Origin: a virus | DNA length: 64,000 nt | IMG/VR virus record: IMGVR_UViG_3300045988_130225 | Span: 35,703-99,702 of that record | Reading direction: 5' to 3' (one strand) | Part shown: positions 1 to 64,000 of the stretch, one piece after another | How positions within the stretch are numbered: position 1 is the stretch's first letter | How the letters are laid out: the number at the start of each line of letters is the position of its first letter | The notes under the pieces: generated by a model | Told to the model about the DNA's origin: nothing | What the model saw: only the letters and a program-made list of their open reading frames with translations | The model's database searches: none | Translations under genes and position numbers: made by a program

Positions 1-28
1 TAAAATCACCTCTTTTTGTTAATAAAAC

Positions 29-394
29 TTATCCAATAATCAGCACTTGGATGGGTAAATCTTCCGTTGGCTTATTCTTATAAGCTGTAAGAGTAATCTG
101 ATTTTCTGCTTGTGCTGTACACTGAATGATACATTTCATGGATAGTTTAATTTGGTCTAAGGTTGCATTTGAAGCTAAACCAACCTCAATATTATTCTCA
201 GCCGTAACACCATTTACTGTTAAAGTTAATGTATATGGTGCATTATCACCTTGCCAATCTGCACTAGGAGCATTTACTTGCACACTTACAGATTTAAAAG
301 CACCATTTTCTACATTTTTTATTTTAGTCTGAGGATATAATTGGTCATATCCAGTATCAGTTTTTACATTCATTTCTATGTTATAACTTGCCAT
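29..394 (-). CDS. small virion-associated protein, function unknown (last gene of fibre cluster)
   Basis: ORF 29..445; internal ATG at 394 follows a GGTGAAAAT RBS and removes the overlap with the upstream gene. Confidence 0.45.
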   Translation of the reverse strand: MASYNIEMNVKTDTGYDQLYPQTKIKNVENGAFKSVSVQVNAPSADWQGDNAPYTLTLTVNGVTAENNIEVGLASNATLDQIKLSMKCIIQCTAQAENQITLTAYKNKPTEDLPIQVLIIG

Positions 395-414
395 ATTTTC
401 ACCAACTTTCTTTA

Positions 415-1104
415 TTAAACTTCGATAGATAAAATTTTCCACCATTGACCACCAACTTCTAATTGTTCGTCAGTTGGTTCTGTTTCAGATACAATAACTC
501 TTGCTTTTGGAAACTTCATAAATACCTGCCATGTGCTAGGTGTGGTATCTGGTTGAACATTTGTATTCGCTTTTAAAGCAATATACATTACATTTTCATA
601 AGTAACAACGTCATTAATAGCATAATTTACTGTTTTATCCCAAACATCTTTTAACTGAACGTCAATACTTGTCGCACCAACCTCACCTTTTAAGCCAATC
701 AACACCCAGTATTCCATATCAGTAGGCAGATTTCCAGTTGATTGTTTTAAACACATATAAACTTGTTTGTCATAAACAACAAAGTTATACATTTCATATT
801 GTATATCAGCTTGATATTCTTTCTTATTTATGTAATTATTAAGCATTGTCTGAAATAATTGTTCATCTTCTGCAAGTTTAACCTCTACTGCATTGTAATA
901 TAAATTCTGTAAATATTCAAGAGCCGTATGAATCATATTGAAACATATTGGCATAACCGTTTCAGAATCAATGTCATCATTGTTCATAATTAACGCTAAT
1001 GCTTGACTAAAATAACCCTCTCTAAAATATTGAGAAAACTGTTGCATTAAGTTTCTATTACTTAATGATAAGTCTTGCCAACGTCTGACTTCAAAACTTG
1101 CCAT
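415..1104 (-). CDS. tail fibre / receptor-binding-like protein
   Basis: 229 aa ORF; C-terminal aromatic motif (VMYIALKANTNVQPDTTPSTW) resembles repeats in the neighbouring 243 aa ORF; lies distal to the baseplate genes. Confidence 0.5.
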   Translation of the reverse strand: MASFEVRRWQDLSLSNRNLMQQFSQYFREGYFSQALALIMNNDDIDSETVMPICFNMIHTALEYLQNLYYNAVEVKLAEDEQLFQTMLNNYINKKEYQADIQYEMYNFVVYDKQVYMCLKQSTGNLPTDMEYWVLIGLKGEVGATSIDVQLKDVWDKTVNYAINDVVTYENVMYIALKANTNVQPDTTPSTWQVFMKFPKARVIVSETEPTDEQLEVGGQWWKILSIEV

Positions 1105-1118
1105 ATTTTTTTCCTTTC

Positions 1119-1850
1119 TTAGTTCACAATTCTAAACCATAAATCACCAGTTTCTTGTTGACTTGGCGTTCCCCCTTGTACTGGAATTTCTCTAGGTCTA
1201 ACAGAACCAATATTAACCCAGTATTGCGAACCCTCAAAAGGTGCTTGGTTATTATTAGCTTCAATACAAGCCCACACATAGTTACCGTATGTTACTACGT
1301 TCTGTGTGGTGTAATGTACTGTACTATCCCATTCTCCTAAGAAAGACAATCCCTCACCAGAATCACCTTTTTCACCACGAATAGAAAGCACTCGCCAATA
1401 AGTTGTATTTGTGGGATCTGTTCCCAAAGGTGGATTAGTAACAGCAATATACACATAATTTACACCGTTATAGGTGTATGTTACAAAGTTATTCTTAGAA
1501 TAGGTTATAGTAGGGTTATATATTCCCTTATAGCCAAATAAATTGATGATATTCTGCCATTTAATTTGCTTGCCCTCTACATAAGGTTGCACATCAGTTT
1601 TATAAAAATTTTCCAACGCTTCACAAGTATTGATAATCGTATTTAATTTTTGAGCATTGATAATCTTTTGATTACCGTTTGGAATTTGTGCAAATATATT
1701 TTGTGCGGTTTCATAATCATTAGACTGAATAGCTGTCTGATATTGCTGAATTAATTGTGCGTCAGAAGCCGTAATATCCAAAAAAGTTGTAAATGTTTGT
1801 ACTTGATTAGGAAAAGTCGTACTCGGAAATTGAGGGTAACGTTCACTCAT
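1119..1850 (-). CDS. tail fibre protein with short collagen-like run
   Basis: 243 aa; RGEKGDSGEG stretch; two carbohydrate-binding-like motifs (YVYIAVTNPP..W and YVWACIEANNNQAP..YW). Confidence 0.55.
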   Translation of the reverse strand: MSERYPQFPSTTFPNQVQTFTTFLDITASDAQLIQQYQTAIQSNDYETAQNIFAQIPNGNQKIINAQKLNTIINTCEALENFYKTDVQPYVEGKQIKWQNIINLFGYKGIYNPTITYSKNNFVTYTYNGVNYVYIAVTNPPLGTDPTNTTYWRVLSIRGEKGDSGEGLSFLGEWDSTVHYTTQNVVTYGNYVWACIEANNNQAPFEGSQYWVNIGSVRPREIPVQGGTPSQQETGDLWFRIVN

Positions 1851-1910
1851 AAATCACACTTCCTTTCTATGTAATCTAAATATTATTATATATTATTCTT
1901 TATTTTATTA

Positions 1911-1946
1911 CAACAAAAAAGAGTGAATCTATTAAGAAACACTCTT
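1911..1946 (-). terminator. intrinsic terminator (minus strand)
   Basis: Stem AAGAGTG/CACTCTT (1919-1925 with 1940-1946), followed on the minus strand by TTTTTTGTTG. Confidence 0.55.
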
Positions 1947-2292
1947 TCTTGCTACCAAAAACGTATTACAGGAGGTTTAATGAAAATAAGAAAAATATGC
2001 TTAGTTCTTTTTTCCAAGCATTATGTCACCATTCACCTTTTATCTCTCGCACATAAAAGGGTTCAGCTTTTTGTGACTAACTACCTATCTAATCATAGGT
2101 TAGTTTGAATTGTCACCATCACAGGCTTTTTTCAACTTTAGCTGAATTAATTTCATTATCACTATGGCAAGTAAATGATAATGAAAATCCAGTTAAGAAA
2201 AGGAACGTTGTGGATTTTTCGCACATGGATACGAACAACAATGTATACAATTTATAAGGAGAACATATATCTTTTATTTCCTTTCCTTAACT
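1915..2292 (-). ncRNA. candidate ~375 nt non-coding transcript between baseplate and fibre genes
   Basis: Bounded by a sigma70-type promoter (2300-2328) and a terminator (1911-1946); no RBS-led minus-strand ORF; several internal stems (e.g. CCTTTTAT/ATAAAAGG). Confidence 0.3.
1980..2108 (+). CDS. possible 42 aa basic/hydrophobic peptide, antisense to the candidate ncRNA
   Basis: AGGAGG (1970-1975) 4 nt before the ATG at 1980; MKIRKICLVLFSKHYVTIHLLSLAHKRVQLFVTNYLSNHRLV; no clear plus-strand promoter. Confidence 0.2.
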   Translation: MKIRKICLVLFSKHYVTIHLLSLAHKRVQLFVTNYLSNHRLV

Positions 2293-2299
2293 TAATTAT

Positions 2300-2328
2300 A
2301 TCTTACCATACTTTACGCCTTGTGTCAA
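2300..2328 (-). promoter_or_regulatory. sigma70-type promoter (minus strand)
   Basis: TTGACA (reverse complement of 2323-2328), 17 nt spacer, TGgTAAGAT (-10 is the reverse complement of 2300-2305). Confidence 0.5.
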
Positions 2329-2355
2329 TAGTTATTTTGAAATATTTCCACTTAT

Positions 2356-3768
2356 TTAGAAACTTTCGTATTCTGGATAATAAGCAATCATACTTATATT
2401 CATTGAACCACTTTCTTGCATATCAGCACTAAAACTTTTTACAAGATACTGTTTTGGAACTGTAGAATCTTTAGGTGTGTATGAAACAACTATATTTACG
2501 TCAAGCCACCATATAGGGACACATGTCAAACTTACACTGTCATTCATTCTGGTTCGTAAATATAATTCATATTTAGCACGTTGTCTTGCTAAATCATTAG
2601 TATATATATTATCATATTCACCCCCAGACAAAGGAATTGCTATCTCACCTATTGTACCCCCTACATAATAAGGGCTTTGTGGATTATCGTCTTTAGCTTC
2701 ACCGTATATCTGTTGATAGCCTAGGTATATAAACTTACCATTCTGGTATCTGGCAACGTAATACTGGTTGTTACGGTCTAGTACCGCCGCTGTTCCGTCC
2801 TCATTAACCAAAGGTAATGCGCTGTTATCATTCACTTTAATATAAGGACTTGCAACTGCTGTAGTAGCCGTCCAACCTACTGTGAAACTTGTATCTGCAT
2901 CAAAAGTTGTTGGATAATCTGCAATAGTAAGAGTATAAGTATTTCCACTCTGAGTTATATTACTTGGATAATATGTTGGGTCGATTGATTTTCCAAATAC
3001 TCTTACTACATTTTTAACGCTTTCAAAATCAGACGTAATACTTTCTGATGTTACAATATTATCCCATACATCGTCATCCAATAAAGACGGTTCATTATGT
3101 CCACTTGGAATCTTTTGATACCTAAATACTCCGTTTACATCAAAGAAAATTTCCATAGTTGCATCTACATCTCTTAATTGAGAAAGTAATGAATAAACAC
3201 TATCACCAACGTCTACTTGTATATCATAAGGTAAAGCATATGGCAATTCTTCAAGGACATATTTAGTTACTCCTACTAACTTTAACACACTAATCATAGC
3301 GTTTCTTACGTTACTACCTTGTGGAATCGTTGTTGGCATATCTGAAATATAACCATTTCTTGTACCATTCAGTCTTGCCATAAGGTCAAGTCCCTCAAAT
3401 GATAATGAATTAGTAGAAGCGTCATAATTCCATGTAGGGGTATTGATAAGATAAATACCTAAATTTACCCATTCCCAGTCTTTTGCAAGTATATCATATT
3501 CACCTATATAAATCTGAACATATCTATCCAACCATATTCTTCCACCAGATTTTATCTCAAAATCAGCGGTATCTTTCAGTGCTAAAGTAATACTACATGA
3601 ACGCCTTTGGTCATTGTTACTATCACAATTTATATTACCACTGATAACATAACCCTGTATTTCATTTACGGTCTGATACTCATAATTGAGCAGATTTATC
3701 TTTATTTGACGTTCTCTCATTCGTTGTTTTGCGATATTGTATAAATTTTGCGTTATATTTAATGGCAT
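2356..3768 (-). CDS. baseplate / tail-tip structural protein
   Basis: 470 aa ORF in the tail module downstream of the tape measure; assigned by position only. Confidence 0.4.
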   Translation of the reverse strand: MPLNITQNLYNIAKQRMRERQIKINLLNYEYQTVNEIQGYVISGNINCDSNNDQRRSCSITLALKDTADFEIKSGGRIWLDRYVQIYIGEYDILAKDWEWVNLGIYLINTPTWNYDASTNSLSFEGLDLMARLNGTRNGYISDMPTTIPQGSNVRNAMISVLKLVGVTKYVLEELPYALPYDIQVDVGDSVYSLLSQLRDVDATMEIFFDVNGVFRYQKIPSGHNEPSLLDDDVWDNIVTSESITSDFESVKNVVRVFGKSIDPTYYPSNITQSGNTYTLTIADYPTTFDADTSFTVGWTATTAVASPYIKVNDNSALPLVNEDGTAAVLDRNNQYYVARYQNGKFIYLGYQQIYGEAKDDNPQSPYYVGGTIGEIAIPLSGGEYDNIYTNDLARQRAKYELYLRTRMNDSVSLTCVPIWWLDVNIVVSYTPKDSTVPKQYLVKSFSADMQESGSMNISMIAYYPEYESF

Positions 3769-3781
3769 AATTTATCCTCCC

Positions 3782-4714
3782 TTACGTTCCAGTAGTAGAA
3801 ACTCCACTTACTACTGGTTCTACTAATCCAAATTCCATAAGGTCTTTTTCGTTATTTGCGTCACCAACCTCAACGTAATCAAAGGAAATATCTACCTTTC
3901 CCATACCCCAGTTGTTGTCATATGTAATGTTTGGTTCTGAACTTGGATAAACCAAATGTATCGAGTTATTCCAATCCTTTATGATTTTTGCTTTATTATT
4001 TGTGATATAATTCAATATTTCTTCTGTTAATTTATTGATTTCGTATCTATTCATTATCCTATTCTTTTCATAATCCAAAGGTAGGACAGTAAAACTGATA
4101 CTATTGCTGTAATAATTCGTCTTAGCATTAGCAACAATTACTGGATATTTACTACCATAAGGCTCAAATACACCTATCTTCTTAACACGTTTACCAGTAC
4201 CATATGCTACCCCAGCGTAGAATTTATATATACTATCCTTTTCACAAATGAATACGCCCTTGAATTGAGAAGTGATACTATTGGTAATATAATCGCCCTC
4301 AGCACCGTTCAATATAGGAACTAAAGCATATTCATAATCTGTATTATTAGCGGCTATATAATCATTAAAAGCAAAGTTTAAATCTTCAAATGCTTTTACT
4401 GTAACTGTCTTTAAAGTAACCCAGTTAAATGTACCTTTAATTCTACGTTTTACTTTAATAGCGGTCAAATATTGCAGTAAGAAATCTACATTACCGCCAT
4501 TGATATTACCGTCAAAATTAGCAACAATAATATCAAGATAAGCCCATTCAGTATTTTTAATAGGTGAATAATCACTAGTTACATTACTAGTTAAATGAAA
4601 ATGGTCAAAGATACCGTTCTGAACTTGAACTGTTGTTACATTATTTACACTGGTAGGTGCAATATCTAGGCTGTTACCGTCTTGTACGAAATTGTACCCT
4701 AAGAAAGAAAACAT
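3782..4714 (-). CDS. tail/baseplate structural protein
   Basis: 310 aa ORF, tightly packed in the tail module. Confidence 0.4.
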   Translation of the reverse strand: MFSFLGYNFVQDGNSLDIAPTSVNNVTTVQVQNGIFDHFHLTSNVTSDYSPIKNTEWAYLDIIVANFDGNINGGNVDFLLQYLTAIKVKRRIKGTFNWVTLKTVTVKAFEDLNFAFNDYIAANNTDYEYALVPILNGAEGDYITNSITSQFKGVFICEKDSIYKFYAGVAYGTGKRVKKIGVFEPYGSKYPVIVANAKTNYYSNSISFTVLPLDYEKNRIMNRYEINKLTEEILNYITNNKAKIIKDWNNSIHLVYPSSEPNITYDNNWGMGKVDISFDYVEVGDANNEKDLMEFGLVEPVVSGVSTTGT

Positions 4715-4750
4715 ATTATCCTCTCACCTACTTTCTATTTGTTGTTATTA

Positions 4751-5875
4751 TTAATTTGTTGCAGTAGGAATTACGCTACCTAAATTTATCAAAGAAATAT
4801 TATAAACATTTCCTATTCTTCTCACCCATAAAGTAAGATAATCTGTATTTTGTGGTAATGGAATATATTGAGAATATCTATAATAAACATCTTCTGCAAT
4901 ACCACTGTCCACAGTCATATCTACATAGGCTTTAAGTTCTGTTTCGTTTCTATAATATCCGTTCCTATAAGTAAACGTAATCTTTTGACCTTGTGAATTA
5001 GTAAAAAATGAGATTGGTGTGTCTACGTTCATATCTCTAAACCACCATTGAGCCGTAAAATCTCCGTTTAATTGGAAACCACTTGTCCACTTTGTCCAGT
5101 AACCGTCTGGTCTTAAATCAATTTCTTTACCGTCTACATTAGTAATATATATTGGTTCTTCTGGATTGCTTGAACCCTCAATAATACTAACAATACTTTC
5201 ACCAGTGATATAACCATTAGTGCAATCATTAGTCAAACCAAGAATACCAAACACAGTTGGACTGGAATATGTAACAGTGATTAATATTTCACCAGTTGTT
5301 ACATAAGTTCCATAAATAGTATAACCCTTGATTTCAATGTAATAAGTTGCTTTATCATCTAATCCAGTCAATAAATAAGTTTGAGTTACTGGTGGTTTAA
5401 TACTCTGACCACCATAAATCTCACCACTGTTATTAATTTCAACATGGTTAGAATTATATAGAATCACATTATAATAGTTTAATAATTCACCCTCAATCTG
5501 ATTATATGTAAACTCAAATAAAAAACTTGAAGAATTGATAATATTATTTGCGGGTAAATTGGTAAACTCTATTGTAGGTTGAGTATAGCACCAAAACTGT
5601 ATAGGGTCACTTGGACTACTTACTTCGCCTTGTGCGTCATAAGTAGTTACATAAGCGTTATAATATGTACCATTAGTTAATGTATTAGGTGGAACAGTAT
5701 GCTCAAACTTAAATGAGTCCACAGACTGTTGGTATACAACTTGGTTTGTGGTGTTGTTACGAATTGTTAATTGGTTCTTTACAACTTGATTACCACCTGT
5801 TGAATAGAATGTAAATGTTGACTTTTGAGAAGCGTCAAATGCATTTATTGAATATAATATCGGTTTAGTTACCAT
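4751..5875 (-). CDS. tail/baseplate structural protein
   Basis: 374 aa ORF, beta-rich composition, in the tail module. Confidence 0.4.
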   Translation of the reverse strand: MVTKPILYSINAFDASQKSTFTFYSTGGNQVVKNQLTIRNNTTNQVVYQQSVDSFKFEHTVPPNTLTNGTYYNAYVTTYDAQGEVSSPSDPIQFWCYTQPTIEFTNLPANNIINSSSFLFEFTYNQIEGELLNYYNVILYNSNHVEINNSGEIYGGQSIKPPVTQTYLLTGLDDKATYYIEIKGYTIYGTYVTTGEILITVTYSSPTVFGILGLTNDCTNGYITGESIVSIIEGSSNPEEPIYITNVDGKEIDLRPDGYWTKWTSGFQLNGDFTAQWWFRDMNVDTPISFFTNSQGQKITFTYRNGYYRNETELKAYVDMTVDSGIAEDVYYRYSQYIPLPQNTDYLTLWVRRIGNVYNISLINLGSVIPTATN

Positions 5876-5895
5876 AAAATTTAATCACCTACTTT

Positions 5896-6750
5896 TTAAG
5901 ATGTTCTTTGCCAAATATAACAACAAAGATATGGCTGTACAGTTGAAATAGTTTGTGTTGTTAATGTTACATCTCCGTGTGTATGTCCTTGTTCTCCACC
6001 TGCACCTAATGTAGTTGTAATAGTACCTTTACTCCAATCATTAAACCAACCACCGTTGTTATGAATTTGAAAACCATTATTAGCCGAAATTGGAGAAAAC
6101 TCATTAGGCGCCGCAGAGTCATGTTTTACTGCTATAATACTTGTATTGCTATCCATACCATGTTGATGGTTTGGAATTTCATTTATTGTTAATACATGAT
6201 TTTGCGTTGTGTGTGCGTGAGTATAATCATTACTATACACACCGCCCAGTTTTCCTGCTTGATTAAAGCTATCTTGATTAGTGTCAACGCCTACTAAAGT
6301 TCTTCCTTGTCCTATTAACAACCAACTTCCACCAAAAAAAGTTGAAGGATTAGTAGCAACCAAAGAAAGATAAATTGAACCAACAGGATAAACATCTAAA
6401 GCACTAATACCACCAGATTTGCTACTTCCACCACCGCTTATATACATATTACTTGCTTGATTTTGTGGGTATGTGACTTTTACAATATCATTTATCTTAA
6501 AGTTTGCGACAGAGTAACTAGGAACTCTGCTATATTCTTTATTATCTATAACAACATTATATGTACCATCAGAATTTAAACTTTTAATCAAACCAGTTTT
6601 AGTAATATCTCTAGGTGCTTTATTAACTTCCTGCTTTGCAATAATTCTCATAGCTTCAAGTATTTCTTTATTTATATCCCATGTTTTAGCATCAAGGCTA
6701 CTATTCCCTCGCTTAACATCGGTTCCTTTATTGTTGTATAAATTTTGCAT
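5896..6750 (-). CDS. tail-collar-like fibre protein
   Basis: 284 aa; VGSIY..NP..GGSW..GRTLVG...GGxxxHxLTINEIPNHQH pattern typical of phage tail collar / fibre domains. Confidence 0.5.
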   Translation of the reverse strand: MQNLYNNKGTDVKRGNSSLDAKTWDINKEILEAMRIIAKQEVNKAPRDITKTGLIKSLNSDGTYNVVIDNKEYSRVPSYSVANFKINDIVKVTYPQNQASNMYISGGGSSKSGGISALDVYPVGSIYLSLVATNPSTFFGGSWLLIGQGRTLVGVDTNQDSFNQAGKLGGVYSNDYTHAHTTQNHVLTINEIPNHQHGMDSNTSIIAVKHDSAAPNEFSPISANNGFQIHNNGGWFNDWSKGTITTTLGAGGEQGHTHGDVTLTTQTISTVQPYLCCYIWQRTS

Positions 6751-6807
6751 AATTCAATTCACTTCCTTTACCAAAACAAACAAAATCTTTATAGTAAAAG
6801 GAGAGAA

Positions 6808-9800
6808 TTAATCTCTCCTTCCACCCATCTGTAATGCTCTGTTTTTTAAATTCTTTAATTCGTCAATAAATGATTGTGCGTTGGTAACATTTGGTAATGT
6901 AAGATTTTCAAAAGCGTAGTTATAAATAGGTGCAGACTGTCCACCCATTTTTCCTACAATACTGTTTAACCATTGTGTAGGTGAGAATTTACCAAGTTGC
7001 ATAAGATTCTCAGTCAAATGATTAGGAATAATACCGTCACCCTCATTAGACCTTGAACCAAGAACTCTTAATTCTCGACCTTTTTCACCAACCATAGATA
7101 AACCATAACCTTTTGTTGTACCGTTTGCATAAGCCCCCGGGCCATGTGAAGTATCATCTTCATACCAGTTATCACCACCAGACCCATGAGAATATTCAGG
7201 TTCTTTATCAGTCCAATGTTCTTCTGGGTCAAGTTCGTCACCAAATTCTTCATCATCATCATCATCGTAACTTTTATATCTTGTCTTAAGTGTACTCATT
7301 ATTTCATTATATCTATCTACATAATCTTGAAGATTACCAAGACGTTTCTCCCAGTTTTCACCCTCTAAACTAATGCCTAATACTTGTTCAGCAAGAAGTT
7401 TATTCTGTTCAGTTGTATAATTATCTGTAACATTTCCCCATTCATCTTTATACTTTTGCCAATACTTTATCTGTTCTTCAACTGAATTAATTGTAGCGTC
7501 ACGAATATCTTCTAATCGTTTTATCTCTTTCTTGGTGTCTTGCTCTTTCTTATATTGTGTAAGAGCAGTTTTAGCTTCGTCTACAGCAGATTGGTCTGTT
7601 TCGTAAACAAAACCTTGTCCCTCTCTATATATTCTTACTTTCTTTTGTTGTGCTTTTGCTAAAGCATCTAACTTTTCTTGTAGTTCAATTTCGTCATTTG
7701 TTGCATCGTTCTTTTCGTTTATTTTGTCAATCTCAGCATCGTACTGGTCTTGAATAGCTTGTTTTCTTTCGTTAAGTGCATCAATTTCTTTTTGCGCTAA
7801 TGAAGCAACATAACTAAACGCTGTTTCCAGATTAGATTGTTGTTCCTCATACCAAGCCTTTTCTTCCTCCCACTCTTCTTTACGTGCTTTCTTACGCTTT
7901 TCTGCTTCTTGCTCTGCTTTTCTTGTATTTTCTTCTTCAAGTTTATTACGTCCAGAATAAATCTCTTCTTCAATTTTCCAACGTTGCTCTGCGTATTTTT
8001 CTTCATTACTATAGAACTCTTTCATTAATTCTTCAAGTTCGTCATAGTATTCCTGTTCAGAAATCATATCCATAGCAAGTTGATGTTTTAAGAGGTTATA
8101 ACGCTCAGTATAAGCCGCATCATGGGCTTTTGTCATACCGTCTAAGGCTTTCTCATGATACTTGTTATATTCATCCTCATACCCCTCTTTATCTTTGTAG
8201 TATTTATTTGTAAGTTCTTCAAGCTGTTCATAATACCATTTATCTGTAGCGGCATTATCTTTCATTGAAGCCTTTTGTTTATCTAAAGTAGCAAGTTCTT
8301 TTTCAAATGCTTCTTTATATGCTTTAGCGTCTGCTTTTGCTTGTTTTTCTGCATCTGAGGTTGAGGATTTCTTAGAACCACCGCCACCTTTACCAGATTT
8401 GCCACCAGATGTAGACGGTTTAAACTGTAATCCTTTTCTCAATTCCTCTAAAAGTTTTTGATTTTGTTGATTACGGTAAGCTTGAACTTGTGCGTCAAAT
8501 CCTTCTGAGTAAGATTGAACACCAACACCGCTACTGCCTGTTCTAGCTTTTGGTGCGGCACCAGATACAGCATCTAAACTAGAAGCAAATTGTAAAATTC
8601 CTTGCGCTCCTTGTGCAAATTGGTTACCTGTTGTTATAGCCGTATTACCAATCGTTGTTAAATAAGGATTTGCTTGTGAACTTGCTGTTCCCACTTGTTG
8701 AATAGAAGTTCCTAAATTATCAGAACCTTGTTTCCCTATTTCTGCGTTTGTGCCAACTTTTTGCTCACTTTCACTAAAAGTATCTAATCCTTGTGAACTA
8801 GAAATAGCAGAAATCCCACTTTCAGTAAAGCTTTGTGCCATTGACATTAAAGAAGCATCGTTAACAACTAATTGACCATTTACCATTTGTAAAGAATTAA
8901 GATATTCTGGGTTTAAAGATAATAAATCAGCCATTGTATCTATTGTAACACTACCAGTTTTATTGTATTCGTCTGCTACTTCATGTAAAGTATCATAAGC
9001 GTCTTGAACACCTTTTAATTCTGATGTAAGACTTTTAATAGCTTCTTCAAATTCTTCTGTTTGAGAAGCGGCTTCACCTGCATCTTCACCATATTGATTT
9101 ACGCCATCAGCGGCTTCTTTTGCTTTATCACCATTATCTTGTAATTCAATTCCTAATGCTTTTGCAAAATCTGGAAATTGCGTAGCAACAACTTCATCTA
9201 ATGCTTCTTTAAATAACGGAATCTGCGAATTATTTTTAAGCAACGCATTGTATACACTTTCAAAAGAACTAAGACTATCATATTGAGTATTTATAAAAGA
9301 TTGCGTCTTTTTATCAACATCAACCGTTGCATCAGCGGCTTCTCTTGTAAGTGTAGCAGTTTTATTATATTTATCCTCTAATTCAACAAGAGTATTACTT
9401 AAGAACGCTAAAGTTTGCTGATGTAATTTTGTTTGATTATCTTCTTGTTGCATTGCGGTAATAGTAGTGTTTAAATCCGCTATTAATTCTTTATAACCAC
9501 CTGCCGCTTCATAAACGCCTTCACCCAAACTCTTTGTATATTTATTATAAAACGCCTTAAAAGATTCACTGGATTCAGTATCAGAGGTAAATTTCAAAGG
9601 AATATAAAACGAAGTTCTATTTAACATATCCTGTGTTGCTTTTTGCGCTTTCTGAATTTCAGCTTGATTTCTGTTCAAAAAATCTTGTGATTTTTCAGCA
9701 TTTTCTTTACTAAGTAAATCTAAACCTTCTGCTCTTGTTCCGTTCAAATTTGATAGTGCTTCTTCTTCAACACCATAAGCCTTAGCAAGTTTGGAAATTG

Positions 9801-11472
9801 TAGATTTCAATTTCTGCTTATCTTCATCTTCGTTGCTTGCGGCATCTTTAGCATTAATATATTCAAGTCTTAAATTATAAAGATTTTTTCTTTCATCTTC
9901 AAAACTACTACCTGCTTGTTCTGCGGCTCTTCTTGCGTTTTCTTGTTGAGTATTATAATAACCATAAGCGGCTACAAGTCCAGTAACAACAAGTGATACT
10001 GCACCTAAACTTGCAGTTAATAAACTACCTGCACCTGCCATAGCCGTAAATCCTTGTGCTAAAGAACCTGTAGCGGCATAAGCATAATCAAATTTAGCAA
10101 TCATGTCTAAAACATTTGTAGATATTTTTGCTATCATTTCTGGTACTTTATGTCCATTAAGAGTAATAAAAGCACCTGTAATAGCAGTAAGTACAGTGGG
10201 CATACCGCCTAAATCATTAATAAGTTTTAATACTTGCGTACCAAATTCTACAAGGCGTTTTACACTATCTGAAGAAATACCCTCAGTCCAAAACTTTTCT
10301 AATTCAGATGTGAACTGAGATACTTTACCTTGAATAGAATCAAGATAACGTGCGTTTTCTTTAAGTGCTGAACCTTGGGAGTCTAAAGCTATTTTATAAG
10401 CTTCTGTAGCCGAATTAAGGTTTAGCATAACCGAGTTAAATACAGAAAATTGGTTCTTACCTGCCAACGCCAAACCCAGTGATTGCTTTTCAGCTTGTGA
10501 CATATCATCCCAACTGGATTTTAAATCTTGAAAAACTTGATATGTACTTTTCATTTCTCCTGTAGATTTATCAAATAAATCTATGGATTTTGTCACACCT
10601 TGTACTTTAAAACTTAATTCACCTGCTTCATTAGCGGCTTTTGCTATATTGTTTCCTATTGTAGTTAATCCCCTTGCAACCTGTGCGCTTCTTCCTGTAA
10701 GTATTTCTGTACCTGAGGTGATTAACGCTATAGATTGCTCAAAATCGTTGCCTAATACGGAAAGACCTGCACCTGCTACAGTAAGACCTTTTGCTAAATC
10801 ATTAGTTCCAACAGCCATGTTATTAGCAACCTCATTAGTGACATCTATGATATGTTGAGCATCTTCCGCTGTCATATTAAATGCTTTCATCTGAGAGTTC
10901 ACAAAACTTGCACTATCTCCTGCTGAAATTGCAGTATCCGCAATATTCTGGAACATAGTTGCTACTTTTCCTAATTGTAAACTTTCTTGGTCTGAATAAC
11001 CCATTTTCTTGAACTGAGTTCCTGCTTCTATAAATTCAGTAGCACTTTTTCCTACTTCAAGACCCATTTCTCTTGCTGTGCTTACAAAACTTTTCATTCC
11101 CTCGTCTGTTAAATCAGACACTTTCTTATATTCAGTAACAGCCGCATCTAATTCCCTAACAGCATCTACACCTTCCATTAACGATTGTCTTAACTCATTA
11201 ATAACAAGTGTTACACCACCAAACTTAGACACCTTAGTAAATATATCACCAATACTTTGAGAAGTTTTTTCTGCACTTGTAGATGTATCATCAAATCCAA
11301 CTTTTAATCCTTTAAGTCCACTTAACGCATCGTTAAGTTTACTTGTATCAACATCAATGCCAACTTTCATAGTTGCATATTTTTGACTTATCTTATCTAA
11401 TTGTGCTTGAATATTTTTTGCGTCCAATACTGCGTTTACAAGTATTTGAAAATCTCTACTATTCAATGCCAT
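6808..11472 (-). CDS. tail tape measure protein
   Basis: 1554 aa; N-terminal TMP-like helical region, hydrophobic segment, long coiled-coil K/E-rich middle; position upstream of the baseplate genes. Confidence 0.85.
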   Translation of the reverse strand: MALNSRDFQILVNAVLDAKNIQAQLDKISQKYATMKVGIDVDTSKLNDALSGLKGLKVGFDDTSTSAEKTSQSIGDIFTKVSKFGGVTLVINELRQSLMEGVDAVRELDAAVTEYKKVSDLTDEGMKSFVSTAREMGLEVGKSATEFIEAGTQFKKMGYSDQESLQLGKVATMFQNIADTAISAGDSASFVNSQMKAFNMTAEDAQHIIDVTNEVANNMAVGTNDLAKGLTVAGAGLSVLGNDFEQSIALITSGTEILTGRSAQVARGLTTIGNNIAKAANEAGELSFKVQGVTKSIDLFDKSTGEMKSTYQVFQDLKSSWDDMSQAEKQSLGLALAGKNQFSVFNSVMLNLNSATEAYKIALDSQGSALKENARYLDSIQGKVSQFTSELEKFWTEGISSDSVKRLVEFGTQVLKLINDLGGMPTVLTAITGAFITLNGHKVPEMIAKISTNVLDMIAKFDYAYAATGSLAQGFTAMAGAGSLLTASLGAVSLVVTGLVAAYGYYNTQQENARRAAEQAGSSFEDERKNLYNLRLEYINAKDAASNEDEDKQKLKSTISKLAKAYGVEEEALSNLNGTRAEGLDLLSKENAEKSQDFLNRNQAEIQKAQKATQDMLNRTSFYIPLKFTSDTESSESFKAFYNKYTKSLGEGVYEAAGGYKELIADLNTTITAMQQEDNQTKLHQQTLAFLSNTLVELEDKYNKTATLTREAADATVDVDKKTQSFINTQYDSLSSFESVYNALLKNNSQIPLFKEALDEVVATQFPDFAKALGIELQDNGDKAKEAADGVNQYGEDAGEAASQTEEFEEAIKSLTSELKGVQDAYDTLHEVADEYNKTGSVTIDTMADLLSLNPEYLNSLQMVNGQLVVNDASLMSMAQSFTESGISAISSSQGLDTFSESEQKVGTNAEIGKQGSDNLGTSIQQVGTASSQANPYLTTIGNTAITTGNQFAQGAQGILQFASSLDAVSGAAPKARTGSSGVGVQSYSEGFDAQVQAYRNQQNQKLLEELRKGLQFKPSTSGGKSGKGGGGSKKSSTSDAEKQAKADAKAYKEAFEKELATLDKQKASMKDNAATDKWYYEQLEELTNKYYKDKEGYEDEYNKYHEKALDGMTKAHDAAYTERYNLLKHQLAMDMISEQEYYDELEELMKEFYSNEEKYAEQRWKIEEEIYSGRNKLEEENTRKAEQEAEKRKKARKEEWEEEKAWYEEQQSNLETAFSYVASLAQKEIDALNERKQAIQDQYDAEIDKINEKNDATNDEIELQEKLDALAKAQQKKVRIYREGQGFVYETDQSAVDEAKTALTQYKKEQDTKKEIKRLEDIRDATINSVEEQIKYWQKYKDEWGNVTDNYTTEQNKLLAEQVLGISLEGENWEKRLGNLQDYVDRYNEIMSTLKTRYKSYDDDDDEEFGDELDPEEHWTDKEPEYSHGSGGDNWYEDDTSHGPGAYANGTTKGYGLSMVGEKGRELRVLGSRSNEGDGIIPNHLTENLMQLGKFSPTQWLNSIVGKMGGQSAPIYNYAFENLTLPNVTNAQSFIDELKNLKNRALQMGGRRD

Positions 11473-11475
11473 TAT

Positions 11476-12060
11476 TTACATGCACCTACCTTTCTTGGCG
11501 TTTATATTTGGCTTCTTACCAAATCCCTTACTTATTTCAGTAGGTTTAATCTGTGACCATGCTATTCCAATAGCATCTCCAATATCATCATCATTTTTCA
11601 CGCTTTTAGGTTTATCTAAATCATAAAACAATTCCAACCCAAAAATATGATTGACTTTTTCTATAGTTTTCCATTTCATTACTGGGCGTTTAGTTCCATC
11701 TCTAGTACCATCATAAACACCCAAATCACTACGCCATTTACTAGGCATAAGAAATTCTATTTTTACATTATGTACTGCACAAACACCTAATACAATTCCT
11801 TGTAACACTGATAATTGTTTTACTGTTTGTACATTATTACCACATTCACCACTTAAAATTGTATCTTCACAATAAATAAAAAATGGGGAATAAGTGTCCA
11901 ATAGCGTGGATAACTCATTCCCCATATATATACAACGTTCTCTCCAAGCTATCTCTTGCTTCTGTTTCCAAACGCCAAATTTAATCAATTTACCATTTTT
12001 AAAAACTGAATATCCAGAACTTTTCGTTGACATATCCAGTCCAATTACAACATTTTCCAT
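11476..12060 (-). CDS. RuvC-like Holliday junction resolvase
   Basis: 194 aa; VIGLDMSTKSSGYSV ... IYCEDT ... DDDIGDAIGIAW acidic catalytic motifs of phage RuvC-type resolvases. Confidence 0.7.
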   Translation of the reverse strand: MENVVIGLDMSTKSSGYSVFKNGKLIKFGVWKQKQEIAWRERCIYMGNELSTLLDTYSPFFIYCEDTILSGECGNNVQTVKQLSVLQGIVLGVCAVHNVKIEFLMPSKWRSDLGVYDGTRDGTKRPVMKWKTIEKVNHIFGLELFYDLDKPKSVKNDDDIGDAIGIAWSQIKPTEISKGFGKKPNINAKKGRCM

Positions 12061-12080
12061 ATAATCCTCTTTTCCAAATT

Positions 12081-12590
12081 TTACCAGAAAGAGGATATAT
12101 TTTTGCCTCTTCCTACACTTCTACACTGTATTCCTTGTTTTTGCATACCCTCAATGAACCATTTCTTTAATTCGCCTTTGTTCAACTGTTCAATTAGTGG
12201 TGTCCAAGCATCTCTTGGTTTGCACCACCAACCGTATCCAAACAAATCACCACCAAGACCTTGATATATAATTCCAGTTAATTCATCTCTTACATCACCA
12301 TAAGTAGTATATAAACTACCATGCTGAAACATTTCTGGATTATAAGACATAAAAGTAGGGTCTTGAGATAAAATCCCAGACCCACCTTTGCTTGTTTTTT
12401 GTGAATTTGTTTGCCAACTTTCCAGAAACTCATATGTTCTTTCATACTCTTCTGGCATATGTGTATATACAATCTGATTGATTAATTCTTTGTATTTTAT
12501 AATCATTTGTTGCATTACATATTCAACAGCTTTAAAAACTGGTTCATTGTACAAGGAATAAAACTCAGCTACATTTTTAGCATAAGCCAT
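12081..12590 (-). CDS. hypothetical protein
   Basis: 169 aa ORF, no recognised motif. Confidence 0.5.
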   Translation of the reverse strand: MAYAKNVAEFYSLYNEPVFKAVEYVMQQMIIKYKELINQIVYTHMPEEYERTYEFLESWQTNSQKTSKGGSGILSQDPTFMSYNPEMFQHGSLYTTYGDVRDELTGIIYQGLGGDLFGYGWWCKPRDAWTPLIEQLNKGELKKWFIEGMQKQGIQCRSVGRGKNISSFW

Positions 12591-12599
12591 TTTACTTTA

Positions 12600-13049
12600 T
12601 CACTTCTTTCCAAACGCTTCAACCAACTTTTTACTGTCTGCTAACATATCCTCAATCTGCTTATTATTAGGCATTTTCTTAGCATATTTATCTAAAGTCT
12701 TATTCAACTGTTCTAAAAATTTATTTACATTAGTTCTGATTGATAATTCATCTTCTACATAATCGTCAATTTCACTAACGTTAAACACATCAAAATTCAC
12801 AGTTTCAATAATTCCAGATTTAACAAGCATATCATAATCTTTAGCAATTTCCTCTGGAATATCAGTCATTAACTTAACAAGCATTGTATTTTTAATAACA
12901 TTTCTCTCAACAGCATTTGAACACTTTAACATATTATTTCCAATAAGTTCAACCTGTTCTGGTGTTAAATAGTGTTTTACTGTATATTTTTCACCTTTTT
13001 TGTCCTCGGTATAAGGAATTGTTATCACTTTTTCTTCTAAATTAATCAT
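12600..13049 (-). CDS. hypothetical protein (tail-assembly-chaperone position)
   Basis: ORF 12600..13112; ATG at 13049 preceded by an AAAGGAATGGAA RBS. Confidence 0.4.
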   Translation of the reverse strand: MINLEEKVITIPYTEDKKGEKYTVKHYLTPEQVELIGNNMLKCSNAVERNVIKNTMLVKLMTDIPEEIAKDYDMLVKSGIIETVNFDVFNVSEIDDYVEDELSIRTNVNKFLEQLNKTLDKYAKKMPNNKQIEDMLADSKKLVEAFGKK

Positions 13050-13176
13050 TTTATTCCATTCCTTTCGTTTTATTCCATAATCTATGTACAAGGGTGTAAC
13101 GAAACGTGACACCCTTTCAAAAAGTTTACCCTACCAATTTATCATACAATCCATTCAAGCCAATGTCGCCCTATTT

Positions 13177-13446
13177 TTACTTATCAGTAACCACTTTCTT
13201 TGCAACTTGGTCTACCCATGTAGAAGCCATTCCAGACACAATACCAATAGCAACAGCCGTCATAATATCGTCAGCAGGAAAATCAACCATATATCTATAA
13301 CCTAAAACACCTGCAATTCCACCAATCAATCCAACAATCGGCAAAATTTTATTATTATCTAACTTAGTATAATTTTTAACAAACTGTCCTGCAAGATAAG
13401 CAATAACTACAATTACAGGTACACTTACAATTCCGAAATCTGGCAT
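13177..13446 (-). CDS. holin
   Basis: 89 aa with 2-3 hydrophobic helices and a charged C-terminus (..QVAKKVVTDK); adjacent to an XhlA-like gene. Confidence 0.6.
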   Translation of the reverse strand: MPDFGIVSVPVIVVIAYLAGQFVKNYTKLDNNKILPIVGLIGGIAGVLGYRYMVDFPADDIMTAVAIGIVSGMASTWVDQVAKKVVTDK

Positions 13447-13461
13447 AATATCAAGTCCTTT

Positions 13462-13842
13462 CTATTTGAATCCGTATTTAGTTGCTAATATATATCCTAC
13501 AAAAGATATTGCAATAATTATTGTGGGAAAATTTTTCTTTATGTATTCCATAATATTAAAATTGGATTCTTCTTTAATTTTATTAAAATCCGTTTTAATA
13601 TCGTTTACTTGAAGTTTAACGTCTGAAACGTCACTTTGTAAAGAAATCATTGTAATTTTAATATCTTGAATAGTTTCATTTAAAGCAGTATTAGTTTTTA
13701 CAACTTGTTCTGATAATTGCTGAATAAATTTATGACTTTCTTGAAGTCTGGTAATATCTTGTGTATGTTCATCTACTTTTAACTTAACTTCTCTTAAATC
13801 CTCTTTAATTTCATGTGCTGTCATATCTTCCACAAATCTCAC
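13462..13842 (-). CDS. XhlA-like lysis-associated membrane protein
   Basis: 126 aa; N-terminal coiled coil plus a single C-terminal TM helix (FPTIIIAISFVGYILA), directly upstream of the holin. Confidence 0.45.
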   Translation of the reverse strand: MRFVEDMTAHEIKEDLREVKLKVDEHTQDITRLQESHKFIQQLSEQVVKTNTALNETIQDIKITMISLQSDVSDVKLQVNDIKTDFNKIKEESNFNIMEYIKKNFPTIIIAISFVGYILATKYGFK

Positions 13843-13900
13843 CTACTTTACCATAAAATACCCTTCTTTCTTTTTTATCCGTCCATTCATTTCATTCCAA

Positions 13901-14275
13901 TTAATCACCACAAAGGTTAGCAAATACAATACCAGTAATTGCTCTCAAATCAGCCTTATTCAAAGTTCCAATATAGTTCTTAAACCTTGACTTATCCACA
14001 GCACGAATTTGTTCAGCACAAGCAACGCTATCATCTACAAGAAATTTATTTTTTTCTTTAGATAATGTATAGTGTGTAAGCAAATCTTCTCTTTTAACTT
14101 TAGAAGTTAAAGGTACTATGATTATGGTAGGGCTATAAAAATTTCCAGTATCATTCTGTAAAATTAATACTGGTCTTACTCCGCCTTGTTCTGAACCTTG
14201 GGTATTCCTTAAATCAGCATAATAAACTTCCCCTCTTTTGAATGTTCTTGCGTTATTGTTTATTGTTGTAAACAT
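13901..14275 (-). CDS. mazF: MazF/PemK-family endoribonuclease toxin
   Basis: 124 aa; RGEVYYADL..GSEQGGVRPVLILQND.GN..SPTIIIVPLTSK...EQIRAVDKSR matches the PemK/MazF core. Confidence 0.8.
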   Translation of the reverse strand: MFTTINNNARTFKRGEVYYADLRNTQGSEQGGVRPVLILQNDTGNFYSPTIIIVPLTSKVKREDLLTHYTLSKEKNKFLVDDSVACAEQIRAVDKSRFKNYIGTLNKADLRAITGIVFANLCGD

Positions 14276-14323
14276 ATTCAGTTCTCCTTATGTACTATAT
14301 TTTTATATAACTTTCATATAATA

Positions 14324-14352
14324 TATATAGCACTTTTTATTTACAAAGTCAA
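14324..14352 (-). promoter_or_regulatory. sigma70-type promoter for mazF
   Basis: TTGACT (reverse complement of 14347-14352), 17 nt spacer, TATATA (14324-14329); AGGAGA RBS before the ATG. Confidence 0.5.
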
Positions 14353-14357
14353 TACTT

Positions 14358-14705
14358 TTATTTACCATAACCCTTATTTTTATTAATACCATACCCATTT
14401 TTTGTCTTATATAAAGTAACATATTTAGGTACAAAATTAAAAGGATTTTTCAATGTAATCACCATATTGTTCTCAACTTCAATATACAATTCGCCTTTCT
14501 TTTCAAAACGAACCCTTGAAGCCTTTTCTGGAACAATATATTCACTTTTTAACCTACAAGTATCTTGACTTGGTAATGGTTTCCAACAATCTGATATATT
14601 GCACCAACGAACAAAAGGACAAATATTACCATTTTGTCTTTTACATAAAACCCTATTTCTATTATCTATTTTGCCAATATATGAATCTGGACACAAAATA
14701 ATCAC
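14358..14705 (-). CDS. Cys-rich hypothetical protein
   Basis: 115 aa; 7 Cys in the first 50 residues; start codon uncertain (GTG/TTG). Confidence 0.45.
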   Translation of the reverse strand: MIILCPDSYIGKIDNRNRVLCKRQNGNICPFVRWCNISDCWKPLPSQDTCRLKSEYIVPEKASRVRFEKKGELYIEVENNMVITLKNPFNFVPKYVTLYKTKNGYGINKNKGYGK

Positions 14706-14716
14706 TTCCTTTACAG

Positions 14717-14763
14717 CAAAATTTAAAATATGTAAAATGCGTAGAGCATATCACCCTACGCAT
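14717..14763 (-). terminator. intrinsic terminator after the major tail gene
   Basis: Stem ATGCGTAG/CTACGCAT (14737-14763), followed on the minus strand by a U-rich run. Confidence 0.55.
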
Positions 14764-14787
14764 ATAGATACAAGCCAGTAACAGAGA

Positions 14788-15834
14788 TTAACCGACAGTT
14801 ACGTTAGCATAGCCTTCAACTGCTTGATTCTTAGTAAGAACAGCGTGGATAGTGGTTGTACCAGTTGCTACGCCCTCTACCTCACCAGTTGCGTCATCTA
14901 CTTTAGCTGTACCAACAGCACCACTTGTAAAAGTAACAGCAGTTGGGTCTACTAACTTAGGCAGAGCATTTCTGATAAGAGCATAAACCTTAATGGTTTC
15001 TTTCTCAGCTACTTGTAAATCAATATCAGCCGGAGTTAAAGCTAATGCGTAAGCATCATTTTCCCACTGAGCAGTGGACAGAATTTCCTTAATAGTACCA
15101 TAAATAGCTTCGTCACTACAACTAGAGGTTTCAGCAGAAGCCAGAGCAGAACCATTAAGAGGTGTGTTAGCCGCACCAGTCATACTCATAGAAATCTCCT
15201 GTGAACCGTTTAACATTAAACGTGGAATATCAATCTGAACCTCACCGACCTTAGTAGTAGAAGCTTCATTTGGATTAGTGCTACTACCTGCAAACAAAGT
15301 ACCAGTCATTACAGCATGTACAGTAGCAGGAATAAAGTTAGCACCTACTGTAAGCACTCTCATGGAATCATTGTTTACTATATACTTAACGCAATAAACA
15401 TCACCAGACATAGCACCTGCGACAGTGATAATCTTGTTGTTGAAAGTACCCTTAGTCCATGTAGAATCATTAGGTTTCTTATACCAACCAATAGTACCAA
15501 AATTACCAAATGCTACAGGAATACCTGCTACAGTAATCTGTCCTGCATCTGTTACAGTAACTTCCTCAACAGTTAAAGCACTGCCACCAATCGCAATATC
15601 AGAACCAATGTTCTTTGCGATAAATTCAAGACGGAACATTACATCAGTAAGAGTTACGTCCATTGTGGAAGAATGTGCGTATTTACCATACAGTTTTGCA
15701 CCTTGTCCACCACGAATATCTTCAAGAGATACATCAAAACTAAAAGTAGAATCTGTTAAAGTTTTTGCAGTAGCAAACAGTTCATCACCTACAAAAAGGT
15801 CAACATTTGCTACACCGGCTAAAAAAGCATCCAT
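14788..15834 (-). CDS. major tail protein with C-terminal Ig-like (Big_2-type) domain
   Basis: 348 aa; raised GC and strong codon bias; C-terminal ..TFTSGAVGTAKVDDATGEVEGVATGTTTIHAV.. Ig-like motif; own terminator. Confidence 0.55.
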   Translation of the reverse strand: MDAFLAGVANVDLFVGDELFATAKTLTDSTFSFDVSLEDIRGGQGAKLYGKYAHSSTMDVTLTDVMFRLEFIAKNIGSDIAIGGSALTVEEVTVTDAGQITVAGIPVAFGNFGTIGWYKKPNDSTWTKGTFNNKIITVAGAMSGDVYCVKYIVNNDSMRVLTVGANFIPATVHAVMTGTLFAGSSTNPNEASTTKVGEVQIDIPRLMLNGSQEISMSMTGAANTPLNGSALASAETSSCSDEAIYGTIKEILSTAQWENDAYALALTPADIDLQVAEKETIKVYALIRNALPKLVDPTAVTFTSGAVGTAKVDDATGEVEGVATGTTTIHAVLTKNQAVEGYANVTVG

Positions 15835-15854
15835 TATATTACTCCTTTCATATT

Positions 15855-16655
15855 TCAGACATTTTTAAATCCTTGTCCAATATTCTTTTTATTTATAAAA
15901 GCATCTGCATATTTACCTTTCTTGTTTTTATACGCAAAATGCTCTATAGGTTTTTTAAACTTTCCACCATTTGCTTCAAAATTCTTGTTTACAATATAAT
16001 CAATTTGTTCAACAACAGCATTAAACAAAGACGTAAAGCTATAAAAAGTCATTTCAAGCAAATCTTTTTTTAACATGCCATTATGTGCTGAAATGATAGA
16101 TATTTTTCTTTCTAATGTTATAGGTTCTTTATTCTTATTCACCAAGCTATAATATTCATCAATAGCTTTCTTATAATCTGGGTCTAAATCTCTTTCATCT
16201 TCATAATCATAAATATTTTGATATTGTATTATCTGTATAATATCCTCAAAATCTTTATAATCTATGATAACTCCATTTATTTCAAGAATAAATTTACCCT
16301 TATCATCAACTTTGATTGTAAGTTGTTCTTCAATTTTATCAAGTCCAAAACACAGTTCTATAATTCTAACAAATTGCCAATATCTTATAGAGTGTTTTTC
16401 AACTTTTCCAAATAATTCTTCGCCTAAAACCATTTGCAAAAGAAATTGTAAATAAGAACTTTGAATAACTTGTATATCATTAATCGCATTTTTATCTATT
16501 GTTAATACATTGTAACAATTTATAAAATCATTAGCATTTTTTACCGTAACTGGATATAACATTATAACTTGTTTATGTCTTGTAATATAAGGAATAGGTT
16601 CATCCATTTCAATATAACTTTCATAAGGTGCTATATCAAATTTCACTGAACACAC
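15855..16655 (-). CDS. hypothetical virion/assembly protein
   Basis: 266 aa ORF in the head-tail joining block. Confidence 0.4.
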   Translation of the reverse strand: MCSVKFDIAPYESYIEMDEPIPYITRHKQVIMLYPVTVKNANDFINCYNVLTIDKNAINDIQVIQSSYLQFLLQMVLGEELFGKVEKHSIRYWQFVRIIELCFGLDKIEEQLTIKVDDKGKFILEINGVIIDYKDFEDIIQIIQYQNIYDYEDERDLDPDYKKAIDEYYSLVNKNKEPITLERKISIISAHNGMLKKDLLEMTFYSFTSLFNAVVEQIDYIVNKNFEANGGKFKKPIEHFAYKNKKGKYADAFINKKNIGQGFKNV

Positions 16656-17209
16656 CCACTTCCTACATCACCAATCTGAACAGCCATAAATATACTTGCA
16701 CCATTGTAGTTTCTTGTATTATTCAAAGCCGCCCTAGACCTACAATATTGTGATAGTTCTGCGTTAAACTGAAATTGTCCAACACCGTCCATAGCATAAG
16801 AACCATTAAGTGTTTTCATAATCTCAGTTTCCATAACATCAGCCCTATTACAAGGAATACCATTATAGTCCACAATAGCAATTTTATCACCAAATAAAAC
16901 ATCAAATTCATATACAACAGTACATAAATAAGGATTTATTGGATAACTGTCATACTTAAAACATTTCAATATGGTTGTTGCATCATATTGCATATTTTCA
17001 ACCAAAGGATTTAAAAATATCCTATATTTTTGTTGTTGGTCTTTATTTTTATAAATCATTCCCATTTTTTCTTCAAACGTAAGATTAGGTTTGCTTAAAC
17101 AATCATAAGTACCATACTTAAGAAGTTTAAATATATTTTCATTATTTTGAGCCAATGTCATTATAATTTTATAAGGAACATATGGCAAATTTGCAAAATT
17201 ATTAAACAT
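16643..17209 (-). CDS. hypothetical virion/assembly protein
   Basis: 188 aa ORF overlapping the downstream gene by 13 nt (coupled). Confidence 0.4.
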   Translation of the reverse strand: MFNNFANLPYVPYKIIMTLAQNNENIFKLLKYGTYDCLSKPNLTFEEKMGMIYKNKDQQQKYRIFLNPLVENMQYDATTILKCFKYDSYPINPYLCTVVYEFDVLFGDKIAIVDYNGIPCNRADVMETEIMKTLNGSYAMDGVGQFQFNAELSQYCRSRAALNNTRNYNGASIFMAVQIGDVGSGCVQ

Positions 17210-17225
17210 TTACACATACTCCTTT

Positions 17226-18503
17226 CTAAAACGCAGACACTAGCTTGACTTCTTTTTGTAATGTTAAATCTTCAGCTTCTATTGTTAAAACCAATACATC
17301 AGACGTAGGTTTTATACAAGTTAAAGCATATGTATTATCTGATTTAGACAAAGTATAATATCCTTGTTTAACACCAGCTGCAGTTACAGTAATATCAACA
17401 TTTTGTTTAATGCCATTAATCATCAACATTGGTTCAAAAATTTGAACATTACCTTGACGTACTTGTGTGAAAACAGGTGTTATAACAATCTCTTTTTTCT
17501 CAGCTACAGTTTCTACCACAGTACATATTGCTTCGTCTTGTACTGTCTTGTACTGACTGGTAGCCACATGAAATTCAATTTTAGACCCCAACTCAACATC
17601 AGCTGAAATCTGATAATTACCGTTTTCATCTATTGTCGCACTTTCAGACGGTACAGCCCACCATTGCAAAGGAATAGACAACTGCTCGTTGTCCCTCATT
17701 ACAATAGCTTGTAACCTACCGCTACCACCTTGTACCACTTCAAATTCACCATCTTGTATCATAATCGAAAAAGTATGTTCGTAACGATTAGCCACATTAT
17801 TTTCAATATCATCAGACGGTTGAATTTCATCAAGATATAAGTCTATATAAAGAATAGTAGTATCTTGGTCTATATAACTATTCTGCATATAATTATTATA
17901 CCCAGTAATCTTAAAAGGTCTACCGTTAAATATAAACCTTTTATTTTGTTTCCATTTAATTGTTTCCTTGTTTCCTTGCACTATCATTACAACATGATTA
18001 TCTGGGGTAACAATATCTTCCATGTACTTAGGTGAAGGTGATGTAGGTGTATAGTCCAAAATACAAGGTATTGATATAATATCACCAGTATTTTCATCTA
18101 CATATTTTGCAAGATTATTACAACGTCTGACAACAACAGCCTCGGAAACACTGTTATAGTTGTCTGTAAATGTTGTAATCCAGAAATTATCGTCAAATTG
18201 ATATAATAATCCTCTAGTATTTCTATCAGAAGAACCATTTTCTTGAATAATATCCTTGAAAATTAACTTTCTGAAATCATCACCATTTTTACGTCCGGTG
18301 CTTGTTTCCTCTATGACATGGTTTATATAAACAGCTATAGGATTAAACTCAAAAGAACCTATTTCAGTTTCTTCACTCACATCATATTGCACAGTGGTAT
18401 TATCCCATTGAGAATCAACTGATGCTTGCATATCGTTTCTATACTTACTGTTAGGGGTCATAGCCAGACCCTCTAGGTAAGCACCATAATAAGTTAATGC
18501 CAT
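17226..18503 (-). CDS. structural protein with C-terminal Ig-like repeats
   Basis: 425 aa ORF; the C-terminal third looks beta-sandwich-like. Confidence 0.45.
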   Translation of the reverse strand: MALTYYGAYLEGLAMTPNSKYRNDMQASVDSQWDNTTVQYDVSEETEIGSFEFNPIAVYINHVIEETSTGRKNGDDFRKLIFKDIIQENGSSDRNTRGLLYQFDDNFWITTFTDNYNSVSEAVVVRRCNNLAKYVDENTGDIISIPCILDYTPTSPSPKYMEDIVTPDNHVVMIVQGNKETIKWKQNKRFIFNGRPFKITGYNNYMQNSYIDQDTTILYIDLYLDEIQPSDDIENNVANRYEHTFSIMIQDGEFEVVQGGSGRLQAIVMRDNEQLSIPLQWWAVPSESATIDENGNYQISADVELGSKIEFHVATSQYKTVQDEAICTVVETVAEKKEIVITPVFTQVRQGNVQIFEPMLMINGIKQNVDITVTAAGVKQGYYTLSKSDNTYALTCIKPTSDVLVLTIEAEDLTLQKEVKLVSAF

Positions 18504-18518
18504 GGCTATGTCCTCCTT

Positions 18519-18755
18519 TTATTTTACTAAATCTATTGCTTGAAAAATAGAAGCCTTTACCATATAATGTGTAGCTTCTGTTCCTAATTTGTTTAAACCT
18601 CTTATGATAATAATAACTTGTTCGTTTATCTCGTTTTTCTTTACACCGTTTAACCAAACTAATAAGGTTTCTAAATATTTATAATAATCTTCTCTTGAAG
18701 TTTCATAAATACATAAAGCCTTATACAATTTCCCAATAATCAAATTCTTATTCAT
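18519..18755 (-). CDS. hypothetical protein
   Basis: 78 aa ORF, abuts the upstream gene. Confidence 0.4.
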   Translation of the reverse strand: MNKNLIIGKLYKALCIYETSREDYYKYLETLLVWLNGVKKNEINEQVIIIIRGLNKLGTEATHYMVKASIFQAIDLVK

Positions 18756-19201
18756 TAAAACACCAACTGCAAATCTTTTATTTTGTCTATATTATCATTC
18801 TGATAATCCAAACTATCTTGCTTTATCTTTTCTCTCATTCTATCCAGATATTCAGATTTAGCGTCCAGATTATTTGCTTCTGCATAATGTTTAAAGTCTG
18901 TATTAGTAAGGTGTAAATTAAATTGAGTAACATCATTAACATTGGTTTCAAACCAAGTGTATACAAACCAATCTGCTAAAATACTTTGTTCTTTCAAAGT
19001 TAATTCATTAGCAAATTCTCTAGTTTCCACATCATAATCAAGAGGTTGTAAACATTCAACAAATTTAGGTATAGATTTAATTAACATTCCATCAGTATAT
19101 TTTTGAAAATCATCAGCACTTTTTTCATAAAGTTTATCCAATTTGTAGTCACGAATAATAATTAATGCTAAGTCTTTTATAGAATCAAAGGAAGTAGCCA
19201 T
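18755..19201 (-). CDS. head-tail connector-like protein
   Basis: 148 aa ORF; assigned by position only. Confidence 0.4.
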   Translation of the reverse strand: MATSFDSIKDLALIIIRDYKLDKLYEKSADDFQKYTDGMLIKSIPKFVECLQPLDYDVETREFANELTLKEQSILADWFVYTWFETNVNDVTQFNLHLTNTDFKHYAEANNLDAKSEYLDRMREKIKQDSLDYQNDNIDKIKDLQLVF

Positions 19202-19225
19202 AGTCTTTCACCTCCTTTTCATTAA

Positions 19226-19888
19226 TTATTCAGCTTCGATTCCAACAAAATCAATTCCAGTAAGTTCACCAAGTTTAACCAGAACATTTGCATCTACATC
19301 AATTCCTTGTAAACGCTTATTCTTAATCATTTCTACAATGGTTTCTTTCTGACCTCTTGGAGCCATATTATAAAGGTCAATGATTTTATTTGCATCATTC
19401 TTGAAAATATTCTCAATGACATCTGGTGGTAACATCTTATTATATTCAGACGTTTTTCTTAATTTCTTAACAACTTCTTCGTCAGCGATATAGAAATATC
19501 CCTCATTAGCAAATCTCTGATTGTGCTGTACAATATCTTTCAAATCACCAAATGGAATATCCATAATCTGTCCAAAATCAGTAAAGGTGTAAATATTTCC
19601 TTGACCTCTACCTTGTGTTGCTAAGTTTAATTCGCCTTGACACATACTTACAACTGGTACTTCAACTTCGAGGTAGTTGTAAAACCTATCGTTACCAGAC
19701 GGTACAGACTGGGCAACTCCTTGTGTCTTAACCTTCCCCTCTAAGTCATTAAGTCTGTTCATAAGTGCTTCAAATTGCTCTGTACTAAGTGTTACCGTAT
19801 TAGCAGATTTTTCTTCTACGTTTTCTGTTACAGTTTCCTCAACAATAGGTGCTGTAGCAGTCTTTTTTGCTGTTTTTGCGGTTGCCAT
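19226..19888 (-). CDS. hypothetical head-associated protein
   Basis: 220 aa; Ala/Thr/Lys-rich N-terminus; follows the capsid gene terminator. Confidence 0.45.
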   Translation of the reverse strand: MATAKTAKKTATAPIVEETVTENVEEKSANTVTLSTEQFEALMNRLNDLEGKVKTQGVAQSVPSGNDRFYNYLEVEVPVVSMCQGELNLATQGRGQGNIYTFTDFGQIMDIPFGDLKDIVQHNQRFANEGYFYIADEEVVKKLRKTSEYNKMLPPDVIENIFKNDANKIIDLYNMAPRGQKETIVEMIKNKRLQGIDVDANVLVKLGELTGIDFVGIEAE

Positions 19889-19928
19889 ATCGTTTCATTC
19901 CTTTCATTCATTTTATTCATTAAAAAAG

Positions 19929-19964
19929 AAATGCCAAGAAAGCATAAAACTTCCTTGGCATTTT
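19929..19964. terminator. hairpin terminator after the capsid gene (bidirectional shape)
   Basis: AAATGCCAAGAAAG / CTTCCTTGGCATTT stem with T-runs on both strands. Confidence 0.55.
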
Positions 19965-19995
19965 TATGCTTAAGTCTTAAAAAGACCAATTAAAA

Positions 19996-21105
19996 TTAGT
20001 CAAGTTTAACTAAACCAGCAGTTGAGTTAGTAATAAGTTCACATGCCCAACTCTTATTAATAGTAGTGTTAGATGTAAGATTTGCGTTATCGTAGTAGTT
20101 ATTTCCATTGCTGAGTTGAGTACCTTCAATTACCATTTTAACTAACTTATCTGTAGACGGAGATACAACATAAATCTTCTTATCATCAAGTGCCAGAGAA
20201 TACTTAGAGTAATCACCAGTAGCGACCTGTGGCAGAACCATAATGTCATAGTCAAAGAAGTTCTTGATAAGCTGAATACTCTGGGAGTTACTATCTGTTA
20301 CGATTCTGTAACCATTAGCGGCGTTTGGAATAATCTTAGATAATGCAAGTGCAGTACCTACGATTACAGCCTTATCACCCTGATTATAAGCGGTTACAGT
20401 CTGACACAGACCAAGCAGAGTGTCCTGTGTATAACCAGTCTTAACTAAAGCCGTAGGATAAGTAGCCGCAGTTAAACCTGCGTTCAGTGCATTGTAAGCG
20501 TCCAGAGAGAAAGCAGTTTCCATAGAACGAACAGCGGTTCTTACAAACTCAGCTAAATTCTCCTTGCCTGCTAGAGCCTTATACAGAGAAGCGTAAACAG
20601 TGATGTTGTGGTTTACTGGATTAAGGGTCTTGTTTGCACTAAACTGTTTCTGACGAATAGTAGTTCTCTGACCATGTGCGCCAGTAGAAACAGTCATTAA
20701 CGCTCTTGGCTTAATCTCAAACTGTGCAGAATCACCCCAAGCAACATTACGAACTTCGGTATACACTCCAACAGAACGAATAATGGTTTCTGGTAATACT
20801 GCCTGAATCAGCATATCAACAACAGCAAAAGCTGCCCACTGCATCATTGGATTAGCAACTAAATGCATAGGCTGAATATCTTCTGGCAGATTACAACCTG
20901 CAAATCTCTGAACTTCACCTAAGAAAGACTTGTTAATCTTATCTTCCTTTTCACTCAGAGAAACAGAATTATCAAAATCACCTAATTCTTTTTTGTTTAC
21001 CTTAGACATGTAATGGAAATAATAATCTCTGAATCTGTCAACAAATTTTAAAGTGTCCTCATTACCGTTAGAGAACTTAATAATGGATAAATCCTTAATA
21101 GCCAT
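19996..21105 (-). CDS. major capsid protein
   Basis: 369 aa; highest-GC, strongly biased ORF; follows the protease/scaffold gene and is followed by a terminator. Confidence 0.65.
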   Translation of the reverse strand: MAIKDLSIIKFSNGNEDTLKFVDRFRDYYFHYMSKVNKKELGDFDNSVSLSEKEDKINKSFLGEVQRFAGCNLPEDIQPMHLVANPMMQWAAFAVVDMLIQAVLPETIIRSVGVYTEVRNVAWGDSAQFEIKPRALMTVSTGAHGQRTTIRQKQFSANKTLNPVNHNITVYASLYKALAGKENLAEFVRTAVRSMETAFSLDAYNALNAGLTAATYPTALVKTGYTQDTLLGLCQTVTAYNQGDKAVIVGTALALSKIIPNAANGYRIVTDSNSQSIQLIKNFFDYDIMVLPQVATGDYSKYSLALDDKKIYVVSPSTDKLVKMVIEGTQLSNGNNYYDNANLTSNTTINKSWACELITNSTAGLVKLD

Positions 21106-21156
21106 AAGTCTAAAATCCCCTTTCTAATATATACTCAATTATATACCCAATCAAAA

Positions 21157-21705
21157 TTACTGAACTCTTTCAAGAATCCAACCTGCTTCGCTATCAGTAC
21201 CAATAGCAAAAGGCATAGCTTTGCGAATAGCAAATCTTAAACCAGTATAAGCACTTGTAGCTTCTGCAATAGCTTTCCAACCAGTACCTGCGGTATATTC
21301 TACAAACTTAGCTGTAGCACCAATGGTTGCAGGGTCTTGTGCGCTTGCGAAGAATGGTGTAGAAATTTGCACACAGTCACCAATCTGTACAGAAAATACA
21401 TCAAATTCTACATTCTTAACATTGGTGTAATTTCTTGGGTCAACACTAATACCTTTGTACAGTAAAGTACCATCAGCAAGTACGTTTACTTCTGGAGCGC
21501 AAGCCATCCAATACTGAGCGTGTTTACCTGCATCACCTAAAGGGGTAGCTGTCCATACAAATTCCTTACCTGCTGTTTCACTAAAACCATTTTCAAGAGT
21601 AACTACAGTACCGTTCATAACATCTTCACTACAAATAGCACTACGATTATAAGCGTCTACGTTATCAGCCGCAATTCTGGATAAAACTAAAACTGTATTA
21701 GCCAT
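21157..21705 (-). CDS. capsid accessory / decoration-like protein
   Basis: 182 aa; high-GC biased ORF immediately upstream of the capsid gene. Confidence 0.4.
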   Translation of the reverse strand: MANTVLVLSRIAADNVDAYNRSAICSEDVMNGTVVTLENGFSETAGKEFVWTATPLGDAGKHAQYWMACAPEVNVLADGTLLYKGISVDPRNYTNVKNVEFDVFSVQIGDCVQISTPFFASAQDPATIGATAKFVEYTAGTGWKAIAEATSAYTGLRFAIRKAMPFAIGTDSEAGWILERVQ

Positions 21706-21739
21706 ATTCTAATTACCTCACTTTTCTTATTATTTTTTA

Positions 21740-23506
21740 TTAATCAGCCCATAAACCAGTATTTTTATTTGTTTCAACAGGTGAACCCATACGCCATAAT
21801 CCCTGTCTTGATTTATTAGACTTTTTACTTGCTTCAAAAGCTACACTCTTAACCTTGTTCTTCCAACCGTCTAATTCAGACATCTTACAAAGTTTTCCCT
21901 CACACTCAAACTTTTCAAATTCGTCTTTGTCAACAAAATTTTTAACTTCTTCAAGTGTCTTTGCAACTTCCATTTCTACAGATTTCTTTTCTGTATCTTC
22001 TTTGAACTTTCTCAATTCACCAAGTTCTGTATCTTTCTGCATGATAATATTGTCTTTATCCTCTAAATCTTTTGCTAACTTAGCGTTCTTTTCAGCTTCT
22101 TTTTCAAGCATTTCACAATAAGCAGAAGCATCTACATTAGCATCTGTGGAAAGCTTTTTAATGAAATCTACACATTCAGACATAGTAATTGCCTTGTCCT
22201 GTTTTTCTTCCATTTTAGCTTTTTCTTTATTATCTTCATGTTCATCATCATCTGCTTTTTCTTCCATTTTCTGAACTTTATCTTTCTTTACAGTGTTCCA
22301 CTTAATATCAGCAGAAACCTTTTTATCGTCTTTACTAACTTTAACATCAGCTTCAACACGATACCTTTCATCACCTTTAGTATAAATAATATGGTCTTTT
22401 TCTACGGAATCAACATAGACATCTTTACCCTCATGGTCTTGAACCTTAGCAATAATATCACCCCATGCTTTTCTTCCTTCAATTTCAAATTTCTGTTCTT
22501 GCATAGTTTTACTTTCCTTTCCTTTACTCTCTTTATTATCGTCATTATCTTCAATATCAAGACTTTTATAAATCTTTTCAATTTTAGACACAACATCAGT
22601 TTCATTTTCAGCTTTAGCGTAACCTAAAGCAGAACTTAAACCATTACGATTATATACTAAAGTATCACCTTTAAACTGCATAACTGGATATTTCAGCTTA
22701 TCAGATGGTGCGTCTTTCCAACCATTTTCTACTTTCATGTATACATCTTTAACGAGAGTATCAGCATTAGAAGCATCAATAATTTTCTTATAAAGTTCAG
22801 TTTTATCTACTTCACCCCATGGTGTATCTACCATAGAATCCTTAGATTTATCTACTTTATATGTTTTCTTTTCCATGTTTACCCTCCTTTCTTTTGCGAA
22901 TTTCTTTAATTCAGATAAACTATTACTTTTGCAATTTTCGTAAAATTTATTAGCTTTTTCTTCAAACTTTACCAATTTTGCATTTGCTCCGGGACTACTT
23001 GGATTTATCCTTTTGCCCAGAACAGTTAAACCTACGATACAAAAATTGGAAATCAAATTATTATCAACTTCACCGTTTTCCAATTCTGTGCCTACGGTCA
23101 ACATTTCCACTGATACGCTTCTGCGATTATCGTTATATTTAAACATATTATACACATCTTCTGCATAAATCTTAGAAATAACAAAATCACATATTGCTAA
23201 AAGATAGCCGTCTTTATCATATTCAAAGCGAATATCTTGATTTTCAGGTATTCTTCCAGATATGCACTCGTCAACCGTATGACCTTCACCATCTTTTGTA
23301 TAAGGATTTACCTTACACACAAGCCATTTACCCTTTATTGTATCAGCACAATTTCTTAATACTTCTTCTGAAATAATTAACCCATGGGTATTAGGTCTTG
23401 TACTCAGAAAAAGTGTAGTTCCATAGGCAAATTCTGGGTCATCATCATCAACAAATTTTTCAATAACATCTACTGAAAAATTTCGTTTAATCTGTTTTAT
23501 TTCCAA
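21740..23506 (-). CDS. prohead protease-like N-domain fused to an acidic coiled-coil scaffold-like region
   Basis: 588 aa; N-terminal ~180 aa resemble prohead protease folds (..GEGHTVDE.., ..LGKRINPSSPGA..); C-terminal K/E/D-rich coiled coil. Confidence 0.45.
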   Translation of the reverse strand: MEIKQIKRNFSVDVIEKFVDDDDPEFAYGTTLFLSTRPNTHGLIISEEVLRNCADTIKGKWLVCKVNPYTKDGEGHTVDECISGRIPENQDIRFEYDKDGYLLAICDFVISKIYAEDVYNMFKYNDNRRSVSVEMLTVGTELENGEVDNNLISNFCIVGLTVLGKRINPSSPGANAKLVKFEEKANKFYENCKSNSLSELKKFAKERRVNMEKKTYKVDKSKDSMVDTPWGEVDKTELYKKIIDASNADTLVKDVYMKVENGWKDAPSDKLKYPVMQFKGDTLVYNRNGLSSALGYAKAENETDVVSKIEKIYKSLDIEDNDDNKESKGKESKTMQEQKFEIEGRKAWGDIIAKVQDHEGKDVYVDSVEKDHIIYTKGDERYRVEADVKVSKDDKKVSADIKWNTVKKDKVQKMEEKADDDEHEDNKEKAKMEEKQDKAITMSECVDFIKKLSTDANVDASAYCEMLEKEAEKNAKLAKDLEDKDNIIMQKDTELGELRKFKEDTEKKSVEMEVAKTLEEVKNFVDKDEFEKFECEGKLCKMSELDGWKNKVKSVAFEASKKSNKSRQGLWRMGSPVETNKNTGLWAD

Positions 23507-23714
23507 TGAACTCCACTCTCCTTTCTTTTAATATTCCATGAGTTTCGCTCAATTTCATATACTTATCTACAAATTTCTTATCAATCTTATAATAAGTTGC
23601 TTCTCTATCCATATACATAGGCATAAGACCATTTTCTTGTAACAACAAATTCTCTTGTGAATTGGTTACTCGCCAATAGTCTGTATCATTTAAAGGTGTA
23701 CTACGAAAAATCAT
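23487..23714 (-). CDS. hypothetical protein
   Basis: ORF 23487..23738; ATG at 23714 after an AGGGGTGA RBS. Confidence 0.4.
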   Translation of the reverse strand: MIFRSTPLNDTDYWRVTNSQENLLLQENGLMPMYMDREATYYKIDKKFVDKYMKLSETHGILKERRVEFIGNKTD

Positions 23715-24217
23715 AATTTCACCCCTTTGATACCCCATTTGCTAATATTAAAATCGAACTTATCAAAATCTGTAGGCATTTGTTGTGCTTTATCATTTAA
23801 TGTATTTACTTGTCCCATAATGATATTGTATTTTCTAAATAATCTATACATATCGGAAGTTACGTTTCTATCCCTATGAGCAATAGCAATGTCTACTACT
23901 TTATTCATAATTTCATAAACTTCGCTAAACTCTTTTAAGACCGTAGAAAACATATCAGATAAATTAGAATAATTTCTATCATCTTTATGGACTTCTGGGC
24001 GAATAGAAGATAAATTATAATTATCTTTAATTTCACTCACAACATCTGCAAGCAAAGGCATAGTATGACTTATGTTAAGATGTACAATTTCTCCTGCGTT
24101 TGGCATAGAAAAATCGTTTAGCATAACAGAAGCTACTCTATCCAAAGTTGCGTTCAAATCAAAAAACGCTCCATACAGCACGTCTAACGCTTCACTTGTT
24201 TCTTCATGTATCAACAA
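23711..24217 (-). CDS. hypothetical protein (TTG start)
   Basis: 168 aa ORF; GGTGAG RBS. Confidence 0.45.
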   Translation of the reverse strand: MLIHEETSEALDVLYGAFFDLNATLDRVASVMLNDFSMPNAGEIVHLNISHTMPLLADVVSEIKDNYNLSSIRPEVHKDDRNYSNLSDMFSTVLKEFSEVYEIMNKVVDIAIAHRDRNVTSDMYRLFRKYNIIMGQVNTLNDKAQQMPTDFDKFDFNISKWGIKGVKL

Positions 24218-24234
24218 ATCAACTCACCGTTACT

Positions 24235-25705
24235 GAAAACTTATAAAAAGTTATAAACTTTTATGTTTCATTCCTACTTCAACGAGTATGCTTTCATAAT
24301 TATTTCTAATATACTACTCACAAGTTCTTGCACTCTCCATAGGCGTAAATTCCGAACTAACGTATTCGTACATATTTATATCAACCTGAAATGCTATGAT
24401 ACAGATTGATTTAAAACATTTTCTCCATATCTTTTAAGATTTAAAGATGCTTGATAATCTCTGTCAATCATATTACCGCAATCACATTTATAAACACGGT
24501 CTGATAATTTTAAATCTTTTTTAATTTTGCCACAACAACTGCATAATTTAGAACTAGGAAAAAACCTATCAGCAACTATTACAGTAATATTATTCCATTT
24601 ACTTTTATATTTAATTTGCCGTCTAAACTCATAAAATCCTTGCTGTTGTATAGCTTTGGATAAATGTTTATTTTTCATCATACCTTTTACATTCAAATCT
24701 TCAATACAAATAAAACTTGGTTCTCGCTTTATAATTTCAGAAGTTATTTGATGTAAATAATTCTTGCGAATATTTGTTAGTTTATGATTTACTTTTAAAA
24801 GTTTCTTTTCGCTTTTTACAATGTTACTTGTTTTACAATAACTATCTCCTTTCTTGTTTTTTAAATATTCCCTAGAAACAGAACGCTGTAACCTACGTTT
24901 TTTCTTCTCTAACTGTTTTATCTTTTGTGATTTATTTATATTTTGATATTTATAATTATTAGAACAAATAGCTAAATCTTTAATTCCTAAATCAATACCA
25001 ATTCCTTCTTTATTAGGAATATTTACACTATCTGGATATTCTACACCAACTGTAATCCACCAATTTAATCCGTCAAATTTAATTCTAGGATTATAATATT
25101 TACAATCTGTCGGTATACGATTACGTTCAGCAAGTCGTATCCAGTTTAATTTCTGCTTATTTTTCTTTTTAGATTTTGTAAATCCTTCAACTTTTACATG
25201 AGTTTCAGAAAATTGAATTTTTACACTATCTTGGTAAAAGGAGGGTGTAGATTTTTTTCTGTTTTTAAATTTAGGAAAGTTTGTCAAGCCTTTAAAAAAT
25301 TTCTTATAAGCATCACAAGCATCTTTAATAGCTTGTTTTGTGACATTGTTAGAAATATCATTTAACCAGACATATTTCTGTGTATGTTTCATTTTTGTAA
25401 ATTCTTTTCGCAAATCCGTATCAGATAGAAATTTACCACCATTTTTATAATTTTCTTGTTCTCTTGCTAATGCCCAGTTATAAGCAAATCGAGCAGTGTA
25501 AGCATACTGAAGCAATTTTGTCTTTTGTTTATTGTTTGGAATTAACATTACTCGAATCGTTTTTAACACATTGTTCGCCACCTTCATCTATAAGTTCTTT
25601 TACAAATTTCTTTGCTTTGTCTTATAAAACTTATAAAAATCAACATTCAATTATAACTTTTTATAAGTTTATAATCATTGTTATTCACCTCTTTCAACCA
25701 GTGTT
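24235..25705 (-). mobile_element. TnpB-only IS200/IS605-superfamily element (element 1)
   Basis: tnpB flanked by a perfect 20 bp inverted repeat (24237-24256 versus the reverse complement of 25651-25670) and by 13 nt direct repeats ACTCAC(C/T)GTTACT (24222-24234, 25706-25718). Confidence 0.6.
24394..25587 (-). CDS. tnpB: TnpB RNA-guided nuclease
   Basis: 397 aa; RuvC motifs GIDLGIKDLA / ICIEDLNVKGM / DRDYQASLNL and a CxxC..CxC zinc ribbon. Confidence 0.9.
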   Translation of the reverse strand: MKVANNVLKTIRVMLIPNNKQKTKLLQYAYTARFAYNWALAREQENYKNGGKFLSDTDLRKEFTKMKHTQKYVWLNDISNNVTKQAIKDACDAYKKFFKGLTNFPKFKNRKKSTPSFYQDSVKIQFSETHVKVEGFTKSKKKNKQKLNWIRLAERNRIPTDCKYYNPRIKFDGLNWWITVGVEYPDSVNIPNKEGIGIDLGIKDLAICSNNYKYQNINKSQKIKQLEKKKRRLQRSVSREYLKNKKGDSYCKTSNIVKSEKKLLKVNHKLTNIRKNYLHQITSEIIKREPSFICIEDLNVKGMMKNKHLSKAIQQQGFYEFRRQIKYKSKWNNITVIVADRFFPSSKLCSCCGKIKKDLKLSDRVYKCDCGNMIDRDYQASLNLKRYGENVLNQSVS

Positions 25706-25728
25706 ACTCACTGTTACTAATCAGTACC

Positions 25729-27342
25729 CTATTGATTTCGTGACCGTTCAGCAGAATCAGAAATGGCTTCTTCACTTTGAGGTCTACCAACTTGTCCACT
25801 ACCCCCACTCATGGTATGAATAGACAAAAGTTGTGATAAATTGTCTAAGAAATCACTATTATGTGCTTCTTCCAACATTCTCTCAAAATCCATAGGTTTA
25901 TATCCAAAAGCAGACGCATAAGCACTTGAATTAAGTACCATACCCACATCTGCTAATTTCATAATAGCATCTTGCTTCTTTTTACGCCAAAATGGTTGTG
26001 TACATCCATCAAACGTAAACTTAAACTTAAATTGTTTAGTTTTCTGATTAGCATAGAACTCTAAGAAATTGTTAAATTGAGTATATAATTTAGCCACAAT
26101 CTCATAATCAGCAGTAATAGCCGCTTGAAGTTCTTCGTTTGACATTCTATCCGTAGCGTAAATTAAACGGCTTGCAGAACTACCATATCCCACTGTATCT
26201 TTAGCGGCAGTAGTAGCCATATCTGTGTTTTTATCCTCAAACTGTTTAAATTCAACTTCTTCAAGAGGTAAAGCAATAGAACGAACAATTTTATCTTGTG
26301 TCATAGAGTTTTTCAATCCACTAGCGACAAGTTTCATTAATCGTCCTAATGTACTTGGTTTGACTGCAAACCTATCAGCAACCTCACCAGATTTTGCAGA
26401 ATCTTGCATTTTCATCTCACCGTAAAGTATACCAAAAGCACTGGCAATATCTTTATTTTTTTGTAACTTTGCAATCTCTGTGTTATTGAAAACATTCTTT
26501 AAATACGGAGCCATAAAAGGAACACTTGCAAAATTACTTGTGTCAAACTTGAAAGCCCAGAAACCATCATTAGGACTTGTCTGGTGATAAAGAGTAAAAG
26601 TACCATCACGATTACTTAAGCCGTTTGACGGAATATAATCTTTAAAATCTTTACCGTCCCATACTTCTCTAAGGTATTTTTTAAACACAGGAGCATAGCA
26701 ATCTATATCTACACCTTGCATACCAATAAAGTACATCATGTCGAAGTCGAATAATAAGCCACTTTCAAAATAACCAGTTAAGATACATCTATCTTGTGGC
26801 AATGTTTGTAGAGCATATTTAGGATTGTTTCTATCCATGTTTGTTCTAAAACTTGTATAGTGTACTTCATGTCTTAAAAGCTGTTTTACAACTTTTTTAA
26901 ATTCACCTTTGTAATCAAAATTATCAAGGAATTTATAAATTCTTGCTTTATCAGCTTTATAATTATCAGACTTATAATCTTCTTTCTTAGCGTTTTTACA
27001 AGTAATTTGCAAATCAAAAGAAAGGAGATTTGTGTAGTATTCAATAGTTCTGTTATAAATCATATCGAATACTTCCATAAACTCACTATAAGCCTGTAAG
27101 TTTGTAGCACCAGTTTTATACTCGCTTAAAGCCTTTATAATATCGTCATATTTTGGAATCTTAGCATTGTTGTTAAGATTAACCAAATTCTGATTACTTA
27201 ACCATGGACTATATACTCCAAAACTATCCAATCCATATAAACTCTGAGCAAAACTTACTACATCATAAACCTGTTGTTCTGATAACATAACAGGTTCTTC
27301 TACTTTAGGAGTTAATCTTTGACTATTTTTCGTAGTTCTCAT
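25729..27342 (-). CDS. portal protein
   Basis: 537 aa ORF immediately downstream of terL; size and position are typical. Confidence 0.6.
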   Translation of the reverse strand: MRTTKNSQRLTPKVEEPVMLSEQQVYDVVSFAQSLYGLDSFGVYSPWLSNQNLVNLNNNAKIPKYDDIIKALSEYKTGATNLQAYSEFMEVFDMIYNRTIEYYTNLLSFDLQITCKNAKKEDYKSDNYKADKARIYKFLDNFDYKGEFKKVVKQLLRHEVHYTSFRTNMDRNNPKYALQTLPQDRCILTGYFESGLLFDFDMMYFIGMQGVDIDCYAPVFKKYLREVWDGKDFKDYIPSNGLSNRDGTFTLYHQTSPNDGFWAFKFDTSNFASVPFMAPYLKNVFNNTEIAKLQKNKDIASAFGILYGEMKMQDSAKSGEVADRFAVKPSTLGRLMKLVASGLKNSMTQDKIVRSIALPLEEVEFKQFEDKNTDMATTAAKDTVGYGSSASRLIYATDRMSNEELQAAITADYEIVAKLYTQFNNFLEFYANQKTKQFKFKFTFDGCTQPFWRKKKQDAIMKLADVGMVLNSSAYASAFGYKPMDFERMLEEAHNSDFLDNLSQLLSIHTMSGGSGQVGRPQSEEAISDSAERSRNQ

Positions 27343-27412
27343 CTCCTTTCTTCAAATATTTTTATTTAAAGGCAGTCAAATCATAGCAGTTGATAAGACC
27401 GCCTATATACAC

Positions 27413-29293
27413 TTAGAACACAAGTTGGTCTAACTCATCTAAATTGGTATCTCTTTGTTCATCTACAGCATACTTATCACCTATTAAGGTTGCAATATGG
27501 TTTCCGTAACTCAAAGCTACAATTTTATCCTTTGTCGCACTATTTCTGTTAGGTTCTGATAATTTCAAAATACCGTTATTCCATGTTTGAGTTAAACTAA
27601 TAGCTTCTGACATCATTAATGCAGTTTGAACATATGGCAACTTAATATTAACTTTTTCCTCAGAACTCATAGTAAGATAATTTACATCTTCTTCAAGTTC
27701 TGTTTCAATCGTTAATTCATCTACCAAAAATTCAATCATTTCATTATCTAGGGCTTTCTTTAAATCAAGCCACATTAAACTATTTCGTTCACTTGTACCA
27801 ACAATAGGTATGATACATGGTATAGCTTCTGCATCAACCGTTTTGCCTTTAAGTTCTTGAATTTTAGCGTCTGGAACTATCTGTAAAGCAGATTCATAAC
27901 AAACTGTAAATCCATGTGGATTCCAATTACTTCGTGATGGGTGTTCAAAAGGTTTAGATAACTCTGTATAATAAAGAGTACCACCGCTTCTTTCGTCCAT
28001 TACGATATAATCTGCTTGGTAATCCCAAAAGAACTCTCTAATCTTTTGTTGAAATCCCTCACTATCACTAGCAGGGTGCGTTCCAATATATTCTACTTTT
28101 CGTCTTGTCTTACCATCTTTCATAATGACAGACATACAACCAATAACACTATTATCGTTATCGTTTGTATTGCTGTTTACAAAAGCATAATCAATGAAAA
28201 GTAAACGTTTTTCAAATTCACCTTTAGGTCTGTTACCTAAATCAGTTGACATAAATATATCCATAGGCGTAGGTGGTTTATAGGCTTTTTTTATCACTTG
28301 ATTCTTTCTGAAATCTTCAAGTAAGAAGAAAGCACCCTCTGTTTCACCATACATTTCATTCAAATCTTCTGTTACAAAGTCAATATCTGAATCAAATTCT
28401 TTATCATGCCAGTAATCAGCCCATGTTTTAAGGTTAAATAAAATTGCAAGAAAAATATTAGAAGCAAAGAAATTATATGTATGGTCTTTTCGTATCATAC
28501 TTTGTTGAACAACAAGTTTAAATTCTTGCCAGAAACTTTCACTTCTAAATCTTGCAGATGTAATACTTATAGTTTTACATTGCTCAACCCAACGTGGCAA
28601 TGTTTTTCCATTACTATCTTTATATTCGTCCAACAACGAAAATTTAGATTGTCTTGGGTGAGCCATTTTAGAGAATACAGAATCTATTAAACTTTTCTTC
28701 AAAAGTCTACGTTCTTCATATATAAGCATAGTTGCCCTAGAACCTCTACTGCTGTTCAGACAAGGTAAAACCGTTATCATACTGCCATTTATTTTGCTCA
28801 AATCTACTTCTACACAATCATTATTATACCTAAAAACTATATCGCCATTCTCATAATAATATTGTAAAACTGGTGAAAGTTTCTTGCAAAGTTCATCTTC
28901 TATTTTCTTTTTTACTAGCTTTGTAGCCTGTGGAATAGTAGAAGATGTAATAACAACTTCTGCAAACGGGTATAAACATGAGTGTATGACAGCGAGAAGT
29001 CCTGCAATCATTGACTTAGAAGCACCTCTCGAACAAATCGCATACCAATATTGGCTAATTCCTGCTAAATAAACCATAACATGCTGAAACGGATATAATT
29101 TAATCTTTAATCTTCTTTCAGCATATATATTCCAATTACGTCTATAAAATGTTGTCCATTCCTTAATATTTTTCTTTCTTTGTTCCCACGGTAATCTTCT
29201 GTCAGTCTTTTTCTTTTCTTCTTGTTTTTTCTTTCTTTTTTCCACAAGACTAATAATATCTATATCTTTGTTTTCCTCTAACATAGACATCAC
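27413..29293 (-). CDS. terL: terminase large subunit
   Basis: 626 aa; Walker A-like CSRGASKS near the N-terminus, C-terminal nuclease-like acidic motifs. Confidence 0.8.
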   Translation of the reverse strand: MMSMLEENKDIDIISLVEKRKKKQEEKKKTDRRLPWEQRKKNIKEWTTFYRRNWNIYAERRLKIKLYPFQHVMVYLAGISQYWYAICSRGASKSMIAGLLAVIHSCLYPFAEVVITSSTIPQATKLVKKKIEDELCKKLSPVLQYYYENGDIVFRYNNDCVEVDLSKINGSMITVLPCLNSSRGSRATMLIYEERRLLKKSLIDSVFSKMAHPRQSKFSLLDEYKDSNGKTLPRWVEQCKTISITSARFRSESFWQEFKLVVQQSMIRKDHTYNFFASNIFLAILFNLKTWADYWHDKEFDSDIDFVTEDLNEMYGETEGAFFLLEDFRKNQVIKKAYKPPTPMDIFMSTDLGNRPKGEFEKRLLFIDYAFVNSNTNDNDNSVIGCMSVIMKDGKTRRKVEYIGTHPASDSEGFQQKIREFFWDYQADYIVMDERSGGTLYYTELSKPFEHPSRSNWNPHGFTVCYESALQIVPDAKIQELKGKTVDAEAIPCIIPIVGTSERNSLMWLDLKKALDNEMIEFLVDELTIETELEEDVNYLTMSSEEKVNIKLPYVQTALMMSEAISLTQTWNNGILKLSEPNRNSATKDKIVALSYGNHIATLIGDKYAVDEQRDTNLDELDQLVF

Positions 29294-29319
29294 CTAATCT
29301 TTCTTTCGTGGAATTAAAG

Positions 29320-29442
29320 GATACTCCTTTGTGCCTGCTCTGAACCTCCCACGACTAAAGTCGCAGGGTTCTCGGTCAATAACTCTATTGAGTTAAGTAT
29401 CACCAAGCTAACCCCGTAGTTCCTACGGTTTTTATATATCAT
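29320..29442 (-). ncRNA. omega-RNA / intron 3' segment of element 2 (scaffold 29340-29442 plus about 20 nt flanking guide)
   Basis: Structured tail after the tnpB stop: hairpins CCGTAGGAACTACGG and CCCTGCGAC-TTTA-GTCGTGGG, ending GGGAGGTTCAG like element 3. Confidence 0.45.
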
Positions 29443-30555
29443 TTAAACATTTAAAATTCTTAAACCCTCATTCAAAATATTAATAGAAGCATTATCATCT
29501 CTATTCAATTTTGAACCGCAGTTAGAACAAATCCAGTATCTAATCTCAACAGGCTTTTTACCACCATTAACACCACAACAATGACAAATTTGTGAAGAAG
29601 GAAAATATCTATTAATTACAGATAATATTTTTCCATACCAAATAGATTTATAAGTCAACATTCTACGAAATTCAGACCAAGAAACATCATTCACATGTTT
29701 ATTACGAACACTGGAATCTGTTTCCCTCATAGACTGTACATCTAAATCTTCAATACAAATAATATCATATTGTTTAACAATATTAGTAGTCAATTTCTGT
29801 AAAAAGTCTTTACGTTGATTAGATATATGTTTTTGTAAATTTGCGACTTTAATTCTTGCTTTATTCCAATTAGAACCACCGATTGCTTTTCTCGATAATT
29901 CTCTTTGTAACTTAGCAAGTTTCTTTTCTGACTTTTCATAAAATCTAGGATTTTTAATCTTAATACCGTCAGATAAGATTGCAAAATCTACAATCCCTAA
30001 ATCTATTCCAACATTTTTATTTGTTTTTGGATATTGTGGAAATTCTATATCAGTACAGCATAATGAACAATAGTAATGTCCGTTTGGTTCTTGTGATATA
30101 GTAGCGTTAAGTATTCTTCCTTGCGGAATTTGCTTATCACGAACTTTTACAAAACCTAATTTTGGAAGCCTGATATGCTTACTTTCAAATCTTATATTAT
30201 TAGTAGTACAACTTGTAGTATAAGATTGATGTCTATTTTTCTTAGATTTAAAATTAGGAAAACCAGTTTGCTTTTTAAAAAGTTTTTGATATGCATTATC
30301 TAAATTTTTCAAAGTTTTCTGTAAAGCATCTTTATCTGGTTCTTTAAGCCATTCATTTTCTTTCTTTAACTGAGTAAGCATTTTACTTGTGTCGTAATAG
30401 TTTAAAGTTTTCTTATTTTCTTTATACTCAGTTATTCTTTTGTCTAAGAAATAATTATAAACATATCTACAGCAACCAAAAGTTTTCTGTATTAATTCTT
30501 GCTGTTTCTTATTCGGATAAATTCTATACTTAAAAGCCTTTTCCAACAATATCAC
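29443..30555 (-). CDS. tnpB: TnpB RNA-guided nuclease
   Basis: 370 aa; VGIDLGIVDFA / IICIEDLDVQSM / NRDDNASINIL and zinc ribbon CHCCG..CSNCG. Confidence 0.9.
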   Translation of the reverse strand: MILLEKAFKYRIYPNKKQQELIQKTFGCCRYVYNYFLDKRITEYKENKKTLNYYDTSKMLTQLKKENEWLKEPDKDALQKTLKNLDNAYQKLFKKQTGFPNFKSKKNRHQSYTTSCTTNNIRFESKHIRLPKLGFVKVRDKQIPQGRILNATISQEPNGHYYCSLCCTDIEFPQYPKTNKNVGIDLGIVDFAILSDGIKIKNPRFYEKSEKKLAKLQRELSRKAIGGSNWNKARIKVANLQKHISNQRKDFLQKLTTNIVKQYDIICIEDLDVQSMRETDSSVRNKHVNDVSWSEFRRMLTYKSIWYGKILSVINRYFPSSQICHCCGVNGGKKPVEIRYWICSNCGSKLNRDDNASINILNEGLRILNV

Positions 30556-30572
30556 TTCCTTTCATAAATTAA

Positions 30573-30601
30573 CTTATAACATATTTATATATAAATGTCA
30601 A
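30573..30601 (-). promoter_or_regulatory. sigma70-type promoter inside the IStron, upstream of tnpB
   Basis: TTGACA (reverse complement of 30596-30601), 17 nt spacer, TATAAG (reverse complement of 30573-30578). Confidence 0.45.
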
Positions 30602-30639
30602 GTTAAATTATGAAAAGAATTACTTTAGTTTAAATAATA

Positions 30640-31111
30640 TATAAAAACCGTAAGTTACTTTAGTTACGTTTTGAGATTGTCGTTCACATAGGTTCGCTAC
30701 TCCTATGCAGTTCTCCAATGAACTTCTTGTACTTTCATACAAGCACAGACTATATCTTATCCCTCACCATTACGTGTTAGGGTCTACCCACTTCCACACG
30801 CTTGTGTGTACTTCCCTCAAGAGGAATAGTCGTTGAAGTTTTCCTTTCGGACTTACCTGCTAATTGCCTATTTTTCAGTGTTTAGGATTTAACCATGCAC
30901 CATTCATTCAATTTTTTCTACTTTCGTCACATTCACGCTTATACCCTTTAAGGTATTACGTTGTAGTTTGAATGACTTTAAGGTTTCCTAGCAATTCAAG
31001 TAGTATTGGATGCTAAAAGCATCGCTACGTGCAAGTTTCCCTACACGCTAACTATTTCGTAAAACGTTCGCTTACTCACGACTAAAGTTATGAATATGCG
31101 TTCACGATTTA
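30640..31111 (-). ncRNA. group I intron ribozyme portion
   Basis: GC-enriched and ORF-free; GGGATAAGATATAGTC core signature (reverse complement of 30748-30763), P8-like CTTGTATGAAAGTACAAG, and GACCCTAACACG resembling the Tetrahymena P7/P3 strand. Confidence 0.6.
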
Positions 31112-31956
31112 ATCAAATTCTTTACAGCAGAAACTACATACTTAAACCAGTCAGCTTCAATATTACAGAAATCCTTATATTTTTCCAAATCTTCACATTC
31201 ACAAGGTTCAGTGTTTTCGATTTCCCAAATCTGATGTTCAAGCATTTGTTCAGTTAAAGTCTTTTCTTTCTTCTGAGTAAAGTTATCAAGTTTTAAAGTT
31301 TTCATTAATTTTAAAACCATATCTTGTTCTTCTTTACCAGAATTACCCATGTCCACTTCTTTTTTATATCTTAATTCAGCAATACAAAGTTTACGATACA
31401 AACTCTCTTGTGCAGGTGTCAACTTAATATCATCAGTGTAGAATCCCCATCTATACTCAAGATAGGCATAATCTTCATCTGATTGCTCTCCCCAATCCAG
31501 AATTAAATCTTGTATATTTAATTTACGTTGTGTTTCTTCGTCATTGGAAGTCATAGAACTTCTATCTACATCTGTTTGTCCAAAACAATCCCATTTATCT
31601 GATTTTTTCTTTAAAGCTAAAAAAGTTACATAATACTGTCCCCAGTAGTTATATGTACTAGACAAAGTACCTTCTTCTTTTTCTTTTTCAACTTTTTCCA
31701 TCAGACCATCATATACTTTTTGTATAAACGGTATTCCTATCTCAGCACATGTTGACCATAAAGCTAATTTAATATCTCCATATTTACTGTAATAGTTTTG
31801 ATAAATCGTTTTACAACAAGTGGTACAATAAGGAACTACTTTATTTGCATGGTTTGGATTGTCAGATTTATAAAATTTCTTAATATCATAAGGTCTGTTG
31901 CAACGAATACAAAATGATTCTGTTATGGGTCTTTCTTTTCTTATAATGGTTGCCAT
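31102..31956 (-). CDS. terminase small-subunit-position protein (unspliced form)
   Basis: ORF 31102..31992; ATG at 31956 after a GAGGGAA RBS; N-terminal Cys4 zinc-ribbon motif; located upstream of terL. Confidence 0.4.
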   Translation of the reverse strand: MATIIRKERPITESFCIRCNRPYDIKKFYKSDNPNHANKVVPYCTTCCKTIYQNYYSKYGDIKLALWSTCAEIGIPFIQKVYDGLMEKVEKEKEEGTLSSTYNYWGQYYVTFLALKKKSDKWDCFGQTDVDRSSMTSNDEETQRKLNIQDLILDWGEQSDEDYAYLEYRWGFYTDDIKLTPAQESLYRKLCIAELRYKKEVDMGNSGKEEQDMVLKLMKTLKLDNFTQKKEKTLTEQMLEHQIWEIENTEPCECEDLEKYKDFCNIEADWFKYVVSAVKNLIKS

Positions 31957-31998
31957 AACATTCCCTCGTTTCCAACAAAAAAAGAAAGACAATATTAA

Positions 31999-32517
31999 TT
32001 ATTTGCCTTTCTTTTTCTCTACGAACTCGACATAATCTGGTTCAAGCATTTCAGCTAATCTTTTTTGCTTTCTTACTCTTTTTTGCTTTTCTATCATTAC
32101 TTCTCTTTGAAATTCTGGCTTTACAGCTTCTTTTATTTTAGCCGCAGATTTATTTTTTACTTTTAATGACGGTTCAAGGTTGTTTAAATATCCTTTGAGA
32201 TATTCAGAGGTTTTAAATCTAACCATGTACGTCAATGGTATCATAACATTATTTTTCTGTTTCGTCTGAATATTATATACTCTCTTGATTGCACCACCGC
32301 AAGTGGAAATCTTAAAAGTACCAATATTAGGAATATTGAAATAACCGTTATTTTTTATTTCATCTGCCATAATTTCAATAAAAGTTTTCATACATAACTT
32401 AGCCATTTCAGTTGTGAAACTTGGTTTAGTTTTCTTAACTGAAATGGCTATCAGTTCTGCGAGTTCGTTAGGGCTTAAAGACTTAACAATGACACCATCT
32501 TTATTAGGTCTTGCCAT
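31999..32517 (-). CDS. HU/IHF-fold DNA-binding protein with C-terminal basic extension
   Basis: 172 aa; ..IGTFKISTCGGAIKRVYNIQT..MIPLTYMVRFKTSEYLK.. HU-like beta-arm pattern. Confidence 0.5.
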   Translation of the reverse strand: MARPNKDGVIVKSLSPNELAELIAISVKKTKPSFTTEMAKLCMKTFIEIMADEIKNNGYFNIPNIGTFKISTCGGAIKRVYNIQTKQKNNVMIPLTYMVRFKTSEYLKGYLNNLEPSLKVKNKSAAKIKEAVKPEFQREVMIEKQKRVRKQKRLAEMLEPDYVEFVEKKKGK

Positions 32518-32537
32518 AACTTGTTACTCCTTTATGA

Positions 32538-32891
32538 TTACTCTACAAAAGGTGCGTCCTGTGTCTTTTCCTTAACGGTTTCTCTTAACTTCTTAGACAT
32601 CTTAAATACTGGTTTAGTATAATCTGGGGTTGCACTTAACTGTCCAACTTCGCCAGTAGCAGGATTGATAATACCAGTTCTTTCTGGTCTGCCCTTAATA
32701 GTGGTGAAATCAATCTTTCCAAAACCGTTCATATCAAACTTCTTACCAGAAGCAATGCAAGTAGCGGCAATCTCATAAAATGCAGTCAGAACAGCCTTTG
32801 TGTCCTTCTGAGTAGCCTGTGCCTTGTATGCTACCATCTTTACTAACTCTGCGGTGCTAACCTTAGATACCTTAATTGCTTTCTTTGCCAT
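32538..32891 (-). CDS. HU-like DNA-binding protein
   Basis: 117 aa; ..GFGKIDFTTIKGRPERTGINPATGE....KPVFKMSKKLRE.. canonical HU pattern. Confidence 0.75.
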   Translation of the reverse strand: MAKKAIKVSKVSTAELVKMVAYKAQATQKDTKAVLTAFYEIAATCIASGKKFDMNGFGKIDFTTIKGRPERTGIINPATGEVGQLSATPDYTKPVFKMSKKLRETVKEKTQDAPFVE

Positions 32892-33137
32892 AATAAATTA
32901 CCTCATTTCTTTCTTTTTATTCGTTTTATTCATTTTTATTTCTTAGGGGAATTGGTGAGTGCCTAAAAGGTCACTCCCATACCCCTTTGATTTTTTATTT
33001 TTGGACGTTCTCTATCCATTAATAGAAAACGATTTTGCTCTTTCAAAAAGTGATTTAATCTTCAATACTTTTTATACAAAATAATTTTATTTTTGAAAGT
33101 GCATATTTTGCACCCTTATTTCACCTTATTGAAAAAA

Positions 33138-33896
33138 TTAGACTGTTTTTGAACATTTTTTACAAACTGCAAATAAAGTGTTGTCAACCTTAATAAGTTT
33201 ACCGCATTTTGAACACATTGCATACCCCTCTTTGTAAGTCGCAATTAAAAGGTTTCCCAAATTTTCCATTTCACTGATTCTGAAAACTGGTTCCATTCCC
33301 TCATAATCTTCTAACATTTTTACTTTAATGTTCAAGTTATCGCAAGAGTTTGTAACCTCAACTAAACCTTTGTTTTTCAACTCACCAATCAGTTTCATGC
33401 GTTCAAAAACGGTACAAGCCACATTTGATAGTTCAAACCAATCACCAATGTCTTTTATGGTTTTAAGGTTCAACCAGCCGTTAGCCGCTTTATAATGAGC
33501 CATAACATATGCAGAAAACATCAACTTACGTTCTCGGTCTGTTTCGCCTTTGAATACTTGTGTCATATCCCATGCATAAACATCTATATACCGTATATGA
33601 CTTAAAGATTTAATAACACCATTTCTTAAATTATCATATACATTCATAATCATTTTACGCCATTTTTCATGCACATATTCTTTTTGATAAATTTTAGTCA
33701 TTGCGTTTCTTACCAAATCTTCTACATGATGTAACGCATAATCAAACTCTTTATCGGAATAATATTTAATCAGCCATAAGAGAAATTTAAAAAAACCTAT
33801 ATCTGGTTTAACAATTTCTTCTGTTTTATCAGAATAAATATTTATTAAAATATCTCTTACATACTGATTTTCATTAAGAATGATTTTGTTTTTCAT
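33138..33896 (-). CDS. hypothetical protein with C-terminal zinc ribbon
   Basis: 252 aa; CSKCG..CKKC at the C-terminus. Confidence 0.5.
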   Translation of the reverse strand: MKNKIILNENQYVRDILINIYSDKTEEIVKPDIGFFKFLLWLIKYYSDKEFDYALHHVEDLVRNAMTKIYQKEYVHEKWRKMIMNVYDNLRNGVIKSLSHIRYIDVYAWDMTQVFKGETDRERKLMFSAYVMAHYKAANGWLNLKTIKDIGDWFELSNVACTVFERMKLIGELKNKGLVEVTNSCDNLNIKVKMLEDYEGMEPVFRISEMENLGNLLIATYKEGYAMCSKCGKLIKVDNTLFAVCKKCSKTV

Positions 33897-33934
33897 ATCT
33901 TACACTCCTATTCTATTACATTTTAATTGTTTTG

Positions 33935-36430
33935 TCAACCATTTTCATGTAATTTCTTTAAATTTTCTATTATTAAATCACCGACAACAGCCCAACAAAA
34001 ATATTTATTCTTATTCTGTCCATAACATAAGTCAAGCATAATATTAACAAGTCTATCTTTGTTTGGACAAATTTCTTCTGCTCTTGCTCTAAATTCATGC
34101 TGTATGCTCATAACTCTTGTATTTGCTTCTTCCGTACTTAAATTTTTCTCAATCACAATTTTCTTAAACTGTTTAATACGTTTAATGTATTCTTTTTCAA
34201 GATTTTCAATATCTTCTCTTGTTTTAGGTGAACTTCTTTGAATAGGAGATTTAAGAAATTCATAATTAAAACCCTTGGATTTAAGTTCTACCACTCTGCC
34301 ATCAAATTCACTTTCCACATATCGGCAAATTCGGTTCATAGTAGAACCAGAAATGTTTACTGGCATTTTTATATCGTACCATTCTAAAAACTTTTGCTGT
34401 TCTTCTGTAAGATTTTTCTTTTCTTTTAATTCATTTACTTTACAACCATAAAGCATAACACATTTAAGGTCACAATTTTTTATATAACTATCATAATCTT
34501 TTTTTAAAGAAGAATAATTATAAATAAAATAATAAGGCTTTTTATCTGTTACGATTGCTTTATCTAAAGGTGTGGTACACAGCTTTGAAACGTACCAATA
34601 CTTAGGCATTTCCTTACAAATAACTCCCTTCAGTTTGTCCAGAGTTGACTGTTGATATAACTGTCCACACAAAATACGTTTTGATAATTCTTTATATTCA
34701 TTTGTATTTTCATTAAATAAAGCTAATTTATCTATTTGTGCCGATACTCTATTAGTGATTGTTCCAACTTCTGAGCCTAAGCCCATACGGTTACTTTTTC
34801 TAATATCGTTTCTTTTAACAATTCTTTTCTCTCCTTTACGTTGTACACAATCAATAGCATTTGTATATTTATAAGCACTTAAAAGTACGTTATTATTAGT
34901 AGAATATATAGAATCACTATCAAAATCGCTCCCGTTCAATGCCATACATATAGTGTCCCAATCATTTAGCACCATCATTGTATTAGAATATTTATACCAT
35001 TCTTGGCATTTTTTATCGTTATTTACTTTCATTTTCCTAATATTATTATGTGAAGTCATAGGAGAACGAAAACAAACTACCTCATTCACACCTTTATCTA
35101 TCCAATATTGTGAATATATTTCGTTAGCTTTAAGTAAACCAGTAACCTCTAATCCATATATACTCTGCATTAAAGCATAAGAATCACCCATAACTATCTG
35201 ATAATTCCCTTCAACTTTCAGTTTACCTATCTTAGCTTGATTAATCTTTTTCTTAATCATTTTATTGATTCTGTCAATCACATAAGGGTCATTCATCATT
35301 CTCTCATCTAAATATAAGGCTTGTGCATAATCTTTGGTTTTAGTTTTTTCACCAACACCCAAAAATTCTTTTGTTTTCTGGTAATCACCACCAAACGCCA
35401 TTTTCAGCCAATCAACAGTAGGTTTACATAATTCTACAATCTGTTCATCTGTCAATTCATAACTTTGCAAATACTGATAATTTGTTTCTCTTGTATCTTC
35501 CAACTTTTTAGGTGTTACTTTTGTAGCAGAAAACCTATAACCATTTTCATAATAACATTTGTGGTATTCTTCCCAACTAGAATAATTATCCCATAACTTA
35601 AGACTGGATTCAGTAATAATCATATCCACATCTCGAATATCTCTTTCAGTACCCCAAATATCTTTTACTTTATATCCCTTACCAACTTCCTCAGCAAATT
35701 TTATAATCTCAAAGACATTCAACATACCTTTCATATAAGCATTTCTTAAACAAATACCACTTGGCAAATAATCAAGACCTAATTTATCAGCAACTCTTTG
35801 CATATATTCTGGTGTACAAAGATTCATGCCGTCACTGCCGTTGTTTTCTAACTCTACACCAAATTTTTCCTCAACGATAGGTTCATCTGTTTCACTATCA
35901 TCAATCCTAACCACATCACCCTTAAATTTAGTGATACAATCTCGTACAACCAATACAGAGCGTGGTTCTGGTATCTCAACGGACGCTGAATAGGTCAGAG
36001 CAATATAAGCCTCTAATTTAGCCGGTATAGCCTTGTAATCTTTCTTCCTACCACAATCAGTCCTTTTAATTAACTCTGGTAAAATATCTTCTCTCACAAA
36101 CAATAAAGTATTATTTTTAAGACCACCAGTAGTTCCAACAACCCACAAAAACCTTTTACCATTTAAAATCACACCAGTTTTAGACGTAACTTTGTCATAG
36201 TCACTCATTGAGGAAATCTCCACAGCAAGCATTAAATCCGTCATATCTTGCTTGTATTGTTTGTTACCTATAATTGTAATTAAATCTATCAGTCGAAATG
36301 CTTGTGAATCAAATAAGTCAATCAATTCATCTAAACGAACCGCCAACTCTTTGGATAAAGTAATTTGCCAGTTGTTTATTCGGAAACGTTCAGATGAAAC
36401 TTTGAAAATCTTTCTACGTTTATTTTGCAT
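33935..36430 (-). CDS. YonO / RdRP-like single-subunit (two-barrel) RNA polymerase candidate
   Basis: 831 aa; VVCFRSPMTSHNNIRKMKV followed by NGSDFDSDS mirrors the R.P...gD and GxDxDGD motifs of cellular RdRPs and SPbeta YonO. Confidence 0.6.
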   Translation of the reverse strand: MQNKRRKIFKVSSERFRINNWQITLSKELAVRLDELIDLFDSQAFRLIDLITIIGNKQYKQDMTDLMLAVEISSMSDYDKVTSKTGVILNGKRFLWVVGTTGGLKNNTLLFVREDILPELIKRTDCGRKKDYKAIPAKLEAYIALTYSASVEIPEPRSVLVVRDCITKFKGDVVRIDDSETDEPIVEEKFGVELENNGSDGMNLCTPEYMQRVADKLGLDYLPSGICLRNAYMKGMLNVFEIIKFAEEVGKGYKVKDIWGTERDIRDVDMIITESSLKLWDNYSSWEEYHKCYYENGYRFSATKVTPKKLEDTRETNYQYLQSYELTDEQIVELCKPTVDWLKMAFGGDYQKTKEFLGVGEKTKTKDYAQALYLDERMMNDPYVIDRINKMIKKKINQAKIGKLKVEGNYQIVMGDSYALMQSIYGLEVTGLLKANEIYSQYWIDKGVNEVVCFRSPMTSHNNIRKMKVNNDKKCQEWYKYSNTMMVLNDWDTICMALNGSDFDSDSIYSTNNNVLLSAYKYTNAIDCVQRKGEKRIVKRNDIRKSNRMGLGSEVGTITNRVSAQIDKLALFNENTNEYKELSKRILCGQLYQQSTLDKLKGVICKEMPKYWYVSKLCTTPLDKAIVTDKKPYYFIYNYSSLKKDYDSYIKNCDLKCVMLYGCKVNELKEKKNLTEEQQKFLEWYDIKMPVNISGSTMNRICRYVESEFDGRVVELKSKGFNYEFLKSPIQRSSPKTREDIENLEKEYIKRIKQFKKIVIEKNLSTEEANTRVMSIQHEFRARAEEICPNKDRLVNIMLDLCYGQNKNKYFCWAVVGDLIIENLKKLHENG

Positions 36431-36449
36431 TTGTTGAACTCCTTTATAA

Positions 36450-37376
36450 TTAGTGTTTATAAATATAATCTAAATTAGAAATATCATTAGGATAATCATT
36501 ATTTTTAGCGTGTTCAATCATTTTATCACATTTAATATTCCTACGCTCTAACATACCTACAACTACAGAAGCCACAAAAGGTAATTCGTTTTTATCAATA
36601 TAAGTTGTAATATCACCATGCCCACGTTCTTCAATTCTAGCAAGTAAATCTATACCTTGACGATATAACAATTCTTTTTCAAACAATTCCCAAGTATATT
36701 CATATTTTTCATTCCAATTTGTAGGGTCTACATTTACACTATAACATTCTTCATCAGTAATTGCATTTTTTAGTCTTTCTATCAGAACAAGTAAAAATCT
36801 ATAAGTACACCATTCGTAACTTTTTAAATTAAGCAATCTTATAATAGTGTAACATTTTTCTATTTCTGTATTAGATTTTTCTAAATCTTTTTCTAATTTT
36901 TTTATTTGATTTTCTTTGTCAATATTTTCTATCTCTTTTTCTTTTAATAATTCATCTTTTTTAATTGGTGATACATCGCCGTTCTCACTACAAATATCAA
37001 GAAAAACTATTCTTTTTTTATTACATAAATCAGTAATACATCTTGCAACTTTTTCATATTTTTCTGTATCATTACTTACATTATAAATAAGACTATCATA
37101 ACTTACAATATTACAATAATTTTCACCTTTTATCTGTTGCATTGTCATAAGGTCAATAGATGTTTTAGATTTAACATAAGGTGCAATAATATTTATCCAA
37201 CAATCTTTTCTCATTTTTTTTCTTATGTCACCATTACTCTCTTTATATCCCATATAAACATTTTCGCAATATCTTCTTACCAAAGCATTGATTCTTTTAT
37301 TTCGTGCTTGTCTTGTTGCTTCTTTTATAGTTTTTACTTCAGAATTTTTAGTCTTAACATTTTTCCCAAATCCCAT
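36450..37376 (-). CDS. hypothetical early protein
   Basis: ORF 36450..37439; ATG at 37376 after an AAGGAGGA RBS. Confidence 0.5.
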   Translation of the reverse strand: MGFGKNVKTKNSEVKTIKEATRQARNKRINALVRRYCENVYMGYKESNGDIRKKMRKDCWINIIAPYVKSKTSIDLMTMQQIKGENYCNIVSYDSLIYNVSNDTEKYEKVARCITDLCNKKRIVFLDICSENGDVSPIKKDELLKEKEIENIDKENQIKKLEKDLEKSNTEIEKCYTIIRLLNLKSYEWCTYRFLLVLIERLKNAITDEECYSVNVDPTNWNEKYEYTWELFEKELLYRQGIDLLARIEERGHGDITTYIDKNELPFVASVVVGMLERRNIKCDKMIEHAKNNDYPNDISNLDYIYKH

Positions 37377-37429
37377 TATAATATCCTCCTTTATACTTTT
37401 ATTTATATTAATTATAATATTATATATAA

Positions 37430-37458
37430 TATATATCATTTTTTATTATAAAAGTCAA
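37430..37458 (-). promoter_or_regulatory. sigma70-type promoter of the minus-strand early operon
   Basis: TTGACT (reverse complement of 37453-37458), 17 nt spacer, TATATA (37430-37435). Confidence 0.5.
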
Positions 37459-37505
37459 TAGTATTTATTTAACTTTTATTAATAATATTTTAATGTATAA
37501 TATAC

Positions 37506-37536
<31 letters not shown>

Positions 37537-37567
37537 GTCTATTATAAAGTAAAGAATTAGCAATCTT

Positions 37568-37800
37568 TGATGCCGTAATTAACAACACACGCTATGGCTA
37601 TAATTTGAAAAAAGGCTACCCTCAAGGGTAGACTTTTGAAAATTTGTGCCATGTGTTGTTGATTACGGTATCAAACAAGCGGGGAAGAATGTAGAAATAA
37701 CATGGTGCGAAACCCTTGGGTTGAGCATGCTACCATGTTATTTATATATTCTGGGGTGCAACGCCCAGAGACGGGGTGTGGGTGTCCTCAACCCCACCAT
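37568..37800. other. GC-rich nested-helix element in the divergent control region (strand unknown)
   Basis: 21-22 nt arms 37568-37589 / 37652-37673 (19/21 complementary) enclose a terminator-like hairpin; then a 12 bp helix AAATAACATGGT/ACCATGTTATTT, CTGGG/CCCAG and GGGGT/ACCCC stems. Confidence 0.4.
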
Positions 37801-37860
37801 AATAATATTCATTACTAATTTTATATTTATATTAATATTATATAATATATATTATACCCC

Positions 37861-37889
37861 TTGACATATTCTATATTATATGATATAAT
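37861..37889 (+). promoter_or_regulatory. consensus sigma70 promoter of the plus-strand arm
   Basis: TTGACA, 17 nt spacer, TATAAT. Confidence 0.6.
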
Positions 37890-38073
37890 CGGAGTATGAA
37901 GTTGATTAATAGTAATAGAAAGTATAAGAGTTTTTGAATTTTTGTACTATCAAATGTATCTAATAAGGTGTTCTCTATATCTGATACATTTACTAGTACA
38001 AAAAATTAAAAACTATATAATTTTTATTGAGTTTGCTTACATTTTAAAAAATACCAAAAAAGGAGAAATGATT

Positions 38074-39087
38074 ATGGAATTAGAATTTAACAAACCCTAT
38101 AAATACAAAGATTTATGTAATTTTTTTAATTTAGAGCCAAAAACAGGAACAACTAAAATTTACCAAATTAAAAGATTACAAAAAGAATACGAAATTGAAA
38201 AATTAGGAACAAACTATGTTTTTATTAAAAAATATACAAAAGAAGAAATAGAATTAGCTGAACAAACAGAAAAATTAAAAGGTGTTTATCAATCTTATGT
38301 AGAATCTATTCTTACTGAATTAATCGCAAGACAGAATAACGGTATTCTTAGAATGTCTACTACAGAATTATTAAGAGAAGTAGGTTTTATAAATGAAGAT
38401 TTTAGCTACTGTAAATATAATAGTTACTTTTCTTCTTTAATTCTTAAAACAGATGAAATAGATTTACATGAATATACAGAAATTGTATATAAACAGTTAT
38501 CTCATTTATTAAGAACCATTATCCAAAATTTACATGATAAGCATTATCTTATTAGTAGACAATGTTTTAGATTATTAAAAGTTGTCAATACTAGAATGAA
38601 TGGAACTAAAATTCAATCACAATATGAGGTTCCTATTGAAACAAAAGAAGAACAAGATATTTTAAAGATTTATCTTCGTACGGCACGTTCTTTAGGGTAT
38701 AATGACGTTAAAGAATTATATGTTAAATTTAAAGATGTAGAAAAATTTAAAGATTTAGTAGGTAAAGAAATTAATAAAATTTATCCAGAGTATAATGCTG
38801 TATGCAAAGTATATAGTTTAAGTAGCGATAGAATGACAGCTTTAGATAATAGTACAAAGATTAAGAATGAACTTACTCAAAAGATTAGAAAAAAGATTGA
38901 GGGTTCAAAAGCAACTATCGGCATGGAAGATTTAGCATTATATGTTGAAGCTACAATAGACCCAAAAAGAATCTATCAGATTAAAGAGAAATTTTCTAAA
39001 TATGGTCATTTACTTAGAGAAAACCCAGAATTATTAAGACAGACTTTATTTAAAGAAAATGAAGATATTATGTTTTTCCATAATTAA
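38074..39087 (+). CDS. hypothetical early protein, paralog A
   Basis: ORF 37942..39087; ATG at 38074 lies 7 nt after AGGAGA; collinear similarity to 39900..40835. Confidence 0.6.
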   Translation: MELEFNKPYKYKDLCNFFNLEPKTGTTKIYQIKRLQKEYEIEKLGTNYVFIKKYTKEEIELAEQTEKLKGVYQSYVESILTELIARQNNGILRMSTTELLREVGFINEDFSYCKYNSYFSSLILKTDEIDLHEYTEIVYKQLSHLLRTIIQNLHDKHYLISRQCFRLLKVVNTRMNGTKIQSQYEVPIETKEEQDILKIYLRTARSLGYNDVKELYVKFKDVEKFKDLVGKEINKIYPEYNAVCKVYSLSSDRMTALDNSTKIKNELTQKIRKKIEGSKATIGMEDLALYVEATIDPKRIYQIKEKFSKYGHLLRENPELLRQTLFKENEDIMFFHN

Positions 39088-39093
39088 AAATTA

Positions 39094-39121
39094 AGAGCGT
39101 CCAAACGGACGTTCTTTTTTA
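39094..39121 (+). terminator. intrinsic terminator
   Basis: AGAGCGTCC-AAAC-GGACGTTCT followed by TTTTTT. Confidence 0.7.
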
Positions 39122-39170
39122 TTGCTTATTTCCACTAATATATTTATTACAAAATATTTTAAAATTACCC

Positions 39171-39199
39171 TTGACTTATATGTTTTCTTATGCTATTGT
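39171..39199 (+). promoter_or_regulatory. sigma70-type promoter
   Basis: TTGACT, 17 nt spacer, TATTGT. Confidence 0.4.
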
Positions 39200-39232
39200 A
39201 TAAGTATCACATACAGAAAGGTGGTATAACAA

Positions 39233-39895
39233 ATGGAGAAACCGATAAAGAAAATTATTATTATCAACGGCTCTGGTGGAGTTGGTAAGGACGCTTTTGC
39301 TAAAAGAGTTATTGAAGAAACTCTTAAATTGTCGAAACGTATTGTTCCAGTTGAGAATGAAGATTATTGTGTAGACCCAGAAGTTTTTTACAAAAGAAAT
39401 AATATTTCTACTATTGATTGCGTAAAAAATATTGCCAAAATGTTTAACTGGAATGGTGAGAAATCTGAAAAAGACAGAAAAATGTTAAGTGACCTAAAAG
39501 ATTTAATGACGGTCTATAATGATTATCCTTTTAAATGTATTACAATACAAATTAGTAATTGGCTACATTGTGTTGGGTGTATGTATGACCATTCATTTCT
39601 TTTTGTACATTGTAGAGAGCCTAAAGAAATTGAAAGAATAAAAAATCAGTTTCCTAATGACACTTTTACTTTATTAGTACAGAATCCTAAAGTTGCAAAA
39701 GTAACTGGTAATCATGCTGATAGAGAAGTTGAAAATTACAATTATGATTTTACTGTAGTTAACGATTCTGACCTTAGAGCATTAAGAAAAGTTGCTATTG
39801 ACTTTTATAAGAAAATCTTTAACCAAGGTTTTACAAAGTATAAGTTTGTTGCTTCTGATTATGATTTCAACCCAGAGGAGAATGGGATATTTTAA
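39233..39895 (+). CDS. P-loop kinase (dNMP-kinase-like)
   Basis: 220 aa; N-terminal IIIINGSGGVGKD Walker A. Confidence 0.5.
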   Translation: MEKPIKKIIIINGSGGVGKDAFAKRVIEETLKLSKRIVPVENEDYCVDPEVFYKRNNISTIDCVKNIAKMFNWNGEKSEKDRKMLSDLKDLMTVYNDYPFKCITIQISNWLHCVGCMYDHSFLFVHCREPKEIERIKNQFPNDTFTLLVQNPKVAKVTGNHADREVENYNYDFTVVNDSDLRALRKVAIDFYKKIFNQGFTKYKFVASDYDFNPEENGIF

Positions 39896-39899
39896 AAAA

Positions 39900-40835
39900 A
39901 TGATAGAAATTGGTAGGACTTATCGTTATAAAGAACTTTGTGAAGCTATAGGAAAAAATAATGTTATAGGGTCTTATAAAACAACCTTACTTAAAAGTAT
40001 TTATAAGAATTATGAGGTAGTTCATAAAAACGGCTTTTATAAAATCATAAGAGAATATTCACAACAAGAAAAAGATGCAAAAGAAATTAAAGGAATGTAT
40101 CAAAAACTGCTTGAAGCTATATTAAGTAATTTTTTATCTCAACAAGACAATTATTCAGTCTGTACCTCAATGATGGAATTACTTTTAGCTTGTGGGATTA
40201 TTAATACAGATTTTAAATACTGTAGGTATAATATTGATTCTTCATCTAAAATACTTAAAAGTGACCCTTATGACTTAGAAGAATATATCACAAAATCTTA
40301 TAATCTTCTTAGCCGAATGTTTAAAGATATTCTTGACCAACTTGAAAATAAAGCTTTAATCAAATGTCGAAAAGGTTACAAGCTGTTCAAAGTTAATAAC
40401 ATGGGGTTACAAAGTGGTAGCAAGGTGATAACTCTTGGCTCAAAAGAGGAAACGATAATTATTAAGGCTGAGGAAGAAGGACTTAAGGAAATGGGTCTTA
40501 CTAAGCTATTTGAAGTATATAGAAATGAAATTAGTATTGAAACATTTAAAAAAATCACAAACAGAAAGATAAAAGAACAGTTTCCAGATTATGACGGTTA
40601 TTACAAAGTATATCATATCACTTTAAATCGTACAGGACTTTGGGAGAACAAGAATAATATCTATAAAGAACTTAATAAAAAAATTCAAACCAAGTTATTA
40701 AAAAATAAAGGTTTATCTGAAATAACGCAATTAAAGAAAATGGTAGACGCTACAATTAATTTGTCCAGACCATTTAAAATACAAGAAAATTTAAAGCTTA
40801 TGAAAAAGTTGGAAGGAGAAAATAACAATGAGTGA
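39900..40835 (+). CDS. hypothetical early protein, paralog B
   Basis: ORF 39792..40835; ATG at 39900 aligns with the paralog A start (MIEIGRTYRYKELC versus MELEFNKPYKYKDLC). Confidence 0.55.
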   Translation: MIEIGRTYRYKELCEAIGKNNVIGSYKTTLLKSIYKNYEVVHKNGFYKIIREYSQQEKDAKEIKGMYQKLLEAILSNFLSQQDNYSVCTSMMELLLACGIINTDFKYCRYNIDSSSKILKSDPYDLEEYITKSYNLLSRMFKDILDQLENKALIKCRKGYKLFKVNNMGLQSGSKVITLGSKEETIIIKAEEEGLKEMGLTKLFEVYRNEISIETFKKITNRKIKEQFPDYDGYYKVYHITLNRTGLWENKNNIYKELNKKIQTKLLKNKGLSEITQLKKMVDATINLSRPFKIQENLKLMKKLEGENNNE

Positions 40836-41085
40836 GATTAAAAAAACAGAAAATGGTGTTACAACTAAGTACAAAGGCGTATGGAACGCTACAATCTGTG
40901 TTGAAGAAAATTTTACAAGTGATGAATTTACAGAAGAAGATTTACATGATTTTATAAACAGATGTGGTAAATATGCTGAGGAAAAATTACAGAAAATTAT
41001 TGAAGAGATTTTATCAAAAGCTTTAGACGGTAAAGTAAGTGTAAGTAATTTCAATTATAATTTTAATGAAATTGAAAATAAATAA
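40828..41085 (+). CDS. hypothetical protein
   Basis: 85 aa; GGAAGGAGAA RBS. Confidence 0.55.
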   Translation: MSEIKKTENGVTTKYKGVWNATICVEENFTSDEFTEEDLHDFINRCGKYAEEKLQKIIEEILSKALDGKVSVSNFNYNFNEIENK

Positions 41086-41152
41086 TAATAAAACGGAATA
41101 TATTAATGAAAATAAATAAAACAATAAAATAAATCAGAAAGGATAAATACAT

Positions 41153-41290
41153 ATGAATTCAAAAGTATTAAAGAAGAAATATGTAGGATATTTAACTAAA
41201 TCAGGAAAATATATCTCTACAGGATTAGTTTTCAACATTAACAACTGGATTTATAAAATTACAACAACACCATATGGTGGAGGTGCCTAG
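41153..41290 (+). CDS. small hypothetical protein (45 aa)
   Basis: AAAGGA RBS; below the ORF-track length cutoff. Confidence 0.35.
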   Translation: MNSKVLKKKYVGYLTKSGKYISTGLVFNINNWIYKITTTPYGGGA

Positions 41291-41451
41291 TGAAGAATAT
41301 AATGCTAGATTTCATGATGGGAATAATTTGTATTCTATTAATAATAACAGTAATTGAAATGCTTGCGCTTCCGTGTACGTTAAGTGCTTGGTCAGCAATG
41401 AGATTAAATGAAAAATGGGAGGAGAAGGAAGAAAATGAAAACGGTTTTTAA
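41290..41451 (+). CDS. small membrane protein (53 aa, GTG start)
   Basis: GGAGGTG RBS; hydrophobic core FMMGIICILLIITVIEMLALP; overlaps neighbours at TAGTG. Confidence 0.35.
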   Translation: MKNIMLDFMMGIICILLIITVIEMLALPCTLSAWSAMRLNEKWEEKEENENGF

Positions 41452-42106
41452 TTGGATTGGCGATGATTGGAGAAGAGTAAAAAATCATTGCCGTACAACA
41501 GATAACAAAGATTTTACAGAAAAAGATGCTACAGATATTTTTAAGAAAAAACTGCTTATTTCTGAGCATAGTCCTATTAGGTTGCTTGAATTTGATTGGA
41601 CTTGGAAAACAATTAAATACTGGTTAAGTACCGAAATGAGCCGTCATAAGTATGAAAAATTTATATCTACAGCAAGAGATGATAGAGGATTTTCAGAAAG
41701 AAAAACAGAAGAGGGCTATACAGTATGGGACGAAGTTACAAAACAGAATATTGAATACCACCCATTATCCAGAGATGACGCACCACAGAAAAATCCTGTA
41801 AATTTTGATGGTTACGCTAACATGCAGAATTTAATTGACGTTTGGCGTAAGAGATTGTGTTTCTGCTGTACTAAGGACGCAAGAGAATTAGCAGAAGATT
41901 TTAAATACGTTTTACATGAAACTCACCCTATTGAAGCTGATGTATTACAGAAAAATTGTATATACAGATGTGGTTGTCCAGAGTTTAAATCTTGTGGATA
42001 TTGGGAAAATTTTTGCAAGAAACATAGTAAAGAAGATTTGATAAATATTCAGACAAGATATGATTTGGCTAATAAAGAGTTTTATGAAAATTATAAGGAG
42101 AAATAA
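41435..42106 (+). CDS. ThyX (Thy1)-like protein
   Basis: ORF 41408..42106; ATG at 41435 after GGGAGGAGAAGG; EHSPIRLLEF and MSRHKYEKFISTARDDR resemble the ThyX H.SplEh and RHR..S..S.R motifs. Confidence 0.45.
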   Translation: MKTVFNWIGDDWRRVKNHCRTTDNKDFTEKDATDIFKKKLLISEHSPIRLLEFDWTWKTIKYWLSTEMSRHKYEKFISTARDDRGFSERKTEEGYTVWDEVTKQNIEYHPLSRDDAPQKNPVNFDGYANMQNLIDVWRKRLCFCCTKDARELAEDFKYVLHETHPIEADVLQKNCIYRCGCPEFKSCGYWENFCKKHSKEDLINIQTRYDLANKEFYENYKEK

Positions 42107-42108
42107 TC

Positions 42109-42282
42109 ATGTTAAAAGCAAAATTTGAAAAATATTTAGGAAAACACATATCAATTAGATTATTTGATGGTAACGTTTATACTGGATATTTATACAAGTC
42201 TGGAAATAAAGAACGCTTTCCAAATGACCCTAACTTATATGTACCAAGAAATTATTATTTTTTAATAGGAGAATGGTTATGA
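42109..42282 (+). CDS. small hypothetical protein (57 aa)
   Basis: TAAGGAGAAATAATC before the ATG; below the ORF-track cutoff. Confidence 0.45.
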   Translation: MLKAKFEKYLGKHISIRLFDGNVYTGYLYKSGNKERFPNDPNLYVPRNYYFLIGEWL

Positions 42283-42557
42283 AAGAATTAAAAGAAACAA
42301 TGGAAATGATGAACAGTGAAAATTATAAAGAAAGATTTAAAGCTGAATATTGGCAGACTTATATTAGATATGAAAAATTAACAAAAATGGTTGAAAACTG
42401 GGAGAAAGGTGAATTAAATTTTACACCTACTTGTGATAAAAAAATATATAAGATACAGTTACTTCATATGGCTAACTATCTTAGTATTCTTAGAGTAAGA
42501 GCAAAGATTGAAAACGTAGATTTAGGAATTGAGGAAGAAAATGAAAAAGACTGTTAA
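42279..42557 (+). CDS. hypothetical protein
   Basis: ORF 42273..42557; ATG at 42279 lies 7 nt after GGAG. Confidence 0.5.
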   Translation: MKELKETMEMMNSENYKERFKAEYWQTYIRYEKLTKMVENWEKGELNFTPTCDKKIYKIQLLHMANYLSILRVRAKIENVDLGIEEENEKDC

Positions 42558-42828
42558 TAATTCTACAAAGTTAAGTCAAGAAGAATTTGTTTCGTTTAGT
42601 AAAAGAATGATTCAAAGATACTATACAGAATTGTTTGGTGGCAATACAGTATCATCTGATGAAATATTTTTAGTATGGTATTGTAAGACTTTACAGAATC
42701 ATAAGGCGTTACTGGGTGTTATTGGTCGGTATGATGAATATTTTGAAGCTACCTATGACGGTGATAATAATAAAGTTTATCTGGACGTATATAAGAAAGA
42801 TAAGAATATTATAGTTGAACCGATATGA
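42541..42828 (+). CDS. hypothetical protein
   Basis: ORF 42529..42828; ATG at 42541 after GAGGAAG. Confidence 0.5.
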   Translation: MKKTVNNSTKLSQEEFVSFSKRMIQRYYTELFGGNTVSSDEIFLVWYCKTLQNHKALLGVIGRYDEYFEATYDGDNNKVYLDVYKKDKNIIVEPI

Positions 42829-42875
42829 ATTGAATAAAAAAGAATAAAAAGTTTTAAAATTTTTTAAAAAAGTTC

Positions 42876-42904
42876 TTGACGGATTAAGGATTATATAGTA
42901 TAGT
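42876..42904 (+). promoter_or_regulatory. sigma70-type promoter with A/T UP-like element
   Basis: TTGACG, 17 nt spacer, TATAGT; upstream AAAATTTTTTAAAAAAGTTC nearly identical to the promoter at 43253. Confidence 0.55.
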
Positions 42905-42951
42905 ATGAAATATAATGAATAAAAAAATAATATTAAAGGAGATTAAAAGAA

Positions 42952-43200
42952 ATGGAGAGTTTAGCAATGAATTTAACAGATGCACAGAAGAGAGCAGTAG
43001 AGTTAAAAGATGAAATTATTAAAATTTGTGAAGAAAAGAAGTTAATTCTGGTTGCTCCTAAAGAGGGAATTGGTTTTTATGATTTAGAGTCAAAGGAACT
43101 GGTTGCTATTTGGTCTGATAGTAAAGCCAATGAAGAAACAAAACCAGTTGATGAAGATAGCGAAGCACCAGAAGCACCGGAAATTCCAGAACAGGAATAA
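42952..43200 (+). CDS. hypothetical protein with acidic tail
   Basis: 82 aa; AAAGGAGA RBS. Confidence 0.55.
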   Translation: MESLAMNLTDAQKRAVELKDEIIKICEEKKLILVAPKEGIGFYDLESKELVAIWSDSKANEETKPVDEDSEAPEAPEIPEQE

Positions 43201-43252
43201 ACCATTATGATCAAGGACTTAATAAAAATAATTAAAAATTTTTAAAAAGTCC

Positions 43253-43281
43253 TTGACTTATCTAATAAAATATGTTATAGT
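43253..43281 (+). promoter_or_regulatory. strong sigma70-type promoter driving an ORF-free segment
   Basis: TTGACT, 17 nt spacer, TGtTATAGT; same UP-like box as 42876. Confidence 0.6.
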
Positions 43282-43287
43282 ATATAC

Positions 43288-44017
43288 ATAGCAAACAAGA
43301 GAACAAGTAAATGAGTAAACGTAATTAATTATTTAGTCGAAAGTTTACAGAGTTTGACAGTTGCTAAAATAACTAAATTTATAGGTTTGGCATGAGGAAG
43401 AGTTATTGTGTAACAAGGGCCGTCGAATGTAATTAAAATCTACGGAGAACAAACTCCGGTAAAAGCCCTGCGTATGAAAGTGGTGTATATCTTTTTTGTT
43501 AGGTTCAGCTTTTGCCTAAATCGTGTGTAGACGAAGAAAAGATATATAAAAGCAAAAATAGGTTTTTTCTCTGAATCATGTTAAATCGGCGGTTGGTTGG
43601 TTATTAAGTGTAAGCGCAAACACGTAATAACGCAACATGATGTGTCACTACTCACAACCGCTTTTGGTATGCTATCCACACATACCAAAGCCTCCTAATT
43701 CGCAATACAAAAGATTAATTTTCTCCTTTTTGACTAGTAACTTTTCTGGTAGATGGACGTGAATAGTCAAAGGTGGCAACTTGTTTTATCGAGGAATAAG
43801 TTGCCACATACATAGTAATTGAAAACTGAATATTTGAGATTACTAAAAAATCCGTTAATAATGAAAATGCTAAGTATTCATAGATACGATAAATATTTAG
43901 CTTAAAATGTTATTAAAAACCTACTCTGTAGAGATATAAACCATGGCAGTGAGAACGTATCTAGTCTGTGATTACAGAATATTATCCTTTGGTAGCGGTT
44001 GAGGGGATATTAATTAA
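43288..44017 (+). ncRNA. candidate large structured ncRNA (~730 nt) abutting tRNA-Gln
   Basis: No ORF; many 7-11 bp helices (ATATATCTTTT/AAAAGATATAT, GCGGTTG/CAACCGC, GTTATTA/TAATAAC, TTTGGTATG/CATACCAAA, GTGGCAACTT/AAGTTGCCAC); GC above the local background. Confidence 0.5.
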
Positions 44018-44089
44018 AGGGCATTAGCCAAGCGGAAAGGCAAAACACTTTGACTGTTTCATGCGTAGGTCCGAATCCTACATGCCCTG
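44018..44089 (+). tRNA. tRNA-Gln (UUG)
   Basis: Manual fold: 7 bp acceptor AGGGCAT/ATGCCCT, D-arm GCCAAGCGGAAAGGC, anticodon stem AAACA/TGTTT with loop CTTTGAC, T-arm GTAGG-TCCGAAT-CCTAC. Confidence 0.85.
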
Positions 44090-44119
44090 TTTATAAAAAT
44101 AAATGTTTGGTGATTAAAA

Positions 44120-44868
44120 ATGAATACTAATATTAAATATTATGAACGTAAAGTTCCAATAGTTGATACTTATTCTGTTAAAGAATTAGAAGAAATTGTG
44201 AAAAATTCATATTCTTTTAAAGAAGTAATTTTAAAATTGGGGTATAAAACGCAGAATGGAAGTAATATAAAAACAGTAAGAAACAGATTAGAAAACTTAA
44301 ACATTGATTATAGTCATTTTGCTTCTACTATGCAAATAAAAAGAACCTATGAAAATGTATTTTGTAAAAATAGTACAACTACACAGCATGTTTTAAGACG
44401 GTGGTATAAGAAAATAAGTAATGATAATATTTGTACTATTTGCAGACAGGATAAAATCTGGAATAATAAAGAATTGACTATGATTTTAGACCACATTGAT
44501 GGCAACAATCATAACAATGTAACTTCAAATCTACGGTGGATTTGTCCTAATTGCAACAGTCAGTTGCCTACATTTGCAGGCAGAAATTTAAGATTAGAAA
44601 TGTAAAGTTAAAACATACAAGAGAAAAGAAAATTTGTCCTATTTGCAACAAAAATATCCTTTCTAACAGTGATAATAAAATGTGTATTGATTGCTACAAA
44701 AATTATCAATCCAGAAATATTCCTGCTAAAGAAGAGTTAGAAAAATTAATTTATAATACGCCTTTTGTAAAAATTGGTAAAAAATACGGGGTATCAGATA
44801 ACGCTGTAAGAAATTGGTGTAAGAAATACGGCTTACCTTATAAATATAATGATTTACACAAAAGATAA
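44120..44868 (+). pseudogene. HNH homing-endonuclease-like gene split into two frames (44120..44605 and 44551..44868)
   Basis: N-part carries DHIDGNNHNNVTSNLRWICPNCN (HNH); C-part carries a zinc ribbon plus the GKKYGVSDNAVRNWCKKYGL HTH typical of the same protein family. Confidence 0.6.
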
Positions 44869-44973
44869 TTAATTTATTATGTTTAAGTCTTGTTGGAAAG
44901 AATTAGTAGATATTATAGGTAATCTATTAAACAATGCAAGTTCAACTCTTGCACCTAAATTTTTATCATAAAC

Positions 44974-45047
44974 GGAACAATATTTCAACTGGTTAGAAAG
45001 TTCGGCTCATAACCGAAAAGTTATAGGTTCGAGTCCTATTTGTTCCA
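44974..45047 (+). tRNA. tRNA-Met (CAU; could be an Ile2-type)
   Basis: Manual fold: acceptor GGAACAA/TTGTTCC, D-arm TTTC..GAAA, anticodon stem TTCGG/CCGAA with loop CTCATAA, T-arm ATAGG-TTCGAGT-CCTAT. Confidence 0.85.
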
Positions 45048-45149
45048 TTAGAAGAATAATCAATATTGCACACCATCACCTTATAATTATAATGACGTTC
45101 CCCCTAAAATAACGTTTATTACTGCAATATTAATTGTTCTTCACAATAC

Positions 45150-45210
45150 AAAACAGTAATACAGTATAACAACTCCCACCACCAATGTTTATGCTGTATT
45201 ACTGTTTTTT
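45150..45210 (+). terminator. long hairpin with T-run (tRNA operon terminator or IS left-end structure)
   Basis: 15 bp stem AAAACAGTAATACAG/CTGTATTACTGTTTT, then TT. Confidence 0.45.
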
Positions 45211-45211
45211 A

Positions 45212-46467
45212 TAGAACAGTAAGCCAAAAACCCCCATTAGCTTTAGCTGATGGGAAGAATAGTGGAGAACAATTAACTGAGAGTGAGGTGATTATAGATG
45301 TTGGTAGCATACAAATACAGATTGTATCCGAATAAAGAACAACAAGAATATTTTGCTAAATGTTTTGGGTGTGTACGATTTATCTATAATCGTATGCTTT
45401 CAGATAAGATTGACTATTATAAAGAAACAAAGAAAAAGCTGAATAATACACCTGCTCAGTACAAGAAAAAGTTTGAGTGGCTAAAAGAAGTAGATTCACT
45501 TGCATTAGCAAATGCTCAAATGAATTTGCAGACAGCCTATAACAATTTTTTCAAACGTCCAGAAGTGGGTTTTCCAAAATTCAAAAGCAAGAAGAATAAT
45601 CACTTCTCTTATACTACAAATAATCAGGGAGGAAACATTTATGTGACAGACCGATACATAAAACTCCCTAAGATTGGACTTGTTAGAGTTCGGAAACATA
45701 GAGATTTTGAAGGATTAATTAAGTCTGTTACTATTTCTAAAAGTCCGTCTGGTAAATACTTTGTTTCAGTATTAGTAGACCAAAAAGATAAAGAAAAATT
45801 AATTCCAAACAATAACCAAATTGGAATTGATTTAGGTATTAAAGAATTTTGTATTACTTCTGATGAAGAGATGATTCAAAATCCAAAGTTTCTTAGAAAG
45901 TCTGAAAAGAAATTAAGAAAATTACAAAAGGATTTATCTCGTTGTCAAAAAGAAAGTAAAAATAGAGAAAAATGCAGAATTAAAGTCGCAAGACAACATG
46001 AAAAGATTGCAAATCAACGTAAAGATTTTCTACATAAGTTATCTAGGCGATTTATTGATGAAAACCAAATCATTGCATTAGAAACTTTGAAAATTAAAAA
46101 TATGATGAGTAATCATAAATTAGCAAAATCAATAGCAGATGTATCATGGTCTGAATTTGTAAGACAATTAGAGTATAAGGCTCAGTGGTATGGTAGAGAA
46201 ATCGTAAGGATTGATACTTGGTATCCATCAAGTCAGATATGCTCTAATTGTGGTCACAAAGACAGAAGAAAGCCATTATCAGTAAGAGAATGGATCTGTC
46301 CTAATTGTGGTACACATCATGAAAGGGATATAAATGCAGCTATAAATATTCTTAAAGAAGGTTTGAGAATTAAAACGGCAGGAACTGTCGAGATAGTCTA
46401 AGTAAACTTGTGCGGTTACGCATATTGATTAGAAAATCCAATGAGTTTTAACTCATGGGTAGTTCAG
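45212..46467 (+). mobile_element. TnpB-only IS605-type element (element 3); left boundary uncertain
   Basis: Similar subterminal hairpins at both ends (CCCATTAGC-TTTA-GCTGATGGG at 45232-45253; CCAATGAG-TTTTAA-CTCATGGG before 46459); right end GGGTAGTTCAG parallels element 2. Confidence 0.55.
45298..46401 (+). CDS. tnpB: TnpB RNA-guided nuclease
   Basis: 367 aa; [11 protein letters not shown] / [12 protein letters not shown] / [11 protein letters not shown] and zinc ribbon CSNCG..CPNCG. Confidence 0.9.
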
Positions 46468-46487
46468 AGGTAAGTTAATGAGTAGAT
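46402..46487 (+). ncRNA. omega-RNA 3' scaffold plus guide of element 3 (scaffold probably starts inside the tnpB 3' end)
   Basis: Hairpin CCAATGAG/CTCATGGG then TAGTTCAG, followed by flanking sequence AGGTAAGTTAATGAGTAGAT. Confidence 0.4.
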
Positions 46488-46513
46488 GTAGAGGTAAGTT
46501 AATGAGTAGATGT
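46466..46513 (+). repeat. perfect 24 nt tandem duplication at the element 3 right junction
   Basis: AGAGGTAAGTTAATGAGTAGATGT at 46466-46489 and 46490-46513; each copy carries an RBS and ATG. Confidence 0.95.
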
Positions 46514-46855
46514 AATTGTCAGCATTGTGATGCTTATATCAACATTCCAATAAACTGGTTCACAATGTATTTCTATGAGGACTTAACAAGATGTTGGATT
46601 TTTTGGCATATGAAAATGAATCATGATTTTCAGAGTACAGAAGATAATTGGTTTACTTTTGTATTAAGATTTATTGGGTTAATGTTAAAATTTGATTTAG
46701 CTTGTGTGTTGATTTCAGTGAAGATTGTGCTGACACCATTTTTAATGTTGGATAAATTTTTATTCTTTGACGCTAGAAGAGATATGGATTTTGAATATTT
46801 GGATAGTGATGAAGTTGAGGAAGATGAAGATAAAAGTGAGGATAAGGAGAATTAA
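46478..46855 (+). CDS. hypothetical membrane-like protein with acidic tail (start 46478 or 46502)
   Basis: 125 aa ORF; two in-frame RBS+ATG copies created by the 24 nt duplication. Confidence 0.5.
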   Translation: MSRCRGKLMSRCNCQHCDAYINIPINWFTMYFYEDLTRCWIFWHMKMNHDFQSTEDNWFTFVLRFIGLMLKFDLACVLISVKIVLTPFLMLDKFLFFDARRDMDFEYLDSDEVEEDEDKSEDKEN

Positions 46856-46861
46856 ATAAAA

Positions 46862-48455
46862 ATGAAAAACAGTAAAAGGATTGTATCGAAGATACAGAAG
46901 AATGTTCAAAAAGAAATAGTGTTAGTATCAAAAAATAGAGAGAGGAAATGGCAACTCGTTAATTTTTGTGAATTTGACAAATATGCAACAAAATCATACT
47001 GTGCCATTCATGGTGTTGATGAATCATTGAATCTTGGTGATATTACAAAGGTTGATGAAACAAAGCTTAAACCATTTAATATGATTTGTGGAGGTAGCCC
47101 GTGTCAAGATTTTTCTATAGCAGGTAAGCAAAAGGGTTCTGTTTGGACTTGCAAAGAATGTGGACATGAATATAATCCATTGACGGTACATTGGCTAAAA
47201 AGAGATAAGTGTCCATGCTGTGGAAGTAACAATATTGAAAAAAACTCGTTCATCTCTTTTAGTAGAGTATTTAAGAGTAATAAGAGCGAACAAACCCAAT
47301 TTTGGTTTGTATGAAAATGTTAAAAATATTGTTGGAAAACAATTTAAAGAAACTACTTTTAAATTATTTACTGATGAATTGAAAGAATATGATTATAATG
47401 TGTATTGGAAAGTTTTAAATGCAAAAAATTACGGTATTCCGCAGAATAGAGAACGTGTTTATTTAATTTTTATCAAGAAAGACTTGGATAATGGCAAGTT
47501 TAAGTTTCCAGAGCCATTTGATAATGGTGTTCGATTGAAAGATATGCTTGAAGATAAAGTAGATGAAAAGTATTATATTTCAAAAGATAAAATTGAAAAA
47601 TTTTTAAAGAATTTTAATTATGATTTTAGTAAAAATCAGTTAGGCAGTATTGAAAATAATAATTCTCAAACCAATAGAGTATATAATATAGATAAAGAAT
47701 CACCAACTTTAAACACTTGTTCTGGTGGTAATCATCAACCAAAAGTTTTATTAGGAGTTGATAAAACTTTTAATAACCCAAAAATTATAGATGAAGCTAA
47801 TTGTTTATGTGCAAGATATGATTGTGGTTTTACTAAAAGAGTTTCAGAAGGCACAGCAGTTTTAGAAAGTATTCCAATTTTAGTTTCAAAGAAAGGCGAA
47901 AAGTTTGATAAAAAGATTAATGAAGCAAATACGTTATTAGCCCGTGATTATAAAGGGTTTGGAAATCAAACTATGAACGCAGTTATTCAAATCCCGCAAG
48001 CAACTAAAAAAGGCTATATTGAATGTGAGCAAAATGGTGTTGCAGATTTATCATATCCAACTTCTACTACAAGAAGAGGGCGTGTACAAGAAAACGGAAA
48101 TATTTCACCAACTCTTACAGCATCAGAAACAAATATTTGTAAGATAGAATCATTGATTAGAATTAGAAAATTAACACCAAAAGAATGTTTTAGACTTATG
48201 GGTTTTTCTGATAATGATTTTGAAAAAGCTGAGAAAACGGTAAGTAATTCACAATTATATAAACAAGCAGGTAACTCTATTGTTGTAGATGTGCTTTATT
48301 ATATATTAGTTGAATTATATAAAGCAATGCCATATCTGTTCGATGATTTGAAACTAAGTAGTTTTTTCTCTGGAATTGGAGCGTTTGAGATAGCATTGGA
48401 TAGATTATATAAAGGAATAAATTCTGGAAATTTTATAAGTCTACAAGTAGATTAA
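46862..48455 (+). pseudogene. C5 cytosine DNA methyltransferase, frame broken at an A7 tract; motif order rearranged
   Basis: Frame 1 (46862..47314) has GGSPCQDFS; frame 2 (47220..48455) has TRSSLLVEYLRVI, ENVKN, QNRERV, TRD-like SPTL modules and AGNSIVV; frames join if A7 (47238-47244) is read as A6. Confidence 0.75.
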
Positions 48456-48660
48456 GTTCTGCTTGTGGTAAAAATAAATTTATATATTGTTTAAAATATC
48501 AACGTACTGAATATGGTAAAAAGATTAGAAAAGATTATGAAAATGGCAAAATAAAAGAAAAACGTTGTAATATGAGAAATTATACAATAAGAGAAGATGA
48601 ATGTTGTAATACTTTAACAACAGTACAGAAAGATAATTATATTATAATAAAAAGAGGTGA
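48413..48660 (+). pseudogene. methyltransferase TRD-like fragment without a start codon
   Basis: Open frame ..RTEYGKKIRKDYENG...YTIREDECCNTLTTVQKDNYII resembles the target-recognition modules of the upstream MTase. Confidence 0.4.
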
Positions 48661-48665
48661 AGCAA

Positions 48666-48992
48666 ATGAAAGTAAAGAAAGTAAAAGGAATATCTGAAAT
48701 GGGATTTTTTGAAATGAGTTTTGATTTTAAATTTGGAGATAAAGTAAAACCTGTAAACCTCTGTCAATATACTCTTGCTATCGACAGTGAAGTATATTTG
48801 CAAAGTATAAGCAACATGAAAATAATCAATGCTAAAAGTCTTATCGCACTTAGCCAGTTTCCTTATTTCCCCACTGAAACTGTAAGACTTATTATTAAAG
48901 ATAACAAGTCAAGTGAAGCAAACAAGGCTTTAGAATATTTTCTAAGTCAGAACACATTTATTGTCAGAAAGCGAGTTGTTCAACATGATTGA
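48666..48992 (+). CDS. HPr-like domain protein lacking the His15 motif
   Basis: ORF 48657..48992; ATG at 48666 after AAGAGGTGA; ..NMKIINAKSLIALSQF.. matches the HPr Ser46 region (N.KS.mg.m). Confidence 0.45.
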   Translation: MKVKKVKGISEMGFFEMSFDFKFGDKVKPVNLCQYTLAIDSEVYLQSISNMKIINAKSLIALSQFPYFPTETVRLIIKDNKSSEANKALEYFLSQNTFIVRKRVVQHD

Positions 48993-49416
48993 TAAATTAA
49001 GAGAAGCAAAAAAAGGTAAACTTACCAAAGAAGAAAACGCAATTAAACAGGTTTCAGCATGTATAAAGGCATGGGAAAATAATGAACCTGCGACACTTAG
49101 CACTGAAACAATGAAAACAATCCTTAAAACTTTAAAAGAGATAAAAGATTTTCGTGACGTTGGCAACGTAAAAACTATAAAAGAATTAAAAAAACTCAGC
49201 CTTAAACGTCAACCTAAAAATCTTAATAAAAAATATTGCGACTACAAAGTTGACGATGAAGAAATCCATTCTTTCTATGGCATCTGCCCCAACTGCGAGC
49301 AACCATTAAATTTCTACTGGCATCAGAAATATTGCGGCAACTGTGGACAAGCCCTTATCTGGCGAAACTTAAAGTCAGTAATAAGCAAGAAAGACCTTGA
49401 CAAAATCATAAAGTGA
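48961..49416 (+). CDS. hypothetical protein with C-terminal zinc ribbon (start uncertain)
   Basis: 151 aa; CPNCE..CGNCG. Confidence 0.45.
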   Translation: MSESELFNMIDKLREAKKGKLTKEENAIKQVSACIKAWENNEPATLSTETMKTILKTLKEIKDFRDVGNVKTIKELKKLSLKRQPKNLNKKYCDYKVDDEEIHSFYGICPNCEQPLNFYWHQKYCGNCGQALIWRNLKSVISKKDLDKIIK

Positions 49417-49432
49417 CACGTTCACATTTTTA

Positions 49433-49475
49433 AACCCCTTAGTAACACAAAGTACAAGGGGTTCTTTTTTATTTT
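49433..49475 (+). terminator. intrinsic terminator
   Basis: AACCCCTT...AAGGGGTT stem followed by CTTTTTTATTTT. Confidence 0.7.
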
Positions 49476-50399
49476 CAACCAAGTTATCACATTCAGAACA
49501 AAATTCCCCTATATCTACTTTCTACGGACTGTTACCACCCTAAATCAGAATAAATCCCCCTAACTCAGAGCACGAGATTTCGCCCTATATTGCAAAACAC
49601 TACATGAAGCCCAAGGGAGTAATTATTTGCAATGTCCTATAAATTGGACACCTAAAACACTAATGAAAATCATTTAAGACTTGAAGCATTGCAATTCGCC
49701 CACTCGAAAACGCCTACGCAAAAACCATTACTTTTCGACTATAGGGGGTCAAGGCACTTTTCGCCAATAGTTCTTTTTAGAACCATTTTTCCGTTATTCA
49801 TAAATTTTAATAACGAACAGTGAAATGACAAAACACCTGTCTTTACAACTGACAAGACAACTGACAAGACATTTCTTAATTTTCCACTATGGTTATGATA
49901 TACCACTCTCCCCTAAATTTAACTACCTGTGGTCACTCTTATATACCGTTACAACTCATTTAAACGCCCCTAGAAACGATTTTAATAGATAAGACGATTA
50001 AGTTATCATACGCAGACTAAAACGCCCACATTTGCCTTGTACTGTTTCATATAAAAAGTGACACCTTATCATGCTCCTAAAACCTCTACAGAAATAATAG
50101 TCAAAATTTAAACCAGTATACCGGTATACGGCGAATGACCCCCTTGTTCCCCAGTATACAATTACCCCCCTCTATCAGATAATATATTATCTATTGTAAA
50201 GAGTAGATGACTAAGAGATAGAACTACAAGAATTATAAGAATAGATAAGAGATAAGAGGATTGAGAACTGGATAATATGTTGGTTATTACATACTCGTAA
50301 ATGTTGCAAAATCCCTATTCTGTGTTATCACCTACACCTATAAAACCACTAGGCATAAAGAGCAAAATGATACACACATTTTCGTCATATATATCTTAA

Positions 50400-50820
50400 A
50401 TACTCTTAGACGATTTACTGTGTGCTATTGTTGTGAGAAATGATATGAAAAGTATAGGTGGTTAAGGTGGTGTGAAAATGGTCTGGGATAGGTATGGGGA
50501 ATTTGGTTATCGTGCGTGTGCGTTATATATAATTATATATAGTGGGAGTTAATAAGTAGGAAACGGTGAAGTGATGAGAGATGAAAAACTAAGGATTGAT
50601 ATGAACATAAGGATTTAGGAATATAGAGGGCAGAAGGATATATAAGGATATATGATATAAGGTGAGAGTGGGCGTGAGTGGGTGCGGAGATAATGATGAT
50701 AGTTGGGATAGAGCAATAGCAATGGGGGATAGGGGGTAACAGGAGCAATAGATAGAGAGATAATTGAAATACTATGAATATTGGGTGAATATTGAGTTGT
50801 GGGAGTGTGCGGTGTATCAG
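50400..50820. repeat. C-depleted (G/A/T) block
   Basis: Manual count, e.g. 50461-50520 has 25 G versus 3 C; recurring GGGATA, GGTATGGGG, GTGCGG, TATAAGG motifs. Confidence 0.8.
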
Positions 50821-50997
50821 CTATTCCGAGTATGCGAAAATCGTATATACGAATTGTCTGAAAATACCCCGGTTATACGTGACTAACAGAATGAGTGTTC
50901 GACTAGCCCAGAGGAGGGGGCGATATACTCTGCCTGCATAGGTTCGGAACGTCAAAAAACATGGCTATAATAAATCATTATAGACACGTTTTGCATG

Positions 50998-51015
50998 TTA
51001 TCAATATATTGATAA
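50998..51015. repeat. perfect 18 bp palindrome in the core between the two skewed blocks
   Basis: TTATCAATATATTGATAA equals its reverse complement. Confidence 0.95.
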
Positions 51016-51149
51016 TACTATACGTTCAAAACTAATGGTTTTTATTGATACTTGAACACTTTTAACGTGATTGATATATTGGAAGTATTATATTATGTTA
51101 AAAAAATGACGTAATAAGAAGGTACTATATATGTGATACCGCATACCAT

Positions 51150-51650
51150 TAGCTAAGTTATCTTCCTTTATGTTTCTTCTTTCCCCTCTTCTCTTCATAC
51201 GCTCTCAATAGTCCGCATGAAACATTGTATATACTTATTATATCTATATTATTCCATCATCCTCTTTCTCCATCTTCCCATATCCTACTATACCATCTTC
51301 CATTCTTTCACCTATCAACCCACTTTCCATCCGTTCATATATCCCACTTATACCAGATCCATTTCAATTCCATTTCCATTTCCACCTGTCATCATTCCCC
51401 ACACTTCCACATCTTACAATTAATCCCATGTCTTATCATATCTCATATCACATCTTCTGTTATCTCATACCACCGCACAACATACCCATACCATCTTACA
51501 TAGTAACAATAACCACATACATAGTATTCAATACTACTTGTAATCTTACTCATATCCCATATCATGTTTTACAATACTATCTCATATCCCTATTAATCCA
51601 CTATGTTAATATGTTACCCATAAACCCATTATCCATATAGGTTAATATAT
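51150..51650. repeat. G-depleted (C/A/T) block
   Basis: Manual count, e.g. 51241-51300 has 0 G versus about 21 C; recurring CCATCTT, CCCATA, TATCCC motifs. Confidence 0.8.
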
Positions 51651-51722
51651 AAATCATAAACCCTATAACATACTATGTTATTGAATTATAACATAATTAT
51701 ATGAGTTGTTGTTATTGATATC

Positions 51723-51808
51723 ATTTTAGGCAATACTTTTATCGCAACGGCTCAATTTTAGTCAATACTTAAAATTTGTACGAAAACTATTGGCATTTTA
51801 GCAATAAT
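51723..51808 (+). repeat. three iteron-like direct repeats ATTTTAG(N)CAATA
   Basis: 51723-51737 ATTTTAGGCAATACT, 51755-51769 ATTTTAGTCAATACT, 51795-51808 ATTTTAGCAATAAT. Confidence 0.7.
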
Positions 51809-52643
51809 GATACATACTAAAACGTTTAATATATATATTATATATGGCACGAAAATGTATGTGTTATTGTTTGAAAAATTGCTACAATTTTCATTATGTT
51901 AGCACAACTCCAATTTTTTGGTTTACATAAGGTGTGAATATTCAGACGCAATTTGAATTTTAGAATAATTTAGCTGTACTTATTAATAAGTGGCGTTTTT
52001 AATAAGTGTATCTAATAATAAATGGCAAGCGATCCAATGCCGGATTTATGTAAATGCCGTTTAAAGCCCTTAGAAGCCGTTTTAAAGCGTTTTAGGGCTT
52101 TCAAAGCATATTTTATCATTAAATGTTTTTCCAATCGAAACTATGTTATGTGGTATTGAAAACTACGTTATTATCTGACAATTTGGCACTCATTAGTGGT
52201 AAGTGCTAATAAGTAAACATATGTGAATTATTGCCATATATGAATAGTAAATAAATGTTTATTAATGGGCTTCTAACATAAAAGCAAAAACACCTATATA
52301 AGCAATGGGGCTTGTATGTATGCTTACTTATATATATGTATATATGCATGGTGTTTTATATGGGACTTGCATATGCTTTTATATAGTAGTCTGCTTTTTT
52401 TGTAAATCCCTTATATATAGGAAGTAATACAATCGAATAGATGTTTTTATGAAAAATGTATAAAAAAATATATGTTTTTTGGTAGTTTTTACCATTGAGT
52501 ATATATATACTTTTTGCTATACTTGCATTATCAAATGAATCAAATCATTTCCATATCGGAAATATTAAGAATATACGTTCTGTATATTCCAAAAAAAATA
52601 AAATTAAACATTAAATCATACATATAAAAGGAGAAGAAAAACA

Positions 52644-52937
52644 ATGAAAAAAATATTAAAAGCAAGTACAAAGAGTGGCGCGCGTTGGATCGTATCCGCA
52701 AAAAAAGAAGAAGGCTATAGACTTTCCGATATTTATGAAAGCTATAGCATAGGCAAAGAAAACGCCTATAACGATTGCTTCAACAAATATGTTTCTGCTG
52801 AAACTTCAAAAAATTTCCGTATTTTTTCTCATAATACTTTTGGTTTTTCTGTAGCTTGGGAGGAAACCATAGAAAATGAAGAATATTTACATATTGAAAC
52901 ACCACAAAACACATATATTGTGGCTTTAAATCAATAA
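52644..52937 (+). CDS. hypothetical protein
   Basis: 97 aa; AAAAGGAGAAG RBS. Confidence 0.6.
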   Translation: MKKILKASTKSGARWIVSAKKEEGYRLSDIYESYSIGKENAYNDCFNKYVSAETSKNFRIFSHNTFGFSVAWEETIENEEYLHIETPQNTYIVALNQ

Positions 52938-52979
52938 ATAGTTTAATTGTCTGAAAAATAAAACAGGAGGATTTATATT

Positions 52980-53246
52980 ATGAGATTGTCAAAAGAAGAA
53001 AGATTAAATTATCAAGAGAAAGAACCAATTTCCGTTTATGGTATATCAAATTTTGGCGGTATAGCCATTATTGATATAATTCATGATGTGGACGAATATA
53101 TTGTGTGGTATGATTCCCAGATTGAATCTTCTGAAAAGCGTAAAATTCATGTTTCAAAGATTTATTATTCTGAAAATGACTGTTATTTTAAACCATACGG
53201 AAGCATGTATATCAAGTTGTCGGAATGTTCACGCATTCTGGCATAA
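52980..53246 (+). CDS. hypothetical protein
   Basis: 88 aa; ACAGGAGGA RBS. Confidence 0.6.
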   Translation: MRLSKEERLNYQEKEPISVYGISNFGGIAIIDIIHDVDEYIVWYDSQIESSEKRKIHVSKIYYSENDCYFKPYGSMYIKLSECSRILA

Positions 53247-53270
53247 AAATATAAAAAAGGAGAAAACAAA

Positions 53271-53423
53271 ATGAAAGAACTGAAAAATATCATAGAAGCA
53301 ATTAATAATTCTGAAAATTGGGCTGATTGCCTAGAAGAATGTGAAAAATTGTGCGAACTTGCTGGACTGTCCGAAGAATGGAACAAGGCAAGCGGAGAAA
53401 GGGAAATTTGCCCCAAAGGGTAA
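53271..53423 (+). CDS. small Cys-containing protein (50 aa)
   Basis: AAAAGGAGAAAACAAA before the ATG; below the ORF-track cutoff. Confidence 0.45.
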   Translation: MKELKNIIEAINNSENWADCLEECEKLCELAGLSEEWNKASGEREICPKG

Positions 53424-53547
53424 TATCGTTTAATTTGAAAAGTCAATTTGAAAATGAAAAGTTTTTTCTTTTTTATTTTTTCTTTTCCTTTATAATAAGG
53501 AAGTCTTTCATTTCTTTTATTTTTTTAATCTTTTTATATTATATCTA

Positions 53548-53576
53548 TTGATTTTTCTTTTCTTTAATGGTATAGT
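53548..53576 (+). promoter_or_regulatory. sigma70-type promoter
   Basis: TTGATT, 17 nt spacer, TGgTATAGT. Confidence 0.5.
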
Positions 53577-53634
53577 GCAACCATAGTAACAAAGTAATAA
53601 ACAGTATAAATAAGTAAATAGGAGGATTTTAAAA

Positions 53635-54111
53635 ATGAGATTAAGAGAAGGAAAGCTTATATCAGAATGGGAAGATGAATATGAAAACAAAGCGTTAATT
53701 GAAGAAGTGGAAATCAAACCACATAAAGAAGCTAAACTGGAAAAGGTATATAGACTTTCTTGTTATGCGGAGTATGATGATAATTTTTGCTATCATATTT
53801 CAATTTTTGATTCCGCAGAAAGTGCGGAAAATCAGCTTAAAGAGTTTAGTTGCGGTAGTTTTAGAAATATTTTGGAAATCATGGTAGAAAATATTCTTGC
53901 AGGTTTTGACGAAAAATTTAAGAACTCAATTTATGAAAGTCGAAAATCTATGAAAAATTTTTTAAAAAAATACAATCGCACTGATAAAGATGAATGTATT
54001 GATAGAATTAAAAAAATTGTAAACGATTTAATTAATCGTTATGAAATAAGTTATGAAGAAGCAATGATATTATTTGATTATATTTGCGGAAAAGAAAAAA
54101 CAAGATATTAA
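53635..54111 (+). CDS. hypothetical protein
   Basis: 158 aa; TAGGAGGA RBS. Confidence 0.6.
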   Translation: MRLREGKLISEWEDEYENKALIEEVEIKPHKEAKLEKVYRLSCYAEYDDNFCYHISIFDSAESAENQLKEFSCGSFRNILEIMVENILAGFDEKFKNSIYESRKSMKNFLKKYNRTDKDECIDRIKKIVNDLINRYEISYEEAMILFDYICGKEKTRY

Positions 54112-54178
54112 TGATATTAAAAAATTCAAATTGCTTTTTATTTTTTAGACTTTGAAAAAATTAAATGTTGTCCAAAAT

Positions 54179-54221
54179 TCAGAAGTTGGATTATTTACAT
54201 GGTTTGACTTCTGATTTTTTT
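54179..54221 (+). terminator. intrinsic terminator
   Basis: TCAGAAGT...ACTTCTGA followed by TTTTTTT. Confidence 0.65.
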
Positions 54222-54278
54222 GTATTTGATAGAGAAAAAATATAAATCAAAAAAATATAAAAAACATAATGAAAAGTA

Positions 54279-54315
54279 TTGACTTATTTATATATATGTG
54301 GTATATTATAACCAT
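54279..54315 (+). promoter_or_regulatory. sigma70 promoter with conserved TGGTATATTATAACCAT box
   Basis: TTGACT, 17 nt spacer, TATATT; the 17-mer at 54299-54315 is identical at 56741 and 57110. Confidence 0.6.
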
Positions 54316-54375
54316 GTTAAACATAACATAGTTATATCAAAACCAAAGATAACAAAAAGAAAAGGAGAATGAATT

Positions 54376-54960
54376 ATGGCAAGTTGTTATAATCTGGACG
54401 GAATCAAGACAAGTTTAAAAATTGAGATTGAGGAAAGAGAAGCAATACTCAAAGCATGGGAAAATGTAACATTCCCAACAAAGAAAAATGGTGAACCATT
54501 TGCAGTAATGAGCAAAAATATCAATGGTGCGACTTATAAAAAAGCAGATTATGGTTTAAGTGCTAACAATGTTGAATTGAAAGTTGTTGCAAACAATAAT
54601 CATAAATGGACAACTGATAGTATTGATTGCTATACGTTAGTTAGATATTTAAAAGATAAAAGCAAAATTGCAAAAACTGAAAATTATATGCCTAAAGAAC
54701 TTTGTTTGGAACAAGTTTATAAGTTTGATTTAGAGGACATTAAAGAAGCTGTAAATAATAGAATTGAATACCTTAAAGGATATGTGGAATCTTTGAAAAA
54801 GCAATTAGAAATTGCAGATAAAGCATATGCAGGTTTCAGAAAAGTATATGAAGATGCAATGGCAGTTCTGGACAATGTGACGGAAACAAAGAAAGATGAA
54901 TACAGCTTTTTAAAATCTAGTATTTTAGATACAATTAAAAATCGTTATCCATATTGCTAA
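54376..54960 (+). CDS. hypothetical protein
   Basis: 194 aa; AAAGGAGAA RBS. Confidence 0.6.
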   Translation: MASCYNLDGIKTSLKIEIEEREAILKAWENVTFPTKKNGEPFAVMSKNINGATYKKADYGLSANNVELKVVANNNHKWTTDSIDCYTLVRYLKDKSKIAKTENYMPKELCLEQVYKFDLEDIKEAVNNRIEYLKGYVESLKKQLEIADKAYAGFRKVYEDAMAVLDNVTETKKDEYSFLKSSILDTIKNRYPYC

Positions 54961-55032
54961 AAATCACAGCGCAGAGGAAAAAGAAAAAATTCCTCTGCCA
55001 TACATAAAAAAATCAGAAGGGAAAAACAGAAA

Positions 55033-55338
55033 ATGGATTTTAAAAACATAACAGTGAAAAGTTATAATCTTACTAACAATCAGATTGTAACAGAAATTAA
55101 AACGATAGGTGATAAAACATTAGCTTATTTTTTCAGTAGTTACGATTCTACTATTTGTAAGTTGGATATTGTAAATAATGTTATTTATGTCCATAAAAAC
55201 TGGAATTATTCAACAACCACAACAAAATGGTTCAATAAATTTCTTTCTATTGTTCTGGAAGAAGAAGTTAAATTTAAACAGCAAAAAGAAATTAAAGCAA
55301 AAAATAATATTTTTACTGTAATAATGCTTGACAAATAG
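55033..55338 (+). CDS. hypothetical protein
   Basis: 101 aa ORF. Confidence 0.5.
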   Translation: MDFKNITVKSYNLTNNQIVTEIKTIGDKTLAYFFSSYDSTICKLDIVNNVIYVHKNWNYSTTTTKWFNKFLSIVLEEEVKFKQQKEIKAKNNIFTVIMLDK

Positions 55339-55356
55339 TAGAAAATGTTATACAAT
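55328..55356 (+). promoter_or_regulatory. sigma70-type promoter
   Basis: TTGACA, 17 nt spacer, TACAAT. Confidence 0.5.
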
Positions 55357-55403
55357 CTATTACAGAAACAAAGAAAAACGCATATAGAAAAGGAGAAAAT
55401 ATT

Positions 55404-56627
55404 ATGTATACAATCGCAAATGCACAGTGGTCATTCAAAAAAATCGCACAGGAGATTAAAAAAGGAAACATTGACTTTAAATGCGGAGGCGTTCAAAGAG
55501 GGGACGTTTGGGATAATGCAAGACGTTCTTTACTTATCCAGTCTGGATTAAAAGGAGATATTATTCCTTGTCTTTATATCCGCAGAAATGGAGAAAATAA
55601 AGATAAATACGAAATGCGTGACGGCAGACAGCGTTGCACAACTTTAGCAAAATTCATTAATGATGGTTTTGTAACTTCTGGTATTCCAGAATATGAAGAT
55701 GGGGATAAATTAGATTATCGTATTTGCAGGAATGGTGAAATGGTATCAGCAAACGGTATTAGTTTTGAAAGTCTTTCAGATGATGAAAAAATGGATTTTC
55801 TTACAAGAAATATTACAGTTTATTATATTGACGGTGCAACGGATGCAGAAGCCGATATGATTTTTTTGAAACTTAACAACGGAAAAGCATTGACTACAGC
55901 AGAAAGAAACAGAGCAGAAGCAAAATCAAGAAGTGAAATCATTGATATTGCTAACCATAATATTTTCAAGTTGATGTTTAGTGAAAAAACGTTAGATAAT
56001 AACGCTTTTGATACCGTTGTAAAATCTTATATCATGTTAAATAATGATAATCCGTCATTGCTTAACAAAGACGTTAAACCGTTGATGAAATCTATTGATA
56101 TTACAGAAGAAGACAAAAAACAGCTTACAGCAGTATTTGATTACATTCTGGAAGTTTATAATCTTTTGGAAACAAAGAAAGTTAAGAAAAGAATCATTGG
56201 AAAGACTAGCTTTTTATCTTTAATTCCAGTTGCAGAACAAGCATTAAATGATGGAAAGATAGCAGAAGAGTTTGCAAGCTTTCTGGATAAATTTTTCTCT
56301 GGAAAGACAACAAAGGAACCAACAATCAGTAAGACTTATAACGATAACTTCTTCGATTCTTCCGCAAGTCGTATGAAGATTAGATTACGCCACAATGCAT
56401 TAATGAATGAATATGAAAAAATGTTCAATGGTGAAACTGAAAATATATATAGCGAAAATGCAGAGGATTTACAGGAGGAGATTGACGAAGCGGAAACAGT
56501 AGAGGATTATATTAGTATTGACGAATTAAGCAAGCCAGATACAGATGAAGAAGTAACAGTAACAGAAGATTCTACACCAGAAGAACATATAGAGGAACAG
56601 CAGACAGAAGATATAGAAGAATTTTAA
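55404..56627 (+). CDS. DUF262 / ParB-Srx-fold protein with long acidic C-terminal tail
   Basis: 407 aa; ..VQRGDVWD.. and MRDGRQRCTTL (DGQQR-type motif); no HNH/DUF1524 half. Confidence 0.6.
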   Translation: MYTIANAQWSFKKIAQEIKKGNIDFKCGGVQRGDVWDNARRSLLIQSGLKGDIIPCLYIRRNGENKDKYEMRDGRQRCTTLAKFINDGFVTSGIPEYEDGDKLDYRICRNGEMVSANGISFESLSDDEKMDFLTRNITVYYIDGATDAEADMIFLKLNNGKALTTAERNRAEAKSRSEIIDIANHNIFKLMFSEKTLDNNAFDTVVKSYIMLNNDNPSLLNKDVKPLMKSIDITEEDKKQLTAVFDYILEVYNLLETKKVKKRIIGKTSFLSLIPVAEQALNDGKIAEEFASFLDKFFSGKTTKEPTISKTYNDNFFDSSASRMKIRLRHNALMNEYEKMFNGETENIYSENAEDLQEEIDEAETVEDYISIDELSKPDTDEEVTVTEDSTPEEHIEEQQTEDIEEF

Positions 56628-56654
56628 TAATTTATAATCTATCTGGAAAAGAAA

Positions 56655-56687
56655 AAGGATATGTATAAAAGCATATCCTTTTTTTTA
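56655..56687 (+). terminator. intrinsic terminator
   Basis: AAGGATATG...CATATCCTT followed by TTTTTT. Confidence 0.65.
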
Positions 56688-56720
56688 TTGTAAAAAATAT
56701 AAAAAAGTATAAATAAACCA

Positions 56721-56757
56721 TTGACATTTTAATGTTTATATGGTATATTATAACCAT
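56721..56757 (+). promoter_or_regulatory. sigma70 promoter with conserved TGGTATATTATAACCAT box
   Basis: TTGACA, 17 nt spacer, TATATT; box at 56741-56757. Confidence 0.6.
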
Positions 56758-56786
56758 AGAAATTACAACAAAGGAGAATGAAAGAT

Positions 56787-57062
56787 ATGAAAAAGATTTT
56801 ATTAACAGTTTTAGGAACAGCGGGATTTATTGGAATGTTTGCTTATTGCTGTACACTTGCAAACAGAACAGAAGTAATGACTTGTATTTCCTGTGAAGGT
56901 AATGATATTGTATCAACCTTTGAGGATGCAGACGGCAACTTGTGGGAATACGATCATTACTATGCTGTAGTTGGTGATGATTACAAGGTTACAATGCACG
57001 ATAATGATACAATCAATATTTATGACGATTTTATTGTTAAAGTTGTACCAGTAGAAGATTAA
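56787..57062 (+). CDS. membrane-anchored small protein
   Basis: ORF 56778..57062; second ATG better spaced from AAAGGAGA; N-terminal TM/signal KKILLTVLGTAGFIGMFAYCC. Confidence 0.55.
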   Translation: MKKILLTVLGTAGFIGMFAYCCTLANRTEVMTCISCEGNDIVSTFEDADGNLWEYDHYYAVVGDDYKVTMHDNDTINIYDDFIVKVVPVED

Positions 57063-57089
57063 AAAATCAAAAAAAGTTATAATATACCA

Positions 57090-57126
57090 TTGACAAAACT
57101 ATAAATCAGTGGTATATTATAACCAT
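57090..57126 (+). promoter_or_regulatory. sigma70 promoter with conserved TGGTATATTATAACCAT box
   Basis: TTGACA, 17 nt spacer, TATATT; box at 57110-57126. Confidence 0.6.
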
Positions 57127-57172
57127 AAGATTTAAGCCATTAAAGAAAACAATTAAAAAGGAGAAATCAAAA

Positions 57173-57838
57173 ATGAAAAACGAAAAGATTCTGGAAATGT
57201 TAAATAACGGCGAAATTGAGGAATTGAAGAAAGTAATCTCAGAGGAAATCTATAATAGTTCTCTGGATAAAAACGGTAATGCAAAATCCAGATATAAAGC
57301 AATGAAAGATTTTTATAAATTTCCTAGTGACAAAACAGATACAAGATTTTTAAAACCATGTAAAAAGTCTATAAGAGGGCAACTTTATAATTGTTTTTTA
57401 AGTTCTGATGTTTTGGTATGTACCAAAGAAAGCACTGGAAATATTGAACTGTATAACGAGAAAGAAGAAGCTAGGGAATGGTTTAATGTAGAAAAATTAA
57501 TTAATGCTAGTGACTTTGAAATTATTGAAGATATTGATTTTAATGATATTCTTTCAGAAGCTAAAAGCAAAGGATTTAAACCAGTAAAGCAAGAGATTCA
57601 ATACGGTAACTGCGCTAAGTATTATTTGCGTTTCAGAGATGCTTATTATAAAATAGGGCATCTAAATAAAGGTTATAGCATTATAGATGGTGGAAAGCAT
57701 CAAGAAGTATTTTATAATGATAAAGTATCACCATTATACATTTATAATTCCTTGGGAATAGTAATGTTATTGCCTGTAAGAATTGATATAGCTTTAAGAG
57801 ATAATAAAGATAAAGACTTTGTATACGTTGAAAGATAA
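57173..57838 (+). CDS. hypothetical protein
   Basis: 221 aa; AAAAGGAGAA RBS. Confidence 0.6.
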   Translation: MKNEKILEMLNNGEIEELKKVISEEIYNSSLDKNGNAKSRYKAMKDFYKFPSDKTDTRFLKPCKKSIRGQLYNCFLSSDVLVCTKESTGNIELYNEKEEAREWFNVEKLINASDFEIIEDIDFNDILSEAKSKGFKPVKQEIQYGNCAKYYLRFRDAYYKIGHLNKGYSIIDGGKHQEVFYNDKVSPLYIYNSLGIVMLLPVRIDIALRDNKDKDFVYVER

Positions 57839-57862
57839 AAAAAAGAAAAGAGGACAAAAACA

Positions 57863-58111
57863 ATGGCAGTATTAAAAAATGATGAACTGGAAGTAATGAA
57901 CAGAATCAATAAATTACTTTCACCGAATACGCAAGGATTTTTTGAATTGTATTTTAATCTCACAGAAGAACAGAAAGCAGATATAGTGAAGTTTACCAGG
58001 CTTATAGGAAAGTTGGAAAATGATAGGGATATGCAAAGGATAAGAACAAAATTAGCAAATAGAGAAAAGCGAAAAATCAATAAAGATTATGGGAGAAGAA
58101 AGCAGGCGTAA
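57863..58111 (+). CDS. hypothetical basic protein
   Basis: 82 aa; AGAGGA RBS. Confidence 0.55.
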   Translation: MAVLKNDELEVMNRINKLLSPNTQGFFELYFNLTEEQKADIVKFTRLIGKLENDRDMQRIRTKLANREKRKINKDYGRRKQA

Positions 58112-58129
58112 CGCTTGCTTTTCTTTTTT
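58100..58129 (+). terminator. intrinsic terminator overlapping the stop codon
   Basis: AAGCAGGCG-TAA-CGCTTGCTT followed by TTCTTTTTT. Confidence 0.6.
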
Positions 58130-58200
58130 GGTTTAATACCAGCTAAAATAACAGCGTTTAGATTTTAGATGATAAATGTATCATGTAACGTGCTAGAACT

Positions 58201-58230
58201 GCTTGTAGTGGCTTGTAGCGCGTTGTAGCT
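58201..58230 (+). repeat. three tandem 10-mers (one helical turn each)
   Basis: GCTTGTAGTG GCTTGTAGCG CGTTGTAGCT. Confidence 0.85.
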
Positions 58231-58341
58231 GTATCCTGATAATTGATTTATGTATTTTATTCCGGATGTTTGTATGTTATCCAATTATTGATAATATTAT
58301 AAAAAGCATAATAAAAATCATTATATTTTTTAAAATAAATA

Positions 58342-58370
58342 TTGACAAAGCATATAAAAAGTATTATAAT
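58342..58370 (+). promoter_or_regulatory. perfect-consensus sigma70 promoter with no obvious ORF downstream
   Basis: TTGACA, 17 nt spacer, TATAAT. Confidence 0.55.
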
Positions 58371-58509
58371 TAAGATAGTTAAAAAAGAATAGTTGTGGTG
58401 GAGAGTCCTAGCCCGGATATAGGAAAAACATTGAAGATACAATTTTTTAATTGTCTGATAATTTTAATGTTTCCTTATGCTATTCTAAACATTTATTTAT
58501 GATATTCCA

Positions 58510-58538
58510 TTGACTTTTATATATAAATTTGTTATACT
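58510..58538 (+). promoter_or_regulatory. sigma70-type promoter
   Basis: TTGACT, 17 nt spacer, TATACT. Confidence 0.5.
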
Positions 58539-58571
58539 TTATATAATTATAAAAAAGAGGGAAGTGAAAAG

Positions 58572-58718
58572 ATGTATTTTACAAAGGACTACAGACAACT
58601 TGATACTGTAGCATTGTATTTATTGTATAATAAGGATAGAAAACAGTATAAGACAGTATACAGCTTTAAACAGTGGTTAAACAAGTCTTTATTGACCGGA
58701 AGTATTAAAAGGCTGTAA
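58572..58718 (+). CDS. small hypothetical protein (48 aa)
   Basis: AGAGGGAAGTGAAAAG before the ATG; has its own promoter and terminator; below the ORF-track cutoff. Confidence 0.45.
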   Translation: MYFTKDYRQLDTVALYLLYNKDRKQYKTVYSFKQWLNKSLLTGSIKRL

Positions 58719-58765
58719 CAAGGTTTACAATCGTATATAAAGCCGATATAAAGCGAATAAAGCAT

Positions 58766-58813
58766 AGGCATAAACATAGGAATAAAATTTCTTGTGTTTA
58801 TGCCTGTTTTTTA
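58766..58813 (+). terminator. intrinsic terminator
   Basis: AGGCATAAACA...TGTTTATGCCT followed by GTTTTTTATTT. Confidence 0.7.
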
Positions 58814-59381
58814 TTTCAGAAAAATCAAATACAGAAAAGATCGTAGTTGTCCAGAATAAACCTATTAGAATAGTATGAATTATTACAAGCTAAAACTAGA
58901 CGTTTTAACACGTCAATAGTAATTTATTCAAATAAGTATGTAAAACGGCTAGAAACGGCTTGTAGCATGTTATAACATGGTTTAAATAGTTTTTAATCGG
59001 TCTGGAAGGTTGAAAACGGGCAGATTATCCGGTTATAGGTTATCTGGTTTACTGTATGGGAGTTTTTTAGTAAATGAAAAATACTGTTCAATTTTAAATG
59101 ACTTAAGGGAAATTTGAACTGAATTGTCAAATTGTTTGAAACAATTCACAATCGAACAAGTGTTCGGTGATTATCTTTCAGAATTTTCTGAAATTTCCCA
59201 GAGGTAAGAAATTCCCCCAGAATATGCGAGAATAATTTTTCCCCACGAAGTTAGTGGGGATTTTCGTTTTGGTAATAGCGAGATTTAAAAATTCCCCACG
59301 GAGTTTTTTAATTTATTTTTTTATTTTCTTTTATTTTCTTTATTGTTTAAACATTTTCTTTTATAATTTTTATCTTATCTA

Positions 59382-59410
59382 TTGACAAAATCTAATGTTT
59401 ATGTTATTCT
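59382..59410 (+). promoter_or_regulatory. sigma70-type promoter
   Basis: TTGACA, 17 nt spacer, TATTCT. Confidence 0.45.
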
Positions 59411-59456
59411 TTTGTATAGAAGTTATTAGTGTATAACGAAAGGAGAAAAATTTTTT

Positions 59457-59942
59457 ATGAAAATGGAAATAGTTTTGACTGAGAAAGAGATTGAAAATTT
59501 ACCATATATAAGTAAGGGTGAGATTATTAATAATTGTGATTTTTGCATTGAAATCAATAAATTTTTAAGACATATAATACCTATTGAAATTAATAAAGAA
59601 AAATATTGTAGGTGTAATGGTTGTAATGAAAATATTAATGTTGCTTTTTATGTAGAAAAAGAACTTAGCAAGAAAGAATATTTCCGTAGATTTATTGAAG
59701 AACCTTTTTATAAAAATATTTGCGATTCTTATGTAAAGATTTTAAACTGTGGTGTTATATTTATTGATGAAACAAGTTCAGACAAAGAAATAAAGTATTT
59801 TATTAAACAAGCTATCAATCCAGAAGTAATGTTTGAAGGAAATTTCAAAGATTTTAAATTTAACGAGCAACTTGATAAAACTTTAGACCTTACTGAAACT
59901 GTTGAAAAAAGATGGTTCGTATGTGTTGAAAGCATATTATAG
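59457..59942 (+). CDS. Cys-rich hypothetical protein
   Basis: 161 aa; GAAAGGAGAA RBS; CDFC...CRCNGC. Confidence 0.55.
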   Translation: MKMEIVLTEKEIENLPYISKGEIINNCDFCIEINKFLRHIIPIEINKEKYCRCNGCNENINVAFYVEKELSKKEYFRRFIEEPFYKNICDSYVKILNCGVIFIDETSSDKEIKYFIKQAINPEVMFEGNFKDFKFNEQLDKTLDLTETVEKRWFVCVESIL

Positions 59943-60008
59943 AGTATATAAGACATTAAGAAATCCAAAACGGTTTTTAATATAAAAAGTATGAAAGGAA
60001 TATAAAAA

Positions 60009-60584
60009 GTGGAAACTACCCCCTCTATTGATAGAAAGAAACTAGCAGAAGAAAACCACAATCTTATCTATTGGTTTTGTTGGAAAAATCATTTAGATAT
60101 AGAAGAGTGGTATGATATAATTGCTATTGGATATATGAAAGGTATTAATTCTTATGACGAAACAAAAGGTGTTAAATTAAGCACTTACTTAATTAAAATA
60201 ATGAAAAATGAATATCTGCTAGTATTAAGAAATAAAAAATATGCTAAGTATATTCCAGACGAAGAGATTTTATCTTTGGATTTTGAATATAAATTTGATA
60301 AAGATAAAGAGAGTTATAATATTTTAGATTTTATTGTAAATGAAAATTCGTTTTTTGAAAATGATGTTTGCTTTAAGATTGATATTAAAAAAGTATTTAG
60401 TGAATTGAAAATTTCAAAACGAAATTATGAAATTTTCATAATGAGATTACAAGGTGATACATTAGAGAAAATAGCTTCTGAATTTGGAATAACAAGAGAA
60501 AGAGTTAGAATAATATGTAAAGATATAGGGAAAAAATTGAAATGTAAATTAGACGAAAATGGAGTTGATTATTTTGAAAACTAA
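60009..60584 (+). CDS. sigma-70 family (group 4-like) sigma factor
   Basis: 191 aa (GTG start); region-2-like N-terminus and region-4 HTH LQGDTLEKIASEFGITRERVRIICKD. Confidence 0.7.
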   Translation: METTPSIDRKKLAEENHNLIYWFCWKNHLDIEEWYDIIAIGYMKGINSYDETKGVKLSTYLIKIMKNEYLLVLRNKKYAKYIPDEEILSLDFEYKFDKDKESYNILDFIVNENSFFENDVCFKIDIKKVFSELKISKRNYEIFIMRLQGDTLEKIASEFGITRERVRIICKDIGKKLKCKLDENGVDYFEN

Positions 60585-61020
60585 AAAAAGACCTTTGAAT
60601 TTTGATAGTGCTGATGAATATTTAAGTTATAAACGTAGACTATTAGATGAAAAAGATGAAGAAGAGCAAAAAAAGAATCCGACTTTTAATGTTTATTCTT
60701 TTTATTTTAGTTATCTTGATAGTGAAACCAATCGTAGGCGAGTGGCAAAACCTATTAATATTGCCGCTGAAACTCAATATGAAGCAGAACAGATATTTGA
60801 AATTTGGGCTGAATTTCACAGTATAAAAAACGTAAGTTTTAGAAATATCACAGAAGTATTTTGGGTGACACGTAGTTCTGATACAGCAAGTCAGAATATT
60901 AATTTTGCTTACGATTATAGTAAAAAAGAAATCACAGAGGTTTATCAAGATGATTACTTAGAATGGTACTGGAATCATGTAGACACTTGGAATACGGAAG
61001 GAGATAAATTTGGCAGGTAG
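60559..61020 (+). CDS. hypothetical protein (start uncertain)
   Basis: 153 aa ORF overlapping the end of the sigma gene. Confidence 0.45.
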   Translation: MELIILKTKKRPLNFDSADEYLSYKRRLLDEKDEEEQKKNPTFNVYSFYFSYLDSETNRRRVAKPINIAAETQYEAEQIFEIWAEFHSIKNVSFRNITEVFWVTRSSDTASQNINFAYDYSKKEITEVYQDDYLEWYWNHVDTWNTEGDKFGR

Positions 61021-61585
61021 AGCATTAATGGCTAGGCGTAGAGCAAATAAAAAACGCAGTGAAACAATGAAGAAGAATAGGAAATATACAGTAGACGTTA
61101 ATAGACGTATTGTACTCTTTTCTACTTATTTATATCCTAACTTTTTATGTTTTGTTTTAAAGTCAAAGAAGTATGATGATACACATTTACTGTTAAAAGT
61201 GGCAACACTTAACTCAGATTATAGTGTTAAACTTGATGAAGAAGTAAAAGATTTAATTGTGGAAACAGAAAAAATAAAAGTTCTCTGGCAAGGTGAAGCT
61301 AAATTAGCAAGGGAAAAATTAGACAAGATATTTAGATATGTTGAAGATATAACTTATAAAGAAAAGGCAGAAGCTAGACGAAAAATGATGAAACGTCTGA
61401 ATAATTTATACTGCCCTAAGTGCGGTAAACGTAGAGTGTCTATTACTTATCCAATGTATAATAATGCTTATCTTCATTGCAAGATTTGTGATTATGATAT
61501 TACTAGGATATTTATTGCAGAAATTCCTTTAATTAGAGAATTTCTTGAAAGAAATAAAGATAAGAAAGATAAAAAATGTTTTTAA
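61010..61585 (+). CDS. hypothetical zinc-ribbon protein (start uncertain)
   Basis: 191 aa; CPKCG...CKICD. Confidence 0.45.
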   Translation: MAGRALMARRRANKKRSETMKKNRKYTVDVNRRIVLFSTYLYPNFLCFVLKSKKYDDTHLLLKVATLNSDYSVKLDEEVKDLIVETEKIKVLWQGEAKLAREKLDKIFRYVEDITYKEKAEARRKMMKRLNNLYCPKCGKRRVSITYPMYNNAYLHCKICDYDITRIFIAEIPLIREFLERNKDKKDKKCF

Positions 61586-61626
61586 CAAAAATGTAATACT
61601 TTTTATAAGAAAATGTAGCATAGGTA

Positions 61627-61655
61627 TTGACAAAAATCAGTATCTATGCTATTAT
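61627..61655 (+). promoter_or_regulatory. sigma70-type promoter
   Basis: TTGACA, 17 nt spacer, TATTAT. Confidence 0.5.
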
Positions 61656-61686
61656 TTATGTATAAAAACAAAGGAGAATAAAAGTT

Positions 61687-62490
61687 ATGACAAATATTAC
61701 AAGATTTTTAAATGGTTTAAAGAGTGAACATACAAAGGTAGCATACGAGAATGATTTAAAACAGTTCTTTGATTTTACTGGTAAAGACGAAACTGAAATC
61801 ACTTATGCTGATATTTACGATTACAAAGTGTCTATGAGTGAGTACAGCAGTGCTACAACAGCACGTAAACTGACAGCTATTAAATCCTATTTCAATTTTC
61901 TTTCTGACATGGAATTTATTTCTACTAATCCTTCTGCTAAAATCAAAATTCCAAAAGTAAAGAATCACGAAAAAGAATATATCCCTATGGACGAAGCAAA
62001 GAAATTATTAGGCGTTGCTAAATCCCCTAGAGATAAAGCTATCATTGCATTATACCTTTCAACTGGTATGCGAGTTAATGAACTGGTAAATTTAACTGTA
62101 GAGCAGTATGAGAAAGATGAAATCGTATTCGTTGCTAAAGGTGACAAGGAAAGAAAAGTATATCTTAATGATAAATGCAGAGGATATATTGACGAATACT
62201 TAAAGGTTCGTAAAGATAGTGGTATTGATAATCTGTTTGTAAGCAATTATGGCACTCCTATGCGACATGATTTAATTGCTAAAATGTTAAAGAAAAACGC
62301 TAAAAAAGCAGGGATAAGTGAGGATATAACTAATCATAGTTTACGCCATTCGTTCATATCGGCTGTAACTTTAACAAGTGGTGTTGCTGTAGCAAGAGAG
62401 GTTGTGGGGCATGTAAATCTTTCTACGACCCAGAGATATGTGCATAATACTGAGGAAACTATTAAAAATGCCATGGTATCTGTTTTTTAA
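61687..62490 (+). CDS. Xer-like tyrosine recombinase (short, no arm-binding domain)
   Basis: 267 aa; SAM-like N-domain, GMRVNEL (Arg), HSLRHSF (H-x-x-R), GHVNLSTTQRYVH (His...Tyr). Confidence 0.8.
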   Translation: MTNITRFLNGLKSEHTKVAYENDLKQFFDFTGKDETEITYADIYDYKVSMSEYSSATTARKLTAIKSYFNFLSDMEFISTNPSAKIKIPKVKNHEKEYIPMDEAKKLLGVAKSPRDKAIIALYLSTGMRVNELVNLTVEQYEKDEIVFVAKGDKERKVYLNDKCRGYIDEYLKVRKDSGIDNLFVSNYGTPMRHDLIAKMLKKNAKKAGISEDITNHSLRHSFISAVTLTSGVAVAREVVGHVNLSTTQRYVHNTEETIKNAMVSVF

Positions 62491-62499
62491 GAGGTGAAT

Positions 62500-62682
62500 A
62501 TGACACGAGATTATGAAAAATTATTAAGAGCAAAAATGCTTTTAGTTAAAGTACAAAACATTGTTTTCTTTTTTTCTGATGAGATAATTTCACCAGAAGA
62601 AAAGAAAACTTTGATTAAAAGCATAGAAAATTTAATTCAATTTTTGGAACTAAAATGTGATAAGTTTGGTGAAAGTAGGTGA
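62500..62682 (+). CDS. small hypothetical protein
   Basis: ORF 62494..62682; ATG at 62500 after AGAGGTGA. Confidence 0.45.
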   Translation: MTRDYEKLLRAKMLLVKVQNIVFFFSDEIISPEEKKTLIKSIENLIQFLELKCDKFGESR

Positions 62683-62748
62683 ACCTATATATGGAAGTTT
62701 ATGAATTGTGGTATGAGTTAGTAAAAAAGAGATAAAGGAGTTTGAATA

Positions 62749-63210
62749 TTGAAGTCAATAATTTATAAGATGAAACTACTTGTAGCCGTTTTAACCATGT
62801 GCTACTTGTTTGTAACTACGTCATTTGCAGACGAAATGACTAAATTGAATCCGTATGACGAAATTGAAATTTCAGAAGAAGATATAGACCTAATGAGCCG
62901 CTTGGTCTACTGTGAATCAAGAGGCGAAAGCACTGAGGGCCAACGTGCAGTAGCAGAAGTGGTATTAAATCGTTGCCTTAGTAGTGATTTTCCAGATAAC
63001 GTGAATGATGTTATTTATCAGAGAAAACAGTTTTCTACAGCTAAAATGTTAAGTAAGACAACGCCTAATGAAGAAAATATTGAAGCTGTAAGATATGTTT
63101 TAGAAAATGGAAATACATCACTATCAACAACTGAATATGTTTATTTTTCTACGGGTAAATCTAATGGTCACGGGTTTACTAAGTTAGGTAATCATTGGTT
63201 TTCTAAGTGA
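62749..63210 (+). CDS. SleB-type cell wall hydrolase with signal peptide
   Basis: 153 aa (TTG start); LVYCESRGES..GQRAVAEVVLNR.. Hydrolase_2 motif; hydrophobic N-terminus ending FADE. Confidence 0.7.
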   Translation: MKSIIYKMKLLVAVLTMCYLFVTTSFADEMTKLNPYDEIEISEEDIDLMSRLVYCESRGESTEGQRAVAEVVLNRCLSSDFPDNVNDVIYQRKQFSTAKMLSKTTPNEENIEAVRYVLENGNTSLSTTEYVYFSTGKSNGHGFTKLGNHWFSK

Positions 63211-63217
63211 GGACAAT

Positions 63218-63466
63218 ATGGAAAGAATATATTATAGAGTAAAATTTAACAGTAAAGATGATTTGTTTCAGTTTAATAAGTGGGCTGATAGTTGCAATTA
63301 TAATATTGATATTAGGTACAACAGTAAAGTTTTAAATGGTAAATCCTTAATTGGTCTTATGGGAACGGATATTTCTAATCCTATTATTGTTATTTTGTAT
63401 ACCGATAATGCTAATGATTTTGTTGAGAAATTTAGTAATATTATCCTTGACAAAATTGTAATGTAG
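63218..63466 (+). CDS. HPr-like domain protein lacking the His15 motif
   Basis: 82 aa; RYNSKVLNGKSLIGLMGTDISNPIIVILYTDNANDFVEKF aligns with B. subtilis HPr [39 protein letters not shown]. Confidence 0.5.
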   Translation: MERIYYRVKFNSKDDLFQFNKWADSCNYNIDIRYNSKVLNGKSLIGLMGTDISNPIIVILYTDNANDFVEKFSNIILDKIVM

Positions 63467-63475
63467 TGGTATTAT
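63447..63475 (+). promoter_or_regulatory. sigma70-type promoter
   Basis: TTGACA, 17 nt spacer, TGgTATTAT. Confidence 0.5.
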
Positions 63476-63510
63476 TACTATATAAATCAATAGGAAAGGA
63501 GAAAATCAAT

Positions 63511-63783
63511 TTGCCAAGAACCAGTAAAAAGCAGAAAGTAATCAATCAAATTACAGAAAACTTGAAGCAAAAAGAAAAAGAAATTGCTATCAATGCGGCT
63601 ATGGGTGGTTATTATTCTGCAATTAAAATTGTACAAGACATGATTACAAAAGGTAAAACCATTGCAGACCTTAGTACATTCTGTGCCGCTGAGTTGTCAA
63701 GAAAAGAAATAGTAGAACAGGGAACTAAAAGTAATTATTTAAAATCAAATAAAGAAATCAAAGGAGGAAAGATAAGTAACTAA
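63511..63783 (+). CDS. hypothetical protein (TTG start)
   Basis: ORF 63466..63783; the promoter at 63447 forces a start downstream; AAGGAGA lies 7 nt before the TTG at 63511. Confidence 0.45.
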   Translation: MPRTSKKQKVINQITENLKQKEKEIAINAAMGGYYSAIKIVQDMITKGKTIADLSTFCAAELSRKEIVEQGTKSNYLKSNKEIKGGKISN

Positions 63784-64000
63784 AAATACAATTAAATGTG
63801 AACAAATAGGTTCAAATATACTCAAAATCCAGAGTATTCGTTTGTGCTAACGTCAAAGCAGTCGGAAACGTCGAGAAGTAACCAGTGCAAGTTGGAACAG
63901 CCTTGCTAATTATAGGATAGAACCTTGATGGTGGCGTTTGGACAATGGTAGAAGTCTACGAAAACCAAGTAGCAAAACATAAAATATTAAGAAAGGAAAA

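Follow-up and report, generated by a model that had tools for sequence, protein, structure and literature searches.

We analysed a 64-kb window of the genome (~100 kb) of this gut phage, in which positions 49476–52643 hold no credible gene, whether read in the standard code or with any one stop codon reassigned. The left border of this gene-free region is an intrinsic terminator-like hairpin followed by a T-run (49433–49475, plus strand), which ends the upstream rightward operon and reads AACCCCTT...AAGGGGTT, then CTTTTTTATTTT. The stem start was confirmed at 49433; an automated terminator scan passed over this hairpin, the loop of which exceeds 8 nt. On the right, the first gene of the downstream operon starts with an ATG at 52644 that is preceded by the RBS AAAGGAG. 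The probable promoter and leader of this operon occupy 52417–52643 (plus strand), and include a conserved block (52417–52516) and a promoter-like site (52495–52523; TTGAGT-17-TATACT with TG). An earlier sequence-only reading of this DNA had named both borders, which are indeed readable in the sequence, and had reported that no RBS-led ORF lies between them; the latter was borne out by ORF sizes, leaders, periodicity and recoding checks. The top ORFs in the region are 92, 71 and 70 aa in length, and all lie within two blocks of skewed composition, in which the base composition makes stop codons rare. No Shine–Dalgarno-like leader precedes any ORF of at least 30 aa in the region, and none of the single stop-codon reassignments opened a long ORF outside the skewed blocks. 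The open frames of these blocks showed no codon periodicity (p = 0.79 and 0.62; in the control, five of six neighbouring genes had p ≤ 0.02) and no 3-nt spectral peak. Genes under an alternative decoding scheme had been named in advance as grounds for rejecting the gene-free region; no scheme gave genes, and the finding stands.

The centre of the region is a three-part module composed of a G-rich arm (50430–50809), a mixed core (50810–51157) and a C-rich arm (51158–51676). On the plus strand, the left arm contains 34.7% A, 3.9% C, 34.2% G and 27.1% T (15 C in 380 nt; 69% purine), and the right arm 29.1% A, 29.7% C, 3.9% G and 37.4% T (20 G in 519 nt), with a longest G-free run of 105 nt (51228–51332). 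These counts agree with the earlier description of the DNA at 50.4–50.8 kb as almost C-free and at 51.15–51.65 kb as almost G-free. In both arms, which measure ~350–520 bp, the G-rich strand (plus on the left, minus on the right) runs 5′ to 3′ toward the core. The 300-nt GC skews of the arms (+0.79 and -0.85) are the extremes of the whole 64-kb window, in which the skew of coding regions peaks at about 0.65. The G-free strand of the right arm is essentially unstructured (minimum free energy of 0 to -6 kcal/mol per 160 nt). Neither a repeated motif or box nor helical periodicity was found in the arms.

This layout was found once per genome in two genus-level clades, the group of the phage studied here (group A) and the Enterocloster phages PMBT24 and CB457P2 (group B). 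A search with the first of at least three conserved islands in the core (core island 1) as the pattern yielded 17 further true loci, and the core motif occurs once per locus. Among loci with enough flank, the module is present at each of the 16 true metagenome ones and at the single MAG one, and its arms are the sole blocks with |skew| > 0.65 in the whole PMBT24 genome. The TerL proteins of the two clades are 63% identical, and the small genes that flank the module are unrelated. Five of 18 contigs end inside the module, at inconsistent positions that mark no clean end. In group A, the sequences of the left arm (conservation 0.30–0.84, many indels) and the right arm (0.31–0.75) are hypervariable, and the arms of group B are 41–66% identical; the composition is kept in every relative, and the skew is still 0.8–1.0 in both groups. 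It is the composition of the arms, not their sequence, that is under constraint. Poor conservation in relatives would have counted against the sequence-only reading; the region is strongly conserved.

Core island 1 (50812–50872) is composed of CAGCTA, a gap of 14–15 nt and AAAATCGTATATACGAATTGTCTGAAAATACCCC, within which lie a 12-bp palindrome (TCGTATATACGA) and the 9-mer TCWGACAAT (one copy). No other sequence of the module is so widely conserved: the two phage clades are 91–94% identical in this island and have almost no DNA similarity to each other elsewhere in this part. Core island 2 (50957–50991) is the palindrome AAACATGGCTATAAT-AAATC-ATTATAGACACGTTT, to which a dimeric protein may bind, the Xer-family recombinase of the phage being one possibility. 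Its central ~23 bp are invariant in the group A sequences shown, and the DNA on either side is replaced in some of them; one locus (L034) carries matching changes in both outer arms of the palindrome. The group B counterpart, AAAAAGCGTCCATAATACATATTATGTACACTTTT, occupies the same relative place, and the 24 bp at its centre have opposite orientations in PMBT24-type and CB457P2-type phages. A variable, AT-rich cassette follows (50992–51096; GC about 27–33%), in place of which all relatives have unrelated sequence. The cassette contains the window-specific 18-bp palindrome TTATCAATATATTGATAA (50998–51015); the palindrome that the sequence-only reading placed in the core thus exists, but it belongs to a ~100-nt cassette that is replaced in relatives and is not the conserved element. 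The best sigma-70-like promoter matches also lie in the cassette, directed outward on both sides (51004→50977, minus strand, 11/12; 51052–51080, plus strand, with TG), and the number of promoter-like sites in the region shows no significant excess over shuffles. Core island 3 (51097–51157), which reads ATGTTAAAAAA-TGACGTAATAAGA-N6-TATATATGTGATACCGCATAC, lies just inside the right arm and is conserved in group A. The evolutionary pattern fits a combination of conserved, protein-site-like islands in the core and arms defined by composition.

Outside the arms are two conserved non-coding flanks. The left flank (49476–50429; GC skew -0.2 to -0.4) has no RBS-led ORF and a column conservation of 0.81–0.99 across 15 group A sequences, above that of neighbouring genes; the right flank (51677–52200) has a conservation of 0.85–0.95. 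Repeats of YAAAACRCC are clustered in the flanks in mirrored orientation (six on the plus strand on the left, five on the minus strand on the right), in group A only. An element with the sequence ACATTTTCGTCACATATAT is mirrored likewise, with one copy in the left flank (50366–50402) and a second, inverted copy in the right flank (51832–51868). The right flank also includes an island that is conserved across clades (52046–52182; 73–82% identical to the Enterocloster phages) and a hairpin-rich segment with local folding z-scores down to -3.2 on the plus strand. The smaller elements listed by the sequence-only reading fared differently. Its perfect palindromes were recovered at 50116 (14 bp) and 50177 (16 bp) in the left flank and at 50998 (18 bp); its 'iteron-like' repeat, ATTTTAGNCAATA, has just two exact copies and no enrichment in the window; and its C-tract motifs hold as a local cluster of CCCCTA (four copies, plus strand, 49506–49972), but not as a window-wide enrichment. 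Promoters and regulatory sites that serve the long early/replication operon downstream are most likely contained in these conserved flanks.

Several proteins encoded in the window may act at the module. The large terminase subunit, TerL (27413–29293, minus strand), was recognized by the above identity to the annotated PMBT24 TerL (tblastn), with more distant tblastn matches to SPbeta-like and other terminases, and is the presumed enzyme acting at the module in trans. Beside it (31102–32891, minus strand) are genes for a 296-aa protein in the small-terminase position, a putative TerS on the basis of gene order alone, and for two HU/IHF-like proteins (31999–32517 and 32538–32891; Pfam Bac_DNA_binding at 7.9e-10 and 4.7e-15). 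The gene order in PMBT24 is identical (two histone-like proteins, a hypothetical protein and TerL), and the HU/IHF-like proteins and the 296-aa protein are candidate architectural factors for the module. A 267-aa Xer-family tyrosine recombinase (61687–62490, plus strand) with Pfam Phage_integrase and SAM-like domains is a candidate partner of the core palindrome. It matches NCBIfam XerA/XerC/XerD at about 1e-49 to 1e-51, all below the curated cut-offs, and its best relatives of solved structure are XerA and XerD; PMBT24 likewise encodes an Xer-family recombinase, annotated as 'Xerd'. Neither ParA nor ParB was found among the window proteins scanned or in the PMBT24 annotation, and the partition/centromere role suggested by the sequence-only reading has no support.

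Of the four roles that this reading had offered without choosing among them, packaging or a genome end alone has outside evidence, namely the terminus of PMBT24. Reads of PMBT24 virion DNA pile up on one strand at a single position, which its authors interpreted as pac/headful packaging, and their genome record begins at this PhageTerm 'pac' terminus (PMC11035940). The direction of packaging has no certain reading from that paper (PMC11035940). The record start lies 253 nt past island 1 and no more than about 5 nt from where the G-free arm borders the core; in 100 kb of DNA with four arm edges, a terminus would come within 5 nt of an edge by chance with a probability of about 4e-4. The record junction reads ...CCCTCAAAATATG|AGATACATTCACCC and is followed by a ~215-nt run without G on that strand. 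Because the junction is continuous with CB457P2, the PMBT24 record is a simple circular permutation. The group B motif just before the terminus (AGGGTAATGGCGAACC) is absent from the window, so that the position of the cut here can only be inferred; we predict a packaging or terminus cut in island 3, roughly at 51150 ± 60.

We propose, at a little less than an even chance, that the region is a packaging-initiation or genome-end hub, in which the arms are composition-encoded polar elements that face the core. In this proposal, the module works as DNA in cis and is neither a gene nor a structured RNA. It is single in the genome, as expected for pac, both in the complete genome of PMBT24 and in the 64-kb window. 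A location in or next to terS/terL is typical of headful pac sites, though not obligatory, and many are found in or beside terS; the distance of ~22 kb between the module (50.4–51.7 kb) and the terminase genes thus counts against the packaging reading. So does the lack of any repeated motif in the arms that would point to an array of TerS sites. A further objection is that the terminus was carried over by homology from PMBT24, which belongs to the other clade. The one-strand PhageTerm peak of PMBT24, at a boundary of extreme composition, could also come from nicking at a specific site, from a fragile site or from a hotspot of the library. In the proposed mechanism, TerL, the putative TerS and the two HU/IHF-like proteins would assemble on the core islands, and the terminase complex would cut at the boundary between core and arm, where headful packaging would start. 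The function that we infer for the arms is that of polarity devices encoded by base exclusion: an RNA polymerase or fork heading toward the core would meet a G-rich, C-free non-template strand, which would favour R-loops and block transcription and would thereby shield the terminase–core complex. After the cut, the G-rich strand would be the 3′-ending strand at both new DNA ends.

Headful pac sites such as those of SPP1 and P1 resemble the module: each genome has one such cis site, in which two flanking regions enclose the region of cleavage. At the homologous PMBT24 site, the one-sided read termini were interpreted as headful packaging. IHF/HU stimulate cleavage at P1 pac, and DNA-bending proteins are likely to be involved here too, given that HU/IHF-like genes adjoin the terminase genes. 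SPP1 pac is likewise three-part, with pacL and pacR flanking the cleavage site pacC (PMC6316719). It differs in its size of about 270 bp (versus about 1.25 kb), in its location in or next to terS (versus ~22 kb from the terminase genes) and in its short repeated boxes and intrinsic bends, whereas the flanking parts of the module are characterized by near-exclusion of one base and mirror symmetry, with no repeated box. The concatemer junction of T7 shows a similar succession of a terminus, a G-poor tract on the outgoing strand and early promoters, and we computed a GC skew of -0.5 to -0.64 for the SRL tract at the left end of T7; pausing of RNA polymerase at this junction has been tied to DNA maturation. 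Unlike the arms, SRL is an array of one heptamer (CCTAAAG repeats; about 150 bp) with moderate skew, and SRR is not its mirror image and has a skew near 0. No heptamer-type array was found in the arms, and no repeat is shared by the two ends of the PMBT24 record. Such a mirror-arm layout is not known from previously described packaging sites.

Hidden protein genes, in an alternative genetic code or as low-complexity proteins from the stop-poor arms, have next to no probability: the G-free strands do have stop-free frames of 139 and 95 codons, and the PMBT24 annotators called small ORFs in the arm region, but these frames follow from composition and have no codon periodicity, 3-nt peak or RBS-led starts. 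The arms also gather indels freely, stop reassignment opens no long frames elsewhere in the region, and the standard code gives tightly packed genes on both sides of it. It is very improbable, too, that the skew has no function and is a by-product of local mutation, for example, deamination of exposed single strands in a dispensable spacer. Such a spacer would evolve fast and tolerate indels as the arms do, but deamination of C to T would be expected to increase T and not to shift G from its genome-wide level; G is instead doubled or tripled (34–42% versus about 15%), and T in group B is below the genome average. The skew of 0.8–1.0 is held across two clades despite sequence turnover, the conserved core islands are always between the arms, and the module was never lost in the 28 loci examined. 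Regarding an unusual non-coding RNA, which the sequence-only reading had listed, we found no positive support: Rfam 15 gave no match for the region at gathering thresholds (two chance-level matches at E ≤ 5), and there was no widespread folding z-score signal. RNA would also be central to a divergent control region, a reading we regard as distinctly unlikely, in which core promoters fire outward and the arms are G-free, C-rich, unstructured leaders that load Rho (rut) and stop immediate-early or antisense transcription on both sides, as at lambda pL/pR with tL1/tR1, or alternatively are two G-less non-coding RNAs with their own function. Rut sites are defined by composition rather than sequence, and this matches the hypervariable arms. 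The putative outward transcripts, and only these, would provide at least 70–80 nt of C-rich, G-poor, unstructured and untranslated RNA; at 30–47% C, 2–4% G and a folding energy near zero, they have textbook rut composition. In the core, the best sigma-70-like matches are directed outward to either side, the next ORF on either side faces away from the core in group B, and the module lies in front of a long early/replication operon. However, these best matches sit in the cassette that is unconserved among relatives, a conserved promoter-like site of its own precedes the first gene of the downstream operon by 120 nt, and the left neighbours in this window face inward. Lambda early control is similar in that a central operator/promoter is flanked by Rho-loading, C-rich and G-poor untranslated RNA (would-be RNA here), but the core of the module is without repressor or Cro genes, and the arms are far longer and more extreme than known rut sites. 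Rho-type terminators would be expected at several operon ends, whereas the module is unique in the genome, and a DNA read terminus at the arm edge, as in PMBT24, is left unexplained.

Two further readings share with packaging the notion of a site acting as DNA. A replication origin primed by transcription is unlikely, although it retains an appreciable share of the probability. G-rich, purine-rich non-template strands favour R-loops; inward G-rich, C-free transcripts would form persistent RNA:DNA hybrids, the RNA 3′ ends would prime two leading strands across the core and thus bidirectional replication, and the one-strand read terminus would mark an RNA–DNA junction or nick. The inward strands are G-rich (69–77% purine), the core is AT-rich (GC 27–33%) with palindromes, the module is directly upstream of the replication-gene block, and in group A an inward-facing conserved element lies outside both arms. 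One promoter-like site (51724→51696) is directed into the right arm. The PMBT24 annotation lists helicase, primase, PolIII alpha, SSB and RecA, and no origin-binding initiator, as in T4-style initiation. A similar G-rich non-template strand lies upstream of the would-be start of DNA synthesis in known R-loop origins (ColE1 RNA II, T4 oriF/ori(uvsY) and mitochondrial CSBII), and a further parallel is that no dedicated initiator protein is annotated. These origins are composed of one short G-rich element and a defined promoter, whereas the module has two ~400-bp mirror arms, no verified promoter and no whole-genome skew support. As to iterons or initiator boxes and an AT-rich unwinding element, there are the AT-rich core and the mirrored YAAAACRCC repeats of group A, and no initiator gene was identified. 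The cumulative GC skew of PMBT24 turns at about 10 kb (minimum) and 52 kb (maximum) and not at the module, and these turning points coincide with switches in gene orientation; the local skew passes from plus to minus, which is terminus polarity. These two observations disfavour the classical replication origin that was among the roles first suggested. Furthermore, replication intermediates are not expected in the CsCl-purified virions from which the PMBT24 data came, promoter-like sites are in no significant excess over shuffles, and canonical G4 motifs are absent from group A. Polarity from plus to minus is also found around dif (PMC3025954), and an Xer/dif-type site, at which the core palindrome would be the target of the recombinase in resolving multimers or cyclizing the genome (compare P1 Cre-lox), has been weighed as quite improbable. 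Its arms would be polar G-rich sequences that steer a DNA translocase to the site, like KOPS/SRS; all of the characterized motifs (KOPS, SRS and lactococcal) resemble the arms in lacking C and being rich in purines. Such a role could coexist with pac. Both clades encode an Xer-family recombinase, the palindrome (15-bp arms, 5–7 nt apart) has the same relative position in the core of both, its outer arms co-vary in L034 and its 24-bp centre is inverted between sublineages. The group B site, ...CATAAT-ACAT-ATTATGTACAC, agrees with 20 of the 28 positions of Bacillus subtilis dif (dif sequence, PMC3025954), but matches of 19–22 of 28 arise by chance in a shuffled 64 kb of the same composition, an identity of 19–20 of 28 is no better than the top chance matches in shuffled sequence, and the group A site is not among the best dif matches of the window. 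The window abounds in palindromes with 14-nt arms (about 17 distinct ones), and BLAST matches of the site in plasmids are chance half-matches, not Xer sites. GGGNAGGG, GAGAAGGG and GAAGAAG are not above the composition expectation and are nearly absent from the arms in this window; none of these is over-represented in one orientation on each side, as a KOPS/SRS-type guide octamer would be, although the orientation bias is absolute and the motifs tested may not be those of the host. The palindrome and the read terminus do not coincide but lie about 140 nt apart, and the phage was reported as virulent. A chromosome terminus, with dif and converging KOPS/SRS, is likewise G-rich and then C-rich along either strand (PMC3025954). 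It also resembles the module in its central palindromic recombinase-type site, and the phage encodes an Xer-family recombinase; it differs in scale (megabases versus about 1 kb) and in skew (about 0.05–0.2 versus 0.8–1.0). Known guide motifs are not enriched in the arms, and the core site is similar to dif at chance level only.

Tentatively, and with more doubt than confidence, the arms may be a new kind of cis-element, in which one base is excluded from one strand without a sequence motif. If this is true, such 'composition-encoded polarity' would make the module a miniature terminus around a packaging and recombination core. In one or more of three ways, the arms could be orientation-dependent R-loop or transcription barriers that face the core, could serve as replication primers, or could guide or stop a strand-tracking motor or nuclease. 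The polarity would hold even for non-canonical polymerases, such as the YonO-like enzyme of the phage, and arms defined by composition could evolve freely in sequence.

The region at 49476–52643 (~3.2 kb) is bordered on the left by a hairpin and T-run (49433–49475) and on the right by an ATG led by a ribosome-binding site (RBS) at 52644, and the longest open reading frames (ORFs) between these borders encode 92, 71 and 70 amino acids, all within two compositionally skewed blocks. None of the ORFs of at least 30 amino acids in the region carries a Shine–Dalgarno-like leader, and no codon periodicity was seen in the stop-free frames of the blocks (p = 0.79 and 0.62), whereas the same test gave p ≤ 0.02 for five of six neighbouring genes. 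The sequence-only reading had described the region as ORF-free, which holds, and had left room for genes under an alternative decoding scheme; none of the single stop-codon reassignments tried gives long frames outside the skewed blocks. Hidden genes are effectively excluded as an explanation of the region. An RNA structure scan of both strands gave only three local hairpin-level signals, with the skewed blocks unstructured, and the Rfam search that had been proposed matched no known RNA family.

The two blocks flank a core (50810–51157) and form a module with it. The left arm (50430–50809) contains 3.9% C and 34% G and the right arm (51158–51676) 3.9% G and 30% C, in agreement with their initial description as nearly C-free and nearly G-free; nowhere else in the 64 kb window does the 300-nt GC skew reach their values (+0.79 and −0.85). 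Reverse-complementing the layout leaves it unchanged, and one description therefore serves for both strands: in the 5′ to 3′ direction, the core is entered through a G-rich, C-free arm and left through a C-rich, G-free one. The arms retain two properties: one base is nearly excluded, and the inward strand is 69–77% purine. As a consequence, self-pairing by G–C is not available to the outward strand (folding energy about 0), transcription inward would give G-rich, C-free RNA, and outward transcripts would be of the Rho-loading type. G-rich, C-free transcripts favour R-loops, and C-rich, G-free unstructured RNA is ideal for Rho loading.

Several sequence-level accounts of the arms were rejected. 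Comparison of the left arm with the reverse complement of the right arm gave k-mer sharing no higher than expected from composition, which argues against a diverged inverted repeat, and the arms are not arrays of one motif and show no helical or 3-nt periodicity. Dinucleotide-corrected enrichment recovered only weak motifs, all confined to the right arm (for example, GGAAGATGGTAT), and the KOPS, SRS and lactococcal translocase guide motifs are not enriched in the arms. Canonical G-quadruplex motifs are absent from the window and limited to one arm in Enterocloster phage PMBT24, and so are not a conserved feature. Chi-like end protection was set aside because, to our knowledge, all Chi sequences contain C, which is nearly missing from the G-rich strands. 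Simple deamination does not account for the skew, as G is two to three times as frequent, with no increase in T. A motif is not the constraint on the arms.

A second clade of phages, the PMBT24-type and CB457P2-type Enterocloster phages (group B), shares almost no DNA similarity with the window in this region, apart from islands at 50836–50870 and 52046–52182, and the small flanking genes are unrelated. These phages also have a gene-free region of ~3 kb with its parts in the same order: a C-free arm of 256–327 nt, a core of 312–325 nt and a G-free arm of 290–360 nt. The group-B arms are the most divergent parts (41–66% identity), yet have skews of 0.9–1.0. In PMBT24, one arm contains a run of 218 nt without G and the other a run of 215 nt without C, and the module is the sole structure of its kind in the complete genome. 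The arms show that selection can hold a tract of 300–500 bp at ≤4% of one base on one strand, in mirrored form, despite sequence turnover. A constraint of this kind suggests a mechanism that is physical and depends on strand polarity; R-loops, loading of Rho and tracking by a motor or nuclease are examples. An explanation without function is effectively excluded.

The region lies internally in five IMG/VR contigs of 62–106 kb, in which the downstream genes are 65–80% identical to those of the window, and a search with a 23-nt core motif yielded 16 further true loci in metagenomes and one in a metagenome-assembled genome. Conservation in close relatives had been proposed as a check on the region, and column conservation over 15 sequences from the clade of the window phage (group A) bears it out: the flanks (left, 49417–50466, 0.81–0.99; right, 51667–52166, 0.85–0.95) and core islands (0.80–0.94) are strongly kept, with values of 0.30–0.84 and many indels in the left arm and 0.31–0.75 in the right arm. 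No such module occurs in Thomasclavelia phage TR-TP1, which is more distant (TerL 30% identical), nor was it present up to 10 kb from two distant DUF262 homologues. Five of 18 metagenomic contigs (loci L032, L035, L038, L039 and L044) end ≤350 nt from the core motif. These breaks cluster in the module, at inconsistent positions, and were probably produced during assembly of the hypervariable arms, not by the ends of real DNA molecules.

The core combines conserved islands with exchangeable cassettes in a mosaic. Island 1 (50812–50872) is nearly identical in both clades, island 2 (50957–50991) is a palindrome with 15-nt arms, and island 3 (51097–51157) adjoins the right arm. The central ~23 bp of island 2 is invariant in group A, even beside replaced flanking DNA. 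Its group-B counterpart agrees with Bacillus subtilis dif, whose sequence was confirmed in PMC3025954, in 20 of 28 bases; shuffled sequences of the same composition reach 19–22 of 28, so this resemblance is not significant. In BLAST searches of plasmids, the palindrome hit nothing beyond half-matches attributable to chance, and the core gave no blastn match. In group B, the 24-bp centre of the palindrome is inverted between the two phage types (8062–8095 in locus L006 versus 146–173 in L008, the PMBT24 record junction) in otherwise collinear DNA. In place of a ~100-nt cassette in the core centre (50992–51096), every relative examined carries unrelated sequence, and relatives of the type represented by locus L003 also replace 50880–50950. 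The perfect palindromes noted initially are present at 50116, 50177 and 50998, the 18-bp one at 50998 lying in this non-conserved cassette, and the proposed iterons proved weak.

Other repeated elements occur in and around the module. The 9-mer TCWGACAAT, which may be a regulator site, has seven copies in the window (845, 31858, 48960, 50853, 52174, 52946 and 58450) against 1.8 expected (none of 100 shuffles reaches seven); core island 1 holds one of the seven and the right-flank island shared by the clades another, and five of the nine copies in PMBT24 lie within ~3 kb of the module. Outside each arm, a mirrored, inward-facing element of ~20–37 nt (ACATTTTCGTCACATATAT; 50366–50402 (+) and 51832–51868 (−)) is kept in all group-A sequences covering it and is no more than marginally beyond chance as an inverted repeat. 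YAAAACRCC repeats in the conserved flanks are likewise mirrored, with six on the plus strand at left (49593–50026) and five on the minus strand at right (51792–52358); no such clustering was seen in PMBT24.

The window phage is a siphovirus with tape-measure and portal proteins and a TerL 63% identical to that of PMBT24; megablast of the window against the phage collection gave no match, and GenBank contains no near-identical phage. Upstream of the region lie a TnpB gene and a split C5 DNA methyltransferase, downstream a GmrSD/DUF262 protein and, further downstream, a sigma factor and a Xer-family recombinase; two HU/IHF-like genes adjoin the terminase genes. A 36-bp imperfect palindrome directly upstream of the recombinase gene (61616–61651) may be an operator. 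The two TnpB (IS605 OrfB/Cas12f-like) genes are at 29443–30555 (−) and 45298–46401 (+), one of them lying with the large terminase gene on one side and the genes for the putative small terminase and the HU-like proteins on the other. The methyltransferase, ~1 kb upstream of the module, comprises two overlapping ORFs (46862–47314 and 47220–48455 (+)) covering Pfam profile positions 23–83 and 84–251, a split that could reflect a frameshift, an intervening element or a sequencing error. The head-gene region holds a full-length RAGATH-18 RNA at 24271–24343 (−), scoring 70.6 bits against a gathering score of 44.9. The 831-amino-acid protein at 33935–36430 (−) has no sequence match in Pfam, NCBIfam or PDB and equals a PMBT24 gene annotated ‘RNA-dependent RNA polymerase’ in length and gene-order position; TR-TP1 also has a gene with this annotation. 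The protein is probably a YonO-like single-subunit RNA polymerase. In Enterocloster phages CB457P1/P2 and CB473P1–3 (hits H6–H10), the match to the large terminase gene is broken into three parts, between which an I-TevI-like intron endonuclease is annotated; introns appear to interrupt the gene.

The sole experimental datum on function comes from PMBT24, for which the published analysis (PMC11035940) gives a PhageTerm peak (tau > 0.1) on one strand only, a pac-type classification and a genome map that begins at the pac site. Joining the end of the PMBT24 record to its start gives sequence continuous with CB457P2, and the junction (...AGGGTAATGGCGAACCCTCAAAATATG|AGATACATTCACCCAC...) lies no more than 5 nt from where the G-free arm begins, a coincidence expected by chance at ~4 in 10,000. 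The terminus suggests that a DNA end lies where an arm meets the core. The short motif just before it was not found in the window.

The region is best explained as a packaging-initiation or genome-end hub, a reading that we hold tentatively as a realistic prospect. We prefer it because it best accommodates the coincidence of terminus and arm edge, the presence of one copy in each genome, the sites in the core and the three-part pac site known from SPP1. The arms would then serve as polar barriers that face inward, shield the core and signal its orientation. There is a real, though lesser, chance that arms defined by base exclusion represent a polar cis-element of a new type. The left end of T7 resembles the module in running from a terminus through a G-poor tract to early promoters, whereas the T7 junction lacks mirror symmetry and is G-poor on the SRL side only, which rules it out as a mirror-skewed parallel.

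An R-loop replication origin would accord with the lack of an annotated initiator, but the genome-wide skew opposes it, the polarity of the skew is terminus-like and the terminus reads came from virions, making this reading unlikely. Divergent outward transcription, yielding Rho-loading leaders or G-less RNAs, agrees with the composition and hypervariability of the arms; it leaves the DNA terminus unexplained and relies on promoter matches that sit in the non-conserved cassette, and we consider it similarly unlikely. The recombinase gene and core palindrome would suit a Xer/dif-like site with terminus-like arms, but with guide motifs not enriched and dif likeness at chance level we regard this as improbable, although such a role may coexist with pac.

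Our literature search on the phage family returned the PMBT24 paper alone and no description of the region, and a term search of that paper (PMC11035940) found no mention of GC skew or a non-coding region. Because targeted searches also gave no comparable packaging-site layout, we file the region as a variant of the pac or genome-end region. If the packaging-hub reading is correct, it would fix the packaging start for a family of ~100 kb gut Lachnospiraceae phages for which termini data have so far come from one member, and would be useful for genome orientation, transduction prediction and engineering of these phages. The module is a small and tractable model system, with Enterocloster bolteae phages already cultured, and its paired blocks of opposite skew provide a simple search signature for similar hubs in other viral genomes.

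Follow-up and report, generated by a model that had tools for sequence, protein, structure and literature searches.

Mirrored G- and C-depleted arms around a short core: a candidate genome-end module in an SPbeta-like phage

In the genome of an uncultured gut phage, a block of DNA that is almost free of C faces, across a short core, a second block that is almost free of G on the same strand. What could maintain such a mirrored pair, and what is the segment that lies between the two arms? These questions were addressed in a window of 64 kb, which is the whole stretch of phage DNA that was analysed, by comparing the composition, folding and position of the arms with those in related phages. The core between the arms, which the original prediction had overlooked as a functional element, is proposed here to be the genome-end or packaging-cut region.

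Strand composition and parts of the module

Base counts in the left block (50400-50820) were A141 T119 G139 C22, a GC skew of ~+0.73, and in the right block (51150-51650) were A141 T189 G22 C149, a skew of ~-0.74 that reached -0.81 in the best 400-nt window. The pair of blocks that had been described from inspection therefore is real, and two manual spot counts proved exact (25 G and 3 C at 50461-50520; 0 G and 21 C at 51241-51300); the right block had been estimated to contain roughly 8 G over some 480 nt, which was too low, with 20 G present in 51170-51650. The two blocks are the most extreme 400-nt GC skews of the 64-kb window: the skew lay between -0.51 and +0.56 in all 1237 windows outside the locus. 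Relative to the G/(G+C) value of 0.471 for the entire stretch, binomial P values for the two blocks were 2e-25 and 1e-21. When the local 3.2 kb was shuffled 500 times, as had been suggested, the skew never rose above +0.25 nor fell below -0.39, which places the observed values far beyond those of shuffled sequence. The depletion is specific to one base and is not a purine/pyrimidine bias, as T accounts for 28% of the C-poor arm and A for 28% of the G-poor arm. The G+C content was 38% in the G arm and 34% in the C arm compared to 31% in the whole window, and the outward-reading strands of the arms comprise 30-33% C and 4-5% G over 400-500 nt. The sign of the skew changes from + to - across the core, in agreement with the switch of the G-rich strand that had been noted.

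The core (50820-51145) sits in an ORF-free gap of ~3.2 kb (49420-52640) and is ~326-338 bp long, the right boundary being uncertain by ~15 nt. It is predicted to be a short direct terminal repeat or a packaging-cut block. The G arm (50420-50819), with a top strand of ~34% G and 4.5% C, ends at the predicted first base of this repeat. On the opposite side the C arm (51146-51650) has a top strand of 30% C and 4.4% G. The core opens with a boundary framework, GCTAT-N40-TACCCC (50820-50870, plus strand), in which 50820 is the predicted physical genome end and which includes the palindrome TCGTATATACGA (50841-50852) and ATTGTCTGAAAA (50853-50864). GC-rich sequence makes up the left third of the core; in the right half, which differs among relatives, AT predominates (GC 0.22-0.27). 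A palindrome that was read from the sequence, CTATAAT-N5-ATTATAG (50965-50983), contains two facing TATAAT boxes and overlaps the region's best match to a sigma-70-like promoter (51004 to 50977, minus strand, 11 of 12 matches). Analogous CATAAT...ATTATG palindromes are present in the cores of phages PMBT24 and CB457P2.

The entire module is bracketed by an outer inverted repeat with copies at 50366-50443 and 51800-51868. The local alignment of these copies scored 42, compared to 25.9 ± 3.3 for shuffled sequences, and the repeat is kept in the IMG/VR relatives L005 and L006 (scores of 49 and 61, respectively, compared to ~27 ± 2.5). Short direct repeats such as ATTTTAG[G/T]CAATACTT occur to the right of the C arm. 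Also downstream of this arm, a conserved non-coding element (52046-52182, plus strand) that contains TTCCAATCGAAACTATG and the near-palindrome ATTATCTGACAAT is the sole part of the 3.2-kb gap with blastn matches to Enterocloster phages (CB457P2, CB473P2, PMBT24 and CB457P1). This element probably is involved in early-gene control and provides context for the module. Rfam searches of the whole window at the gathering threshold detected only RAGATH-18 and two tRNAs, none of which is at the locus, and searches of 49000-53000 at E ≤ 5 produced chance-level matches only.

The window derives from an SPbeta-like siphophage that possesses a YonF-type large terminase subunit (TerL) and a YonO-type RNA polymerase, the latter being a marker of this lineage. 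The polymerase homologue (33935-36430, minus strand) is a single-chain enzyme that shares 24% identity with SPbeta YonO over 566 amino acids (BLASTP; E = 3e-24), and YonO also retrieves Enterocloster phages when used as a tblastn query. The TerL gene (27413-29293, minus strand), whose product would be responsible for cutting at the core, is adjoined by the portal gene and is located ~22 kb from the locus. In tblastn comparisons, TerL was 63% identical to the annotated terminase large subunit of PMBT24 and 25-30% identical to SPbeta yonF (25%) and to the terminases of Thomasclavelia and Clostridioides phages.

Layout and mapped ends in related phages

The succession of G arm, core and C arm was observed in every relative found among Enterocloster phages in a comparison that covered only about a dozen genomes for phylogenetic range. 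It is present in seven IMG/VR relatives (L004, L005, L006, L007, L009, L010 and L015), in the Enterocloster phages CB457P2 and PMBT24, in the Bacillus Spbetavirus phages Goe11, Goe12 and phi3T, in BUCT082 and, in a weaker form, in SPbeta. The layout also is found in Psychrobacillus phage Perkons, in which the G arm abuts the terminal repeat and ~250 nt of AT-rich repeats intervene between the terminal repeat and the C-rich block. The polarity of the skew is dyad-symmetric about the core in all lineages with the layout. Skewed arms are absent from phiCD211, which belongs to the same terminase clade and has a 378-bp direct terminal repeat (DTR), and from Thomasclavelia phage TR-TP1. Thus, the arms are not obligatory for this terminase type. 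Two further records were uninformative: that of LIBA2945 starts at a gene, and the region in C. botulinum D-1873 is disrupted by an IS element. It had been suggested to look for the same architecture in plasmid-prophages, and a search of a plasmid collection produced no match.

The boundary framework, generalized as GCTWW-N40/41-TACCCC, has a single match in the window, at 50820, compared to a chance expectation of 0.08. Over 361 kb of loci, each related phage has one copy, which invariably marks the G-arm/core junction. Three hits to a 17-mer pattern, in L011, L012 and L016, are without arms, look like chance matches and were rejected. No significant overall similarity was detected between the core sequences of the Bacillus and Enterocloster clades.

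The physical ends of several relatives fall on the boundaries of the core. In Perkons, for which direct terminal repeats of 264 bp were defined by PhageTerm (PMC13245101), the framework starts at base 1 of the record, where the repeat itself begins. For PMBT24, the record opens with the pac end that was identified by PhageTerm with a TruSeq library (PMC11035940); this end is the core/C-arm junction, 304 bp from the GCTAT boundary, and the authors reported one significant peak and assigned the phage to the pac/headful class, not to the DTR class (PMC11035940). In SPbeta-like phages the genome opens at a point between yonP and yonR which is followed by a precise block of ~250 bp (bioRxiv 10.1101/2021.11.22.469490). 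The BUCT082 record starts at the core/C-arm junction, 251 bp from GCTAT, and matches this block. Core or repeat lengths are therefore 251 bp in BUCT082, 264 bp in Perkons, 304 bp in PMBT24 and ~330 bp in the window, compared to the 378-bp repeat of phiCD211. As expected of the genome-opening module of SPbeta-like phages, the length of the core in the window falls within ~250-380 bp and the core lies inside an ORF-free regulatory gap.

The architecture and its unique boundary framework are conserved, and the mapped ends of relatives coincide with the core boundaries. The ends of the window phage can be placed, by homology of the architecture only, at the equivalent positions. Since both the mapped ends of relatives and the framework fall on core boundaries, the ~330-nt core most likely is a short direct terminal repeat or packaging-cut block; should it not be a terminal repeat, it may instead be the block after a pac cut. 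The C arm is predicted to abut the packaging cut, in analogy to PMBT24 and BUCT082. Overall, the locus probably serves an SPbeta-like phage as its concatemer junction or genome-end module, with the core as the cut segment and the arms as putative non-pairing flanks. Terminase would cut replicated DNA at both core boundaries, and the mature genome would then have the order core, C arm, early genes, late genes, G arm and core.

Might the locus instead be an origin of replication, with an AT-rich unwinding core and strand-biased flanks that possibly is primed by R-loops formed by inward G-rich transcripts? This proposal corresponds to the convergent transcription that the original prediction had raised. 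The AT-rich right half of the core (GC 0.22-0.27), the 3.2-kb ORF-free gap that holds the locus, the short direct repeats to the right of the C arm and the outer inverted repeat, which could carry inward-facing promoters, are compatible with an origin. However, the skew change from + to - is the polarity of a terminus and not of an origin, the arms lack iterons and canonical G4 motifs, inward promoters did not exceed chance, and the packaged DNA ends of relatives map to this locus. With neither iterons nor a C-rich-to-G-rich switch found, the AT-rich half of the core is the single typical origin feature that fits, and an origin is very improbable. More generally, there was no indication of convergent transcription or R-loops, and promoter-like sites were present at chance frequency.

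Composition, folding and possible functions of the arms

The short motifs that had been described as common to both arms in inverted orientation are present, one base away from the positions assigned to them (GTGCGGTG at 50807 with CACCGCAC at 51471; TGGGGAAT at 50495 with ATTCCCCA at 51394), but their sharing is at chance level: 20 inverted 8-mers are common to the arms compared to 22.4 ± 6.3 expected from composition alone, and shared inverted 6- to 8-mers in general were not above chance. In agreement with the original prediction, the arms do not form a simple hairpin. When the reverse complement of one arm was aligned globally with the other arm, the score was not significant (z ~1.5), and the arms are not a degenerate inverted repeat. 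Among the functions originally considered, arrays of asymmetric protein-binding sites found no support: neither k-mer enrichment nor the best consensus of width 8, 10 or 12 with mismatches yielded any oligomer or degenerate motif above a first-order Markov null in the arms, and helical periodicity of WW or GG at 10-11 bp was absent from the arms of the window. Likewise, canonical three-tetrad G-quadruplex motifs do not occur in these arms, with no four-run G3+ motif with N1-7 (or N1-12) loops in either arm and two-tetrad candidates only. By eye, G runs are more numerous and longer in the arms of PMBT24 and CB457P2.

These results bear on two further interpretations. In the first, the arms provide a recognition or loading platform to packaging proteins (for example the small terminase or an HU/IHF-like protein) that read DNA shape or strand composition and not a sequence motif, and the two-fold symmetry shows the enzyme the same context, a G-rich strand running 5'→3' into the core, at both cuts. 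A platform would be in line with the preference of SPP1-type small terminases for DNA structure over DNA sequence, with the mapped cut sites that the arms abut, with the dyad symmetry of the polarity in all lineages and with the 95-98% conservation of the G arm within the clade of the window. Nevertheless, repeated motifs were not found in the arms, 10-11-bp phasing is lacking in those of the window, the C arm is hypervariable and ranges from 200 to 600 nt, and phiCD211 is armless despite its related terminase. We regard a platform as unlikely. In the second interpretation, the arms are Chi-like arrays in which G-rich 3'-ending strands confront AddAB/RecBCD entering at the cut and thereby shield the new ends. 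Chi recognition demands precisely the polarity seen here, in which the G-rich strand heads 5'→3' toward the end of the DNA. The Chi sequences that are known are rich in G, and the few C's left in the arms tend to fall within GCG; GCGTG is present seven times compared to 1.3 expected. However, the B. subtilis Chi sequence AGCGG is entirely absent from either strand of the SPbeta and BUCT082 arms, and no oligomer exceeded the Markov null in the Enterocloster arms. A role as Chi arrays is largely refuted for the Bacillus relatives and has a slender chance overall.

Among close relatives, the G arm is 95-98% identical. The C arm is only 76-80% identical with many indels, yet each copy has 22 G, and its length varies from 200 to 600 nt across relatives. 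The arms of distant clades could not be aligned. Thus, composition, and not sequence, is what the arms conserve. The selection on the skew that the original prediction advocated accordingly is supported by the sequence comparisons, because the skew persists in relatives whose arm sequences no longer are alignable. These observations also address whether the arms are non-functional and represent decayed coding sequence or neutral strand-biased mutation. Long open frames on the C-rich strands could be viewed as remnants of genes, but all three frames are open in the C arm for compositional reasons only, since the stop codons TAG and TGA need G. Six-frame comparison, which had been recommended as a check for decayed genes, revealed no significant translated similarity between clades; in the very small database that was used, E-values went no lower than 0.004. 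Furthermore, G (or C) is approximately twofold above the genome average, which deamination-type decay would not yield, and the trait persists across three host genera at saturated sequence divergence. The absence of function already is contradicted by conserved composition without conserved sequence, and its probability is negligible.

If composition is conserved, which property does it confer? As single-stranded DNA, the G arm has a folding energy of -0.016 kcal/mol/nt compared to a background of -0.076 ± 0.017. Values for the C arm were -0.043 kcal/mol/nt as RNA and -0.020 as DNA. Overall, the four arm strands ranged from -0.014 to -0.031 kcal/mol/nt as DNA, which is outside the background range of -0.043 to -0.115, and the core folds more strongly than background (-0.103 kcal/mol/nt as DNA). 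All four arm single strands are therefore predicted to be nearly unfoldable. On each side, the strand that runs 5'→3' into the core is composed nearly of A, G and T only and its partner nearly of A, C and T only. The near-absence of C or G from a strand means that no arm single strand can form G:C pairs with itself, and palindromic sites that contain G or C cannot occur in a strand that lacks either base. Moreover, both of the strands with a 3' end at a genome terminus are G-rich and so cannot pair with each other.

The arms most likely would act as non-pairing flanks, leaving the repeat as the sole pairing-competent sequence during end processing. Single strands could be exposed by staggered nicking and strand displacement that duplicates the repeat, by 5' resection of the ends, or by incomplete lagging-strand synthesis at the ends. 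The arms would stay unfolded and inert under each of these routes, and the repeat would be the only annealing sequence, so that end-joining, concatemer formation and cutting are kept in register. Composition and folding energies suggest such a single-strand role, and the compositional constraint points to a process on single strands at DNA ends. Taken on its own, the end-processing mechanism with unfolded arms is a tentative proposal. Counting against the end-processing reading, a plain spacer would need no enrichment in G or C. More speculatively still, the arms may be a sequence-independent cis-signal that is encoded by strand composition at phage genome ends: with all G confined to the 3'-ending strand at each terminus over 200-600 bp, the flanks could neither fold nor pair, and the phage thereby would control which DNA is annealed, resected, primed or cut at its ends.

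A different explanation of the same composition invokes Rho. Outward promoters in the core would produce C-rich, unstructured and untranslatable RNAs of 400-500 nt that are ended by Rho at rut-like arms, and transcription from the terminal repeat would be contained or timed in this way, in the manner of the divergent PL and PR promoters of lambda which are followed by Rho-dependent terminators. As in rut sites, C greatly exceeds G over at least 80 nt in RNA that is predicted to be unstructured and untranslated (400-500 nt). Outward transcripts would be 30% C and 4% G, would be nearly without AUG, GUG or UUG codons and would lack Shine-Dalgarno sequences, and their predicted folding is -0.04 kcal/mol/nt compared to a background of -0.166 ± 0.032. 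The enrichment of C beyond mere depletion of G, and the conservation of composition alone, also are in keeping with Rho loading. The promoter-like sites in the cores point outward: the best sigma-70-like site (51004 to 50977) is directed into the G arm, and a promoter-like site in the same direction is present in each of the PMBT24, CB457P2 and SPbeta cores. However, counts of such sites equalled chance in every sigma-70 scan of the four cores. A promoter-like sequence for SPbeta yonP is situated between the G arm and the gene, so that the arm is not the yonP leader, and a hairpin followed by a T-run after the PMBT24 arm looks like an intrinsic terminator that would make Rho unnecessary. Rho loading also leaves unexplained the place of the arms exactly at mapped DNA ends. 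It is considered improbable, although with slightly better prospects than a protein platform.

The genome-end reading of the locus yields predicted coordinates for the ends and the terminal repeat of an uncultured gut phage genome, together with a sequence-only diagnostic for SPbeta-like ends, consisting of the mirrored G/C-depleted pair and GCTWW-N40/41-TACCCC, that can aid annotation and assembly. The over-covered block of ~250 bp in SPbeta-like phages likely is explained as the 251-bp core, with the 264-bp repeat of Perkons at the homologous site. The arms extend over several hundred base pairs, are depleted in one nucleotide per strand in phages of three host genera, and their sequence is free to drift. 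To our knowledge, bacterial and phage DNA is rarely constrained in this way. No relevant work was retrieved when the literature was searched for terminal repeats with skewed flanks, and the literature on SPbeta-like phage ends, as far as checked, has no mention of 'skew' or 'G-rich'. If the arms act as proposed, the composition signal would be a telomere-like solution shared by phages from Bacillus through to gut Clostridia, and the first case in which composition rather than a motif defines an element for packaging or end processing. As SPbeta and phi3T of B. subtilis carry the same design, the question can be tested directly by genetics.

Comparison with known genome-end systems

In lambda cos (cosQ-cosN-cosB) and in the pac regions of SPP1 and P1, the cut is flanked on both sides by accessory DNA for initiation and termination, and these regions have partial two-fold symmetry around the cut to which the module in the window can be likened. 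Their flanks consist of defined protein-binding motifs (R sites, I1, boxes a and c, or hexamers), span tens of base pairs and are located beside or inside the terminase genes, whereas the flanks in the window span 400-500 bp, are motif-free and are ~22 kb from the TerL gene. The locus departs from a classical pac site of the P1/P22/SPP1 type in that repeated motifs and phasing were not found and that TerL is ~22 kb away. The single-strand PhageTerm peak with circular permutation that also characterizes such sites has been reported for one relative only, PMBT24.

The terminal repeat of T7, reportedly described by Dunn and Studier in 1983, is said to be 160 bp long and flanked by the short-repeat arrays SRL and SRR. 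At the left end of T7, ~180 nt after the repeat are C-rich and G-poor on the inward strand (positions 161-280, skew ~-0.6), similar to the C arm. The order of elements also is comparable: in T7 the repeat and C-rich stretch are followed by early promoters and early genes, and here by control elements and plus-strand genes. In contrast, the T7 flank is built from a repeated heptamer, CCTAAAG, and the arms in the window have no repeated unit; the right-hand array of T7, which has the same orientation, is almost unskewed and does not form a mirror pair with the left-hand one. T7 also uses a terminase and an RNA polymerase of unrelated families.

As in telomeres, the G-rich strand in the window runs 5'→3' toward each predicted DNA end, but a tandem repeat unit, canonical G4 motif or telomerase-type maintenance is not evident in the window. 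The complementary outward strand, with C in excess of G and predicted to be unstructured, resembles rut sites. Both of these resemblances are of composition only.

The closest counterpart is the opening point or DTR of the SPbeta-like phages, namely Perkons, SPbeta, phi3T, Goe11-14 and PMBT24, which are of the same lineage as the window with a YonF-type TerL and a YonO RNA polymerase. The ends of the window phage are predictions, in contrast to the mapped ends of relatives. In SPbeta the module lies directly upstream of yonP-yonO, whereas in the window ~13 kb of plus-strand genes separate it from YonO and the late block. The two nevertheless share GCTWW-N40/41-TACCCC at the first base of the repeat, cores of the same length class, and the G- and C-rich arms.

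Opposed skews of the two arms

The C-poor G arm (50400-50820), the core and the G-poor C arm (51150-51650) are located in a 3.2-kb ORF-free gap (49420-52640) that has plus-strand genes on either side. At about 49430-49470, a hairpin and adjoining T run resemble a terminator that would close the upstream operon. Base counts on the plus strand gave 139 G and 22 C in the G arm, and 22 G and 149 C in the C arm. The sliding skew profile remained at +0.7 to +0.8 over the G arm, was near zero across 50820-51150, and reached -0.7 to -0.95 over the C arm. These are the most extreme 400-nt skews in the window, with all remaining 400-nt intervals lying between -0.51 and +0.56. Thus, the two extreme blocks of opposite polarity that were claimed in the original prediction are genuine: binomial probabilities of the arm skews were about 1e-25 and 1e-21, and 500 shuffles of the local 3.2 kb never produced a skew above +0.25 or below -0.39. 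Two spot counts made with that claim were exact on recount, and the estimate of 8 G or so for the right block was too low (20-22 G). Short motifs said to be shared by the arms in inverted orientation do exist, one base away from where they had been placed, but their number is at chance level (20 shared 8-mers vs. 22 expected). Alignment also showed that the two arms do not constitute a degenerate inverted repeat, in agreement with the view that they do not form a simple hairpin.

The depletion affects a single base rather than a base class: T still makes up 28% of the C-poor block and A 28% of the G-poor block. As G or C is enriched approximately twofold in the arms compared to the window average, simple deamination-type decay does not explain the pattern. 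The broader possibility that the arms arose by neutral decay is contradicted by this enrichment and by the conservation of the arms in other phages. The arm skew is real and under selection.

Conservation of layout and composition

DNA-level matches of the gap to Enterocloster phages were confined to two elements, one of 35 nt on the core's left edge and one of 137 nt at 52046-52182. Nevertheless, a G-rich block, a core of ~200-300 nt and a C-rich block occupy the same place in phages CB457P2 and PMBT24, and seven IMG/VR contigs also carry this layout. Close relatives have an overall identity of about 85%, which rises to 93-98% in the left flank and G arm and falls to just 76-80%, with numerous indels, in the C arm and the core's right half. 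Every C-arm copy in these relatives retains 22 G, and substitutions there are dominated by C-T exchanges with A-G exchanges under-represented. The arms contain no oligomer or degenerate motif above a first-order Markov null, no 10-11-bp phasing and no coding signal, and those of the window lack a canonical G-quadruplex motif. Arrays of Chi sites also were considered as an explanation of the arms, but B. subtilis Chi is absent from the Bacillus-phage arms. In the arms, it is composition that is maintained.

Relatives share 93-95% identity in the non-coding left flank (49470-50400), where transitions exceed transversions by about 9:1. The flank adjoins a gene for a 97-aa protein with just 60-73% identity. 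All four sequences agree completely over 90 nt at about 50165-50255, a block that contains the perfect palindrome AGATAATATATTATCT. The flank may correspond to a structured RNA, or else to a dense control region.

Several repeated elements occur near the module. The sequence ATTRTCTGAHAA is present in four exact plus-strand copies (50853, 52170, 52946 and 58450), two of which precede ribosome-binding sites by about 20-25 nt; some copies form near-palindromes such as AATTGTCTGATAATT. Allowing one mismatch, 15 matches were detected vs. 7.7 expected. Its probable role is in control of the plus-strand genes, as an operator or a phage-specific promoter element. Past the C arm, at 51700-51960, short direct repeats such as ATTTTAGGCAATACTT and ATTTTAGTCAATACTT are spaced 32 nt apart, with similar units close by; the right copy of an outer inverted repeat (50366-50443 and 51800-51868) is on their far side. 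In PMBT24, TWAAAAGTG units recur in the outer half of the G arm, and in phage Perkons ACTAAAAGTAAYTGAT repeats are positioned beside the terminal repeat. Most residual C residues in the SPbeta G arm (positions 4240-4470 of L019, the SPbeta yonP-yonR region) fall within repeated ATCGTAA/TTACGAT units, and the SPbeta core carries TCGTATTTATAACGA which resembles TCGTATATACGA in the window. These SPbeta units and TCGTATTTATAACGA may be bound by a regulator or by a terminase subunit.

Genome ends in relatives and the reading of the core

The window is from a large siphophage with a minus-strand structural gene block (0.4 to 37.4 kb), a portal gene (25729-27342) and a large terminase (27413-29293). 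The latter is 63% identical to the PMBT24 terminase and 25-30% identical to YonF-type terminases of SPbeta, Thomasclavelia and Clostridioides phages. An 831-aa homologue (33935-36430; E = 3e-24) of YonO, the single-chain RNA polymerase of SPbeta, also is encoded, and YonO of Psychrobacillus phage Perkons is ~50% identical to that of SPbeta. Other features include tRNA-Gln (TTG; 44018-44089) and tRNA-Met (CAT; 44974-45047) genes on the plus strand, and three IS605/TnpB-like transposase ORFs (24394-25587 and 29443-30555, minus; 45298-46401, plus), two of which match phrog_506 with the third called from sequence alone. A RAGATH-18 RNA (24271-24343, minus; 70.6 bits) is directly downstream of the first, and one of the ORFs separates the terminase from upstream genes. 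The terminase match of the CB-series Enterocloster relatives is instead broken into three pieces around an annotated intron-associated endonuclease. A C5-cytosine DNA methyltransferase is apparently split between overlapping plus-strand ORFs (46862-47314 with motif PCQ; 47220-48455 with ENV and QNRERV), which could reflect a frameshift, a pseudogene or recoding; SPbeta-group phages possess multispecific C5 methyltransferases. The skewed locus itself matched no Rfam family, tRNA or plasmid collection.

Genome ends have been mapped in several relatives. A TruSeq library of PMBT24 analyzed with PhageTerm gave one significant peak, which was set as base 1 of the record, and the phage was called pac-type (PMC11035940), a headful classification that rests on this single peak. 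Base 1 is at the core/arm junction, followed by the core and C-rich arm, and the record ends with the G-rich arm. In SPbeta-like Bacillus phages, the genome opening point maps between yonP and yonR, with a 'precise' over-covered block of ~250 bp after it (bioRxiv 10.1101/2021.11.22.469490). The yonP-yonR intergenic regions of Goe11, Goe12 and phi3T bear the same mirror pair with skews reaching +0.78 and -1.00, and a weaker pair is present in SPbeta. The BUCT082 record starts within this region at the core/C-arm junction and ends in the G-rich arm. Perkons has PhageTerm-defined 264-bp direct terminal repeats (PMC13245101), of which the right copy abuts a 500-nt G-rich block (132 G, 38 C) and the left copy is followed, after about 250 nt of AT-rich repeats, by a C-rich block.

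Each phage has exactly one copy of the framework GCTWW-N40/41-TACCCC in the 361 kb of loci collected, and this copy is invariably located at the G-arm/core junction. In Perkons, the framework starts at base 1 of the genome; in BUCT082 it is 251 bp from the record start, in agreement with the ~250-bp block, and in PMBT24 it is 304 bp from the pac end. The single match in the window is at 50820 (0.08 expected by chance). Based on the mapped ends and this shared framework, the ~330-nt core is read as a putative short terminal repeat, or at least a block bounded by terminase cuts, with predicted genome ends at 50820 and about 51145-51157. The comparative evidence makes it quite likely that the locus is a genome-end or packaging-cut module.

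The Bacillus-clade and Enterocloster-clade cores showed no significant likeness beyond the framework. Phage phiCD211, whose terminase is related, has a 378-bp repeat (PMC5557969) but no skewed arms, and Thomasclavelia phage TR-TP1 also lacks them. Thus, arms are frequent at the junction, but not obligatory. Homology between Spbetavirus genomes tends to be lost at the mapped cut or close to it: when L019 4100-5070 was compared with other Spbetavirus records, many matches ended at query positions 667-734, with the cut at about 683. Identity falls likewise in the right half of the core in the window's clade. These patterns suggest a mosaic or recombination boundary at the genome end.

Possible roles of the arms and known systems

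Arm polarity is constant across lineages, the strand that runs 5'-3' into the core being G-rich and C-poor on both sides. This polarity is wrong for a replication origin with R-loops, a further interpretation of the locus. In a mature genome with the order core, C arm, G arm and core, both 3'-ending strands would be G-rich. As single-stranded DNA, the four arm strands are predicted to fold hardly at all, with -0.014 to -0.031 kcal/mol/nt compared to a background of -0.076 ± 0.017 and -0.103 for the core; as RNA, the C-rich strands gave -0.04 vs. -0.166 kcal/mol/nt for background. The composition excludes palindromes containing G/C and GC-rich hairpins, and also a consensus -35 element (TTGACA) on both arm strands as this needs G and C together. 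The C-rich strand has almost no start codons from composition alone. This composition would well suit Rho-loading regions for transcripts that leave the core outward, but promoter-like sites are at chance level and the yonP promoter appears from the SPbeta sequence to be outside the arm. The arms alternatively might be platforms for packaging proteins that read shape or composition. The favoured reading, though a tentative one with considerable doubt, is that the arms may be inert non-pairing flanks that leave the repeat as the sole annealing-competent sequence. DNA beside the repeat may become single-stranded by staggered nicking and strand displacement which duplicate the repeat, or else by 5' resection or unfinished lagging-strand synthesis at the ends. 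The repeat alone then could anneal while the arms stay inert.

The locus is not a classical pac site, as it has no small-terminase binding repeats and is outside the terminase genes. The SPbeta pac region is at the position equivalent to 37400-37960, which in the window lacks skewed arms. That interval is a divergent gap between the late minus-strand block and plus-strand genes, with very AT-rich tracts and a long inverted repeat (gatgccgtaattaacaacacac ... gtgtgttgttgattacggtatc). Publications on PMBT24, SPbeta relatives and Perkons do not contain 'skew' or 'G-rich', and a literature search of limited coverage found no description of such flanks. The arms represent a conserved, purely compositional feature of phage genome ends that is directly testable in B. 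subtilis phages. Phage T7 offers a partial parallel. A C-rich, G-poor stretch (161-280, skew -0.6) lies between its terminal repeat and the early promoters, but this stretch consists of a repeated heptamer and the right-hand array is not mirrored. The locus shares lineage, framework and core length with the short direct terminal repeat or genome-opening modules of SPbeta-like phages, and belongs with them.
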